From IMG/VR virus record IMGVR_UViG_3300044674_003315, positions 1 through 39,692 of that record: a stretch of DNA of 39,692 nt; one strand, given 5' to 3'. Position numbers and translations under genes: made by a program. Of the stretch, positions 1 to 39,692 are shown one piece after another. How positions within the stretch are numbered: the first letter of the stretch is position 1; each line of letters opens with the position of its first letter. This stretch comes from a virus. Lineage: Duplodnaviria; Caudoviricetes. The notes under the pieces were generated by a model that worked only from the letters and a program-made list of their open reading frames with translations, was not told where the DNA came from and ran no database searches.

Positions 1-2416
1 CCATGTGAGCACGCTCGAAGTCGGTGGCGCTTGTGTAGGTGTTATATATGTTATACGTCTGCGCGTTGACTCCGTTGCGCTGGGCTAGAGTGCCGGCGGC
101 GTCTCGGTAAAGGCGCGTATCCGCTGAGCTACCTAGTGCCAAGTTAGAAGTATTTCTCCTCAGCCAGAGCGCGTCGCCGCTGTCCAGACTAAGCCTCGAC
201 GTACCCCCAATAGCATAGGAGAGGGTCGAGCCAGACGTGCTAAAGCCGCCGTTCGAAGACGGCCCTATCACTAGCGCCGGTTCCGTGGGAATTCCTGCGG
301 GGAGAGTTAAAGCCCCAGTGTTGCTAACTTTAAACTTACTCGCTCCACCAACCTGCAAATCCAGCAGCTTGCTACCCGCTGCGCTGGCAGTGTCGGTGAC
401 ATCGGCCTTGATCAAGGTAAATGTATCGGCAGCATCATTCCAGGTGCTGGAGAGATTGAGTGCTTGGGCGTCGTCTGTTAGGGTGCCTTGATCGACGTCA
501 AGCGTCGTGCCTATGTAGGCAGTTCTGGGCCTGTTAGCGGATGCCGCCCCAATATCATAGGTGTTGTCCGCCTGGGCTAGAAGATGACCAGCCGTACTAA
601 TTTTCCAGTGGTTTGAGCCCGCAGCACCACCGAGGAATAGGGTTTGCCCCCGGAGAAACAAAGGGCGCGCCACTCCCGTCCCCGACTTTGCGACCTGAAT
701 AGTGGCATCATTGGCGCTAAAACCTAGCGACAACCACTCAGCGTTGCCCGCACCGTCGTCCGTGTTGTAGATGTTGGACGTTTGGGCATTGACGCCGTTA
801 CGTTGTGCTAGGGTGTTGGCTGCGTCTCGTGCTAGGGTTACGTCTTCTATTTGTAACAACGCTGTATTGCCATACATAAAAACAGACCCATCACTCCAAA
901 ACTCTTGGCGTTTCCCCCCAGCAACGGCTATGGAGATAGAACTGGCACCAGACCTATAAATTCCGTCAGCGGAATCCGCAGCAAACGAGTAAGCTGGTGC
1001 AGAAGCTGAACCACTCCCGGCTAACAATAACCCTCCCTTATCCACGCTGAACTTGCTCGCCCCACCCACCTGCAAATCCATCAACTTGCTTCCCGCTGCG
1101 CTGGCAGTGTCAGTGACATCGGCCTTGATCAGTGTAAACGTATCAGCCGCGTCGTTCCAGGTGCTCGTGATGCCGACATTGCCCTTTAGGGCCGTAGTGA
1201 CTATCGAGTCTGCACCAAGAACAACGGTATTAGATCCGAGACCTTCTGCTGAGTCGCCAATGACTATCTGGTTTGTGGCCGCTTCAACCCCTTTAGTCGA
1301 TTTCCCGATAAAGATGGAATCCTCTGCGGATGTTAGGTTCACAGTCCCTCCCGACTGATACCTAGCCGATCGCCACCCCAATACCACGTTGTAGTTGCCG
1401 TCTGCGTTTACAAGAGCTTGGTATCCTGCCGCCAGGTTGTACGCCCCTGACGAGAGGCTCGATCCACTGCTCGCCCCAATACCTATGTTGCCTGACGCAG
1501 TGGAGTTTAATAGAGCATTAAACCCTAAAGCTATACCATAGGAGCCACTAACGTTGTTGTAGAGTGCCGAGTAGCCTATGGCATTGTTATAATTTCCATC
1601 GATGTTACTGCCAAGCGCATTGTAGCCCATGGCATTGTTCCCGCTGCCATGGGTGTTGCTGAATAACGGTCTGTAGCCTATGGCACTGTTGTAGTCGCCC
1701 TCAGTGTTGCTGAATAACGGTCTGTAGCCCGAGCCATTGTTGTAGGTGCCAGTAGTGTTACTGCCAAGCGCATTGTAGCCCATGGCACTGTTCCCGTCGC
1801 CAGTAGTGTTCTGATTGAGCGCATGGTAGCCTGCGGCAGTGTTCCCTGCTCCCGTTAGCAATGCATCCGATAGAGCCGCACTACCTACACTAGTGTTAAG
1901 GAGCGTTGTATCGACCCCAAACACGCGATCAGCTCCGATCTTTAGCTGGATGTCTCGAACCGTCCCACCTGCGGATCCTGCCTCTGTCCCGATAACAAAA
2001 GTGTCAGCAGTGTCATTAAATCCGATGTGCGCCCGCTCGTAGTTAAAGGCATGTGTGTAGGTGTTGTAGATGTTGTAGGTCTGGGGATTGAAACCAAATC
2101 GCTGTCCTAAAGTATTTGTCGCGTCGCGGTATAGCGCCAAGTCACTATTCCAGTAAAGAGCGCCATTGGAGCCACTGAGGCGATATTGATAAGCACTCAA
2201 GGTGCCGCTTGCGTCTAGCGAGTAGGACAGATTTGGTGCAACGCCTATCCCCATTCTGCCATTTGAGTCCACGCTAAACTTGCTCGTCCCGCCCACCTGC
2301 AAGTCTAGCAACTTGCTACCCGCCGCGCTGGCGGCGTTAGTGACATTTAGTTTAATGCCATTAAAGAGAGTCGCCCCGTTGTCCCAGGTATCTGTTAGGT
2401 TAAATATATCAGCCAT
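1..2416 (-). CDS. Modular tail fibre / receptor-binding protein, 5' part (runs off the window start; continues at 39692..39193 if circularised, about 913 aa)
   Basis: ATG at 2416 (MADIFNLTDTWDNGATLFNGIKLNVTNAASAAGSKLLDLQVGG...). It is absent from the ORF track, presumably because no stop occurs before position 1; I spot-checked the frame but did not translate every codon. The frame matches ORF 39193..39660 across the 127-nt terminal overlap. It has repeated SAAGSKLLDLQVGG and LxRDAxxTLxQR modules and 17-aa NxAxGYxAL repeats. Confidence 0.8.
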   Translation of the reverse strand, partial: MADIFNLTDTWDNGATLFNGIKLNVTNAASAAGSKLLDLQVGGTSKFSVDSNGRMGIGVAPNLSYSLDASGTLSAYQYRLSGSNGALYWNSDLALYRDATNTLGQRFGFNPQTYNIYNTYTHAFNYERAHIGFNDTADTFVIGTEAGSAGGTVRDIQLKIGADRVFGVDTTLLNTSVGSAALSDALLTGAGNTAAGYHALNQNTTGDGNSAMGYNALGSNTTGTYNNGSGYRPLFSNTEGDYNSAIGYRPLFSNTHGSGNNAMGYNALGSNIDGNYNNAIGYSALYNNVSGSYGIALGFNALLNSTASGNIGIGASSGSSLSSGAYNLAAGYQALVNADGNYNVVLGWRSARYQSGGTVNLTSAEDSIFIGKSTKGVEAATNQIVIGDSAEGLGSNTVVLGADSIVTTALKGNVGITSTWNDAADTFTLIKADVTDTASAAGSKLMDLQVGGASKFSVDKGGLLLAGSGSASAPAYSFAADSADGIYRSGASSISIAVAGGKRQEFWSDGSVFMYGNTALLQIEDVTLARDAANTLAQRNGVNAQTSNIYNTDDGAGNAEWLSLGFSANDATIQVAKSGTGVARPLFLRGQTLFLGGAAGSNHWKISTAGHLLAQADNTYDIGAASANRPRTAYIGTTLDVDQGTLTDDAQALNLSSTWNDAADTFTLIKADVTDTASAAGSKLLDLQVGGASKFKVSNTGALTLPAGIPTEPALVIGPSSNGGFSTSGSTLSYAIGGTSRLSLDSGDALWLRRNTSNLALGSSADTRLYRDAAGTLAQRNGVNAQTYNIYNTYTSATDFERAHM
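48..174. repeat. 127-nt exact terminal direct repeat (copy 2 at 39566-39692), probable assembly circularisation overlap
   Basis: Base-by-base identity of 48-174 with 39566-39692. 127 is a commonly used assembler k-mer size. Confidence 0.9.
1380..1850 (-). repeat. 51-nt (17-aa) beta-solenoid-like repeats in the tail fibre
   Basis: Units such as NTTGDGNSAMGYNALGS. gtgttgctgaataacggtctgtagcc recurs at 1653 and 1704; ctgccaagcgcattgtagcccatggca recurs at 1608 and 1761 (3 x 51). Confidence 0.8.
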
Positions 2417-2417
2417 T

Positions 2418-2590
<173 letters not shown>

Positions 2591-2594
<4 letters not shown>

Positions 2595-2827
2595 GATTTT
2601 TGCTTGCTCAGGCTTTTCCATTCCGCAGGCGTATTGAGCAGCGCTATAATGAGCTGCCTCCCTCCATCGATCATACGCGCTCGCTTCGAATCAAAATTAT
2701 GATCCGCATCGAAAATGGGTAGGTCAAAGCCCACTTTCCGTTTTAGATAGCTCACGATAATATCGCCTTGCTCGGTCGCTAGGATTTTCGCGACGGTTTC
2801 TAGTTCGTGCATCTCTCGGCTAGTCAT
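2591..2827 (-). CDS. Small conserved protein downstream of portal (Bbp19-like position)
   Basis: 78-aa ORF in the position and size typical of BPP-1/T7-like podovirus head modules. Confidence 0.6.
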
Positions 2828-2920
2828 GTCGCTTAGGCCGGTAGGTGCCCACTATCTTACCGCTTATAGCGTACGCCATTATCTCTCCGCGCCTTCTATC
2901 CTGATAATAGAGCATCTTTA

Positions 2921-4621
2921 TCATGCCGCCTCCCCTGCAAGTTGTTGCATGTTTCTAGCCGCCGCCTCCCCATCAGTATCGCCCACCGTCTGAGCCACGT
3001 TTGCGGCTTGCTCGACTAGCGCCGCTTGCATCATAGCTTGCTCTTGTTGCTGTCTCACTTGACGCTCGCGCTCCACCAGCCGCTCAAGTTTGAGCACATC
3101 TTCGGGGAGACCGTCATTGCGACCCGCCAAACGGATAAGTTTGTCGATATGGAAGTTTTCCACGATCTCAGGCGCAATCGGAGCAAGCGCCAGCAGCCTG
3201 TCTAGCGTGCGATCAATGGCCGAGTTCTGTACCATACGCATGGCTAGAGAAATCCTGGAAGTAAATTCAACCTTTGGCGCCGCGATGAATCCCGACCCAT
3301 CTTCAAGCACCTGAACCACTGACGCTGGAGGCTCGGGGAATACTCCCGCCTCGAAGAGAATGTTGAACACCGTGGAGAAGATGCTTTCCATCTCCGATGT
3401 GAGCTGATTGAAATTTGGCAAGAACTTACGAAGAGCACCCGCTTCAAGAGCCGCCACTTCGCGCGCCGTCATTTGCTTGTCTTTCTGGGCGATACTCTCG
3501 AAGAGCGACGCATGGAACGCCGCTCGAACTTCCACCCTCTTCGCTTCCATCAGCTTCTCGCCAACGGCGTAGTTGGCTCGGTTGAGTAGTTGCTCAGGCT
3601 TGCCGCCCTGCCCCTTCCGCTCATCGTAGACCGTGACCCCATTCGGGTAGGGCGCTACTTCACCCACCATCCCAGCAGGCACGAGCCACGGAGGCCGCAC
3701 AGCCAAAGCCGCCCCCTCGTCCATGTCACGCGCCAGCTTGTTAAGCTGGCGAATCGCAGGCATTGCCCGGTTGGCGGGACAGTTGCCGTAAACGTAATCG
3801 TTCCATCGCTCCGCGCGGATACACGCGTAAGGAAAGTGTTCGTATCCGCCTCGCTCTAAGACGTGCTTATCTTCCTGGCATACGTAAACGCTTGCCCATT
3901 CCATCTCGGTTGCAGCCGGTGAAGTTTCATCCCTATCTACGCGAGGAAAAACAGCGTGAATGACCCTGAATTCCGTGTGCTCCGCCGTCTTGCCTGCCCT
4001 GATGGCCATTAGGGCCTTGCGAGCCGAGGCACCAAGGTTTTTCTCGCCGAACATATCGGCCATCTGTTCAGCGTTTAGGCGCAGCTCACGGTACAGCTTC
4101 GATACCGAACCATTCGCGTCTTCCTCGATAGCGAAATAGCCGAGCCTAACGTAGGAAAACTGCAAAAGGTTTTTAGAGCCTTTGCGGAGAGCAAGCGCCG
4201 CCGTGCCAGCGTAGCCCATATCCGTGACCGCTGGTTTGAGTTGCTGGTAGAATCGAGAGCGCGCTATGTGCAAGAGTGCGATCTCGCCGCACTTTGCGTA
4301 CCATTTATTGGCGGCATCGTCTGCCGCGTCAGCATCCTCTGGAGACCAGACCATCCATTGCTCGTTGGCGGGAAATATCTCGCTAATTAGGCCTGTCGCG
4401 TACGAGTCGAGAGCATCGAGCGCCGTAGTGTCGAATATTCCACTAAATCCCGTTCGATCAGGGCTTTTAGGAATTTCCGAGTAAATATCGACTTGAGGCG
4501 CGCAATAGCGCCCGTTGTAATCCCATCGAGATTTCCAGGTCTCCAGATCCGTAAAGAGAGCCGTCTTCCGCTTAATAATGTACTCTGCCGACTCGTCGCG
4601 CATCTCTCTATTATTGGCCAA
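2921..4621 (-). CDS. Portal protein (head-to-tail connector, podovirus type)
   Basis: 566 aa with IFDTTA, GGYEHFPY..RAERW..YG.CP, PPWLVP and QMTAREV motifs of T7/BPP-1-like connectors; follows the terminase. Confidence 0.9.
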   Translation of the reverse strand: MANNREMRDESAEYIIKRKTALFTDLETWKSRWDYNGRYCAPQVDIYSEIPKSPDRTGFSGIFDTTALDALDSYATGLISEIFPANEQWMVWSPEDADAADDAANKWYAKCGEIALLHIARSRFYQQLKPAVTDMGYAGTAALALRKGSKNLLQFSYVRLGYFAIEEDANGSVSKLYRELRLNAEQMADMFGEKNLGASARKALMAIRAGKTAEHTEFRVIHAVFPRVDRDETSPAATEMEWASVYVCQEDKHVLERGGYEHFPYACIRAERWNDYVYGNCPANRAMPAIRQLNKLARDMDEGAALAVRPPWLVPAGMVGEVAPYPNGVTVYDERKGQGGKPEQLLNRANYAVGEKLMEAKRVEVRAAFHASLFESIAQKDKQMTAREVAALEAGALRKFLPNFNQLTSEMESIFSTVFNILFEAGVFPEPPASVVQVLEDGSGFIAAPKVEFTSRISLAMRMVQNSAIDRTLDRLLALAPIAPEIVENFHIDKLIRLAGRNDGLPEDVLKLERLVERERQVRQQQEQAMMQAALVEQAANVAQTVGDTDGEAAARNMQQLAGEAA

Positions 4622-4808
4622 GCATGGTTTTGTGCCCCGACTGGTAAGCGGGATTGAACGAGCCCGCCCGCACAGTGTTCAGCGTCGAACTGTTAGCGAC
4701 TCTTTTAGACCGTCTGCGTTTCGCGATGGCGTCAGCCTCGACTACTGGCGCTTCTGCGTTGGCAGGAGGAGGCGGTGCTGCTGGAGGTTTTGGTGAGTCG
4801 AATCCCAT
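4611..4808 (-). CDS. Small virion protein preceding portal
   Basis: Pro-rich N-terminus, basic middle and KTMLGQ C-terminus, as in small pre-portal proteins of podoviruses. Confidence 0.65.
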   Translation of the reverse strand: MGFDSPKPPAAPPPPANAEAPVVEADAIAKRRRSKRVANSSTLNTVRAGSFNPAYQSGHKTMLGQ

Positions 4809-4833
4809 AAGGTTGACTCTAAGCCCGCAGAGC

Positions 4834-4849
4834 TGTTAACGTCAACTCA
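4834..4849 (-). promoter_or_regulatory. Conserved 16-mer TGAGTTGACGTTAACA, copy 1 (putative late promoter/operator)
   Basis: Identical 16-mer at 21625-21640 and 36785-36800. Contains TTGACG followed 18 nt later by TAGAGT. Confidence 0.6.
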
Positions 4850-6376
4850 ATAACCGCCTTGCGATACCACCCTAGGCAGAGCCAATCTCGTCTCTGGCGA
4901 ATGATCAGGCTGTAGCAAGAGCCCGTGAAGCTCAACCTCAGCCATGTAGCCGAACGCATCCGAAGGATGCGACGCCCAATCATGCACCGGCTGCGAGGTA
5001 ATGTAGCCACCCCCTACCTTGTCTTCCTTGTAACGATAGTGAGACAACGCAGCTAGCAACATCTCAACTGCTGGCGAATCGCAAAACCAGGTATTTGCGA
5101 GCGCCGCCCTGCTTCGATTGATTCTTATATGCACATCCTCTGTCCGAGGGATAGCTTCGCACCCTTTAAGCCCGGCCTCAGTCAGTTCCTCTAAAAACGA
5201 ATAGCCCGCTGGGCTTTTCGCTTGGGAGTCATGTGGCAGGTAGTGCGCACCGAAGGTATAGCCCTTAGCAAGCATATGGGCGACTCGCTGCCCAAGGTTG
5301 AGATCCTGGCCTAAATCGCAATCGATCACTCGCCGTTGAACGCCGATATGTTGCCAGTAAACAACCACGGTGTTTGCTGGTGAACCGATATCCCATGTGG
5401 TCGACACAAGATGATCCGGCTCATGCTGGAACGCGCAGACTTGACCATCTACGCGCACCTTGTTGATATGTGGCGCGTAGATCGCTCCGTTAACGGGCGT
5501 GAGAAAGATCTCTTCTAGCCGCGAAGGATACTCTTCAAATCGAGCCGCTTTCTTCCCCCAAGCGTTCTTGAAATACCAAAGCTTTTGCTCTGGCGTGAGC
5601 GTGATTCCGTCTTCCTCTAGATCGCTAAAATACTTTACGCAGTCCGGCCCTATCTGCTTTGGATCTCCCTCGAAAAGCAGCGTCTTGTCTCCCTGCCACG
5701 GGAAGAACCGAATAACCCAATCACGCGCCGTCCGGTATTCATCGGAGAGCTTAAGGGCACCCTCTACGACCTCGCTATAAAGCCTCCCCGCCTTCCCGCC
5801 TCGCCAGGTCGTCTCTATGACCACGGTGCCTTTATCCGCAGCCGGAAGCGCGCCATCCGCGATAGCATCCGAGCGCCTCACATCTTCGAACTGGATCGGC
5901 CCCCACTCAGACACCCACAATAGTTGAAACGTGTCACCGCGCGCGCGCATGCCCGCTTCTAGGTAGCGCTCCTGATCTGGTTCCTGCCCATCACGCGTTA
6001 TGCGCGTGATGATGAATTTGCCCTCACTATCGGCTATTACTTCGAAGCAGCTCTTGAAGTCCTGCGGCAGCTCGTTCCACGCGTGCTTGATCTTTCGCCG
6101 CTTTTTCTCCGCGTCCGCCGCCGTTTGGTCGATAATCGCGATGCGAACGCCCGGCTTGAACAGCAACCAATCCAGGCAGACGAGAGCTAGCAGAGTGCTG
6201 AAACCTAACTGACGAGCTTTTAAAATAGCGATCCTGACGTTCCCGGTTTGGTAAAGGTCTTCGAGAATTTGCCATTGTTCAGCGCGAGGATCGAACAGCA
6301 GCGTAGGCCGCTCATCCGCAGGCTTTATATGGTACAAGTGCGCGAATCGCCATCGCCAAGAGGTAAGTGTCTGCAT
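4847..6376 (-). CDS. terL: Terminase large subunit
   Basis: ILKARQLGFST Walker A variant, LWVSEWG Walker B, IETT coupling motif, TWDIG RNase H Asp, and HDWASHPSDAFGY C-terminal motif. Confidence 0.92.
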   Translation of the reverse strand: MQTLTSWRWRFAHLYHIKPADERPTLLFDPRAEQWQILEDLYQTGNVRIAILKARQLGFSTLLALVCLDWLLFKPGVRIAIIDQTAADAEKKRRKIKHAWNELPQDFKSCFEVIADSEGKFIITRITRDGQEPDQERYLEAGMRARGDTFQLLWVSEWGPIQFEDVRRSDAIADGALPAADKGTVVIETTWRGGKAGRLYSEVVEGALKLSDEYRTARDWVIRFFPWQGDKTLLFEGDPKQIGPDCVKYFSDLEEDGITLTPEQKLWYFKNAWGKKAARFEEYPSRLEEIFLTPVNGAIYAPHINKVRVDGQVCAFQHEPDHLVSTTWDIGSPANTVVVYWQHIGVQRRVIDCDLGQDLNLGQRVAHMLAKGYTFGAHYLPHDSQAKSPAGYSFLEELTEAGLKGCEAIPRTEDVHIRINRSRAALANTWFCDSPAVEMLLAALSHYRYKEDKVGGGYITSQPVHDWASHPSDAFGYMAEVELHGLLLQPDHSPETRLALPRVVSQGGY

Positions 6377-6382
6377 GGCATA

Positions 6383-6859
6383 TTATGTTCCTTGCGCTTC
6401 CTCAATCATATCCATCAATTTGTGATTCACTTCCCCGCTATGCTCCACCGCTTGGGTTAACCGCCATTTCTGTCGGTTCATCAACCAAAACTGAGCCGCC
6501 CTTGTATCGGGAGGGTAATGTTTATCGACCTCTTGAGTGTCAGTAATCATGCCCTCATGAGTTGCGACTTTGGTTTCTTTGCACTGGTACCCTCGCGCCC
6601 GATGGTAAAGAGCCTCAGCTATTTCCGCATCGGCCAGTTCTTTGCCTTCCTTTACGGCACATGAAAATTCCGGGATCTCTCGAATCCATTTATCAATAGT
6701 CGGGACAGATACCTCGAAGCATTGTGCTAGTTTCTCGTTTGTCGCACTGAGCAGGCAGAACTTTTTAGCAAGCTTGGCGTACTCTTCCCGGTAAAGCGTT
6801 GGCCGACCGACCTTCTTAGGCGTCTTCTTCTTAGGCGTCTTCTTCTTAGGCGTCTTCAT
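6383..6859 (-). CDS. terS: Terminase small subunit
   Basis: GRPTLY N-terminus, HTH (LAQCFEVSVPTIDKW), ALYHRARGY and HYPPDTRAAQFWLMNR motifs; directly upstream of terL. Confidence 0.85.
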   Translation of the reverse strand: MKTPKKKTPKKKTPKKVGRPTLYREEYAKLAKKFCLLSATNEKLAQCFEVSVPTIDKWIREIPEFSCAVKEGKELADAEIAEALYHRARGYQCKETKVATHEGMITDTQEVDKHYPPDTRAAQFWLMNRQKWRLTQAVEHSGEVNHKLMDMIEEAQGT

Positions 6860-7103
6860 CTTTAGCGCTTGCGGTTTTCAACTTCGGTCTCCCCATCAAC
6901 TTCGTTCTCCCCTTCAACCAAAGCCGCTTCTGAGCCGCAATAATTTTCTCCTCACTCATCCCCCGCTTTCGGCATTCCGCATAATGCGAGCAGATCGTTC
7001 TCTTGCTTGGTTTCCTGACGCCCCAAAATGAGTAATAGTCCGCCCACCCCTGAAAAGTGCGCTCACCGTATCGAATTGGCCGCCTACCTGCTTTATCGCT
7101 CAT
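6846..7103 (-). CDS. Hypothetical basic protein
   Basis: 85-aa ORF overlapping both neighbours in the operon. Confidence 0.6.
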   Translation of the reverse strand: MSDKAGRRPIRYGERTFQGWADYYSFWGVRKPSKRTICSHYAECRKRGMSEEKIIAAQKRLWLKGRTKLMGRPKLKTASAKDEDA

Positions 7104-7704
7104 ACGTTTTTAGCGAATAGCTCACGCAATCATCCGCGATACTCACTATGCGCGAACCGTCGCGGATCATTCTATCGGCCAACCTGACCTCGTAGGCTTC
7201 GCCTAGTTGGTTCAAGTTCAAATTAGAAGTTATTAGCGTACTCTTGCCTCTGCGAGCATAAAGCAAATGCGCCAGATTGTCTTTGCTCGCCCGCTGCAAA
7301 CCTTTCGCTTCCGCCCCCAGATCATCCAGGATAAGAAACGGAGCGCTTTGTAGCGTGCCGAAGTAATCCCAACAACGCTCGTCGGCGCAACGAGACACCA
7401 GGATAGGCCATGTCGCCCACAGCGCCGCTTTCCCCCGACTTTTGCAATACTGCGCCCACATTCTGCCCAGCAGCGTCTTACCTATCCCTGACGGGCCTGT
7501 GAGAGTCAACCAGCGTCTTGGGCCTTCCCTGTAATGCTCGCCAGCAAATACCTCTAGCTCGTACAGCGCTCTCGCAAGATCGCGGTGATAGGCACCGAAC
7601 GTAATCCCATCAACCGATTTTCGAATAGTCACCGGCTTTGTTGGCATTGGCTGTTCCTGCATTTCGGTCGTAACTTTTTTGATTGCGTCTGCTATGGTTT
7701 CCAC
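7093..7704 (-). CDS. DnaC/IstB-like AAA+ ATPase (helicase loader)
   Basis: Walker A GPSGIGKT, Walker B LILDDLGAE, TLITSN and RLADRM motifs. Confidence 0.88.
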   Translation of the reverse strand: METIADAIKKVTTEMQEQPMPTKPVTIRKSVDGITFGAYHRDLARALYELEVFAGEHYREGPRRWLTLTGPSGIGKTLLGRMWAQYCKSRGKAALWATWPILVSRCADERCWDYFGTLQSAPFLILDDLGAEAKGLQRASKDNLAHLLYARRGKSTLITSNLNLNQLGEAYEVRLADRMIRDGSRIVSIADDCVSYSLKTYER

Positions 7705-8377
7705 TGCTGTTTGGGTTGTAGTCTACAATTGCCTGCAAATGACCGCCAATGTTGTTAATCGTGACTGGCGATTTCCAATCGAGGCTCTCGATCCACGGTC
7801 TCACGTTTGCCTTCACGCGCTCCCAATCGTCCATGAGGTAATTGATGTTTTGAACGTAGATGCCGCGCCGCTCGGCGTTAACGTTGAGGATTGTTCCTGA
7901 GAGTCCGGCGACACGAAAGAAATCATCGATGCGTGTTTGTTCAATCACCGAAAGCCCGCCAGGAATCTGCTCGCTCCGTACTCTTTCTATACTTTGTGAA
8001 TGTAACTGTGAGCCTTTGTGACTGGGTTCCGTTTGGGTTTCTTGTGGGTTAGGGTTTGGGTTTCTTTGGGGCTTTTTAGGTCGTCCTCCCTTGCTTCCGT
8101 TTGCTCTCTTCACCTCTCGCAACTCCCTCTCCTTCAATAGCCTAGGGTTGACTCCATCAGGAAACTTCTCAATTAAAATAAAACGGCAATGCTCGAGCTC
8201 TTGTGGCGTTGTTCCCGTGATCCGTAACAGCGCAGCATCATCGGTAATCGGTACTGAGCCTGTATTCCACTGGTGCACCAGCAACCGAACGTAAAACCCA
8301 ACGGAAACCGAGTCGAAAGCTAAAGTAGAAGCTAAAAAGTCGCCCGTATAAAATGGGAACCATGGCGAATCAGACAT
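7610..8377 (-). CDS. Phage replication initiator (YdaU/DUF1376-like)
   Basis: N-terminal PWFPFYTGDFLAST...GFYVRLL..QW, NPRL..ERE and NGSKGGRP motifs; paired with the DnaC-like gene. Confidence 0.8.
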   Translation of the reverse strand: MSDSPWFPFYTGDFLASTLAFDSVSVGFYVRLLVHQWNTGSVPITDDAALLRITGTTPQELEHCRFILIEKFPDGVNPRLLKERELREVKRANGSKGGRPKKPQRNPNPNPQETQTEPSHKGSQLHSQSIERVRSEQIPGGLSVIEQTRIDDFFRVAGLSGTILNVNAERRGIYVQNINYLMDDWERVKANVRPWIESLDWKSPVTINNIGGHLQAIVDYNPNSSGNHSRRNQKSYDRNAGTANANKAGDYSKIG

Positions 8378-8657
8378 TCTCGCCGTGCGTTGGCAATTTG
8401 ACTCTGTCTAGTTGCCTGTTTCTTAGGAGCTTCCCACTGCTGACCATCTCTCGCATATGACAAGCGAAATCCTGACGCAGCTTAGAAAGCGGCACACTGT
8501 TACCTTTTAGATAACTCTCCCGGTAATGTTTCGCGCAGGAATCCCTAGCATCCGCCCACGTTCGCGATCTCTCCGCTTCTAGCACCGCGCGCACTGTCGC
8601 GTCTCGCTTCGCCTCTAAGGCTAATACTCGTGATTGTGGTAATAGTTGAGTGTCCAT
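8370..8657 (-). CDS. Hypothetical protein
   Basis: 95-aa ORF in operon context. Confidence 0.6.
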   Translation of the reverse strand: MDTQLLPQSRVLALEAKRDATVRAVLEAERSRTWADARDSCAKHYRESYLKGNSVPLSKLRQDFACHMREMVSSGKLLRNRQLDRVKLPTHGENV

Positions 8658-8667
8658 TTGTTCCTTT

Positions 8668-9042
8668 CTATGTCATTGTGATTTCAATTCTCGCCCCCTG
8701 CCCATCATCCCAAAACTTACAAATATGCCCTTCCGCGACTACGAAATCGTCCGCAAATAGCGCGTCCAAGATCGCCTTGTCTATGTTGTCTCTGTCAGGC
8801 TTCGCTCGGTGGGGTTGCCCCATTAGGGCCGCCCGTTTTGCCTTGGAATAGCTTTTAGGTATTGGCAGGTACGCTCTCCAAGAGACCTCCAAAGGGCGCA
8901 CAGGATGGCCTACACAGGCTGCACGCAATAAATCCTTAAACGCACGGTAACGCATCACCACTGGCCTGCGTTGCCATTTGTCTCGCTGTGTCATCCGGGG
9001 GGCTCCCATGGGGGCAATGTAGACAACGGCGGAGTAACTCAT
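8668..9042 (-). CDS. rusA: RusA-like Holliday junction resolvase
   Basis: PMGAPRMTQRDKW and KPDRDNIDKAILDALFADD catalytic motif. Start placed at ATG 9042, directly after the attC-derived repeat. Confidence 0.85.
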   Translation of the reverse strand: MSYSAVVYIAPMGAPRMTQRDKWQRRPVVMRYRAFKDLLRAACVGHPVRPLEVSWRAYLPIPKSYSKAKRAALMGQPHRAKPDRDNIDKAILDALFADDFVVAEGHICKFWDDGQGARIEITMT

Positions 9043-9085
9043 GTAAAGTGTATTTTGCTTATCGGGCCGGTGCCTCACCCTTGGC
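9043..9085 (+). mobile_element. attC-like half site (site 0; right arm, R' degenerate)
   Basis: 40/43 identical to 9473-9515 of site 1. Confidence 0.6.
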
Positions 9086-9469
9086 AAAGTCTAAGTCCTT
9101 TTGCATTGCTCTTTCATCTGCAGACTTAAAAAGTCTGCACTCGGGGCATTCATCCATTGCTGCCGCGCCCCACGGTAAAACTCCCCCCGTATCTATCGCC
9201 CCTGACCCGTCACACGTTCCGCAAAGCCGCTCGACTCGATACCCCCATTCGCGGGTCATCTGTGCGCCTTCCTCACAGTAGTAGCTCCCGCCCCAACATG
9301 TCGCGCCTGTGAACTTGTAGTAGAATCCAATCTCCCCACGGCATTTTCCCGTCACGCTGCAACGCCCGTCGCACTCGCGTAGCGAACGCGAAACCGGAGA
9401 ACAATCGGGTGGAGAGCAACCGCCCTCCCGCTGGGTGTTTTCGTCGTTGTTTTGCTTATTCGTCGTCAT
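9059..9469 (-). CDS. Cys-rich (CxxC, zinc-finger-like) cassette protein
   Basis: 136 aa with CGTCDGSG...ECPEC. Starts in the loop of site 1 and ends in site 0. Confidence 0.7.
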   Translation of the reverse strand: MTTNKQNNDENTQREGGCSPPDCSPVSRSLRECDGRCSVTGKCRGEIGFYYKFTGATCWGGSYYCEEGAQMTREWGYRVERLCGTCDGSGAIDTGGVLPWGAAAMDECPECRLFKSADERAMQKDLDFAKGEAPAR

Positions 9470-9522
9470 TAGGTAAAGTGTAGTTTACTTATCGGGGCGG
9501 TGCCTCACCCTTGGCGTTCTCC
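9396..9522 (+). mobile_element. attC-like recombination site 1 (127 bp)
   Basis: GGAGAAC (R'')...GGGTGgAGaGCAaCCGCCC / GGGCGGTGCCTCACCC...GTTCTCC (R'): an imperfect palindrome with three extrahelical bases, an unpaired spacer and a long loop. Confidence 0.75.
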
Positions 9523-10253
9523 AAAGAATCAGAGCTCTGTTCCGGTGAGGATTTCCCATGCGCCAGCAGCCACAGCCGGAATCTGTCCGTTGCCAATGGC
9601 TCGATTGCGCTCCAACCCGTTACCCAGCCCATCAGCCATTCTTGGAATTGGGGGCATGGTTGCCCTCCAGCCAGTTGCCACAGGCTTACGCCATAGCGCT
9701 GCCCTTTCGCGGATACGCTGCTCCCAGTTTCGTCCAAAGTCCTTTTCGACGGGTTGGTCAGAGGAGTGGGCAGCAATCCACATCCTCTTTCTCCGGTGAA
9801 GCAGTCCGGCATCGTCACCGCCGAGCACTCCCCATGCAGCATTATACCCCATTTCGGCCAGGTCTCCGAGAACGTGTCCAAGCCCTCTAGAAGCGAGGTT
9901 TGGGGAGTTTTCCACGAAGACGAAGCGGGGTTCCACTTCGCCAATGATCCGTGCCATTTCCCTCCAGAGACCGGAGTGTTCGCCATCTGTCCCTTCTCCT
10001 TTTTGGTTGGCGCAGGAGATGTCAGTGCATGGGAAACCTCCGCAGACGACATCTGCGATCCCCTTCCACGGTTTCCCGTCGAAGGTTGAGACATCACCCC
10101 AAACAGGGAACCATGGGAGTATCCCGTCTCGCTGCCGCTGGATGAGGACACTCCTGGCGTATGGTTCAAGTTCGACAGCGCAACAGGGTTGATGTCCGCA
10201 AAGGATGCCGCCGAGGATTCCTCCCCCGCAGCCTGCAAATAGGTGTAGCTCAT
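9489..10253 (-). CDS. Alternative-frame partner (beta-like subunit) of the cytosine methyltransferase
   Basis: 254-aa ORF spanning almost the whole MTase gene. It carries WPKWG, LLPTP and the motif-IX-like CPQFQEWLMGWVTGW that the MTase frame lacks. Confidence 0.7.
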   Translation of the reverse strand: MSYTYLQAAGEESSAASFADINPVALSNLNHTPGVSSSSGSETGYSHGSLFGVMSQPSTGNRGRGSQMSSAEVSHALTSPAPTKKEKGQMANTPVSGGKWHGSLAKWNPASSSWKTPQTSLLEGLDTFSETWPKWGIMLHGECSAVTMPDCFTGERGCGLLPTPLTNPSKRTLDETGSSVSAKGQRYGVSLWQLAGGQPCPQFQEWLMGWVTGWSAIEPLATDRFRLWLLAHGKSSPEQSSDSLENAKGEAPPR

Positions 10254-10260
10254 GATTCAT
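9529..10260 (-). CDS. DNA cytosine-5 methyltransferase (alpha-like subunit)
   Basis: Motif I LFAGCGG, IV GGFPC, VI ENSP, VIII HRRKRMW and X AIGNGQ. Confidence 0.9.
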   Translation of the reverse strand: MNHELHLFAGCGGGILGGILCGHQPCCAVELEPYARSVLIQRQRDGILPWFPVWGDVSTFDGKPWKGIADVVCGGFPCTDISCANQKGEGTDGEHSGLWREMARIIGEVEPRFVFVENSPNLASRGLGHVLGDLAEMGYNAAWGVLGGDDAGLLHRRKRMWIAAHSSDQPVEKDFGRNWEQRIRERAALWRKPVATGWRATMPPIPRMADGLGNGLERNRAIGNGQIPAVAAGAWEILTGTEL

Positions 10261-10275
10261 TTATCGGTTCTAAAA

Positions 10276-10647
10276 TTAAGAAGGAGAACAAGAAGTCGCA
10301 CCCAACCCTCCTTCGTCGGGTGGGTGGACATTGGCGTTCTCCTTCAATCGAACGGTTCCCGTGCCGTCGTTCCATTCTATCTCATACCACCGCTCTACCC
10401 ACTCCAAAGCCGCTCGGATGTGCGGAGCGTATAGCCTCCCGGACGATGTATCGAAATCGACCATATCCCATCCCACCCCATTCCACTGGAAGGTGAACCT
10501 GTCGTGGCATCCCCAGACGCCTGAATCGTTCTCGAAGATGACTTGGCCATCGTGGTCTGTTACGATGTGAGGCACGCCGCACAATGTAATCGAACGCGAA
10601 ACCGGAATACAATCGGGTGCCTCACCCTTTCCGTTCACCTGCCTCAC
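10276..10647 (-). CDS. Hypothetical cassette protein
   Basis: 123 aa with a GTGA-coupled start. The N-terminus is encoded by site 3 and the C-terminus by site 2. Confidence 0.65.
   Translation of the reverse strand: MRQVNGKGEAPDCIPVSRSITLCGVPHIVTDHDGQVIFENDSGVWGCHDRFTFQWNGVGWDMVDFDTSSGRLYAPHIRAALEWVERWYEIEWNDGTGTVRLKENANVHPPDEGGLGATSCSPS
10283..10342 (+). mobile_element. attC-like recombination site 2 (60 bp)
   Basis: GGAGAAC-aagaa-GTCgCACCCAaCCC-tccttcgtc-GGGTGGGTGGAC-attggc-GTTCTCC: attC-like size, two extrahelical bases, complementary R''/R'. Confidence 0.8.
10591..10637 (+). mobile_element. Collapsed attC-like site 3
   Basis: 10591-10619 is 27/29 identical to 9383-9411 and is fused via GGTG to the right arm GGTGCCTCACCCTT...GTTC; the central stem-loop is missing. 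Confidence 0.6.
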
Positions 10648-10853
10648 TTCCTCCAGACCTCCACGGCACCCTTAATATCCGCCGGAGATTGCACGATCCG
10701 GGCCTTGATGTTCGACCGACGCAGGTCCATCAGCGCATTCTCCGCCATCCACATCTCGCTCTCCAGGTATGGCCGAGTGACAGAGTGCAACCCTAACTTT
10801 TTCGCCGTCGTTGGCTTAATGGGCTTTCGCCCTCTTGGGTCTAGCGCGCTCAT
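10644..10853 (-). CDS. Hypothetical protein
   Basis: Start moved to ATG 10853 (ATGA overlap with the upstream stop). Confidence 0.6.
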   Translation of the reverse strand: MSALDPRGRKPIKPTTAKKLGLHSVTRPYLESEMWMAENALMDLRRSNIKARIVQSPADIKGAVEVWRK

Positions 10854-11059
10854 TTGTAATAAGTGAGTTTGAGTTTCAATGCTAGATTCAGCAGAGCTTC
10901 TTCCTCTGTCCCACCCTTGACCACAATTCCTGGCGCTGTTGCCTGCCAACGATCATCCGCCGCATCAGGCAAAGGCGCAAACGTGCTAATGCGGTGCTTA
11001 ACCATCCACTGAGCTTTCGGTGACAGGCTCGATACTTCGGCTTCGTCAAATAATTCCAT
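10850..11059 (-). CDS. Hypothetical protein
   Basis: 69-aa ORF coupled to both neighbours. Confidence 0.6.
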   Translation of the reverse strand: MELFDEAEVSSLSPKAQWMVKHRISTFAPLPDAADDRWQATAPGIVVKGGTEEEALLNLALKLKLTYYK

Positions 11060-11061
11060 GC

Positions 11062-11694
11062 TTACAATCCTTTTAATATTGGCATTATCTCTTTTCTCTT
11101 CTGTTCGTAGTAAACGAGGAAACGGTCCAATGCGTAACTAACTTTCTCCGTGTAGGAATCCCGCTCTACTCGCACAATGAGAGGCTTGAGCCCACGACAA
11201 TAGCTCATGTAATACCAGTAATCCAAGCCAGTGACGGCCAGAGCACCATGCACTTGCTGCTTATGCTTGTCTGGTAGTTTGCCCGCAATCAGATCCATTG
11301 CGTGATTCTTCTTTGTTGGGCACTTGATCTCTAGGCCCGCTAACGGCTCTTCTGAGCCTTCTTTATAGACCAGCCCGTCAGGCGAACACCCCGCTATTTC
11401 ATCGTCACGAGTAATAAACCCAACCTCTTGCACCCCGAATCCCATCTCAAGGGCGAACAGATCCCGCGCCTCTGGTTCTAGCTCGTTGCCTCTGTCGGTA
11501 TGGTAGTTCCCTTCGAACTTCACCTCGAATGGAGGTAGACATTCCGCGCATAGCTCAACTGCGAAGCCTCCCCATTGGGAGGAGTCTTTTCCCGTCGACG
11601 TGATGATTCGAGAAAATTCAGAAGCCGTTGGACGCCCCGAACGCACGGCAAACCATTGCTCAGAGCCCTGAGCCAAGTCTGGTAGAATTGTCAT
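11062..11694 (-). CDS. YqaJ/lambda-type exonuclease
   Basis: QGSEQWFAVR, TASE, RGNELEP, GCSPDG, LEIKCP and QQVH motifs. Confidence 0.92.
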   Translation of the reverse strand: MTILPDLAQGSEQWFAVRSGRPTASEFSRIITSTGKDSSQWGGFAVELCAECLPPFEVKFEGNYHTDRGNELEPEARDLFALEMGFGVQEVGFITRDDEIAGCSPDGLVYKEGSEEPLAGLEIKCPTKKNHAMDLIAGKLPDKHKQQVHGALAVTGLDYWYYMSYCRGLKPLIVRVERDSYTEKVSYALDRFLVYYEQKRKEIMPILKGL

Positions 11695-11709
11695 AAGCAG
11701 AATATTAAA

Positions 11710-12630
11710 TTAGTTTTTATTTATGTCAGTCCATGCTGCTTGAACCTTCAACGTGAATGCTTCACTTTTGAGCTGATTCGCCTCATGCTTCAGCGCTTCT
11801 CTGTGAGCCTTCACGCTAGCGAGCGCGCGAAAGAGTGCCGCCTTGTAGTCTGCCCACTCTTCGGCTGCTGATTGTGGCGTTGGAAAGTGAGCGCTCCCCT
11901 CTTTTTTCTCGATGGGCGCAGCAGGAGGCTTGTTGGCTTCCGCTGCTTCCTTCTTAGCTTCCGCCGCCGCTGCCTCTGCCTTGGCTTTTGCCTGCAAGGC
12001 TTCATAGCGCATGACCCGATTTTCTAGTTCTGCGGGCAGCGCAGACGGATCATAGCAAAGGAGCCCGTTGAAATCGCTGATCAGAGATTCCCGCGATTGG
12101 TCCGCATCGGCAAATGCCACCAGCAATTCACGGCACTTGGAGACTTCGCCCAGCTTCGTTTTGATCGCGACATCGGCGGCGGATCGCATGGACTCAAGTG
12201 TCCGTTTGCCCTTAACCGCCCCCACAACCAGACCGCGCACAGCCGAGGCTCGCGACTCAGTGAGTCCGCTCTCTTTGACGAAGAGCGCAACAGCTTGATC
12301 GATGATGCTTGCCTTAATTTTTGCCTTCTGAGCCTTCACGGCTTTATCGAGATTCAGGCGCACCTGGCGCACATCCTCCTCTGTCTCGTCAAGCTCGTTC
12401 AGGACTGCAGTCAACCGCCCGGCTTCGTCAATTGCTTTATTCCGAGCCGCCTTAATTTTGCCCTGTAGGTCAGTGAGTGTTTTTACGTCTACCTCAGCCT
12501 GGCCGAAATCCTCGTCAGACGAAAGCTCAGTGTTAACCTCCTTGAGGCGCTCGCTCACAAACGCCCGAAACTCTGGCAAATTGGACTCCACGACCTCGCC
12601 CTTTAGGCGTATTGCTAGCGCTACGCTCAT
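11710..12630 (-). CDS. Coiled-coil recombination-associated protein (DUF1351-like)
   Basis: Helical 306-aa protein (GEVVESNL..F...L.SDEDF.QA) located between the recT-like and exonuclease genes. Confidence 0.55.
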   Translation of the reverse strand: MSVALAIRLKGEVVESNLPEFRAFVSERLKEVNTELSSDEDFGQAEVDVKTLTDLQGKIKAARNKAIDEAGRLTAVLNELDETEEDVRQVRLNLDKAVKAQKAKIKASIIDQAVALFVKESGLTESRASAVRGLVVGAVKGKRTLESMRSAADVAIKTKLGEVSKCRELLVAFADADQSRESLISDFNGLLCYDPSALPAELENRVMRYEALQAKAKAEAAAAEAKKEAAEANKPPAAPIEKKEGSAHFPTPQSAAEEWADYKAALFRALASVKAHREALKHEANQLKSEAFTLKVQAAWTDINKN

Positions 12631-13289
12631 ATGGGCAACTCCTCCCCATTTTCCTTTGTGCCTGTTTTCTCAAAAGGATCAATTTCAAGCTGAGATTCCA
12701 CCTCGCGCGCCTCAATAGGCCGCAAGGTGATCTCTTCCGCTTCCTCATACGTCTTCATCCCCATAAGCACTTCAGGAGCGTAGAGGCGGCCAAAGAGGGT
12801 GGCTGTTCTGTACCTAAGCATAAGCTCTGGCATTGTTTTCCACTTCGAGCCGTTCTTTTGATACCAACCCTCGGCCTTCGCCATGTTGATTGACACTGGC
12901 GGGCTTTCTAGGCGCTCCCCGCCACTCTTCTCGTCCGCCCACGCGACACATGACGCGGCGTCACCTTCCCCCGTGATTTCGAATCGTAGCGGCGAAAACT
13001 TTCCTGTCGCATTGATAGCGGCAATGATGAACTGAGAAGACCAGCTAGGCTTTCCGTGGACGATGTACAGATTTTGCATCACTGCTAGCGGGCTAGCTTG
13101 CATGCGCTGCGCCATTTCCAGAGCAATGATACAATTAGGCAAATTGCTTCGGCCTTGGAATTCTTTAGGCACAAGCGCCGATGAGCAGAGCATCTGCGCT
13201 TGTCGTTGCGCCAGTTCAAAATTGGCTGCGTTCGCGAATAGGCTCGCGTCTTTCATTTCTAGTTGTGTTTCTGGCATGGTTTCTGACAT
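12627..13289 (-). CDS. RecT/Red-beta-like single-strand annealing protein
   Basis: LVPKEFQG..NCIIA.EMA..., VMQNLYIVHGKPSW and KWKTMPELMLRYR motifs; near the exonuclease gene. Confidence 0.8.
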   Translation of the reverse strand: MSETMPETQLEMKDASLFANAANFELAQRQAQMLCSSALVPKEFQGRSNLPNCIIALEMAQRMQASPLAVMQNLYIVHGKPSWSSQFIIAAINATGKFSPLRFEITGEGDAASCVAWADEKSGGERLESPPVSINMAKAEGWYQKNGSKWKTMPELMLRYRTATLFGRLYAPEVLMGMKTYEEAEEITLRPIEAREVESQLEIDPFEKTGTKENGEELPI

Positions 13290-13299
13290 TGATAATTAC

Positions 13300-13662
13300 T
13301 CACAGGCCTACAAAAACATCGGTGCTCAGATCGAAAGCTTCAGCTATATCTAGCAGCTCGTCTCTCCAGCAGTTTATAGGAACCCAATCATGAGTGGCTT
13401 GCAGCCTGTTGATCAGCCCGCTATGGGCATCAGGCACCTGGTTGGTTTTGATTAGCTGGCTCCAGCTCTCGCTCTCTATTTCTGCGCTGTATTCGTCTGC
13501 GGATATTAGGCAACCCGCTGCGCACATCAGCGCGCCATTGCGGTACAGGCACACACCGCCAGTCTCATCCGCTGATCGCTGGTTCTGCGTAAGCAAGTGC
13601 CGCACTAACTGATCGAAAACCTCCTGCTCTGTCGCGCCGGGCAGCCTTTTTAGGTTAATCAT
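13300..13662 (-). CDS. Conserved phage hypothetical protein (CLYR...CAAGCLI...LQATHD)
   Basis: 120-aa ORF with a Cys/His motif pattern. Confidence 0.7.
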   Translation of the reverse strand: MINLKRLPGATEQEVFDQLVRHLLTQNQRSADETGGVCLYRNGALMCAAGCLISADEYSAEIESESWSQLIKTNQVPDAHSGLINRLQATHDWVPINCWRDELLDIAEAFDLSTDVFVGL

Positions 13663-13787
13663 TTGTCCCCCCTCACTTGTAGGGATCTATCCTGATACTC
13701 AACGTGCGCCGTTATAACACAGCGCGCCAGCAGCACCAGGCTATACCAGAACACCAAGCACAACGCCAAGACCGGAGCTAGCTTCAT
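13659..13787 (-). CDS. Small membrane peptide (42 aa; not in ORF track)
   Basis: MKLAPVLALCLVFWYSLVLLARCVITAHVEYQDRSLQVRGDK. ATGA overlaps at both ends fill the gap exactly. Confidence 0.65.
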   Translation of the reverse strand: MKLAPVLALCLVFWYSLVLLARCVITAHVEYQDRSLQVRGDK

Positions 13788-14050
13788 GATTGTTTGATTG
13801 TTTTGCTCTCCAAATAACCCACAACCTCAGAAGCGCGGTACCTGATCGCCCTTGCGTTGCCTAGCAGGTCAATCTTCGGAATTGGCAATAATGAAAGCGT
13901 TTTCGGCGTGACATCGAGCATCCCGCACACCTGGGCAGCCGAAAGCACTTCCAGATCGTCGCGATACTGTTTTATGATTTTCGAGGCCACCAGGGAAGCG
14001 GCCTCGTTAATCATCGCGCGCCGTTCTTGCGCGGATAGATCAATAGTCAT
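13784..14050 (-). CDS. Excisionase-like HTH protein
   Basis: LSAAQVCGMLDVTPKTL...RAIRYRASEV, a MerR/AlpA-type winged HTH pattern. Confidence 0.7.
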   Translation of the reverse strand: MTIDLSAQERRAMINEAASLVASKIIKQYRDDLEVLSAAQVCGMLDVTPKTLSLLPIPKIDLLGNARAIRYRASEVVGYLESKTIKQS

Positions 14051-14201
14051 CTTTGCCCTCCTTTACAGCTTCCTTGATGAGTTCAGCCATTTTCTGTTCT
14101 GGCGAGCGTCCCTCGCTCTCCGCAAGAGCGCAAAATTCGCTCAACACAGACGCGCTGAGCGCCTCTGTTTCAGTTATTTCAAAAATTAAAGATATGTTCA
14201 T
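14040..14201 (-). CDS. Small regulator in the Cro position (53 aa)
   Basis: First gene of the leftward early operon. EGRSPEQKMAELIK resembles the repressor C-terminus. Start placed at ATG 14201. Confidence 0.6.
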   Translation of the reverse strand: MNISLIFEITETEALSASVLSEFCALAESEGRSPEQKMAELIKEAVKEGKDDY

Positions 14202-14310
14202 ATTCAATGTTTGAGTTGTAAAACTTTGCTTGTGAGGCATATGAATTATGCCAATCGGGTAACTTTCAACAGAAAATTTGCTTTTAGGGCAATTTAAAAG
14301 AGGCTTACCA
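14202..14310. promoter_or_regulatory. Divergent lysis/lysogeny switch region
   Basis: AT-rich gap between divergent regulators, with inverted repeats GGCATA-N5-TATGCC (14236-14252) and CTTTTA-N8-TAAAAG (14281-14300). Confidence 0.55.
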
Positions 14311-14616
14311 ATGATAAAAAACCAACTCGTTAAAGACTGGCTCAAAGAACGGGGGCATAGCCGCTCGTGGCTGGCCGCCCAGTGCGGAGTCTCTAAAAAG
14401 ACTGTCGACAACTGGTTGAGTGCTGGGCGACCCATAAATGCCTCCGCCGCCACCATCATCAATCAACTCATGATTGGCCGAAGATCGATCAACCCGCAGA
14501 TCGATCTAGAAACGTTCGAGGCGTTCCGGGCGCTCTGTTGCCGCGAGAAAAGGTCGCCAGAAGAAAAAATTGCCGAACTCATCAAAACCTGCGTCTCCTC
14601 GCAGGCTGAACAATGA
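14311..14616 (+). CDS. XRE-type HTH repressor with extra C-terminal domain
   Basis: SRSWLAAQCGVSKKTVDNWLSAGRPI HTH; divergent from the early operon. Start placed at ATG 14311. Confidence 0.8.
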   Translation: MIKNQLVKDWLKERGHSRSWLAAQCGVSKKTVDNWLSAGRPINASAATIINQLMIGRRSINPQIDLETFEAFRALCCREKRSPEEKIAELIKTCVSSQAEQ

Positions 14617-14625
14617 CGCTTTGGC

Positions 14626-14994
14626 CTAAAGTCGGCTCTCTCTGATCCTGGCCGCCAAACGAGGATCGAAATACTCAAACACCTCACCGCCCGCAAGCGA
14701 TGCGCCCTCATGGCACACCGCACCGCGAGAGAGAACCGTTTTCCGGCGCCGCTTGTGGCTAGCGAAATACGCCAAGCGACGCGCGTTGTCTTCCGCCGCT
14801 TTCGCCGCCACCCATTCGCGCTTGCACTGATGCGCCCATGATAGAGCATCAGCCCAAACCATGCCCTCGGCCCGCAAGGAGCGTGCCGCCGCCATGACAT
14901 CGCGCATGCTGACAGAACCTGCTAGCACAGCTTTCGCAGTTGGGTTTACCGTGCGAGCGAGGCGTGGTTTTTTAGAGGTTTGGGCTGCGATCAC
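14626..14994 (-). CDS. Hypothetical protein
   Basis: 122-aa ORF, GTGA-coupled to the upstream gene. Confidence 0.5.
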   Translation of the reverse strand: MIAAQTSKKPRLARTVNPTAKAVLAGSVSMRDVMAAARSLRAEGMVWADALSWAHQCKREWVAAKAAEDNARRLAYFASHKRRRKTVLSRGAVCHEGASLAGGEVFEYFDPRLAARIRESRL

Positions 14995-15206
14995 GAAGGC
15001 TTATTATTTTTTAGGTTTTCTTCCTGCTCGGCTTTCTTGCGCGCTCTGTATTTCCGCTGCGCCTCCGCCTTCTTCTCTTTGTTCGCCGCGTACCACGCTG
15101 CTTTCCTGGCCTGCTCCTTAGCTAGGTGCTCCTCGTCTTCAGCGAGCACCTCAGCGCGATAGCGCCTCATGTATTCCTTGAAGTAACTGTTGCGGTTTGC
15201 GGGCAT
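14991..15206 (-). CDS. Small basic helical protein
   Basis: 71 aa, K/R/E-rich; divergent from the integrase. Confidence 0.55.
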   Translation of the reverse strand: MPANRNSYFKEYMRRYRAEVLAEDEEHLAKEQARKAAWYAANKEKKAEAQRKYRARKKAEQEENLKNNKPS

Positions 15207-15251
15207 GTTCTTCTGTTGTTCTTCCCGTCCCGTATGGTATCAGGCGGTAGC

Positions 15252-16412
15252 ATGCAAGGAAAAAAAATCAAAGTTGGTACGGTCTCGCTGACCGTCTACC
15301 CGTGGCGACACCCATCGGGCCGCGACTATTGGCGATGGGCCTGGTATGACACTAACGGCAAACGCCGGTATGGAACACGCGCGACAAAGCAGGACGCCAT
15401 CACAGCAGCTCGCGCAAAAGCCCTAGAGATCCACAACGGCACGCTAGACCTCTCCGAAATGACGCCAGAGAGGCGCAGCCTAGTTGCTGCGTTTCTCGCG
15501 CTGGATCCTACGTGGAGCCATATCGAGACCCTGCGAAGGATCGCCGCTCGCAAGTCCGTCTTGCTAGCCGATGCCGTGACAGAGTTCCTAGAAATCAAAG
15601 CAGCGAACCAAGGCAGAAGCCCCCGGAATCTAATGACGCTCAGGAAGAACCTGACACCGTTGGTTGCGGATCTTGGATCTGTAAAGCTCGACCAGATAAC
15701 CGTTACCGAGCTGGACGCCTGGCTGTCCCAGATCAGACACCTGGCCGCGCGGACACGTCAGAACCGCCGAGCCTCCGTGGTGACGTTCTGGCGATGGTGC
15801 CGAGCACGTGACTATGTGCCAGACCGAACAACGGAAGCCGAGAAGATGGCTAAGCCGATCACGGAAAGAAAGGTTCCGCTGACGTACACGCCCGAAGAAA
15901 TGCAGATCTTGCTTGATGCCGTGCAGCCGCACTACCTCCCTTGGCTTGTGCTCGCTGGTTTCGCTGGTATCCGCAACGAGGAAATGCACCCCGTCCCGAC
16001 GAGTCGCAAGAGCCCGCTGCTATGGTCAGATATCGATCTCCAAAGGGGATTGCTCACGATCAGGCCCGAGACATCAAAGACGGGCCAACGGCGAGTGATT
16101 GAGATGCGCCCGAACCTCAGAGCGTGGCTGAATAAATGCGAAGGATCGCAACTTGGCCACCACAAGCCACCAGACAAGACGCGACACGGAGAGGATGCAG
16201 AGACAAAGCGCATCGGGAAACTAGTCGGAGGGTGGCGCAGAAACGCGCTCAGAGACTCTTTCATCTCCTACCGAGCAGCCCAAGCAGGGATTGCCAGGGC
16301 AGCGATGGAAGCCGGAAACTCAGAGAGCGAGGCGAAGAAGAGTTACCACGACGCGAAAAGTCAGGAAGATGGGGAAGCGTGGTTCAGCCTGATGCCCCAA
16401 GAGCGAGGTTGA
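15252..16412 (+). CDS. int: Tyrosine recombinase / phage integrase
   Basis: Arm-binding-like N-terminus, SAM-like domain, AGIRNEE (R), SKTG (K), NALRDSF (xxLR), AGNS and KKSY (Y); next to the tRNA-derived attP. Start placed at ATG 15252. Confidence 0.88.
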   Translation: MQGKKIKVGTVSLTVYPWRHPSGRDYWRWAWYDTNGKRRYGTRATKQDAITAARAKALEIHNGTLDLSEMTPERRSLVAAFLALDPTWSHIETLRRIAARKSVLLADAVTEFLEIKAANQGRSPRNLMTLRKNLTPLVADLGSVKLDQITVTELDAWLSQIRHLAARTRQNRRASVVTFWRWCRARDYVPDRTTEAEKMAKPITERKVPLTYTPEEMQILLDAVQPHYLPWLVLAGFAGIRNEEMHPVPTSRKSPLLWSDIDLQRGLLTIRPETSKTGQRRVIEMRPNLRAWLNKCEGSQLGHHKPPDKTRHGEDAETKRIGKLVGGWRRNALRDSFISYRAAQAGIARAAMEAGNSESEAKKSYHDAKSQEDGEAWFSLMPQERG

Positions 16413-16425
16413 CTTTAGAGAATTG

Positions 16426-16462
16426 TGCGACATCCCACGGGTTCCCTGTGACATCTCACGGG
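16426..16462 (+). repeat. Direct repeat TGYGACATCYCACGGG x2 (putative integrase arm sites)
   Basis: 16426-16441 and 16447-16462, 21-nt period, just after the int stop. Confidence 0.6.
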
Positions 16463-16547
16463 GGCGTGTAACCTTAACAGTTTTGCTATAAATAATCATA
16501 ATGCCATCCCGGTTTGTTCTGCTTTCATAGGCACGCATAATTGAAAC

Positions 16548-16624
16548 GTACTTAAATCACTCCAGAGGTTTAAGTACTTAAATCACTCCAGAGGTTTAAG
16601 TACTTAAATCACTCCAGAGGTTTA
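16548..16624. repeat. 26-bp tandem repeat x3 (GTACTTAAATCACTCCAGAGGTTTAA)
   Basis: Read directly; no spacers between units. Confidence 0.95.
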
Positions 16625-16915
16625 TAGTGAATGGTTTTTAGGATAAGTGATTCCTGGGAGCATCTACACCTACAATACCTACTTTCCCTACAATTGGCGA
16701 AGGGATGGTAGGATCTCTGAGCACATGCGTGGAGATTGGGAGCCCCGATTTCCACGCGTTTATCACATAGAGAGGGCTCTGTTTGTTGTGCTTTCATAGG
16801 CCCTAGTCCCTCGCCGACAAAGCCGACAGAAGCCCTTTTGTCAGTTTTGTCAGTACCCCCCCCTAGGCACATTTGAAGAACACCCAAGCCAAGCCCTTGT
16901 TTTACAGTGTTAAAA

Positions 16916-16943
16916 TGGTCGGGGCGGCGGGATTCGAACCCGC
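16916..16943 (-). other. attP core: 3' end (T-arm to CCA) of a tRNA, probably tRNA-Pro
   Basis: Minus strand GCGGGTTCGAATCCCGCCGCCCCGACCA: a GGTTCGAATCC T-loop and a CCGACCA end typical of tRNA-Pro. The 5' half is absent, and it lies about 500 bp from int. Confidence 0.8.
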
Positions 16944-17112
16944 TATTTAGACTGCACCAGGCTGCGTGATACTAAGCAAGGCCGCCTGTATGGCAGGATT
17001 AGCGAGTTGTTCCTTTCTCGTCCATTCCCGAGCTATAATTATTTTGAAGAACAAACGCAGAACACTAAACCAGAAGCCCAACGACCGAGTTGCACGGCTA
17101 CTAGATACTGGG

Positions 17113-17216
17113 CGGGGCACATGGGGCAGATGTGGGCCCATTTCCCCATTAGTTGTACATGTGTGCGCGCGTAGAAACAAAAGGGAGAATCACCCGTATC
17201 TGCCCCATGTGCCCCG
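17113..17216. repeat. 19-bp perfect inverted repeat CGGGGCACATGGGGCAGAT
   Basis: 17113-17131 and 17198-17216. Confidence 0.9.
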
Positions 17217-17233
17217 GATTAGCTCTTCAAATA

Positions 17234-17265
17234 GGGAGGACGGATTCTTCGAAATCTATCCTCCC
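17234..17265 (-). terminator. Possible terminator hairpin after the lysis genes
   Basis: GGGAGGA-cgGATT-cttcga-AATCta-TCCTCCC stem; the U tract is weak. Confidence 0.4.
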
Positions 17266-17301
17266 CTCTATCTCTTGGTGTACTAGGGGGGGGGGAATGG
17301 T

Positions 17302-17595
17302 TTAGCGCTTCTGTTTGCTGAGTTCGATGCGCGCTTGCGCCAACTCAATGAGCCTCTCCGCTGTCACGCCCACTAAAAATCCGCTGGCCGCTATTGTTTC
17401 AGTCGCAGGGACAGAGAACCAATTAGATAGCAGTTGGCCAATAAATCCCCCCAAAAAGACTGCGCATGAGACCCCCACAACGAACCGTACAAGCCAACGC
17501 TTTATGCATTTTTCAGGGGATAATATTAGCCGCGCTAGGCTTCCAAAAAAGCCACTCACCAACAACACCGCCACCTCTTTAGGTTCATCAATCAT
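17302..17595 (-). CDS. Holin-like membrane protein
   Basis: 97 aa, 2-3 hydrophobic segments and a basic C-terminus; adjacent to the lysin candidate. Confidence 0.65.
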   Translation of the reverse strand: MIDEPKEVAVLLVSGFFGSLARLILSPEKCIKRWLVRFVVGVSCAVFLGGFIGQLLSNWFSVPATETIAASGFLVGVTAERLIELAQARIELSKQKR

Positions 17596-17598
17596 AAG

Positions 17599-18222
17599 CT
17601 ATAAATATCGCCGCGAAACGATCAGGTTGCCCCGCCTTCGCTCTTGTTCTGCGATCAGCAGGTAAGGGAAACAACGAACTCGTTGCCCCCAATCGTTCCG
17701 CCGCCTGGTGTTCTTGTATTGATGCAACAGGCTATACATTAGGGGCCTCAACGTCTTCAGGAAGACGTTTCGAGGAGTTGTCTGACAACCTAGAGACGAC
17801 GTCCCCGAGTAGCCGCCTCGATGCCAGTTTATTGCATGCCACCCCTTATCCTCATAGGGGCCGCTGTCCCCGTCCCGCAAGACCGTGAACGGCTCGCATT
17901 GCCGGAACGCAAGCGTGCCGCGATGCGTTCCGGTGCCAAAGATATGCATACCCGTCTTAAGCACCGCCATCCCTTTCCGGCTCCCATAGCCGCTTCCTGT
18001 CCGGTATCGACTCGGATCAGTATTACCCTGAAAGCGCGCGATCCCATCCGGCCAGACGATGAACTGCGCATCATCATAGATACCGCGATCATTGCGGCCA
18101 GGCTTCCCCATGGAATCGAGATAGTAGCCGCGAACCGCCACAACCGCGACCCGATCCTGGTTCACCCCGTTAGCTTCCAATATGCCACGAATCTTCTTTT
18201 CTTGCAGTTGGGGCGTCTTCAC
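17599..18222 (-). CDS. Putative endolysin (His/Cys, L,D-transpeptidase-like motif)
   Basis: VAVRGY, NDRGIYDDA, NTDPS and INWHRGG...SSLGCQT motifs; lysis-cassette context. Confidence 0.65.
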   Translation of the reverse strand: MKTPQLQEKKIRGILEANGVNQDRVAVVAVRGYYLDSMGKPGRNDRGIYDDAQFIVWPDGIARFQGNTDPSRYRTGSGYGSRKGMAVLKTGMHIFGTGTHRGTLAFRQCEPFTVLRDGDSGPYEDKGWHAINWHRGGYSGTSSLGCQTTPRNVFLKTLRPLMYSLLHQYKNTRRRNDWGQRVRCFPYLLIAEQERRRGNLIVSRRYL

Positions 18223-18470
18223 TTGCCGCTGTCCTGTAGGTTATTGATCAGCAAAAGCCTCGCCAATTCGAATGCGCTATAGAATCGCTGCTCTTCCCGG
18301 AAGGTGATGACACCCTCTTTCGTTTTGTATTCCGTACCTGCCTTAAGAGTGAGCACCGGAGGCGCGTACATGGCGGAGGAGTTCAAGGCGCGCTTGTCTG
18401 CGTGACTGCAGCTCGCGAATAGTGAGCAGATCAGAAGGGCAGGGGTTAACAGATAGCGATGCAATTTCAT
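18219..18470 (-). CDS. Lipoprotein, putative o-spanin
   Basis: Signal peptide with lipobox FASC; overlaps the upstream gene in another frame. Confidence 0.6.
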   Translation of the reverse strand: MKLHRYLLTPALLICSLFASCSHADKRALNSSAMYAPPVLTLKAGTEYKTKEGVITFREEQRFYSAFELARLLLINNLQDSGK

Positions 18471-18582
18471 CCTCGAGGCCTTCAATGCTTGTTAAAATCA
18501 AAAGTTCGTAACTAACAATACGCCACTCAATCCAGCGCGTGAGCAACCCAAAGAGCGCTTTCGCGCTCGCTAGCAGACCCAT
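18343..18582 (-). CDS. Putative i-spanin
   Basis: Hydrophobic N-terminus plus helical C-terminus; overlapped Rz/Rz1-like layout. Confidence 0.5.
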   Translation of the reverse strand: MGLLASAKALFGLLTRWIEWRIVSYELLILTSIEGLEDEIASLSVNPCPSDLLTIRELQSRRQARLELLRHVRASGAHS

Positions 18583-18779
18583 TATTTCGCTCCCGCCTGC
18601 TCGGAAGAAACGTTGTTATCGCGAGCCGCCACCCCTACGCCCCCGATGCCGAGAGCCGCAAAGAAACTGCCTAAATCGAAAATTGTGGAAGCATCGCCGT
18701 CAAATAACGCAATGAGCTGAGGAATAGCAATGGCCGCCGCACTAAGGATGCCAAGTAAAGAAGTCGTCCAGGATTTCAT
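18582..18779 (-). CDS. Small two-TM holin-like protein
   Basis: MKSWTTSLLGIL...GVAARDNNVSSEQAGAK, two hydrophobic segments. Confidence 0.65.
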   Translation of the reverse strand: MKSWTTSLLGILSAAAIAIPQLIALFDGDASTIFDLGSFFAALGIGGVGVAARDNNVSSEQAGAK

Positions 18780-18848
18780 TTTGTTCTAGTTGGTTGGTTG
18801 TTATTAGACTGCAGTTTTTGCGGAGCTTGATAGTTAGCGAAATGGTCG

Positions 18849-19970
18849 CTAGGCGGCATACCACCCTTTACCGGTTCTCTGGTCCATAAGCCCTAGAAAG
18901 TATTTCTCGTACTGTGGTGCAATGGCCTCCAGGGTATAGCGTTCACCACGCTTCCTGCAGGCAGCAGGATCAATCTCGGCCACTCCCTCAACAGCCTCAA
19001 CGAATTCTCGAAACGTATTGCATCGGAACCCCACGCTTTCATCGTTGACTTCCGCATAAGCGCCCCAATTAGACGTGATCAGGGGAGTGCCTGAAAGCAG
19101 GGCTTGCACCTGAGTGCCCCCGAAGGGCTCCAGGTATTTCCCTGGGAGAATCAGAGCATGCGCTTTCGAGAAGGCTTGTCTCCGTGTCTCAATATCAGCG
19201 TACCCTTTCCAGTGGATAAGACTAGTCGGCCCGTTGGCCTTCTCATAATCTGCTTTGAATTCGTCCATCCCTTGCCCATAAACATGAAGCGGACGCCCCG
19301 CTTTCTCAGCTACCTGAATAGCAATGTCAGCTCCCTTGGCATCTCCTACCCTGGCCAAAAAGAGCAGATAATCCTCCTTCTCTTCACAGTAGCGATACTC
19401 ATCAGTATCAAAGTAATTGGGGATGACAGTATTCTGCCAGGACATATAGCCGATGCGTGCCCCGTCTAGACCATAGTAGGCATGCATAAGAGCGTGAGAC
19501 TCAAAAACTTTGTATGGTGCATAGTGCCCTGAGCTGTAGCCGATCCCAGGCTCGACCACGATCATATCAGAGTGCGCCTGAGCTATCGGTTTCAGGCCAT
19601 TCCAGAATGGGAGGAGGAAATCAGTGCAGGGTTCATTCGTCCAGAGTTTGCCTGCTCGCTTTTCCCATAGGGCCGCATTCGCTCGCCGATAGTATTCCTG
19701 ATAGGCCTCATCCTCGTGGCTGAAACTGAAAAGGTGAGTCTTCCAATCATGTTCCCCGTAAACCCTGTTAAATGTCTCCCTGGTAATCACGTCAACATGC
19801 TCTGAGCACTCAACATCCGAGTCAGGATGCCCGTAGTGGATGACGTGATGCCCACGCTCATGCATCATGCGGCAGAATAGACGGGCCTTTTGCGTGTAGG
19901 CACAGGCACAGAAATCTGCATTAGTGATGGTGTGAGGAACTCCGAGAACGTGCAGCCTATATTTCATCAT
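18849..19970 (-). CDS. GT-B (GT4-like) glycosyltransferase
   Basis: [18 protein letters not shown] and [18 protein letters not shown] donor-binding motif. Confidence 0.88.
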
Positions 19971-21613
19971 GTGAGTAAGCCAAGCAGATTGTATCCTGTT
20001 GCTGTCCCCTCATAAACCTTCTTAGTGTTCTTGTCTACGTAGAGCCCCGTGCCATTCCCAGTAGGTGGCAAAGAACTGGTTTCAAGTCCCATCCCTGTTG
20101 GCCCCATGGCTCCAGTGTCACCTTGGCTCCCTTGTGGTCCTGTGAGCCCAGTGTCGCCTTGAGCCCCTCCGGTGTCCTCTGTCCATGTGGGTGTGCCATC
20201 AGTGGCCACGTGTAAATTGTAGTCCTGCGCCTGGGCACCACCTGCAGGAGTGTCAGGACAATCGCAAACACATTCCCCTGTATCCCCCTTGCTTCCTTGT
20301 GGTCCCGTTAGCCCAGTGGGCCCCTGTAAGCCTGTTTCTCCTTTGCTTCCTTGTGCCCCACCTGGGCCTTGTGGTCCCGTTAGCCCAGTGGGCCCCTGTA
20401 AGCCAGTGGCTCCTTGTGGCCCTACTGGCCCTACTGGGCCTCGTGGCCCTGTCAGGCCGGTGGCACCAGTCGCCCCCTGCACTCCAGTGGCTCCTTGTGG
20501 CCCTACTGCTCCACCTGGCCCCATTGGGCCTTGTACGCCTGTCTCTCCTGTCTCTCCTGTGTCTCCTTTGCTTCCTTGTGCCCCACCTGGGCCTCGTGGC
20601 CCTGTCAGGCCGGTGGCACCAGTCGCCCCTTGTGTTCCGGTATCCCCCTTGCTTCCTTGTGGGCCTGCTGGGCCGATTGCGCCTTGTATTCCAGTGGCCC
20701 CTTGTGTTCCGGTATCCCCCTTGCTCCCTTGTGGGCCTGCTGGGCCTTGTGGGCCTGTTAGTCCAGTGGCTCCTTGAGTCGCTGCTGGCCCTGGTGCCCC
20801 TTGTGGCCCTGTTAATCCTGTGTTTCCTTGTGGCCCCTGCACTCCAGTGGCCCCTTGAGTCGATGCTGGCCCTGGTGCCCCTTGTGGGCCTACAGAACCT
20901 TGTGGCCCCTGCACTCCAGTGGCACCAGGCAGGCCGATGCCAGTGGCACCTTGTGGCCCTTGTGCTCCTTGAGGCCCTTGTGGCCCTTGTGGCCCTTGTG
21001 CTCCTTGTGGCCCTGGTGCCCCTGCCACCCCTGGAACCCCTGCTGCTCCATTGGCACCAGGCAGGCCGATGCCAATGTCACCTTTTGGCCCAGTGGCACC
21101 TTGCACTCCTTGTGCTCCTTGTGGCCCTGTCAGACCCTGGAGGCCTTGTGAACCTGGTGCCCCTGTCAGGCCGGTGGCACCAACTGTCCCGGTATCTCCT
21201 GGCAAGCCTGCCAGCCCAGTGGCCCCAGTGGCCCCTACAGCCAGCGTCGAGCGTCTAACATACTCTTCTAGAAAAGTCCGGTGAAGATCTTGCATGGCGA
21301 GAATCGTATTATCGTGATTCTCTTCGGCAGTGTCTGCGCTCAGCTTATCCCCTTCCTCGTAGGCGTATGGCTGGAGGATAGGCGTCAGCCTCTCAACTCT
21401 CACTGTGGACGTTGTGGGAATCGCCGCGTCGATGATTACGTAGCCGCCGCTCTCTTCGCCAGCGCCGATGACGGAGTGATTCCCAACGTAAGCAATGTTG
21501 TCCACAAGCACCCTAATATGCCCAGGGCTAAGGAACTTGAACGGCAGCGCATACTGAGAGCCAGTCGCGCCCGTTCCAACGTACTGTTGGTATGTTTCCT
21601 GAGTTGCTATCAT
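19967..21613 (-). CDS. Collagen-like tail fibre with T7-gp17-like N-terminal anchor
   Basis: N-terminal YALPFKFL...IRVLVD...VERLTP adaptor pattern, roughly 100 Gly-X-Y triplets, and a CVCDC motif. Confidence 0.85.
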
Positions 21614-21624
21614 GCTCGCATCGT

Positions 21625-21640
21625 TGAGTTGACGTTAACA
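21625..21640 (+). promoter_or_regulatory. Conserved 16-mer, copy 2 (opposite orientation)
   Basis: TGAGTTGACGTTAACA in the 28-nt gap between two late genes. Confidence 0.6.
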
Positions 21641-21641
21641 A

Positions 21642-24600
21642 TTATTCAGCGCGTTGTCTAGCACGCTCTTTCTTTCCGGCTTCCTCAGAATCATCGAAGG
21701 TGTTATCTATCACATCGAAAAGCTGATCGAAGACGTTAGCCGCCACCGCCACCGGGACGGCCCGCTCAGAAAGCAGCGCCGAGGCGTTGGCTGTGGCCAC
21801 TGCGGTCCTTTCGATTCTTTCGATAGGAGTAGAACCGAGATCGCGCTTAAATATATCTTCCAGTAAAGTTGTAATTTGCCCGAGCGCCCGATCTAACCCA
21901 TCCAACGGGCCGCCCTTAAAGCTCGACACGACATCGCGCACAAGCGGGAAGCCTTCCAGGGGGGCAAAGGACATTGCCCTCAGCGCAGCCCAAGCGCTCC
22001 AATGCTTATCATCGAACAGTTCATAGTCGTCGTCATCGCGCATATCCCACCAGGCCGAACGAATCAAATAGGCCATGCCGCCCGCGAGAACATTGGTAAA
22101 CATGGCCGCGCGCCAGAAATCTTTATCGCGCAGGATTTCCTTGGCCCGAGTTCGCTTTCTGCTTTGACGTGGAGCCATCGCGCGCCGCAGAGGCTCCAAT
22201 ACCATTGCGGCATTCTTGCGAGCATCGCTGGCAAACAACAGGAAGTAACGAGCAAAGGCATCGGGCTGCAGCTCCGTTAGGCTCTTGTCGGTAGACTCGA
22301 CGGGTTGAGCAGTCCGCCTGACCACGTCTTCAGCTTCGCGCATGGCTTGCGCCTTGGCAGTCGTCTCAGGCATGCCCGCCTCTGTCAGTTGCCTCAAGTG
22401 ATAATCGTAAGCAATCGCGCCAGACGCCGCTGTAAATCCGCCGTCCACCCGTCCTATGAGATCCATTAGCCAAAGCTCTCCTTGAGCCGCCCTTGTTGGC
22501 CGCCGATCCATGACCCGCGAAGCCGCCGCCCGCTGAGCCGGAGAAGCGCCCGCCTCGATGCGGCGGCGGATCATCGGAGAGTTCAAGAATTCCCGGTAAT
22601 GTCCCTGGCCCGTCATCATCCGGGCAAAGCCCGCCCAGTACGCTTGCTGACCGATGCGCGCACTTGATGCCATGGCCGCTGTCGATTGCACCATGAGCGT
22701 CCCGAGCTTGCCCGCAAGAGCGATCCTGGCGAGTCGACCCTGCAAACGCTTGGCTTTGTCGGTCGCCTCATCTTTACCGGCTGGATTCTGTAGGCCGTTG
22801 GACTCCATGACCTCGATCCACTTCAAGACCTTGCCCGAAGCTTCCTCCCCGGCACTTGACTTAATAGCGCCCTTCACTGCGGGATGGCCGAAGACTCCCC
22901 GGAGTTCCCTTGTTAATTCGGCGAATGCCTGGAAGTGCTCGGACTGCGCAACGTGCGACGTGTAGACGCCGAGCGCCGAAACTATGCGAGGCTCAGCCCG
23001 ATGCGTCTTTCTGGTCTTCAGCGATCCGTTACGCATACCCCCGGTAGGCATGAGCCCTTCTCCGAAAGCATCCATTTCCCTGTCGGCTCCAATGTGCTCG
23101 AAGTTGCCGGGCGAGTAATTGCCTATCTGAGGCAGAGCCACACCATACATACGCGAGAAAACCCGGTTCATCGGCTCCCAGCCTTCCGCGTATTCGTTGA
23201 GCATCCATTGCCGGATCTGCTTCGCTTCTTTGCTTAGGCTTTCCTCGATGGCCGCCAAGACCTCTTGATCGTAGCCCCACTTCTCCAGATTCTCCGCGTA
23301 CTGATCCTGAAGGGAAAGGAGGGACACTGTAAGCGCTTCCGCTTCCGTAAGCTCCACAAGCTCAGGCGTGCCCGGCTCGTAGTCGCCCGGTAACGCGAAG
23401 AATTCCCGCTCGTTCTTGTTCGTCTCGAAGAGTTGCTTGAGCGCGCCGACATCCGCAGGAGTGAATCCTAACGTGGTCGCTTGTTGGCTGTCCTCTATGA
23501 CTCGCAGCGCGACGTCGACCGGAACACGTCGCCCTGTTTGGGCACGCGATCCGTCCTCATTGCTACCGCGCTTAATCGACACAGTTACCGCTGGCTTGTT
23601 GTTGAGATCCCACATCCATTGCATGGCGTCTAGCTGGGAGGCTTTCCCGCCGATGGCCTCTCGCACGACTCTTTCGAGTCGCTTATTCATCACGATCATA
23701 GCATCTGTCTTCTGCGCCTGCGCGTCGCCAACGGCCTCGTTCCATCGCTTCACCAAGGGATGATTGACCCCGAGTATAGCTTCCAGGGTTTGCACCCACG
23801 AAATAAAGCCCATCGCTGTATCGTCGAGGCGCTTCAGCTTAGAGTCCCGCTTCCTGATCTCTGCGAGCTTCTTTCTGACGGTAGGTTGCCCAAGCTTGCT
23901 GATGATCTCGGAGCGTAGATCAGCCACCTCTTTGAGCCGCTGCTCTTCGACCATCCGCCACTTGTTCCGGTTCTCGGTAAAGACAGACTGAGCTTGATAG
24001 AGTGCTTGAGCCAAGCCAGCCGCATCCATGTGAGTCAGTGCCCCACCGAACGCGTCAAGGATCTGCTCTTGCTCGAAGAGATCCGCCATCCGCTCAGCGC
24101 TCTCAATATTCTCTTCCTCTTGTTGGAGTGTCGCGACCTTCGCGCGCTCGGCTTCAATCTCGGCCTCAGTGAGACCCGCAACCTCGCGAACCTGATCGAA
24201 GAAACGATGCCCAGCTTCCCCCAGGTTACCAGAAGGACGCTCGCCGCCTTTCATCTTTGGCGTGGCTTTATCGAGAATGGTTGTGAGATCCTCGCGATAT
24301 TGCTCAACCAGGTAGCGCTCAAGCTCTCTGTCGGCTCGCTCTACCTTCTCCCTCAGGTGAGCCTCGCGCGCCTCATTGGTCCGAAGTTTCGCCATCTTCG
24401 AGAAGCCGCCAACCTTTGCGCGGATTTCCGCAGGTAAGCCTAACAATAGAGCATCGAGAGAACGAATGCCCGTTTCTAGATCCTTAGTCGCCGTATTCTT
24501 CTGTCGGCGTGGTAGCGTCGCGAGTTGCTCGGCCTCCCAAGCGTCCGCTTCTTTCTGGGCAATGCGTTTCGCGCTGGCGATTTCCTGTCTGGCAACCGAT

Positions 24601-27600
24601 AAGGATTCCTTATTAGTTGCCGCTTCCCGCATGGCGCGCTCGATCTCTTGCCAGAGAGCGTCAGGGGTAGGGGAGGCGATCAGGCCGGAATCGAAAGCGG
24701 ATTGCGCGACGATATCAGGAGCGCTACTAGCGTCCGTGCCGCCAAAGAGGTGACCAGGAATTGCATGCGAGCCATCATAGTCGCCATGCATGCCGCCGAA
24801 CCCTGGCCGCCTGGCTGCCCTTGAGCGCGAGAGAATATTGAGCCGCACAGGCCCCTTGCTCTTCAGCGCGAGGGATTCGATCAGGGGATTAGAGCGGAGG
24901 CTTGCTAAGTCTTCTTGCTCAAGAATTGGATTGGCTTCATGGATGCGCTCTACTCGCTCTTCGATATCTGCCGCCTTGCGGATCTGCTTCTCTTTGCGAA
25001 TGGCGTTCTTTGAAAGTGCTTTGCTGACGTTGTCTTCAGAGCGGAGAGAGGAAGCGAGATCGGAGAGGCGAGCACGTGAGCGCTCGAAGGCTTCAAGGCG
25101 CTCTTTCGGCGCGCGTGTGATTCCGGCGACGCGTTGGGCGACGCGCTCTAGGTATTCTTCGGAAGAGATAGAGAAGGATGAACCAAGTCCGGCCTTTGGT
25201 AAGGCGCCTGAAGTGTCGTCGATAAATTCCCACTCATGAAACATGGCCAAATCCTTAAGATTCGACTCTTGTTTCCTACTTAACTTGTCACCTTGAGCGT
25301 AAAGCTTATTACCCTTCTGCCTGACAGCAACCCACCCTTGATCAATGGCGATATCGAATGCTTGAAGATCATCGGAATGCTCTATCATAGCGGCGAGAGA
25401 GATGGCGTTTTCTCTCTCGCCCTCATTCTCAATTTCATCAAAATCAATTTCTGAAGGATCTCCCGTTTCCGGCCAATCTAAATCATTGTCCTTTAATATT
25501 TCATACAAGGAGTCTTGCGGCGACTCCCCAACAAGTTGCTCGTAAGCCTCTAGATTGTGAGTGTTGCCCTCGCCCACGGGAACAAGGAGCCCAGTTGGCC
25601 CCATCCATGCCTTGGTTCCCTCTACGTCGTAGGTTCCCCCGTTTAGAGAATCATCCTCGACATCAAACGCCCCATCGCCGCCCATTGTGGCGTCATCAGG
25701 AATAAGAGAGACCGAGAACGTAATTCCTTGATCTTGTACTCGTTGCGCTACTCGTTCCAGGTATTCTTCGGATGAGACGCTGAAGGCTTCTTGCGTTGCC
25801 GGGTTGCCATTCTCTTCTGTGATCTCAATATCGGCGTCATCGAAAATCACATAGTTATAAGAACCTTCCCCATCGGATCGGCTGTTGCCGTCTAGGTATT
25901 TGATTCCTTTAATGCCTGCTGCTGCTAGGGCTTCGGAGGCTTCCTTGCCTCCCCCTCTGGGAAGAAAGTCGCGGTAATACTCTGCCCCGTCCTTCCCTGA
26001 GAACTCGGCGGCTGCATCAATCGTCTCATACATTTTTTTCTCTTCCCTCTTCCACCTCTCGGAATCAATCCAACCCTCCTCCTTTGCCTTCTTCAGTAGA
26101 GCCACCTCCGCATCGAGATTTCGCTCCACGTAACCGATTGCCTTCCTAACTAACTCACTCTGCTCACTCAGCGGCTGGTCCCAGTCAAGTAGCTCGTCCT
26201 GCTCGACGTTGAGGTCTACGGTGTAGAGGGAGCCTTGTTTAATGTTTAATCGGCTTTGATTAAATGCCTCTAGCTCTGCAATGGCTTGTTTTACCACTGA
26301 CACACTGCCGTCGGTTCCGCGCAACTCGGCTCTGCGCTTAGCTTTAGAGAGTCTTTCCTTTAATTTCTTTAGCGCAACCTGCTTATTCCCATTGGTAGAC
26401 CTTAATGCAGCACCCGAAAGCGAGGAAAGTCCCGTAATCTCCCCCCAATCTTGAGGTGTTTTTTCCCCATCAATAGTGGCTATATTAGCAGATAAAGCTT
26501 TTTGGTATCCTTTAGCCACATCCTCACTCTCCGCAAAGTAAAGCCCCCATCCATACGCCTGAGCGCCTTCGCCCGTGCCAATGTTCTTGGTGCTAAACTT
26601 ATCTACTTCATGAGGAGTCCCGTGAAACGCAGATATAGAGAATGATGCCGGGCCAATGACCGAAACGTCTCCGCCCTCGATTAGTTGAGTTTCTGGTGTT
26701 GTTTGGATTTGCGTGCGCCCAACGCTAACATTGGCTCGCTTACTTGATTTGTTCCAAACTCCGGTGCCATCGGCCATCTTATTCCGAAGGGCCATTGCTG
26801 CATCGAGGTTGTCTTTGCGCACCGGGGCAATGGTGACCGTCGGACCGTCACCGGTAGGCGACTGCTCTGTCGAAATCGAGAACGCAATCCCATCAGCTTC
26901 CTCTTCCGCCGTTGGCGGAATGTAATCAGGGTCAGCCTCCTTAACAACCGCCTCATTATGCTGGCGTTGAGGCTCCAGGCCTAACAACTGATCCAAAAAC
27001 TCTTGCTCGTTCTCTAGCTTGCCTTCTGCCCTGGCTCGCTTGAGCGCCGCCGCTGCCTTGAAGACGTCCTTGAAAAACGCGCGCGCAGCCCGAAGGAACG
27101 CACGGAACTTCCCGAGCGCCTTAGCTTCCGCTGGCGATGCCGCTGAGCGAATCATTTCTTCCAAGCCTGCCGTGATCGCATTGCCTGGTAGTCGCTTGTC
27201 GCTCTTACGACGAGAGACGAAGTCAGCAACGGCGATCTCAGAAACCGCTTCCCGGATCGCGTCAGGCGTCGCTTCTCCTTTAATGAACTTCTCACCAGTC
27301 GCTTCCTCGATCCCTTGAACAAATGACAGGCTTTCGCCTTCCGTGATGGTTCCATTCGCGAGCAGCGCTCGAAAGCGCGCTTCTACCGTTTCATGGATCT
27401 GCGCTTTAATCCCGCCGCCTTGGAAGACTTGGGAGGCTAAAGTTGCAACGCCCTCGCGAGTCTCGACCACGTTCAGCCCATTCACCGCCGCGACGATCTC
27501 ACGACCTACGGCGCCCGCGTCGCCTGTCGCCAAAGCATCAAGCTCAGCCCGCATGGTTTCCATGGATCGCGGATCATCCAAGATTCGCGTGACTTCACCA

Positions 27601-30002
27601 TCACGCGAGAGCGTGACCGCGCCCGTGTCGGATGCGGTCGCTAGTTCGCCCGTGAATGCGAGGCTTTCTGTTTCGGTTGCCGTAGATTGGAGGTAATCCT
27701 GCACGTCCACCATGGCTTGCGCCTCTCGCTCGGTAGCCGCTTGCCGCAGATCCTCACGCAAAGCCAATGCTGCTTCGTTAGAATCAACTGATAGCGATTC
27801 GCCAGACTCCAGCTCGACGCTCCAACCATCGGCATCGCGCGTGACTTGCCGCACCCCAGCCGCAGAATTGATAGCGGAATTGATAGCGGGATCATCTAGC
27901 CCTCCTTGAATATCCTTGATTGATTCGGCCCCTTCACCGACAACCGATATTTGCACCTGTTGGCCGTCAAAGGCGAGTTCGCCAGATGGTGTGTAAAAGT
28001 CGATGCGGTCTTCTTTATAGCGGCCAGGAATCGTATCGTCATATCGCGCAGAAAGTTGAGTTCCATCGGGGAGCGTGACAAGTAAGTCAGTGGTTTGCTT
28101 GGGTTTGATCCCGAGCTTGCGCGCCGTCTTGCGTGAGAGCGCGACCGAGAGCCCTTCTTCGAGCTGATTGTTCGCGTGACCGATGCCGTTGATCGAGTTG
28201 GTGTCGCCGTAAGGGTCAGCGTCATAGCCGTACTTTGTGGCTTGCGCCATGACTGTTCGACCAGTCCCTTGCTGAGGAATCGCAGACGGATCATAGCTAC
28301 CGAAGAACCCCGCACCTAATGCCGCAGGGATGATCATTGAAAGAGCCACGTCGGGCGCTTGGTCTTTGACTTCCTGCCAGATCTCCGCCCAATCAACATC
28401 AGGCATATCGGCCCCTAAACCCTCGAAGATATCTTGAACCGCAGCAGATACGCCAGGGTCCTGAAGTAATTCGATGCCTGTCTCAGCGCCGACGATAGCA
28501 GCACCCTTAGCGAGCGACTTTAGAGTCTTGTTCGATAGAGGATTCTTTCGTTGAGCTAGTTTCTTGAGCGCTCCCCCGATGCCGGGCACTTTCTTGAACA
28601 GTCTTAACTGGAATTTATCTAGAGCCACTTGCCCCGCTGCCGTGTAAACAGAAGCTTTCCTGGCGTCATCGCGTGAAGCACCCGCAGCAACCAGCTTGTC
28701 TTCTGCTTCAGATTGGAAAGCTAGCGCGATCGCCCCGACACCAACAAACGGAACCATATAGCTAGCCATTGAGGTCACGGTTTCAGCACCGCCATAAAGA
28801 ATATGTGCCCCCCACCAATCTTTGCGGACAGGATCGAGAATCCCCTTATCCGCATCTCGGATTTGTTGCAGCACCAGCCGCCCTTCCCGGAGTCGGTTCT
28901 GAGCGTCGTTTGCTGCTTGAGCCTGCTGGGCAGTGAGCTTAACGCGCCGACGACCTTTGGCGAATTGCGCCGCGTCGCCAAGCAAGCTAGCCCCTGGTGG
29001 CCTAGACAATTCTGTTTGACGTTCTAACGCCATTTCGTCGGGGTTGCCGATCAGATCCTCGAAGACTTCCTGCCCTTCCTTGAATGGAAGCTGCGCTTGT
29101 TGCTGGATGCTACCCGTAACCCCTGACGCCAAGCGCAAGAGTTGGCGACCCACGCTTTCACCAAGTTTCTCACCAACGCCTTTATCTTTCCCTCGCTCAT
29201 CGCCAGCAAGATGCTGAACCATGTTGTAAGTCAGCGCAGTGTCAGCAGGATGGAGCCCCATCATAGGGGCAATAGCCGTCTCGATAGGCTCGCCATTCTC
29301 TACAGCGTTGATGATCTTGTTTGCACGAGAGAGAGCTAAGTCTCGTCGTTGTCGCTGGACTCGGAACGCAGCTTTAGCTTCCTCGCTCCATTGGCTAAGT
29401 TTGCCTGCTGGGATGTTCTTGGAGTTGGCAGTAACCCAATCGAGGAAAGTCTCAGTACCTCCAGATCTCCGATTGTTCGACGGGTCGTGAGCTGCCTCTA
29501 TAATCGCGCTGTATAAAGAGTTCTCATCGGTGTATTTGAGCGCCTGGTTCTTACGATCTTCCTGGAAAGTCTTCGTGATATACGCATCAAACGCCGCGTC
29601 ATCCGTGCCGAGATCAGGCCGCTTGAGCTGCTGGCCTAGCCGCGTCCGGTAGGCTTTAGGATTGCTAGCCACGTCTACAGGATCAGCATCCCCAAACATC
29701 GACGAGAGCACAGAAGCCCGCTGGAACTCTCGGAACTCGGTAGCGTCACGCCATGAAGCCGCCTTGCCGTCACTGTGCTTCTTCCAGCCTTCCTCACCGT
29801 CCAGCCAGATTGATTGCGTCTTATCCCGCTGGTTAACGATTTCTTGAGAGCGGGATGGAAACAAAGGCAACCCCGCCGCTTCCTGCGCTTGTCGGTAGGA
29901 TTCGAGCTTGGTAGTCGCAACCGCGCGTTGGTCCTCTGTGAACCTTGGTAAGTTACGGCGAACAGTCAGCGCCTCGCGTTCTGTCAGTAGAGTGTCAGCC
30001 AT
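21642..30002 (-). CDS. Giant internal virion (ejection) polyvalent protein
   Basis: 2786 aa in the T7 gp16 position. Contains a 3D-like domain (YDDT...RIDFY) and an ART-like block (AFHGTPH...GEGAQAYGWGLYFAE...NYVIFDD). Confidence 0.85.
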   Translation of the reverse strand: MADTLLTEREALTVRRNLPRFTEDQRAVATTKLESYRQAQEAAGLPLFPSRSQEIVNQRDKTQSIWLDGEEGWKKHSDGKAASWRDATEFREFQRASVLSSMFGDADPVDVASNPKAYRTRLGQQLKRPDLGTDDAAFDAYITKTFQEDRKNQALKYTDENSLYSAIIEAAHDPSNNRRSGGTETFLDWVTANSKNIPAGKLSQWSEEAKAAFRVQRQRRDLALSRANKIINAVENGEPIETAIAPMMGLHPADTALTYNMVQHLAGDERGKDKGVGEKLGESVGRQLLRLASGVTGSIQQQAQLPFKEGQEVFEDLIGNPDEMALERQTELSRPPGASLLGDAAQFAKGRRRVKLTAQQAQAANDAQNRLREGRLVLQQIRDADKGILDPVRKDWWGAHILYGGAETVTSMASYMVPFVGVGAIALAFQSEAEDKLVAAGASRDDARKASVYTAAGQVALDKFQLRLFKKVPGIGGALKKLAQRKNPLSNKTLKSLAKGAAIVGAETGIELLQDPGVSAAVQDIFEGLGADMPDVDWAEIWQEVKDQAPDVALSMIIPAALGAGFFGSYDPSAIPQQGTGRTVMAQATKYGYDADPYGDTNSINGIGHANNQLEEGLSVALSRKTARKLGIKPKQTTDLLVTLPDGTQLSARYDDTIPGRYKEDRIDFYTPSGELAFDGQQVQISVVGEGAESIKDIQGGLDDPAINSAINSAAGVRQVTRDADGWSVELESGESLSVDSNEAALALREDLRQAATEREAQAMVDVQDYLQSTATETESLAFTGELATASDTGAVTLSRDGEVTRILDDPRSMETMRAELDALATGDAGAVGREIVAAVNGLNVVETREGVATLASQVFQGGGIKAQIHETVEARFRALLANGTITEGESLSFVQGIEEATGEKFIKGEATPDAIREAVSEIAVADFVSRRKSDKRLPGNAITAGLEEMIRSAASPAEAKALGKFRAFLRAARAFFKDVFKAAAALKRARAEGKLENEQEFLDQLLGLEPQRQHNEAVVKEADPDYIPPTAEEEADGIAFSISTEQSPTGDGPTVTIAPVRKDNLDAAMALRNKMADGTGVWNKSSKRANVSVGRTQIQTTPETQLIEGGDVSVIGPASFSISAFHGTPHEVDKFSTKNIGTGEGAQAYGWGLYFAESEDVAKGYQKALSANIATIDGEKTPQDWGEITGLSSLSGAALRSTNGNKQVALKKLKERLSKAKRRAELRGTDGSVSVVKQAIAELEAFNQSRLNIKQGSLYTVDLNVEQDELLDWDQPLSEQSELVRKAIGYVERNLDAEVALLKKAKEEGWIDSERWKREEKKMYETIDAAAEFSGKDGAEYYRDFLPRGGGKEASEALAAAGIKGIKYLDGNSRSDGEGSYNYVIFDDADIEITEENGNPATQEAFSVSSEEYLERVAQRVQDQGITFSVSLIPDDATMGGDGAFDVEDDSLNGGTYDVEGTKAWMGPTGLLVPVGEGNTHNLEAYEQLVGESPQDSLYEILKDNDLDWPETGDPSEIDFDEIENEGERENAISLAAMIEHSDDLQAFDIAIDQGWVAVRQKGNKLYAQGDKLSRKQESNLKDLAMFHEWEFIDDTSGALPKAGLGSSFSISSEEYLERVAQRVAGITRAPKERLEAFERSRARLSDLASSLRSEDNVSKALSKNAIRKEKQIRKAADIEERVERIHEANPILEQEDLASLRSNPLIESLALKSKGPVRLNILSRSRAARRPGFGGMHGDYDGSHAIPGHLFGGTDASSAPDIVAQSAFDSGLIASPTPDALWQEIERAMREAATNKESLSVARQEIASAKRIAQKEADAWEAEQLATLPRRQKNTATKDLETGIRSLDALLLGLPAEIRAKVGGFSKMAKLRTNEAREAHLREKVERADRELERYLVEQYREDLTTILDKATPKMKGGERPSGNLGEAGHRFFDQVREVAGLTEAEIEAERAKVATLQQEEENIESAERMADLFEQEQILDAFGGALTHMDAAGLAQALYQAQSVFTENRNKWRMVEEQRLKEVADLRSEIISKLGQPTVRKKLAEIRKRDSKLKRLDDTAMGFISWVQTLEAILGVNHPLVKRWNEAVGDAQAQKTDAMIVMNKRLERVVREAIGGKASQLDAMQWMWDLNNKPAVTVSIKRGSNEDGSRAQTGRRVPVDVALRVIEDSQQATTLGFTPADVGALKQLFETNKNEREFFALPGDYEPGTPELVELTEAEALTVSLLSLQDQYAENLEKWGYDQEVLAAIEESLSKEAKQIRQWMLNEYAEGWEPMNRVFSRMYGVALPQIGNYSPGNFEHIGADREMDAFGEGLMPTGGMRNGSLKTRKTHRAEPRIVSALGVYTSHVAQSEHFQAFAELTRELRGVFGHPAVKGAIKSSAGEEASGKVLKWIEVMESNGLQNPAGKDEATDKAKRLQGRLARIALAGKLGTLMVQSTAAMASSARIGQQAYWAGFARMMTGQGHYREFLNSPMIRRRIEAGASPAQRAAASRVMDRRPTRAAQGELWLMDLIGRVDGGFTAASGAIAYDYHLRQLTEAGMPETTAKAQAMREAEDVVRRTAQPVESTDKSLTELQPDAFARYFLLFASDARKNAAMVLEPLRRAMAPRQSRKRTRAKEILRDKDFWRAAMFTNVLAGGMAYLIRSAWWDMRDDDDYELFDDKHWSAWAALRAMSFAPLEGFPLVRDVVSSFKGGPLDGLDRALGQITTLLEDIFKRDLGSTPIERIERTAVATANASALLSERAVPVAVAANVFDQLFDVIDNTFDDSEEAGKKERARQRAE

Positions 30003-31529
30003 TTAGAAACCCAGGATCTTTAGAGCCCCATCGAAGTCATCGGCAGGGTCTGTTGACATGGAATCACCCTTGAGAGTTTCACCGAAGGCGCGGCCTTTCA
30101 CTTGGTCAGCGACCCAATCACCAACAGAGCCACGCTCGCGAAACCTATCGGGATCACGCTCGGATTCTTCTCTCAGCTTCATGCTCAGATCGCCATACCA
30201 TGCAGCCCATTCGCGCTCAGCTTCCGCCCAGCCTTCATCCCCTTCCTCTAGAAGCTCCCCTTTCTTATCGAACCAGAAAAGATTCTCTTCGTCTGGCGTT
30301 CTGCCCCCAAAGGCCCCATTGACGCGATAGGTTTCAAACACCTTAGAGAATTCGCGAGCGATTTCAGAACGCATCTTACCTTGGTCAGTCGGGCTCGTAT
30401 AAGGATGCTTGTCCTCTAAGGCATCAAAGAGAGGCTTGACAAGTTCTTGCCCTTGAGCCCCGCCGCCAATAGCAGCTAAATCTAGGCTGCTTTTGATCCG
30501 GTTATAAATCTCTCCTGTGGGATCTTGTTTCCTGTCGTAATTCTCGATTGCTGCTCGGCCTAACCCGATCGCCGCATAATCAATCGGCGCTTGCTCCGCT
30601 TCCAGTCTTGCGCGCTTTGAGCGATATCCGAGAATCTCCTCGATCTGCGCAGGCTTTAGGCGAGCGTCCTCACTGATCCTTATCAGATCTACCTCAGTAG
30701 CGCTGCCATCGATAATGCTATTAACTATTTCCTCAGTTGCTTCCGCTTGGAAACGATCCTGTGCCGTTCTTGCTTGTGACTTGAGCCGCAGATTATCCAC
30801 ATCATCAAGAGAAGGAAACGCGCCAGCGTCGATAGCCTCAGACACGCCGAAAGGATCAACCGAGAGCATTGACGCTGCTGCATTGAAATCAGCCTCACGG
30901 GCAGCCCTTAAATCGTCGGCTTCTTGTTTGGCCTGGTAGCGCTTCCCTTGCTCGGTGAGCCGTTGCACCTTGGCCTCGATCTCTGTAGGATGATAGCCCA
31001 TGGCTGGACCGTTCTCTTGCCAGGATTGAATCGCTCCTTCAAAGTCGCCTTCAGCCGTGTAGGCTGTTTCTCGATTGAGCAGCTCTTGCGTGCCAATTTC
31101 GGCCTGAGCCACCGCCGCATCACGGACAATCCTGGTTTTTGCCCGGTAGCCGAAGTTTGCTAGACGATCCTGCAACCGAGCTTGAGCCTCGGGCGGGAGA
31201 TCGCCAGTATCTAGCTGGTCTCTGAAATGAGACTCGCGCTCTTCGAAGCCCCGCACCCAATTGCCAGGATTAGGGTCCGTTAGCCGCTCGTTATTGTAAG
31301 CGTTGACCATGTCACCATAGTCGCGCTCTGTCCGCATGATCTGCGTCTCTACGGCTCGCTTCTGAATATCGATAGCCAGGGTTCCGAAAACTTCCGCGAG
31401 ATCGCCAAACCCTTGCCAAGCTTCACCTTTTTCTCCGACCTCCTGTGCAAGCGCGCCAGGGGAAACCCTAACACCTGACGCGCTTGCTGGTGGAGCGGAG
31501 GCGAACGAAATCTGCGGAATACGAGGCAT
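30003..31529 (-). CDS. Internal virion protein (gp15-like position)
   Basis: 508-aa helical protein with an MPRIP start; syntenic position. Confidence 0.7.
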   Translation of the reverse strand: MPRIPQISFASAPPASASGVRVSPGALAQEVGEKGEAWQGFGDLAEVFGTLAIDIQKRAVETQIMRTERDYGDMVNAYNNERLTDPNPGNWVRGFEERESHFRDQLDTGDLPPEAQARLQDRLANFGYRAKTRIVRDAAVAQAEIGTQELLNRETAYTAEGDFEGAIQSWQENGPAMGYHPTEIEAKVQRLTEQGKRYQAKQEADDLRAAREADFNAAASMLSVDPFGVSEAIDAGAFPSLDDVDNLRLKSQARTAQDRFQAEATEEIVNSIIDGSATEVDLIRISEDARLKPAQIEEILGYRSKRARLEAEQAPIDYAAIGLGRAAIENYDRKQDPTGEIYNRIKSSLDLAAIGGGAQGQELVKPLFDALEDKHPYTSPTDQGKMRSEIAREFSKVFETYRVNGAFGGRTPDEENLFWFDKKGELLEEGDEGWAEAEREWAAWYGDLSMKLREESERDPDRFRERGSVGDWVADQVKGRAFGETLKGDSMSTDPADDFDGALKILGF

Positions 31530-32068
31530 TAGGTAAAGACTCCTTGTTTTTTGAAATCGTAGTAGCCTCGGCCAATTGAACTAGCAGTGCTCATGACTGT
31601 ACCGCGCGCGCGCGAATTCGCCACCGACTGGGCGAGCTCACCACCGAACAGCGTGGCGCGCCGCTTGTTCGCAAACCCTCGCCCACGATTCTCTGCCGCT
31701 TTGGCTTGATCCAAAATCCGAAGCTCCAAAAGCTCTTCGGATTCTTCCAGGGTATCGAGAGCCGATCCCTCGCTTCCGACGATCCCTGAAGCCCCAAGTT
31801 GAGACCTGATCTCGCCAAGCGCGCGCCCGTTGTGCCGACGCAATCGCGTCATGTTCTCAAGAGATGTTGAGCGATCCGCCGCCGCCTGGCCTTCTAGAAG
31901 CTTTGCGTTGTACTTCGCGCCCGCCTTAGCTGCTTTCCCTTGCTGGCGTTGCCCATAGTAGTTGACCGCGCCCGCTGCCGCCGTTGAGGCCAGGCTAAGC
32001 GTCGCCGCGCCCGTTGCCGTTGACGCGTAAGATGCTACCGCGCCGATTGCTGGAATCACAAAAGCCAT
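31529..32068 (-). CDS. Internal virion protein (gp14-like)
   Basis: Ala/Gly-rich hydrophobic N-terminus and a GASGI...GSALD motif; syntenic position. Confidence 0.7.
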   Translation of the reverse strand: MAFVIPAIGAVASYASTATGAATLSLASTAAAGAVNYYGQRQQGKAAKAGAKYNAKLLEGQAAADRSTSLENMTRLRRHNGRALGEIRSQLGASGIVGSEGSALDTLEESEELLELRILDQAKAAENRGRGFANKRRATLFGGELAQSVANSRARGTVMSTASSIGRGYYDFKKQGVFT

Positions 32069-32466
32069 TAGGCCACCTCCTTCATTATTGGGGCCATGAG
32101 ATCAGAACCCACCGCGTAACCGTGTTTTTGCGCCTCGCGCTCCATGACGCGAGTTGAGACCCACCCGAGGATCTGCTTCACGCCTTCAGCCACACACACG
32201 CTGTGCGTGTGTTCCTCCAGCTTAGAGCAAGCTAAGCGCGCATCCGAAACAGACAATCCTGGGACAGTCATCAACCACTCCAAAAAAGCAATGGAGCCAC
32301 AAACATAAAGCCAGCACGCTGCGACCGGCTTATGATCGATCTCCAGCACATAACCGTCGCCAGATCCTAGCACCACCTCAGTGGGGCACACGCGCCCACG
32401 AGAAGACCACCAGGAAGCCAGTAATTCATAATCATTAGGAGAGTAATCTTGGATCACTGCGCTCAT
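32068..32466 (-). CDS. GNAT-like protein (gp13-like position)
   Basis: 132 aa with PVAACWLY...AFLEWL; lies between tail tubular B and the internal proteins. Confidence 0.6.
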   Translation of the reverse strand: MSAVIQDYSPNDYELLASWWSSRGRVCPTEVVLGSGDGYVLEIDHKPVAACWLYVCGSIAFLEWLMTVPGLSVSDARLACSKLEEHTHSVCVAEGVKQILGWVSTRVMEREAQKHGYAVGSDLMAPIMKEVA

Positions 32467-34916
32467 TTGCCTTTAGTCTTCCAGCGCGTGATTAGGCCCC
32501 TGATAGTGCAACACGTCGGCGAGTCGTGAATGATCGTTAGCGAGCCATCGAAAGTAGAACCAAAGTCCGCGCGAATTGATTGATAGCCCGTGTAGAGCGG
32601 CGGAGAATCATCCATGACCATTTCGAATTCCCGGAAGGGTATTGGTTGCCGCTTGCTGGTTGGCGTTTCTGCGAATTGACAGTTTAGCGTTTTGTAAAAA
32701 TCCACGACGATTTCTTGAATCGAAACCTCCGATCCTTGCGCAGTGCCGTTACTCCCGACCGCTTCCAGTTTGGTTGGCTGCAAGATTGCCGTGTAGGGAA
32801 GCCCAACCGCCGCCGAGGTTGCCGGGCATGAGAGCGAGATCTGCCCAGACTCAACCACGCGCGGAGGATGCACGGCACCATTGACGAGGACGTGAACGGT
32901 TTCGCCTTCTAAATGAGATAGCCCGGTGAGCGTATTTGTTTCTGGCCCCGCGTAAGAGATCCCGGAATCGACAAAGAAGAGATTGTCTTTCTCCTCGTCG
33001 TCTTGTACTCGATACTGGCCGACAACGAAGCGCTCGATGTAGCGCATAGCCTCGCCGTTGATCTCACGCGCGACCGCGAGATAGACCTCATCTTCCTCAC
33101 TGTTAGTAGGCAGAACCGCGACGCTTTCAATGGTGCCTTGCGTCTCGATTGTGAACCAGCCCTTCACTGCCTGGTTAGGCTCCATGACCATGCATGCAAG
33201 TCTGCCAGAGCCGGTCACGACGTAGACGATGCTTTCCCTGTTCTGCTTGAAAGCAATCTGGCGAATCCCGCCGCTTGTGAGGTGCTCAGCTTCTATCGTT
33301 AAATCACTGGCCGAGTAGACCCCGCGCTCGTAGTCGTTTTGAAGGCCGCGCAAGATACGAGAGCCCGCTTGTGGGTACAGGGTGAAGTCGTCCGCCTCAA
33401 TGGGTTGCAGATCCGCCGAGCCCTTACCTGCTTGCCGGGGCGCGCGGATTCTTCCCGGTTGCAACGTCTTGTCGGCCTCACCGATCAGCGCGCGAACGCT
33501 ATCGCCCAGGCCGACCAGCAGCACGCGTTGAGCTGATAGCCATCTTATGGGCTCCTGGTTGCCCGTAAAGATGGTAACGCTGAAAGCATCATCCGCATTC
33601 GTTCCGCCGCCGCCGAATTCTTCGAAGTCATCGACGCGCGAGCCCCATACCGTTTGCGGTTTGGCGAGCGTGCCAGCCAAGATCAATCGCGATTCATGCA
33701 GCTTTACCTGAGAGGGATACCCGCGCCGAGGATTCCATTCGTTCTCGCTCCAAAGCTTTGTGGCACCCGTGGAGAATAAATCCTTTTCGACCGTCGCCGA
33801 TACGTTAGTTTTTGTCGAATACCCAGTGATTCTGGCAATTCCTTCCCGCGTCACCTCTCGCAGCGTGAGCGTCATGAGCGCGTTCTGAGGCGCGCCCGTA
33901 ATGGCAACAACGCGCAGCTTCAGAGGGTTGTCGGTTTCGTCGCCTTCACGCAGAAAGTTCTCCGCCCGATCCGTCGCCATTTGGTATCGGGTAATCCATG
34001 TGGTCCCGCCATCGGTTGATTCTTGAATCCACCATTCGCCTGACCAGGTGCCTTCTGTCTCCATGGTCCACGCTCCAAAAACATCCACGGCATCGATGCT
34101 GACAATACCGCGCTCAAAATGGGCCGGGTAATTCTCAGGGTCATTGTCGCCAGACACGTAATCGACGCCGCCCGTGTAATCTGCCAAAACAGTAAAAAGC
34201 GGTTGAAGGTTATTCCCCGTGGTAACATAGAGAATCTCGCCAGCAGCATATACTCCAGACGCAGGAACCCACGGGCGGCGAATTGCTTTTTGGTTTGTGG
34301 TTCTGAGACTCTCAGAAAATACTTGAGCTGGCTGAACGTGTCCGATCTTCAGTTTTGAACCGATAATCGTGGAATCGAAAACGCCAGTTGAGGCGATGAG
34401 GGTAATCGCGCCCGTGGTCGCTGACGCCGCGACCGTAGTGTCGGTTGCGTTCGTTTCCATGTAAGGCTCGCTCATCGGCTCAAACTCCGATAATGACCAA
34501 AGTGTGTCCGTGTCCCGCGATAGCTCCCGCGTCTTATGAGCAACGTGAGAAATGTAAATCACATCGTTAATAACATCAAATCGGAGCGAGGATAATTGCG
34601 CCTCAGTGTACGGAGTGGGAATTTCCGAGCCCGCCAAATAAGCACCAGAGCGCCAAAATCTGACGTAAAGGTCTCCAAACTCTAGGAGGTATGTAACCTC
34701 ATTCGTAAAGCGAAACGGCTCTAGCCTAACTGCTTTATCAGCATACTTTTGCGACCCTAGATACTCTAATCCTTGGCGCTTTCTCGCCGGGCCGTAAGGC
34801 GTTGGAATGAAATTAGAGAGCCGCCTACAAGCAGAGCTGTAGCGCTGCAACTGTACGCGCGCAGCCAACAGAGGCGACCACTCGCCCGCGTTGAAGTTTG
34901 CTTGTATGAATTTCAC
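32463..34916 (-). CDS. Tail tubular protein B (nozzle)
   Basis: QANFNAGEWSP.L..R, NFIPTPYG...R.G, LEFGDLYVRF, GYPS...HESRL and LSHLEGETV motifs. Confidence 0.9.
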   Translation of the reverse strand: MKFIQANFNAGEWSPLLAARVQLQRYSSACRRLSNFIPTPYGPARKRQGLEYLGSQKYADKAVRLEPFRFTNEVTYLLEFGDLYVRFWRSGAYLAGSEIPTPYTEAQLSSLRFDVINDVIYISHVAHKTRELSRDTDTLWSLSEFEPMSEPYMETNATDTTVAASATTGAITLIASTGVFDSTIIGSKLKIGHVQPAQVFSESLRTTNQKAIRRPWVPASGVYAAGEILYVTTGNNLQPLFTVLADYTGGVDYVSGDNDPENYPAHFERGIVSIDAVDVFGAWTMETEGTWSGEWWIQESTDGGTTWITRYQMATDRAENFLREGDETDNPLKLRVVAITGAPQNALMTLTLREVTREGIARITGYSTKTNVSATVEKDLFSTGATKLWSENEWNPRRGYPSQVKLHESRLILAGTLAKPQTVWGSRVDDFEEFGGGGTNADDAFSVTIFTGNQEPIRWLSAQRVLLVGLGDSVRALIGEADKTLQPGRIRAPRQAGKGSADLQPIEADDFTLYPQAGSRILRGLQNDYERGVYSASDLTIEAEHLTSGGIRQIAFKQNRESIVYVVTGSGRLACMVMEPNQAVKGWFTIETQGTIESVAVLPTNSEEDEVYLAVAREINGEAMRYIERFVVGQYRVQDDEEKDNLFFVDSGISYAGPETNTLTGLSHLEGETVHVLVNGAVHPPRVVESGQISLSCPATSAAVGLPYTAILQPTKLEAVGSNGTAQGSEVSIQEIVVDFYKTLNCQFAETPTSKRQPIPFREFEMVMDDSPPLYTGYQSIRADFGSTFDGSLTIIHDSPTCCTIRGLITRWKTKGK

Positions 34917-34930
34917 TCTTTAGGAATCTT

Positions 34931-35596
34931 CTAACTTGTGGCTGGGGCAGTTGTTAGAGGGATTGTCCTATCGTCCCCAAAGGATTCCAAGGAGCCGCGC
35001 GCGTTGACTAGCCCGATGCTGGTCTCTGCGTCGCGAAGAATCCTGCTATTTTCGCCTGAGCTATGCTCACGGGCGTCTTGCAACCAAGCCTCGTAAGTGT
35101 CTTCTTCTGCTTTCTGGAAAAGCGCGCCTTGCAACCTAGAGTCACCCGTAAGAGAAAGCGCCATTTTAGCAGCGAGATGCGTAGCGATGGCGTTGATTAG
35201 CAGGGGGCGCATCTTAACGGTAGGCGCATCGCTGACATACAGAATAGCCGTCGATTCGCAGTTGGTTAGGAGCTTGGTCCCCTCGATCATCCAGGAACGT
35301 TGAGGAGCCGCCGTATCCATCTCGGATCCTAGCCGAACTTCGATTATTTTAATCAGATCGCCGGGCAATTGAAATTGATACAGCCAACCGAAAGCCGGGC
35401 TGTTTACCAACCTGGCAAGACTCGCCCGCTTGCGAGCATCGCGCCAGTGATGACGCTGGATAACCTCGCGCCGAGTTTGCTCGAAATGTATTGAGCACAA
35501 GCGCCCCTCTTTTGTATCTTCCGACAGTTCCTTAATTCGCTGCTCACCCAAGAGTGCGAGCGCCAAGTTGCAAACTAGCGTGTTGCCGGTGTTCAT
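34931..35596 (-). CDS. Tail tubular protein A (adaptor)
   Basis: CNLALALLG...HHWRDARKR..L...FGWLYQFQLPGD motif. Start placed at ATG 35596, after the hairpin. Confidence 0.85.
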   Translation of the reverse strand: MNTGNTLVCNLALALLGEQRIKELSEDTKEGRLCSIHFEQTRREVIQRHHWRDARKRASLARLVNSPAFGWLYQFQLPGDLIKIIEVRLGSEMDTAAPQRSWMIEGTKLLTNCESTAILYVSDAPTVKMRPLLINAIATHLAAKMALSLTGDSRLQGALFQKAEEDTYEAWLQDAREHSSGENSRILRDAETSIGLVNARGSLESFGDDRTIPLTTAPATS

Positions 35597-35608
35597 CGTT
35601 GGGAAGAT

Positions 35609-35645
35609 GAGTCCGGGCGGCAGCATGGCACCACCGCCCAGACTC
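35609..35645 (-). terminator. Hairpin downstream of the major capsid gene
   Basis: GAGTCcGGGCGG...CCGCCCaGACTC inverted repeat, at the usual post-capsid terminator position. Confidence 0.5.
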
Positions 35646-35652
35646 TTGACTA

Positions 35653-35700
35653 TTAACGAATAGTTAACGAATAGTTAACGAATAGTTAACGAGTAGTTAA
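35653..35700. repeat. 11-bp tandem repeat (TTAACGARTAG)4
   Basis: Read directly; includes the capsid stop codon. Confidence 0.9.
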
Positions 35701-36602
35701 GCTGTTTCGTCACACGCGACCTCTACAACCTTCTTCTCTTCGAGGCGCGTAGCCCCGAACTGGGCTTTCCCGCGAAGCTGAAGAGCGTCGTTGAAGTCGT
35801 TTCTAATGGACAAGTTAAACGTTGGATCGACCCAGGTATCGAATTGGATGCCCGAAGTAACGAACGCAAAACATGATCGAATGTTAGCAGCCACCGCGAG
35901 CCGTTCTGAACGGATGACGTGGAAGCCAAGAAACTGATCGATCTCTCCACGATAAAGAGCCGTAAGCTCTCCCGCGTAATCGCTGGAAGTAACCTTCGCT
36001 TCGTCGTAGAGCGCGCGAAGCTGCTTAGAGCCGAGGACAATAAACGCCTTGTCCCCCATCTCTTCGGCGTCTTGCCCAAAAGCTTCGTTTGCCTCAAACA
36101 GCTCCTTAGCATCAAGCCACTTTTCCAGTGTCATGTTTGTGTTCGCGCCGCCGCCCGGATTGACCGCAATCTTCTGGGAAGCAGGAAGGACGACATTCGT
36201 GCCGCCGTTAACGCCAGTCTTGGCCGTCCCCAGAGCTGCCGCGATGATCAAATCATCCTTTTTGCGATTGATCCCAGATTTTATTTCGACAAATGTTTGG
36301 GACGTTGGCAACGACTGCTCCGCAAGAAGCTTTTCATCGAATTCGTCGAAGTGCTTAGGAGCGTGGAACTTGCTCGGATAAAGCGCTCGTTTCTCAACAT
36401 CGATCTCGGAGATTGCTGTTGCTTGAAGGCGCGCGGTGATCTCAGTCACCTCGATAGGACTGATTTGATCGTGATACTCTACCTCGCCGGTGCACCCGGA
36501 TTTTGTAGAGACTGCTTTTTCCAGGCGGGAGTCGCTTTGTTGCACGAGTCGCCGCCAAATGTTTTCGAACTTTGGCTGAAAGGCCGTTGTGATATCTGCC
36601 AC
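35697..36602 (-). CDS. Major capsid protein
   Basis: 301 aa, GTG start, with QQSDSRL, INRKKDDLII.AA.G, SSDY...L..GEIDQFLGF and GATRLEEKKVV motifs. Confidence 0.88.
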   Translation of the reverse strand: MADITTAFQPKFENIWRRLVQQSDSRLEKAVSTKSGCTGEVEYHDQISPIEVTEITARLQATAISEIDVEKRALYPSKFHAPKHFDEFDEKLLAEQSLPTSQTFVEIKSGINRKKDDLIIAAALGTAKTGVNGGTNVVLPASQKIAVNPGGGANTNMTLEKWLDAKELFEANEAFGQDAEEMGDKAFIVLGSKQLRALYDEAKVTSSDYAGELTALYRGEIDQFLGFHVIRSERLAVAANIRSCFAFVTSGIQFDTWVDPTFNLSIRNDFNDALQLRGKAQFGATRLEEKKVVEVACDETA

Positions 36603-36784
36603 TGTATTGGATTGTGAAAGGTTAGAAGTTTATTAGACTTCGGCGTTTCAGGGAATCCGCTGTATGGATCAGGGGCGACTTGCGTCGGTAATCCTAGCCA
36701 CTCGCGGGACTGTCTTTGCCTCAGTTGGGAAGACAGGGCCGGGAAGCCGGGTAGGCTGTCGGCAGTACTATGCCCGCTCTAGGG

Positions 36785-36800
36785 TGTTAACGTCAACTCA
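36785..36800 (-). promoter_or_regulatory. Conserved 16-mer, copy 3, upstream of the capsid gene
   Basis: TGAGTTGACGTTAACA; TTGACG-N18-CATAGT. Confidence 0.6.
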
Positions 36801-36989
36801 TTTTTCGGGTTGCCATTTGCGTTCGTATTGCCAGCCTCGCTCTTCGCAGACCTCAATAACCGAAGCTTCGTCCAGGGCGAGAATGGCAAATGCTTGCAGG
36901 CCTTCGTCGGCTCCACTCACATAACCATCATCATCGTACCAGAGGCGCGACTGCCATCGCTGCGTAATGATGCGAGCGACGCAAATCAT
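36798..36989 (-). CDS. Hypothetical protein
   Basis: 63 aa, ATGA-coupled to the scaffold gene. Confidence 0.55.
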   Translation of the reverse strand: MICVARIITQRWQSRLWYDDDGYVSGADEGLQAFAILALDEASVIEVCEERGWQYERKWQPEK

Positions 36990-37978
36990 GACTCAGCCGC
37001 CTCTTTCAACCAGGCGTTGACCTGGTCGTTGACCACGGAATCTCCCGCCATGAATTTCGCGTGAGCCTCAGCATCGTCGCCATTCATAACCGCGTCCGCT
37101 TTCTGCTTAGGAGTGCGGAATTCGTTCGCGATGGCCGTTGCGCCGTTCGCGCCGCGATAGCCCGCTTCTGTTACCATGGATGCGATAGAATCGAACATCT
37201 TTATGACCGCCGGATTGTCGCCGAAGGAAGGTGAATCTTTCAGGCTTTGAATCGTTTCTGCGGGGATGCCAGCTTTCTGGGCTACCCGCTCCATCGCCTT
37301 GACCGCCGCCTGAATCTTCTGCGGCGCTTCAGCCCCAAAAGAATCCATCAGCTCGCCCTTGGCTGCTTCTTGGGCTTTGGCTAATTCTGATGAGAAGCTG
37401 TGGTTTTGCTTGTCTGCAAGCGCTTCGATATCAGCGAGCATCCCGGTAATAACAGGGCCTGGAGCCCCCCGCTTGATCGCGTTCTCAATGGCTGGAGTCA
37501 GGATTTCAGGCGTCCACCCGGTCTTCGACGTAAACGCATCCATGTCGTGAGGCATGATCTGATCAACCGCCTCCGGCACGTTCGCCCCTCTGTTCCAGGC
37601 CGCGCGTTGCTCATCCGTGGCGTCTTCGCCAGGGTAGGAAAGGGCCTTACTGCGAGCCGTCCGGGTATTTTCGGCCAGGCTTTTCAGCACGTCGGGAATG
37701 GGCTTGCCCTCATACCTGGAGAGGATGCCTTTATCCGCCTCGTAATCAGCCCCGAGTGCATCAGCAAAGCCGGGTTTGAGCGTGCCGCCATCCAGAATAG
37801 CTGAGTAATCGAAGCCAGTAGGCGTTGAGGCGATGATCTCTTGACGCGAATCGCCAGCTAGATCAGGCGATTCTGTAGCCGGAGGGCTCATCAGAGTAGG
37901 AGACCAACCGCCTCCGCCATCTCCTCCGCCTTCACCTCCGCCTTCGTTGCGCAGAATATCGGTGTTGCTGAAACGCAT
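36986..37978 (-). CDS. Capsid scaffolding / assembly protein
   Basis: Acidic, Gly-rich N-terminus and a GDNPAVIKMF motif; upstream of the capsid gene. Confidence 0.75.
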   Translation of the reverse strand: MRFSNTDILRNEGGGEGGGDGGGGWSPTLMSPPATESPDLAGDSRQEIIASTPTGFDYSAILDGGTLKPGFADALGADYEADKGILSRYEGKPIPDVLKSLAENTRTARSKALSYPGEDATDEQRAAWNRGANVPEAVDQIMPHDMDAFTSKTGWTPEILTPAIENAIKRGAPGPVITGMLADIEALADKQNHSFSSELAKAQEAAKGELMDSFGAEAPQKIQAAVKAMERVAQKAGIPAETIQSLKDSPSFGDNPAVIKMFDSIASMVTEAGYRGANGATAIANEFRTPKQKADAVMNGDDAEAHAKFMAGDSVVNDQVNAWLKEAAES

Positions 37979-38298
37979 TATTCTTCGCCCCCCTCTCGGT
38001 AGCTGAAGCGGAGTCCATAAGCGTCAAAAAACTGCTCTGCTGTCCAATTCTCGCGCCGCCATGCGAGAACTTCAGGCGTGCGATCCCCTAAAAATGACAT
38101 CGGCGGTTCACCTTTGCGTGAAACTTTCTGCTCTTGCTGCTCACTGGCTGGATGGGCCATGAACTTTTTGAGCTCAGCTTTGAGTCTATGAAAAGTGGGC
38201 GCGGTTGGTTTGATCTCGCCCTCCTCAATGGTAGCAACGAGTTTCCCATCGCTCACGCGAGCAATGCCGTCTTCGGTCAATCTGTATGTGGGTTCCAT
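37978..38298 (-). CDS. Hypothetical protein
   Basis: 106 aa with LGDRTPEVLAW; coupled to the scaffold gene. Confidence 0.65.
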   Translation of the reverse strand: MEPTYRLTEDGIARVSDGKLVATIEEGEIKPTAPTFHRLKAELKKFMAHPASEQQEQKVSRKGEPPMSFLGDRTPEVLAWRRENWTAEQFFDAYGLRFSYREGGEE

Positions 38299-38308
38299 AG
38301 TCTAAAAT

Positions 38309-38572
38309 TCAGCTATCTACAAAGTCAATATGCACATCGACATTCACGGACCCGCCCGAGGTATCGATTCTCAACTCAGAGCGACTTAAGGCGACCACCT
38401 TAGCGGCTCGCGCTGAGATCCCCGAAAACGATGGGAAGTTGCGCCCACGTTGCGAGACTGTGACCGTCCCCGAAGCGGGGTTAATATCTAATAAGTAGTT
38501 GCCGGGCTTCCGAATAGTTACATTCCGAGTTCCTGCCGTGTTGATGGTAAATGACCCTGTTAATTCTGACAT
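38309..38572 (-). CDS. Hypothetical beta-rich (possibly virion) protein
   Basis: 87-aa ORF in the late operon. Confidence 0.6.
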   Translation of the reverse strand: MSELTGSFTINTAGTRNVTIRKPGNYLLDINPASGTVTVSQRGRNFPSFSGISARAAKVVALSRSELRIDTSGGSVNVDVHIDFVDS

Positions 38573-38585
38573 AATTATTGTAATG

Positions 38586-38744
38586 TTATTCCTTTAGTTC
38601 GACCTCCGATTTTTTTTGATCGGGATCGATCAACTTTGCCAGCGTCCTAATCGCCTCCTCCACGTGAATATATGCGTCACGATTCAGGCGCACCCCTGGT
38701 TGAGTTGCTTGGTCTAAGATTTCTAGCGCTTGCTTGGGATTCAT
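38586..38744 (-). CDS. Hypothetical protein
   Basis: MNPKQALEIL... 52 aa; start placed at ATG 38744. Confidence 0.55.
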   Translation of the reverse strand: MNPKQALEILDQATQPGVRLNRDAYIHVEEAIRTLAKLIDPDQKKSEVELKE

Positions 38745-38770
38745 ATGTGTGTTTCGTTGTTGTGTTATGT

Positions 38771-39142
38771 TTATTCTGAGACAATCCATTCTGGTTTCAT
38801 CTCACCAAGGGTGCCGGTTTCATCAATCACGTAAGCGGTGACTTTCTCCCATGGCTCGAAATCGGCCATGCTAGCCGTTTCGAGCATCTCCACCACAGCA
38901 GCATGTCGTGAGAAGACTGGACCCAGGTCAGCGCCTAGGGCCGTGACGATCTCCTGAACCTCCTCCTTAGGTTTCGGGTTCTCCTTGGTCCCCCAGATAA
39001 GCTCAAACCCTCGCTGCACTGAGCTTGCGAGCCGGTTTAGTGTTAGATCTGAATCAGAAACAAGTTGCCTTGCTATGCGCTCCGCCTCGGTAGGCTCTGC
39101 TTGTGGTGCTGCTGCTGGGATGATGTTGTTAGTAGTTGCCAT
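38771..39142 (-). CDS. Hypothetical protein downstream of the tail fibre (possible chaperone)
   Basis: 123 aa; position immediately after the fibre gene. Confidence 0.6.
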   Translation of the reverse strand: MATTNNIIPAAAPQAEPTEAERIARQLVSDSDLTLNRLASSVQRGFELIWGTKENPKPKEEVQEIVTALGADLGPVFSRHAAVVEMLETASMADFEPWEKVTAYVIDETGTLGEMKPEWIVSE

Positions 39143-39192
39143 AATAAGTTGTTTTGTTGTTAAGATGCTGCGGTTATTCCGATGTTTTGTTG

Positions 39193-39692
39193 TTAGGCCG
39201 CTGCTGTGATTCCGATGTCTTCGAGCGCTACGAGGATTGCGTTAATTGCCGTTCTTGACTCTGCGTCGACTGTTGCGCCGCCGCTAGGGTCTGCAATGTG
39301 AGATGCTTGGGCGGGTGGAGTTACGCCGTGTATCCCCAAACCGCCTTGCACCCTCGCCGATCCGAAAACTAAAAAACCGGCCGTATCAATAAACGTCCAA
39401 CTTCCCGTAAAGCGAGCGCAACGTGTGTTTCCTTTGTAGATATGCACCTCCCTCTCTACCCCGCCCCCTGACCCTGCCTCCGTCCCAATGACAAAAGTGT
39501 CCGCCGTATCATTCCAGCCGAGGTGAGCACGCTCGAAGTCGGTGGCACTTGTGTAGCTGTTGTAAATGTTATACGTCTGCGCGTTGACTCCGTTGCGCTG
39601 GGCTAGAGTGCCGGCGGCGTCTCGGTAAAGGCGCGTATCCGCTGAGCTACCTAGTGCCAAGTTAGAAGTATTTCTCCTCAGCCAGAGCGCGT
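39193..39692 (-). CDS. Tail fibre, 3' part (continuation of 2416..175)
   Basis: Same frame across the terminal overlap. Ends in IADPSGGATVDAESRTAINAILVALEDIGIT, a helical C-terminus seen in phage fibre proteins. Confidence 0.8.
   Translation of the reverse strand, partial: ALWLRRNTSNLALGSSADTRLYRDAAGTLAQRNGVNAQTYNIYNSYTSATDFERAHLGWNDTADTFVIGTEAGSGGGVEREVHIYKGNTRCARFTGSWTFIDTAGFLVFGSARVQGGLGIHGVTPPAQASHIADPSGGATVDAESRTAINAILVALEDIGITAAA

What the first reader, a model, noticed from the sequence alone, without database searches (positions are those of the whole stretch)
9043..10637. Integron-type attC cassette array inside a phage early operon, with no integron integrase
Seen: two complete attC-like sites (9396-9522, 10283-10342) with complementary GGAGAAC/GTTCTCC ends, short unpaired spacers and 2-3 extrahelical bases, plus two decayed relatives (9043-9085, 10591-10637). 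They delimit three gene units: a CxxC protein, the methyltransferase pair and a 123-aa protein. The MTase unit (about 9517-10336) would rebuild a perfect R''/R' pair on circularisation. Established: IntI recombines folded single-stranded attC at G/TT, and integrons are regarded as features of chromosomes and plasmids, not phages. Inference: this phage may borrow a host IntI to gain, lose and shuffle accessory genes between its recombination and replication modules. The phage integrase looks like an ordinary attP/tRNA integrase. The cores are GAAC/GTTC rather than the canonical RYYYAAC/GTTRRRY.
Basis: partly seen in the sequence, partly recalled or inferred. Interest (0 to 1): 0.92.

Follow-up and report, generated by a model that had tools for sequence, protein, structure and literature searches.

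The report
Backwards integron cassettes in estuary phage
This estuary phage carries two intact and two broken integron-type DNA hairpins between its early genes, with the genes written on the strand opposite to the one bacterial integrons use; it has no integron enzyme of its own, so its methyltransferase cassette would likely be moved by an enzyme borrowed from its host or from other phages that carry one in the same back-to-front layout.

Summary
Confirmed: sites A (9396-9522) and B (10283-10342) have attC architecture, are the only such sites in this 39.7-kb temperate phage (shuffles 0.07), and score 54.6 and 39.9 bits on a model built from sites beside phage integron integrases. C and D are dead half-sites, so only the 820-bp methyltransferase unit is predicted excisable. 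Related DNA swaps neighbours at G/TT. A homologous methyltransferase pair is the first cassette of a complete phage integron. Of 80 viral loci with an IntI relative, 43 have attC-shaped sites upstream of intI; their cassette genes run mostly backwards, towards intI, and two near-identical phages differ in cassette order. GAAC/GTTC is the commonest core there. Phage attC clusters are published (Qi 2023), so 'not phages' is wrong; I found no paper on the inverted layout or on phage early-operon integrons. This scan found the layout before on other DNA (17 or more genomes). Not shown: recombination in this phage, or where its IntI would come from. New variant of a known kind.

The parts
8668..9042 (-). 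RusA resolvase gene; probable ATG at 9042 abuts half-site C; sits where intI lies in IntI-carrying phages
   Evidence: Pfam RusA E 3e-13; sequence; comparison with G014 and G022
9043..9085 (+). Site C: right half of an A-type attC (end of loop, L', spacer) without GTT and without left arm; carries the stop of the CxxC gene and the leader of rusA; predicted dead
   Evidence: 93% identical to 9473-9515; no fold, z 0.23; no hit with models R2, R3; a contig of run X6 has GTTCTCC after 9085 (table 5c)
9059..9469 (-). 136-aa CxxC protein of unknown function; ATG inside the loop of site A, read through L'' and R''; cassette 9086-9516, predicted locked because C is dead
   Evidence: no Pfam, PHROG or NCBIfam family
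9396..9522 (+). Site A: intact attC, 127 bp; crossover predicted at 9516/9517; its loop holds the stop of the beta-like methyltransferase frame (9489-9491) and the start of the CxxC gene (9469)
   Evidence: R3 54.6 bits, R2 58.9 bits, no hit at E<=10 with the proteobacterial model R1; 87-88% identical sites in L093 and L089
9517..10336 (+). Methyltransferase cassette, 820 bp, with B as its own attC; the only unit with two intact flanking sites
   Evidence: homologous gene pair is the first cassette of a complete phage integron in L185
9529..10260 (-). C5 cytosine methyltransferase, alpha-like chain (243 aa)
   Evidence: PF00145 E 4e-26; 56% to the L185 homologue
9489..10253 (-). Overlapping second frame (254 aa), likely the beta-like chain as in M.EcoHK31I; reads the crossover AAC as Asn and stops in the loop of A
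   Evidence: phrog_1008 DNA methyltransferase E 5e-17; second frame conserved in L185 (37% over 233 aa); architecture of M.EcoHK31I from passages of PMC2836561; assignment of motif IX is recalled
10283..10342 (+). Site B: intact attC, 60 bp; crossover predicted at 10336/10337; read through in frame by the 123-aa gene
   Evidence: R3 39.9 bits, R2 47.3 bits, R1 16.2 bits at E 0.2 as best hit of the window
10276..10647 (-). 123-aa protein of unknown function; cassette 10337-10633; its C-terminal tail comes from site B
   Evidence: homologues P0241 and P0242 stop at ...ENA where this one goes on; other left neighbours in L089 and four runs
10604..10639 (+). Site D: A-type attC with interior deleted and R'' core changed (AAC to TAC); GTT kept at 10633-10635; predicted dead
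   Evidence: z -1.28; no hit with R2, R3
11062..13289 (-). Recombination module upstream in the operon: YqaJ exonuclease, RecE-like protein, RecT
15126..16412 (+). Phage tyrosine integrase, not an IntI; nearest named relatives in Verrucomicrobiales
   Evidence: phrog_1; TIGR02249 17.4 bits; Luteolibacter arcticus 45%, Roseibacillus persicicus 43%

Best explanation
Sites A and B have the build of integron attC sites, the genes between them lie on the bottom strand, and the phage has no integron integrase, so this is likely an integrase-less array of a phage-type, back-to-front integron whose methyltransferase cassette would be excised or exchanged by an IntI supplied in trans. How it works. Shown in other viral contigs: intI sits inside the phage early operon, the array lies upstream of it with the ordinary intI/attC geometry, and cassette genes are coded on intI's strand, so the operon runs through the array towards intI. 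Inferred: because the phage promoter lies at the far end of the array rather than in intI, only bottom-strand genes are expressed, which selects the inverted cassettes. Shown: each attC then precedes its own gene, often holds that gene's start codon in its loop, and supplies the last residues and stop of the gene before it, with the crossover AAC read as Asn, so a swap at G/TT keeps the frame. Inferred for this phage: rusA stands where intI stands in the others and half-site C where attI would be; C and D have decayed, which locks the CxxC and 123-aa genes; A and B can still fold on single-stranded DNA and be joined attC x attC by an IntI of the host (likely Verrucomicrobiales) or of a co-resident IntI-carrying phage, removing the 820-bp cassette or adding new ones at G/TT. 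The cassette likely protects phage DNA from host restriction.
For: Architecture and rarity. R3, built from 90 sites of 16 IntI loci, scores A 54.6 and B 39.9 bits on + (next hit 12.3) and also finds bacterial attC on their canonical strand, e.g. the blaIMP-10 cassette site at 26.6 bits. L-box pairs covary in those sites (97% paired, all 7 pairs with two-sided changes; alignment fitted to the model). Geometry: 109 of 116 sites in 80 viral IntI-relative loci lie upstream of intI on the opposite strand, 7 downstream, 0 on intI's strand. Gene strand between sites: bottom 36, top 2, unclear 8 of 46 by composition, bottom 22, top 3, tie 19 of 44 by ORF length; Vibrio and Shewanella arrays top 22, bottom 5, unclear 7 of 34 and top 27, bottom 3, tie 3 of 33; window bottom 3 of 3 by both. 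Circle signature: R'' matches the cassette's own 5' end 4/4 in 51 of 59 cassettes, the present R' in 3 of 59. Junctions: 8 of 35 pairs sharing a cassette start have different previous cassettes, with identity starting 1-3 nt before GTT; L134 and L135 are 99.4% identical over 7.6 kb outside the array and differ in cassette order; L102 and L106 share one cassette and differ on both sides at GTT. For this window's units: the 123-aa unit follows a different attC arm in L089 (1 nt identity before GTT) and in runs X2, X3, X4, X6 (2 nt); A-type sites are followed by at least three other sequences from GTT or GTTC onward. The methyltransferase pair is the first cassette next to an IntI of 424 bits in L185. 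Frame rule: 27 of 28 ORFs that cross into the previous site read AAC as Asn; homologues of the 123-aa protein differ in tail right after ENA. Phage attC sites recombine with IntI1 (PMC9892861, text read); C as first extrahelical base costs only 2.7-fold (PMC2727003, passage).
Against: No recombination was observed in this phage: no contig joins across the methyltransferase unit and no circle was seen in the 4 runs laid (table 5; contigs only), and the short variant contigs may come from other phages. Two of four sites are dead, no attI is evident. The model from 22 proteobacterial-type sites (R1) gives B only E 0.2 and misses A; IntegronFinder's own model was not available. R3 is not wholly independent: its training sites were collected with R2, whose seeds came from patterns modelled on site A or its relatives. 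Junctions to the right of the shared A-type site are equally compatible with homologous recombination, and RecT and an exonuclease are next door. The scan required C or G before GTT, so a 1-nt match there is built in; 4 of its 8 pairs come from one pair of phages. The 80 loci include near-duplicates, and only 6 of their integrases were scored (2 over the TIGR02249 cut-off, 4 at 180-203 bits). Chloroflexota controls were mixed by the composition method (top 5, bottom 4, unclear 2 of 11), top 9 of 10 by ORF length. No Verrucomicrobiales chromosome could be examined, so a host IntI is untested; the host is inferred from 43-45% integrase hits.
Confidence: 0.68

Rival explanations
1. Relic array. 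The cassettes were gathered by IntI in an ancestor that carried intI at the rusA position; after its loss the array only decays or is exchanged by RecT/exonuclease recombination between shared attC copies, and the hairpins survive because they carry start and stop codons.
For: C and D are dead; no IntI or attI; recombination genes adjacent; A-type sites are shared at 87-88% over 120 bp, enough for annealing; loops hold start and stop codons, which would conserve them without recombination.
Against: A and B keep full arm pairing and score like sites of IntI-bearing arrays; the 123-aa unit changes its left neighbour with only 1-2 nt of identity before GTT, too little for annealing, although those swaps could be old; a 97%-complete IntI-less record (G005, L102) also differs from a relative at GTT on both sides of one cassette.
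Confidence: 0.25
2. The hairpins are RNA signals (terminators or translational couplers) of the early operon and the attC likeness is convergent.
For: They lie at gene junctions on the transcribed strand and contain stop and start codons.
Against: Fixed polarity relative to intI (109 of 116), circle signature (51 of 59), junctions at GTT, cross-recognition of bacterial attC; no terminator-like site on the coding strand at A or B.
Confidence: 0.04
3. The phage's own tyrosine integrase (15126-16412) recombines the hairpins.
For: It is the only site-specific recombinase found in the genome.
Against: 17 bits on the integron integrase model against a cut-off of 265; phages that have a 44%-identical integrase carry a separate IntI beside their arrays (L134, L135, L137); Cury et al. 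2016 (passage) found that non-IntI recombinases near attC are not integron integrases.
Confidence: 0.03

Closest known systems
Clusters of attC sites lacking an integrase (CALINs) in phage genomes; Qi et al. 2023, PMC9892861
   Same: Two or more attC sites within 3 kb in a phage, no intI, a methyltransferase cassette; sites of such clusters were recombined by IntI1.
   Different: The tested TJE1 array has genes on the top strand; here genes are on the bottom strand, overlap the sites and use their loops for start and stop. One of Qi's records (MW202573) is itself inverted by my scan, which the main text I read does not remark on; its figures and Dryad file were not visible to me. Their complete integrons are captured Vibrio, Shewanella or class 1 pieces, not intI built into a phage early operon.
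Bacterial integrons (IntI, attI, attC; class 1, Vibrio superintegrons)
   Same: R''-spacer-L''(extrahelical base at 4)-loop-L'-spacer-R' build, AAC/GTT core, crossover at G/TT, circle signature, intI divergent from the attC top strand in the related phages.
   Different: Gene polarity reversed; expression likely from the phage operon, not from Pc; GAAC/GTTC core; first extrahelical base C on the bottom strand (65 of 85 phage sites, 1 of 40 Vibrio/Shewanella sites); no intI or attI in this genome.
'Inverted integron-integrase' integrons (Treponema and others; Cury et al. 2016, PMC4889954, passage)
   Same: intI and cassette genes end up on one strand.
   Different: There intI is flipped relative to attC; here intI/attC geometry is ordinary and the genes are flipped relative to attC.
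M.EcoHK31I heterodimeric C5 methyltransferase (PMC2836561, passages)
   Same: Second chain coded in another frame over the first.
   Different: Here the second frame is longer (254 aa) and extends past the first; no restriction partner; sequence not compared with M.EcoHK31I.

Membership tests
attC site | R''(AAC)/L''/L'/R'(GTT) imperfect palindrome with unpaired central spacer | tested here: met
   A and B; not met by C and D
attC site | Extrahelical base in L'' that fixes polarity | tested here: met
   position 4 of L'' in both sites, C on the bottom strand; C tolerated per PMC2727003
attC site | Canonical RYYYAAC/GTTRRRY consensus | tested here: not met
   GGAGAAC/GTTCTCC; only AAC/GTT kept. 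GAAC/GTTC is 57 of 109 sites beside viral IntI relatives, so this is a family trait rather than decay
attC site | Significant score with an attC covariance model | tested here: inconclusive
   R3 54.6 and 39.9 bits, but proteobacterial R1 only 16.2 bits for B and nothing for A; IntegronFinder's model not available
attC site | Natural exchange at G/TT | tested here: met
   (related DNA, not a reciprocal event in this genome)
attC site | IntI-dependent recombination of the folded bottom strand | not testable with these tools
   needs the conjugation assay
CALIN | Two or more attC on one strand within 3-4 kb | tested here: met
   A and B on +, 760 bp apart; IntegronFinder's stricter default count is recalled, not checked
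CALIN | No intI nearby | tested here: met
   genome judged complete with terminal redundancy
Complete integron | intI gene | tested here: not met
   17-18 bits against 265
Complete integron | attI site | tested here: inconclusive
   half-site C lies at the corresponding place but lacks GTT in this genome; no attI model exists among the tools
Classical gene cassette | Gene on the attC top strand, upstream of its attC | tested here: not met
   3 of 3 units on the bottom strand
Classical gene cassette | R'' complementary to the cassette's own 5' end | tested here: met
   methyltransferase unit; 51 of 59 in related arrays

The most novel reading that the evidence does not exclude
Phages run an integron system of their own: hundreds of viral contigs carry an IntI inside the early operon, with back-to-front cassettes whose attC hairpins double as start and stop signals and lend interchangeable protein tails, forming a cassette pool that bacteria cannot express from their own integron promoter; integrase-less phages such as this one draw on that pool by borrowing the IntI of a co-resident phage or of the host.
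Probability: 0.5. Interest if true: 0.85.

Novelty: new variant of a known kind. Interest (0 to 1): 0.62.

Why it matters
Accessory genes of phage early regions (methyltransferases, small unknown proteins) are usually put down to illegitimate or homologous recombination. If they are integron cassettes of reversed polarity, phage mosaicism in these regions has a site-specific mechanism with predictable junctions, the genes between attC sites become an ordered list of candidate counter-defence genes, and integrons, already known as stores of anti-phage genes, would be used by both sides with mirror-image cassettes. It is directly testable with the standard attC x attI assay and with phage-encoded IntI proteins named here (G014, G022, L185).

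Tried and rejected
Rfam: no family at gathering score in the window; no tRNA gene. RecT relatives (80 loci, 48-71% identity) were too distant for gene-by-gene comparison; 3 or 4 had a plausible attC. The first A-derived pattern in viral contigs gave 4 unrelated tape-measure-like matches, and the single genome scan gave 4 unrelated hits, so no Verrucomicrobiales chromosome was reached and the polarity of bacterial arrays with the GAAC core is untested. Site A has no match in the phage or plasmid collections. Portal hits among cultured phages are under 28%. Run X4 covers both flanks but not the methyltransferase gene; without a joining contig this is no evidence of loss. High summed depth of the 123-aa unit in X6 is not a copy number and was not used. 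The RusA query in my tblastn runs was cut one base out of frame, so nothing is concluded about RusA relatives. Stop codons inside sites favour the Asn frame in phage sites (80, 38, 48 of 85 by frame) but are even in bacterial-type sites (36, 37, 34 of 40); the frame of start codons across R'' is not fixed (6, 6, 6 of 18), so no frame rule is claimed for starts. No sigma-70-type promoter excess was found (3 against 3.9), so the operon promoter is inferred. No Verrucomicrobia-type LexA-like box (motif recalled) was found in the window or the two IntI records. A second read layout on 9000-10700 was not obtained, which leaves open whether other runs hold an empty A/B junction. Literature searches found no paper on bottom-strand cassettes or early-operon integrons in phages; most subscription journals are outside the library.
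Full report
Setting. The window is a whole 39,692-bp record judged 100% complete, with about 170 bp repeated at its ends. It encodes a podovirus-like virion, terminase, replication initiator, DnaC, RusA, exonuclease, RecT and a tyrosine integrase. Its DNA occurs in estuary and marine metagenomes (24 runs listed). The integrase's nearest named relatives are from Luteolibacter arcticus (45%) and Roseibacillus persicicus (43%), so the host is likely in Verrucomicrobiales; this is inference. All genes from 6.4 to 15 kb are on the minus strand.

A scan for R''(AAC), 5-nt spacer, L'' with an unpaired fourth base, loop, L', 5-6-nt spacer, GTT finds 2 sites in both strands of the window, A 9396-9522 and B 10283-10342, against 0.075 and 0.067 in 40 and 60 shuffles. 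Bottom strands fold at -18.8 and -13.8 kcal/mol (z -2.32, -2.95). The 5/6-nt spacers are those of the aadA7 site printed in the supplement of PMC9892861. C is only the right half of an A-type site and has no GTT. D is an A-type site with the interior deleted and the AAC changed; contig L089 carries the same gene (94% identical) with the intact site. The genome has no IntI.

Are they attC? Rfam has no hit and IntegronFinder's model was not available, so I built three models. R1, from 22 sites of Vibrio, Shewanella, class 1 and 2 integrons and phage TJE1, ranks B first in the window but at only 16.2 bits (E 0.2, rough) and misses A. R2, from 25 sites of other viral contigs, scores A 58.9 and B 47.3 bits, but its seeds were found with patterns modelled on A or its relatives. 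R3, from the 90 sites that R2 found in 16 loci with an IntI relative, scores A 54.6 and B 39.9 bits, next hit 12.3, and finds 18 sites in the Vibrio, Shewanella and class 1 control loci on their canonical strand (16.9-29.5 bits). C and D score with neither. In the 87 distinct training sites the seven L-box pairs are 97% paired with many two-sided changes (fitted alignment).

The unpaired base puts the top strand of A and B on +, while their genes are on -. The same scan puts genes and top strand together in the Vibrio anguillarum array and in TJE1. On the bottom strand the second methyltransferase frame runs through R' and L' of A and stops in its loop (9489-9491); the CxxC gene starts 19 nt further on (9469) and reads out through L'' and R''; the 123-aa gene reads through the whole of B. 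An unrelated phage with a lambda-type terminase has an 87%-identical A site with another gene starting at the same place in the loop (L093).

Junctions in related DNA. The 123-aa unit begins at GTTCTCC behind a different attC arm in L089 (1 nt shared before GTT) and in runs X2, X3, X4 and X6 (2 nt) (table 7). A-type right arms go on after GTT(C) into the methyltransferase unit (window), ATGCC... (X4), GCTTTG... (L089, X4, X6) or GCACAG... (L093). One X4 contig joins the end of the 123-aa gene to an intact A-type site (record 19; the link to its loose end is my inference from lengths). Homologues P0241 and P0242 match the window's protein up to ...ENA and stop there, while the window's continues with a tail from B; their N-termini come from other loops. 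No contig joins across the methyltransferase unit (table 5; 4 of the 24 runs were laid, contigs only). Junctions right of a shared site could arise by homologous recombination; those on the left, with 1-2 nt of identity, could not.

Where an IntI could come from. Of 23 viral records with this site family, 2 hold an IntI relative (G014 278 bits, over the cut-off; G022 180 bits). In G022 intI lies in the early operon before the replication genes, with 11 attC sites upstream on the opposite strand and the cassette genes on intI's strand; G014 has intI between a cassette and an AAA ATPase/SSB module, and its nearest named IntI is from Terrimicrobiaceae (61%). A search with an alignment of these found 213 stretches in viral contigs; the best 80 were kept. 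In them 109 of 116 attC-shaped sites lie upstream of intI on the opposite strand (43 loci; near-duplicates included; many loci have little upstream DNA), and GAAC/GTTC is the commonest core (57 of 109). Genes between sites are on the bottom strand in 36 of 46 intervals (2 top, 8 unclear) by composition and 22 of 44 (3 top, 19 ties) by ORF length; Vibrio and Shewanella arrays give 22 of 34 and 27 of 33 top; seven Chloroflexota-group loci give 5 top, 4 bottom, 2 unclear, and 9 of 10 top. R'' matches the cassette's own 5' end in 51 of 59 cassettes and the present R' in 3. Among 181 junctions, 35 pairs share a cassette start; 8 have different previous cassettes with identity starting 1-3 nt before GTT. 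L134 and L135, 99.4% identical over 7,650 bp outside the array, hold shared cassettes in different order and have an integrase 44% identical to the window's. In L185 a homologue of the overlapping methyltransferase pair (56% and 37%) is the first cassette, from GTTATGC just upstream of the intI start to an attC beginning GCATAAC, beside an IntI of 424 bits. Of 45 cassettes with a called gene, 28 run into the previous site, 27 of them reading AAC as Asn, and 18 have an ATG in their own site's loop.

Mechanism. Established (PMC8946536, PMC2727003; passages): IntI recombines the folded bottom strand at G/TT and the first extrahelical base sets the strand; C in that place costs 2.7-fold. Shown here: the layout above. 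Inferred: a phage operon read towards intI expresses only bottom-strand genes; loops became couplers and the Asn frame lets any gene take its tail from whichever site follows it. In this phage rusA stands in intI's place, C in attI's, and decay of C and D locks two genes; A x B excision of the 820-bp methyltransferase cassette, or insertion at A or B, would need an IntI from the host or a co-resident phage. I put 0.9 on the units being IntI-made cassettes and about 0.5-0.6 on their still moving in this lineage; the relic reading with RecT exchange is the main rival.

Known and new. Qi et al. 2023 (PMC9892861; I read parts 1-4 of 7 of the text and part 1 of 2 of the supplement, no figures, no Dryad file) describe 17 phage CALINs, five methyltransferase cassettes and IntI1 recombination of 5 of 6 sites, so attC arrays in phages are known. 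Their record MW202573 has three sites on - among genes on +, i.e. inverted, without comment in the text I read; figures I could not see may show it. Other papers were seen as passages only (PMC4889954, PMC8946536, PMC2727003, PMC2836561, PMC13108822, PMC13323075). Searches found no description of bottom-strand cassettes, of loops holding start and stop codons, or of intI inside phage early operons. Earlier notes of this scan report the same layout in at least 17 other genomes; they are unchecked notes and I count only my own tests. I had recorded the inversion before reading them; one of them prompted the search for phage-borne IntI.

Verdict. A real, small, partly decayed member of a phage-type integron system with reversed cassettes: new variant of a known kind, interest 0.62. 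The window alone is a modest example; the comparative evidence for active, IntI-bearing phage arrays is what carries the interest.

Noticed in passing
L134 and L135, about 1700-6950: Two near-identical temperate phages with their own IntI relative hold the same cassettes in different order, junctions at G/TT: a natural shuffling event.
   Followed up: partly
G022 (L130 8053-15905, L122 400-700): Complete phage integron with at least 13 inverted cassettes; its IntI is divergent (180 bits, about 30% to other IntIs) and forms a group with L133-L137.
   Followed up: partly
L185 5972-7810: attI lies about 30 nt upstream of the intI start, so the first cassette's gene ends next to intI, suggesting translational coupling of intI to the array.
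   Followed up: partly
L212 (MW202573) 2069-3738: One of the published phage CALINs is inverted relative to its genes, including a methyltransferase.
   Followed up: yes
window 9489-10260: Two fully overlapping reading frames of a split C5 methyltransferase, both conserved in L185 and L075.
   Followed up: partly
window 16548-16624: Three perfect 26-bp tandem repeats just after the integrase gene, with further short repeats at about 16430-16465; possibly integrase arm sites of attP.
   Followed up: no
window 21642-30002: 2786-aa virion protein with a weak ADP-ribosyltransferase (ART-PolyVal) match, below the Pfam cut-off, and an endolysin-like stretch.
   Followed up: no
window 18849-21613: Glycosyltransferase next to a collagen-repeat tail fibre gene.
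   Followed up: no
window 10644-10647: After the deletion in D the 123-aa frame lost its loop ATG; the only upstream start is a GTG overlapping the stop of the 101-aa gene (GTGA).
   Followed up: partly
window 1-170 and 39520-39692: Terminal redundancy of about 170 bp with a few mismatches, inside an ORF region with 51-bp repeats at 1614-1846.
   Followed up: no

Follow-up and report, generated by a model that had tools for sequence, protein, structure and literature searches.

We describe an integron-type cassette array that a temperate phage, itself lacking an integron integrase, carries in its early operon. The genes lie on the attC sites' bottom strand, and the cassettes are likely reshuffled by the integron integrase of the host, a probable member of the Verrucomicrobiota; we give this reading a probability of roughly three in four. 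What the sequences establish is the attC anatomy of the sites, the reversal of their polarity, and the existence of strain variants whose cassettes differ from the R' boxes on. The window analysed is the entire 39,692-nt stretch of record IMGVR_UViG_3300044674_003315. Its array comprises three cassettes (430, 820, and 297 bp) between two intact attC sites, one collapsed site, and one half site:

8668..9042, minus: rusA-like Holliday junction resolvase (phrog_140, E 6e-21)
9043-9092, plus: site 4, half attC with part of the loop, the L' arm, and a dead R'; 43-nt repeat with site 1
9059..9469, minus: cassette A gene (136 aa), Cys-rich and without a family; begins in the loop of site 1 and ends in site 4
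9396-9522, plus (top strand): site 1, intact attC, 127 bp (L-box detector, fold, variant breaks)
9467..9491, minus: stop TAA (9491-9489) and predicted restart ATG (9469) in the site 1 loop
9489..10253, minus: cassette B, beta-type second methyltransferase frame, 254 aa (phrog_1008, E 5e-17)
9529..10260, minus: cassette B, alpha-type main frame of a C5-cytosine DNA methyltransferase, 243 aa (PF00145, E 4e-26; phrog_363)
10276..10647, minus: cassette C gene (123 aa), without a family; its start codon GTG overlaps the stop of the gene upstream (GTGA)
10283-10342, plus (top strand): site 2, intact attC, 60 nt (L-box detector, fold, variant breaks)
10604-10639, plus: site 3, collapsed attC, aligned to site 1 and to the intact L432 site heading the same gene
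10644..10850, minus: 68-aa gene bordering the array on its promoter-proximal side; kept in a variant with another cassette
11062..13289, minus: RecE-like exonuclease, second RecE-like ORF, and RecT-like annealing protein (phrog_149/434, 7655, 561)
15126..16412, plus: phage tyrosine integrase (phrog_1), not an integron integrase

Anatomy and polarity of the attC sites

The attC detector asks for L boxes that pair once extrahelical bases are removed. Sites 1 and 2 each gave 11/11 pairs; searching both strands across the 39.7 kb detected no further attC site, and 10 shuffles gave 0 matches. Site 1 consists of R'' (9396-9402), L'' (from 9408), L' (ending at 9509), and R' (9516-9522), with extrahelical bases at 16/20/24 and a predicted crossover at 9516|9517; in site 2 these bases are at 16/23 and the predicted crossover is 10336|10337. 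At both sites the R'' and R' boxes are complementary around an AAC/GTT core (GGAGAAC/GTTCTCC), the L boxes are paired, the unpaired central spacers of 5 and 6 nt agree with the 5-6 nt of attC, and the lengths of 127 and 60 bp fall inside the attC range of 57-141 bp. The trimmed minus strands fold at z -2.3 and -3.0, the untrimmed site 1 window only at z -0.7/-0.9. The core is GAAC rather than the RYYYAAC consensus, as it is in a bacterial site family. Known attC sites carry two or three extrahelical L'' bases at 16, (20), and 23/24, the last being a bottom-strand T (PMC5027507), and a T is found there at both sites. The first is described as usually a bottom-strand G (Nivina 2016, PMC5027507) but is C at both sites, as at 44/58 sites of the viral set and 17/22 of the bacterial family; C at this position is a family trait and not a disqualifier.

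The preliminary description of this DNA spoke of attC-like sites throughout, which holds for the two intact ones. Site 3 has collapsed through deletion of the loop between two CACC tracts, and its R'' has decayed (R' at 10633-10639). Site 4 is a half site in whose R' box AAC is replaced by TTT on the bottom strand. The reported reuse of a 43-nt segment (9043-9085 and 9473-9515) is confirmed at 93% (40/43), but this is not a stop-to-start segment: it includes codons of the L' arm, and the actual gaps are 19 and 16 nt. An Rfam scan of 8500-11200 returned nothing at E<=5, blastn of site 1 against 50,697 GenBank phages gave zero matches, and so did an exact 21-nt pattern in viral contigs. A single-arm pattern was discarded, its 109 loci being mostly chance matches without a hairpin. 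Two narrow patterns yielded 180 distinct sites from viruses, most of which have their genes reversed, in a long-loop GAAC family (56 viral and 22 bacterial sites) and a short proteobacterial-type TAAC family (124 viral sites).

Every ORF between 9059 and 10647 is on the minus strand, which is the attC bottom strand. The antisense orientation claimed earlier is borne out, since the detector places the extra bases on the plus-strand arm at both intact sites. Could the polarity have been called the wrong way round, with a recombinogenic plus strand and ordinarily oriented genes? The unusual first extrahelical base and the differing strand choice among attC sites (PMC5027507) would fit, but the same rule gives sense genes in 18/18 bacterial loci and likewise in L455, a complete integron, and the cassette borders break at the R box predicted by the called polarity. 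This reading is nearly refuted. In a canonical cassette array a top-strand gene is followed by its own attC, and here every gene is on the bottom strand; nor is this a complete integron with intI, attI, and Pc, IntI being absent from the phage. The locus does qualify as a CALIN: the intact sites are 760 bp apart and the sole tyrosine recombinase examined is not IntI. A promoter scan found 3 sites against 3.8 expected by chance. In two RNA runs, 13% and 7% of words were present.

The attC family suggests that the host is probably a member of the Verrucomicrobiota, where capsid relatives are only 37-40% identical. One might suppose that another tyrosine recombinase, the phage integrase or a Xer-like host enzyme, acts site-specifically at the same point; the phage does encode such an integrase, and the first extrahelical base is C, not G. 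We consider this very improbable. Against the IntI model TIGR02249 (cut-off 265) the phage integrase reaches 17 bits, and it lies 4.5 kb from the array at the usual lysogeny position. Of the Verrucomicrobiota genomes with such sites, 4/5 encode IntI above the cut-off, and in L455 a site of the same family comes after a sense gene that diverges from a true intI.

Strain variants change cassettes at the R' boxes

Natural variants reveal the borders of exchange. In L432, cassette C has other neighbours on both sides; its core is 95% identical and lies behind an intact attC. In run X4, contigs link position 9518 with 335 nucleotides of other sequence, and 422 nucleotides of other sequence with 10334, and in runs X2 and X3 loose contig ends fall at 10334. 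The breaks are 9518-9519 at site 1 (variant contigs) and 10334-10335 at site 2 (variant contigs and L432); the cassette borders in L432 and in contigs of X2, X3, and X4 are no more than 2-3 nt away from the G|TT in R'. Methyltransferase cover was low in X4 and X6, and the cassette was counted as absent only where a contig joins across. A methyltransferase relative (L433) is flanked by two other attC-like hairpins; at L434 the upstream fold is attC-like and the downstream fold is not. No circular-cassette or empty-site joint was present in four contig sets, a kind of data from which rare forms are dropped.

Integron-integrase recombination should also leave a match between the outer R'' bases and the cassette's own start. 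Among 18 adjacent pairs, the cassette's own start matched at 66/72 positions and the linear neighbour at 50/72 (12 pairs better, 1 worse, 5 tied; p 0.003), and in the second family the figures were 37/48 and 27/48 (12 pairs, p 0.07), p-values that overstate independence because the sites are related. In 41 near-identical site pairs, identity drops from ~100% to ~30% directly past GTTC, and in 39/41 the sites sit on unrelated genes. R-box match and G|TT exchange are what integron-integrase recombination predicts, and the host enzyme likely swaps phage cassettes at attC.

Linker sequences have been proposed as a basis of phage mosaicism. The attC-derived repeats might accordingly have become homology linkers for the phage RecE/RecT or for replication slippage, with an integron integrase no longer acting. 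The phage has no IntI, its RecE- and RecT-like genes are 0.4-2.6 kb from the array, sites 3 and 4 have decayed, and run X4 has two joints, 9114 and 10625, that miss the R' crossover. Exchange at the decayed outer sites indeed likely proceeds via homology or slippage. As an account of the whole array we regard this as improbable: the breaks at sites 1 and 2 lie 2-3 nt from G|TT and join unrelated attC sequences, the R boxes match the cassette's own start, and the extrahelical pattern is kept across very different sequences, although that pattern was partly a selection criterion.

Reading frames and predicted translational restarts

Owing to the reversed polarity, genes borrow their ends from attC sites. 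A gene starts in or just after its own attC and passes the crossover at its far end, and the attC that comes next supplies its final codons and its stop. In the long-loop GAAC family the crossover AAC serves as an Asn codon, the stop lies within the hairpin, and the next ATG is beside it, so that swaps among phage-type cassettes would keep all frames closed; translation of neighbouring genes would likely be coupled after a swap. Reversed polarity would also silence sense-oriented host cassettes in the phage, and may place the recombinogenic strand on the template for lagging-strand synthesis.

The terminal peptides reported earlier (ENAKGEAPPR*, FAKGEAPAR*, ENANVHPP..., VNGKGEAP...) were reproduced on the minus strand, and all four share one register relative to the AAC position. 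The beta-type methyltransferase frame enters site 1 with AAC as Asn and ends in ENAKGEAPPR*, while the alpha-type frame stops 6 nt before site 1 in a different frame. The stop at 9489 and the ATG at 9469 are where the preliminary description had them, but the entering frame is the second chain of the methyltransferase. Both frames are open in 9/10 relatives examined (31-82% identity); this second chain is of the M.EcoHK31I type, which by analogy suggests that the two may function as a heterodimer. The site 1 gap from stop to ATG is 19 nt, lacks a Shine-Dalgarno motif, and recurs as the same junction in L432, where the MTTNKQNNDENT leader and hairpin, shared with the cassette A gene, head a different gene and a different upstream gene enters in the same frame. 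The 136-aa ORF stops at 9061-9059 inside site 4, 16 nt before the rusA-like ATG, which is supplied by that attC-derived half site. With several rusA relatives the alignment begins at residue 1 or 2 of the 124-aa form, and the 31 relatives had no convincing attC nearby (two weak AT-rich matches), so the half site is not a trait of the rusA family. At site 2, the 123-aa ORF reads end to end through both arms (stop 10278-10276) and the next starts (10260 and 10253) are outside the site. At site 3, VNGKGEAP is the N-terminus of the gene restarted at GTG 10647, and the 68-aa gene stops before the site in another frame. The core of the 136-aa protein has no relative in viral contigs; Atlas matches for it and the 123-aa protein are all under 0.9 and serve as leads only.

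A translation junction in the loop, earlier ascribed to the sites in general, thus exists at site 1 and the half site but not at sites 2 and 3. The idea of a portable stop/restart module gains from the L432 gene, but not for each site: stop and restart occur at 1/2 intact sites here, 41/56 GAAC family sites, and 2/124 short proteobacterial-type sites, for which the search pattern limited loops to 33 nt. That any inserted cassette would stay expressed was too wide a claim, as same-family bacterial cassettes are sense (38/38 called flanks) and would land antisense. The anticipated in-frame fusions did not materialize, since 0/56 viral GAAC sites have a long ORF that traverses an intact site and stays open 40 codons beyond it; the TAAC family likewise gave 0/124.

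The non-random orientation and entry frame that the preliminary description expected in other phages are found in the GAAC family. Strands were called from amino-acid log-odds with simple in-house scripts, replacing a gene-tiling call that could not be trusted for short GC-rich loci (in the second family it gave '++' for 37 of 124). Flanks in viral contigs were 73 antisense, 9 sense, and 30 uncalled (n=112), those in bacteria 38 sense, 0 antisense, and 6 uncalled (n=44); by locus, 18/18 bacterial loci were sense, and the 37 viral loci divided into 28 antisense, 1 sense, and 8 tied. PHROG matches were obtained for 13/94 bottom-strand ORFs and 2/93 top-strand ORFs, both of the latter terminases. 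Frame 0, with AAC as Asn codon, was open for 40+ codons at 45/56 viral versus 3/22 bacterial sites (32/55 viral sites under a stricter composition filter, with 20 uncalled). A stop inside the hairpin was found at 53/56 versus 12/22, a stop plus ATG within -5..+25 nt at 41/56 versus 1/22, and an exact ATGA overlap at 24/56 versus 0/22. Exit frames at the 56 viral sites were frame 2 (25), frame 0 (19), frame 1 (7), and none (5). In the TAAC family, 57/120 genes stop at the TAA of TAAC and 35 use frame 0.

These regularities could also be a passive filter on true IntI substrates with reversed genes, in which cassettes that leave a gene without stop or start are lost and translational coupling is not selected. 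The site 2 loop has no junction and the methyltransferase has its own starts, the exit frame varies, the TAAC family functions without loop restarts, and the sequence of tails such as NAKGEAPPR seems to be set by the DNA arms. The 19-nt gap at site 1, with no overlap and a loop junction at only one of two intact sites, likewise counts against the coupling part of our own reading. We nevertheless hold a passive filter to be unlikely. Overlaps and restarts recur across unlike viral loops, against 0 and 1 of 22 bacterial sites, and only 5/41 restarts have a Shine-Dalgarno-like word, so that reinitiation would matter.

Tentatively, and with somewhat more doubt than belief, phages of several bacterial phyla may run a private cassette pool on the host integrase, in which bottom-strand genes make both pools mutually silent and attC is at once recombination site, translation connector, and workshop for new cassettes. 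Integrons store anti-phage genes (bioRxiv 2024.07.02.601686). If such a pool exists, host cassettes, many of which carry anti-phage genes, would enter the phage operon in reverse; methyltransferase, Mom-like, and other DNA-modifying cassettes would slot into it in a standard frame, with the restart already built in; and new cassettes would arise by one leader-hairpin joining unrelated genes.

Relation to known systems

If the host IntI moves these cassettes, phage mosaicism would have a second, site-specific route, and DNA-modification (counter-defence) genes a route of spread. The arrangement also accounts for unusual peptides at the N and C termini of many hypothetical proteins of phages, and near-identical attC sites on unrelated genes offer snapshots bearing on cassette origin. 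The locus is a handy test case because its natural variants already show swaps.

In textbook accounts of integrons, the choice of attC strand is tied to gene orientation. Phage CALINs have already been published, and antisense polarity was not found in the literature searched. They were described as rare (17 in 10,705 phage genomes) and likewise combine an attC cluster, no integron integrase, and DNA methyltransferase cargo, and five of six of their attC sites recombined with IntI1 (Qi et al. 2023, PMC9892861). These arrays are described as typical, and the available portions of that account do not mention antisense genes, frame, or in-loop starts (PMC9892861). On re-check, the published phage TJE1 has normal polarity, and in ctTUS972, a published CALIN phage, the part scanned with the detector (the first 30 of 34.6 kb) yielded no site. 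Chromosomal integrons of Verrucomicrobiota share the site family, the spacers of 5 and 6 nt, and the positions and identity of the extrahelical bases with the phage array. Their genes, too, may run into the GAAC site because its core lacks a TAA, as seen in L455; coding through attC is therefore not phage-specific. They differ in having top-strand genes that end in their own attC, an intI and array start, and a bottom-strand stop/restart at only 1/22 sites.

Class 1 integrons provide a further parallel, with ORF-11 and ORF-17 in attI1, short ORFs in attC, and translational coupling (PMC8876359). There as here, a frame crosses the crossover and needs the neighbour's stop, and in class 1 integrons termination-reinitiation carries translation past attC hairpins (PMC8876359), as it likely would in the phage; their ORFs are short top-strand helper peptides (PMC8876359), whereas in the phage the ends of cargo genes come from bottom-strand arms. 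The methyltransferase resembles M.EcoHK31I, whose second chain is encoded in another frame of the C5 methyltransferase gene (PMC2836561). The phage gene differs from it in that its frames, of 243 and 254 aa, cover nearly the same stretch, that it is an orphan cassette, and that its beta frame continues beyond the alpha stop into attC.

Polarity of the attC array

Matches to PHROG and Pfam families place terminase, capsid, tail and tyrosine integrase genes in this tailed and probably temperate phage, whose complete record of 39,692 bases is the window. Its early operon lies on the minus strand in the order recT, recE, small genes, attC region, rusA and replication genes, and the runs holding at least half of the attC region's words (5 of 24 rows) are estuary and marine metagenomes. 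In the virion region, a 2786-aa protein (21642-30002) with a weak ART-PolyVal match (E 3e-5, below the cut-off) is possibly a polyvalent protein, and at 18849-21613 a glycosyltransferase gene (phrog_3408) adjoins a collagen-like tail fibre gene.

A scripted attC detector (AAC, 5 nt, an arm with extra bases, the partner arm, 6 nt, GTT) returned exactly two sites in the whole window, each with 11/11 pairs, and none in 10 shuffled copies of it. With two decayed outer sites, the array is as follows.

9396-9522: site 1, intact attC
10283-10342: site 2, intact attC
10604-10639, plus strand: site 3, collapsed attC, loop gone between two CACC tracts
9043-9092, plus strand: site 4, half attC, reduced to L', a dead R' and some of the loop

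Equivalent crossover points are spaced 430, 820 and 297 bp. The extra bases of both intact sites lie on the plus-strand 5' arm, at positions 16/20/24 (site 1) and 16/23 (site 2), which are the attC positions described in the text of Nivina et al. (PMC5027507). This makes plus the top strand, with the genes encoded on the bottom strand.

Viral sites came from rusA loci and from viral contigs scanned with three patterns (109, 13 and 56 loci), and bacterial sites from genomes scanned with the second of these patterns (91 loci). All were passed through the detector; sites with at least 10/11 pairs and a C preceding GTT were kept, and duplicates were then merged (98 to 80). The window's long-loop GAAC family is thus represented by 56 viral sites (37 loci), 22 bacterial sites (18 loci) and 2 from the window. 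The bacterial sites fall mostly in Verrucomicrobiota and Kiritimatiellia records, with few elsewhere; one locus, L164, may be a chance match. By an amino-acid log-odds call, viral flanks were antisense in 73 cases, sense in 9, undecided in 28 and too short in 2. Bacterial flanks were sense in 38 cases, antisense in none and undecided in 6, and the proposal that any inserted cassette stays expressed could not be upheld on this count. PHROG matches were found for 13/94 bottom-strand ORFs (including methyltransferases, Mom-like, PAPS reductase-like and a deoxyribosyltransferase) versus 2/93 top-strand ORFs, both terminases, an excess that speaks against a shadow-frame artefact. An IntI above the cut-off is encoded by four of the five genomes tested. 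The polarity rule is fixed by the locus L455, where a sense gene running divergently from intI has its end in a GAAC-family site; L454 carries a single site at a distance of 7.7 kb, and the stretches examined at three more intI loci contained none.

A motif scan for the short, proteobacterial-type TAAC family, covering viral contigs alone, gave at least 124 distinct sites (112 of the 127 loci among the matches listed), their flanks, again among the matches listed, being antisense in 197 cases, sense in 18, undecided in 27 and short in 6. The antisense rule is not universal, because the annotated genes of the published CALIN phage TJE1 lie on the top strand. At 255-290 and 1016-1075 of the TJE1 locus L299, these normal-polarity genes likewise extend into the attC on its top strand (NNEFKATKAP-stop, NNEFDLTT-stop). 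Recognisable array cargo is mostly for DNA modification (methyltransferases, Mom-like, PAPS reductase-like, a glycosyltransferase-methyltransferase fusion), at the following viral loci.

L148, L150, L151, L264, L265, L266, L270, L273, L274, L281, L293: cargo dominated by DNA modification

Register and translation junctions

The observation of the preliminary description was mostly borne out. The four terminal peptides quoted there are confirmed from the sequence, all in one register. The stop/start junction in the loop stands at site 1 (TAA 9491-9489, ATG 9469) and at the half site before rusA, and fails at the other two: the gene upstream of site 2 reads on through both arms, and the gene upstream of site 3 has its stop ahead of the site. 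To call each site a stop/restart module was thus too wide. The frame entering site 1 is the second frame of the methyltransferase gene.

10260-9529, minus strand: main frame, PF00145 match, stop 6 nt short of site 1
10253-9489, minus strand: second frame, phrog_1008 match, runs into site 1

The two ORFs of this dual-frame C5 methyltransferase (9489-10260) are nearly co-extensive, and of the 10 relatives examined (14 found), 9 have both open. In one relative, L434, the main frame, not the second, ends last and meets GAGAAC in frame (ENTR-stop). The 12 bases before ATG 31529 (31530-31541, CTTTACCTA) are identical to those before ATG 9469 (9470-9481, site 1 loop), a hint that the two may have a common initiation context.

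The frame reading AAC as Asn was the longest open frame (40 or more codons) at 45/56 viral GAAC sites, the other frames at 2 each and none at 7; it was longest at 3/22 bacterial sites. A stricter filter (55 viral sites) gave 32 for the Asn frame, 1 and 2 for the others and 20 uncalled. The Asn-frame stop lay within the hairpin at 53/56 viral versus 12/22 bacterial sites, an ATG within the site opened an ORF through R'' at 46/56 versus 6/22, stop and ATG were -5 to +25 nt apart at 41/56 versus 1/22, and an exact ATGA overlap occurred at 24/56 versus 0/22. A Shine-Dalgarno-like word precedes only 5 of 41 viral restarts, and the exit frame is not fixed. The suggested in-frame fusions did not materialize, a long ORF crossing none of the 56 intact viral GAAC sites and none of the 124 TAAC sites among the matches listed. 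Among the listed TAAC matches, 57 of 120 genes stop at the core TAA, and the rest divide into 35 in the Asn frame, 1 in the third frame and 27 uncalled; restarts inside the site (2/124 among the matches listed) are rare in part because the pattern limited loop length. The counts for both families indicate that the stop/restart module belongs to the long-loop GAAC family, not to all reversed arrays. GAAC sites are entered by host genes too, on the top strand, and protein-coding arms are therefore not in themselves peculiar to phages.

Cassette exchange

A cassette that was once a circle closed at G/TT should have an R'' that resembles the start of that same cassette more closely than the start of the neighbour it has now. 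Over 18 adjacent pairs, the window's included, R'' matched its own start at 66/72 bases versus 50/72 for the neighbour (perfect in 14 versus 3; 12 better, 1 worse, p 0.003), although the detector favours the neighbour match; the TAAC family gave 37/48 versus 27/48 (p 0.07) among the matches listed. In 41 near-identical site pairs, identity drops to background right after GTTC, and the gene behind R'' is also unrelated in 39. Pairs sharing a cassette body diverge 1-4 nt after G/TT in 22/22 cases, the pairs not being independent. In the array L250 (1886-2630), a cassette start with its attC is present twice with different neighbours and 50/50 identical flank bases, and by this sequence is a duplicated cassette.

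Variants of the window phage were also found. The contig L432 carries the only relative of cassette C (the 123-aa gene at 10276-10647) in the metagenome contigs searched, preceded by an intact site-1-type hairpin with the same MTTNKQNNDENT leader and a different upstream gene ending NAKGEAPPR-stop in the Asn frame; the site behind it is different, identity with the window stopping at GAGAACG. At L432 335-463, a second GAGAAC site reads ENAKGDA-stop, has no clear partner arm and lies about 120 nt before the next ATG; it is possibly another half site. Contigs of four runs (X2, X3, X4, X6) were aligned to 8300-11400. One X4 contig passes from 9518 through 335 other letters to 10625, and a second connects 9114 with 10334 over 422 other letters; X4 also has loose ends at 9519 matching the L432 upstream gene (28/30 letters, by eye). 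Further loose ends occur at 10334 in X2 and X3, where the sequence, judged by eye, gives Asn-Ala-stop with an ATGA overlap, and a single one at 9114 in X6. Of the joints, the ones at 9518 and 10334 coincide with R' boxes; those at 9114 and 10625 do not, and involve the decayed outer sites. In X4 and X6, another gene takes over at 9114 and retains the same tail (QKDLDFAKGEAPAR, then stop) before rusA (9059-9114), which indicates that the dead half site and 22 nt serve as a constant C-terminal linker whose exchange probably relies on homology. A methyltransferase 82% identical to the window's (L433) is flanked by two other attC-like hairpins, and its gene reads into the second of them in the Asn frame.

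Possible mechanism and known systems

Beyond the observed anatomy, polarity, register and variant joints, the recombining enzyme would be a host IntI: the integrase of the phage itself does not qualify as an IntI, and attC sites of other phages are recombined by IntI1 (PMC9892861). The site family makes Verrucomicrobiota the likely host, to which capsid relatives (21/301 genomes, identity at most 40%) lend weak support. Ribosomes would terminate in the loop and then reinitiate, a behaviour reported for short ORFs of attI1 and attC (PMC8876359). One speculative possibility is that, owing to the reversal of the genes, host cassettes in the phage operon are not expressed; this would be of consequence because many integron cassettes are anti-phage (bioRxiv 2024.07.02.601686). 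Alternatively, and equally speculatively, reversal may make the bottom strand the lagging-strand template, on which cassette excision is higher (PMC5371416). An array could start by insertion at a GTT-type genomic site, which happens in either orientation (bioRxiv 2022.09.11.507474).

Phage attC clusters have already been published (Qi et al., PMC9892861). Reversed, frame-keeping phage cassettes were not found in the literature searched, mostly open papers, although the figures and annotation file of Qi et al. and bioRxiv supplements could show such an orientation. The reversed, frame-keeping array is a real form of integron cassette array, and a new one within that literature. The motif in the text of Weinberg 2017 differs from the attC sites here, and the two open frames of the window's methyltransferase gene are likewise present in M.EcoHK31I (PMC2836561).
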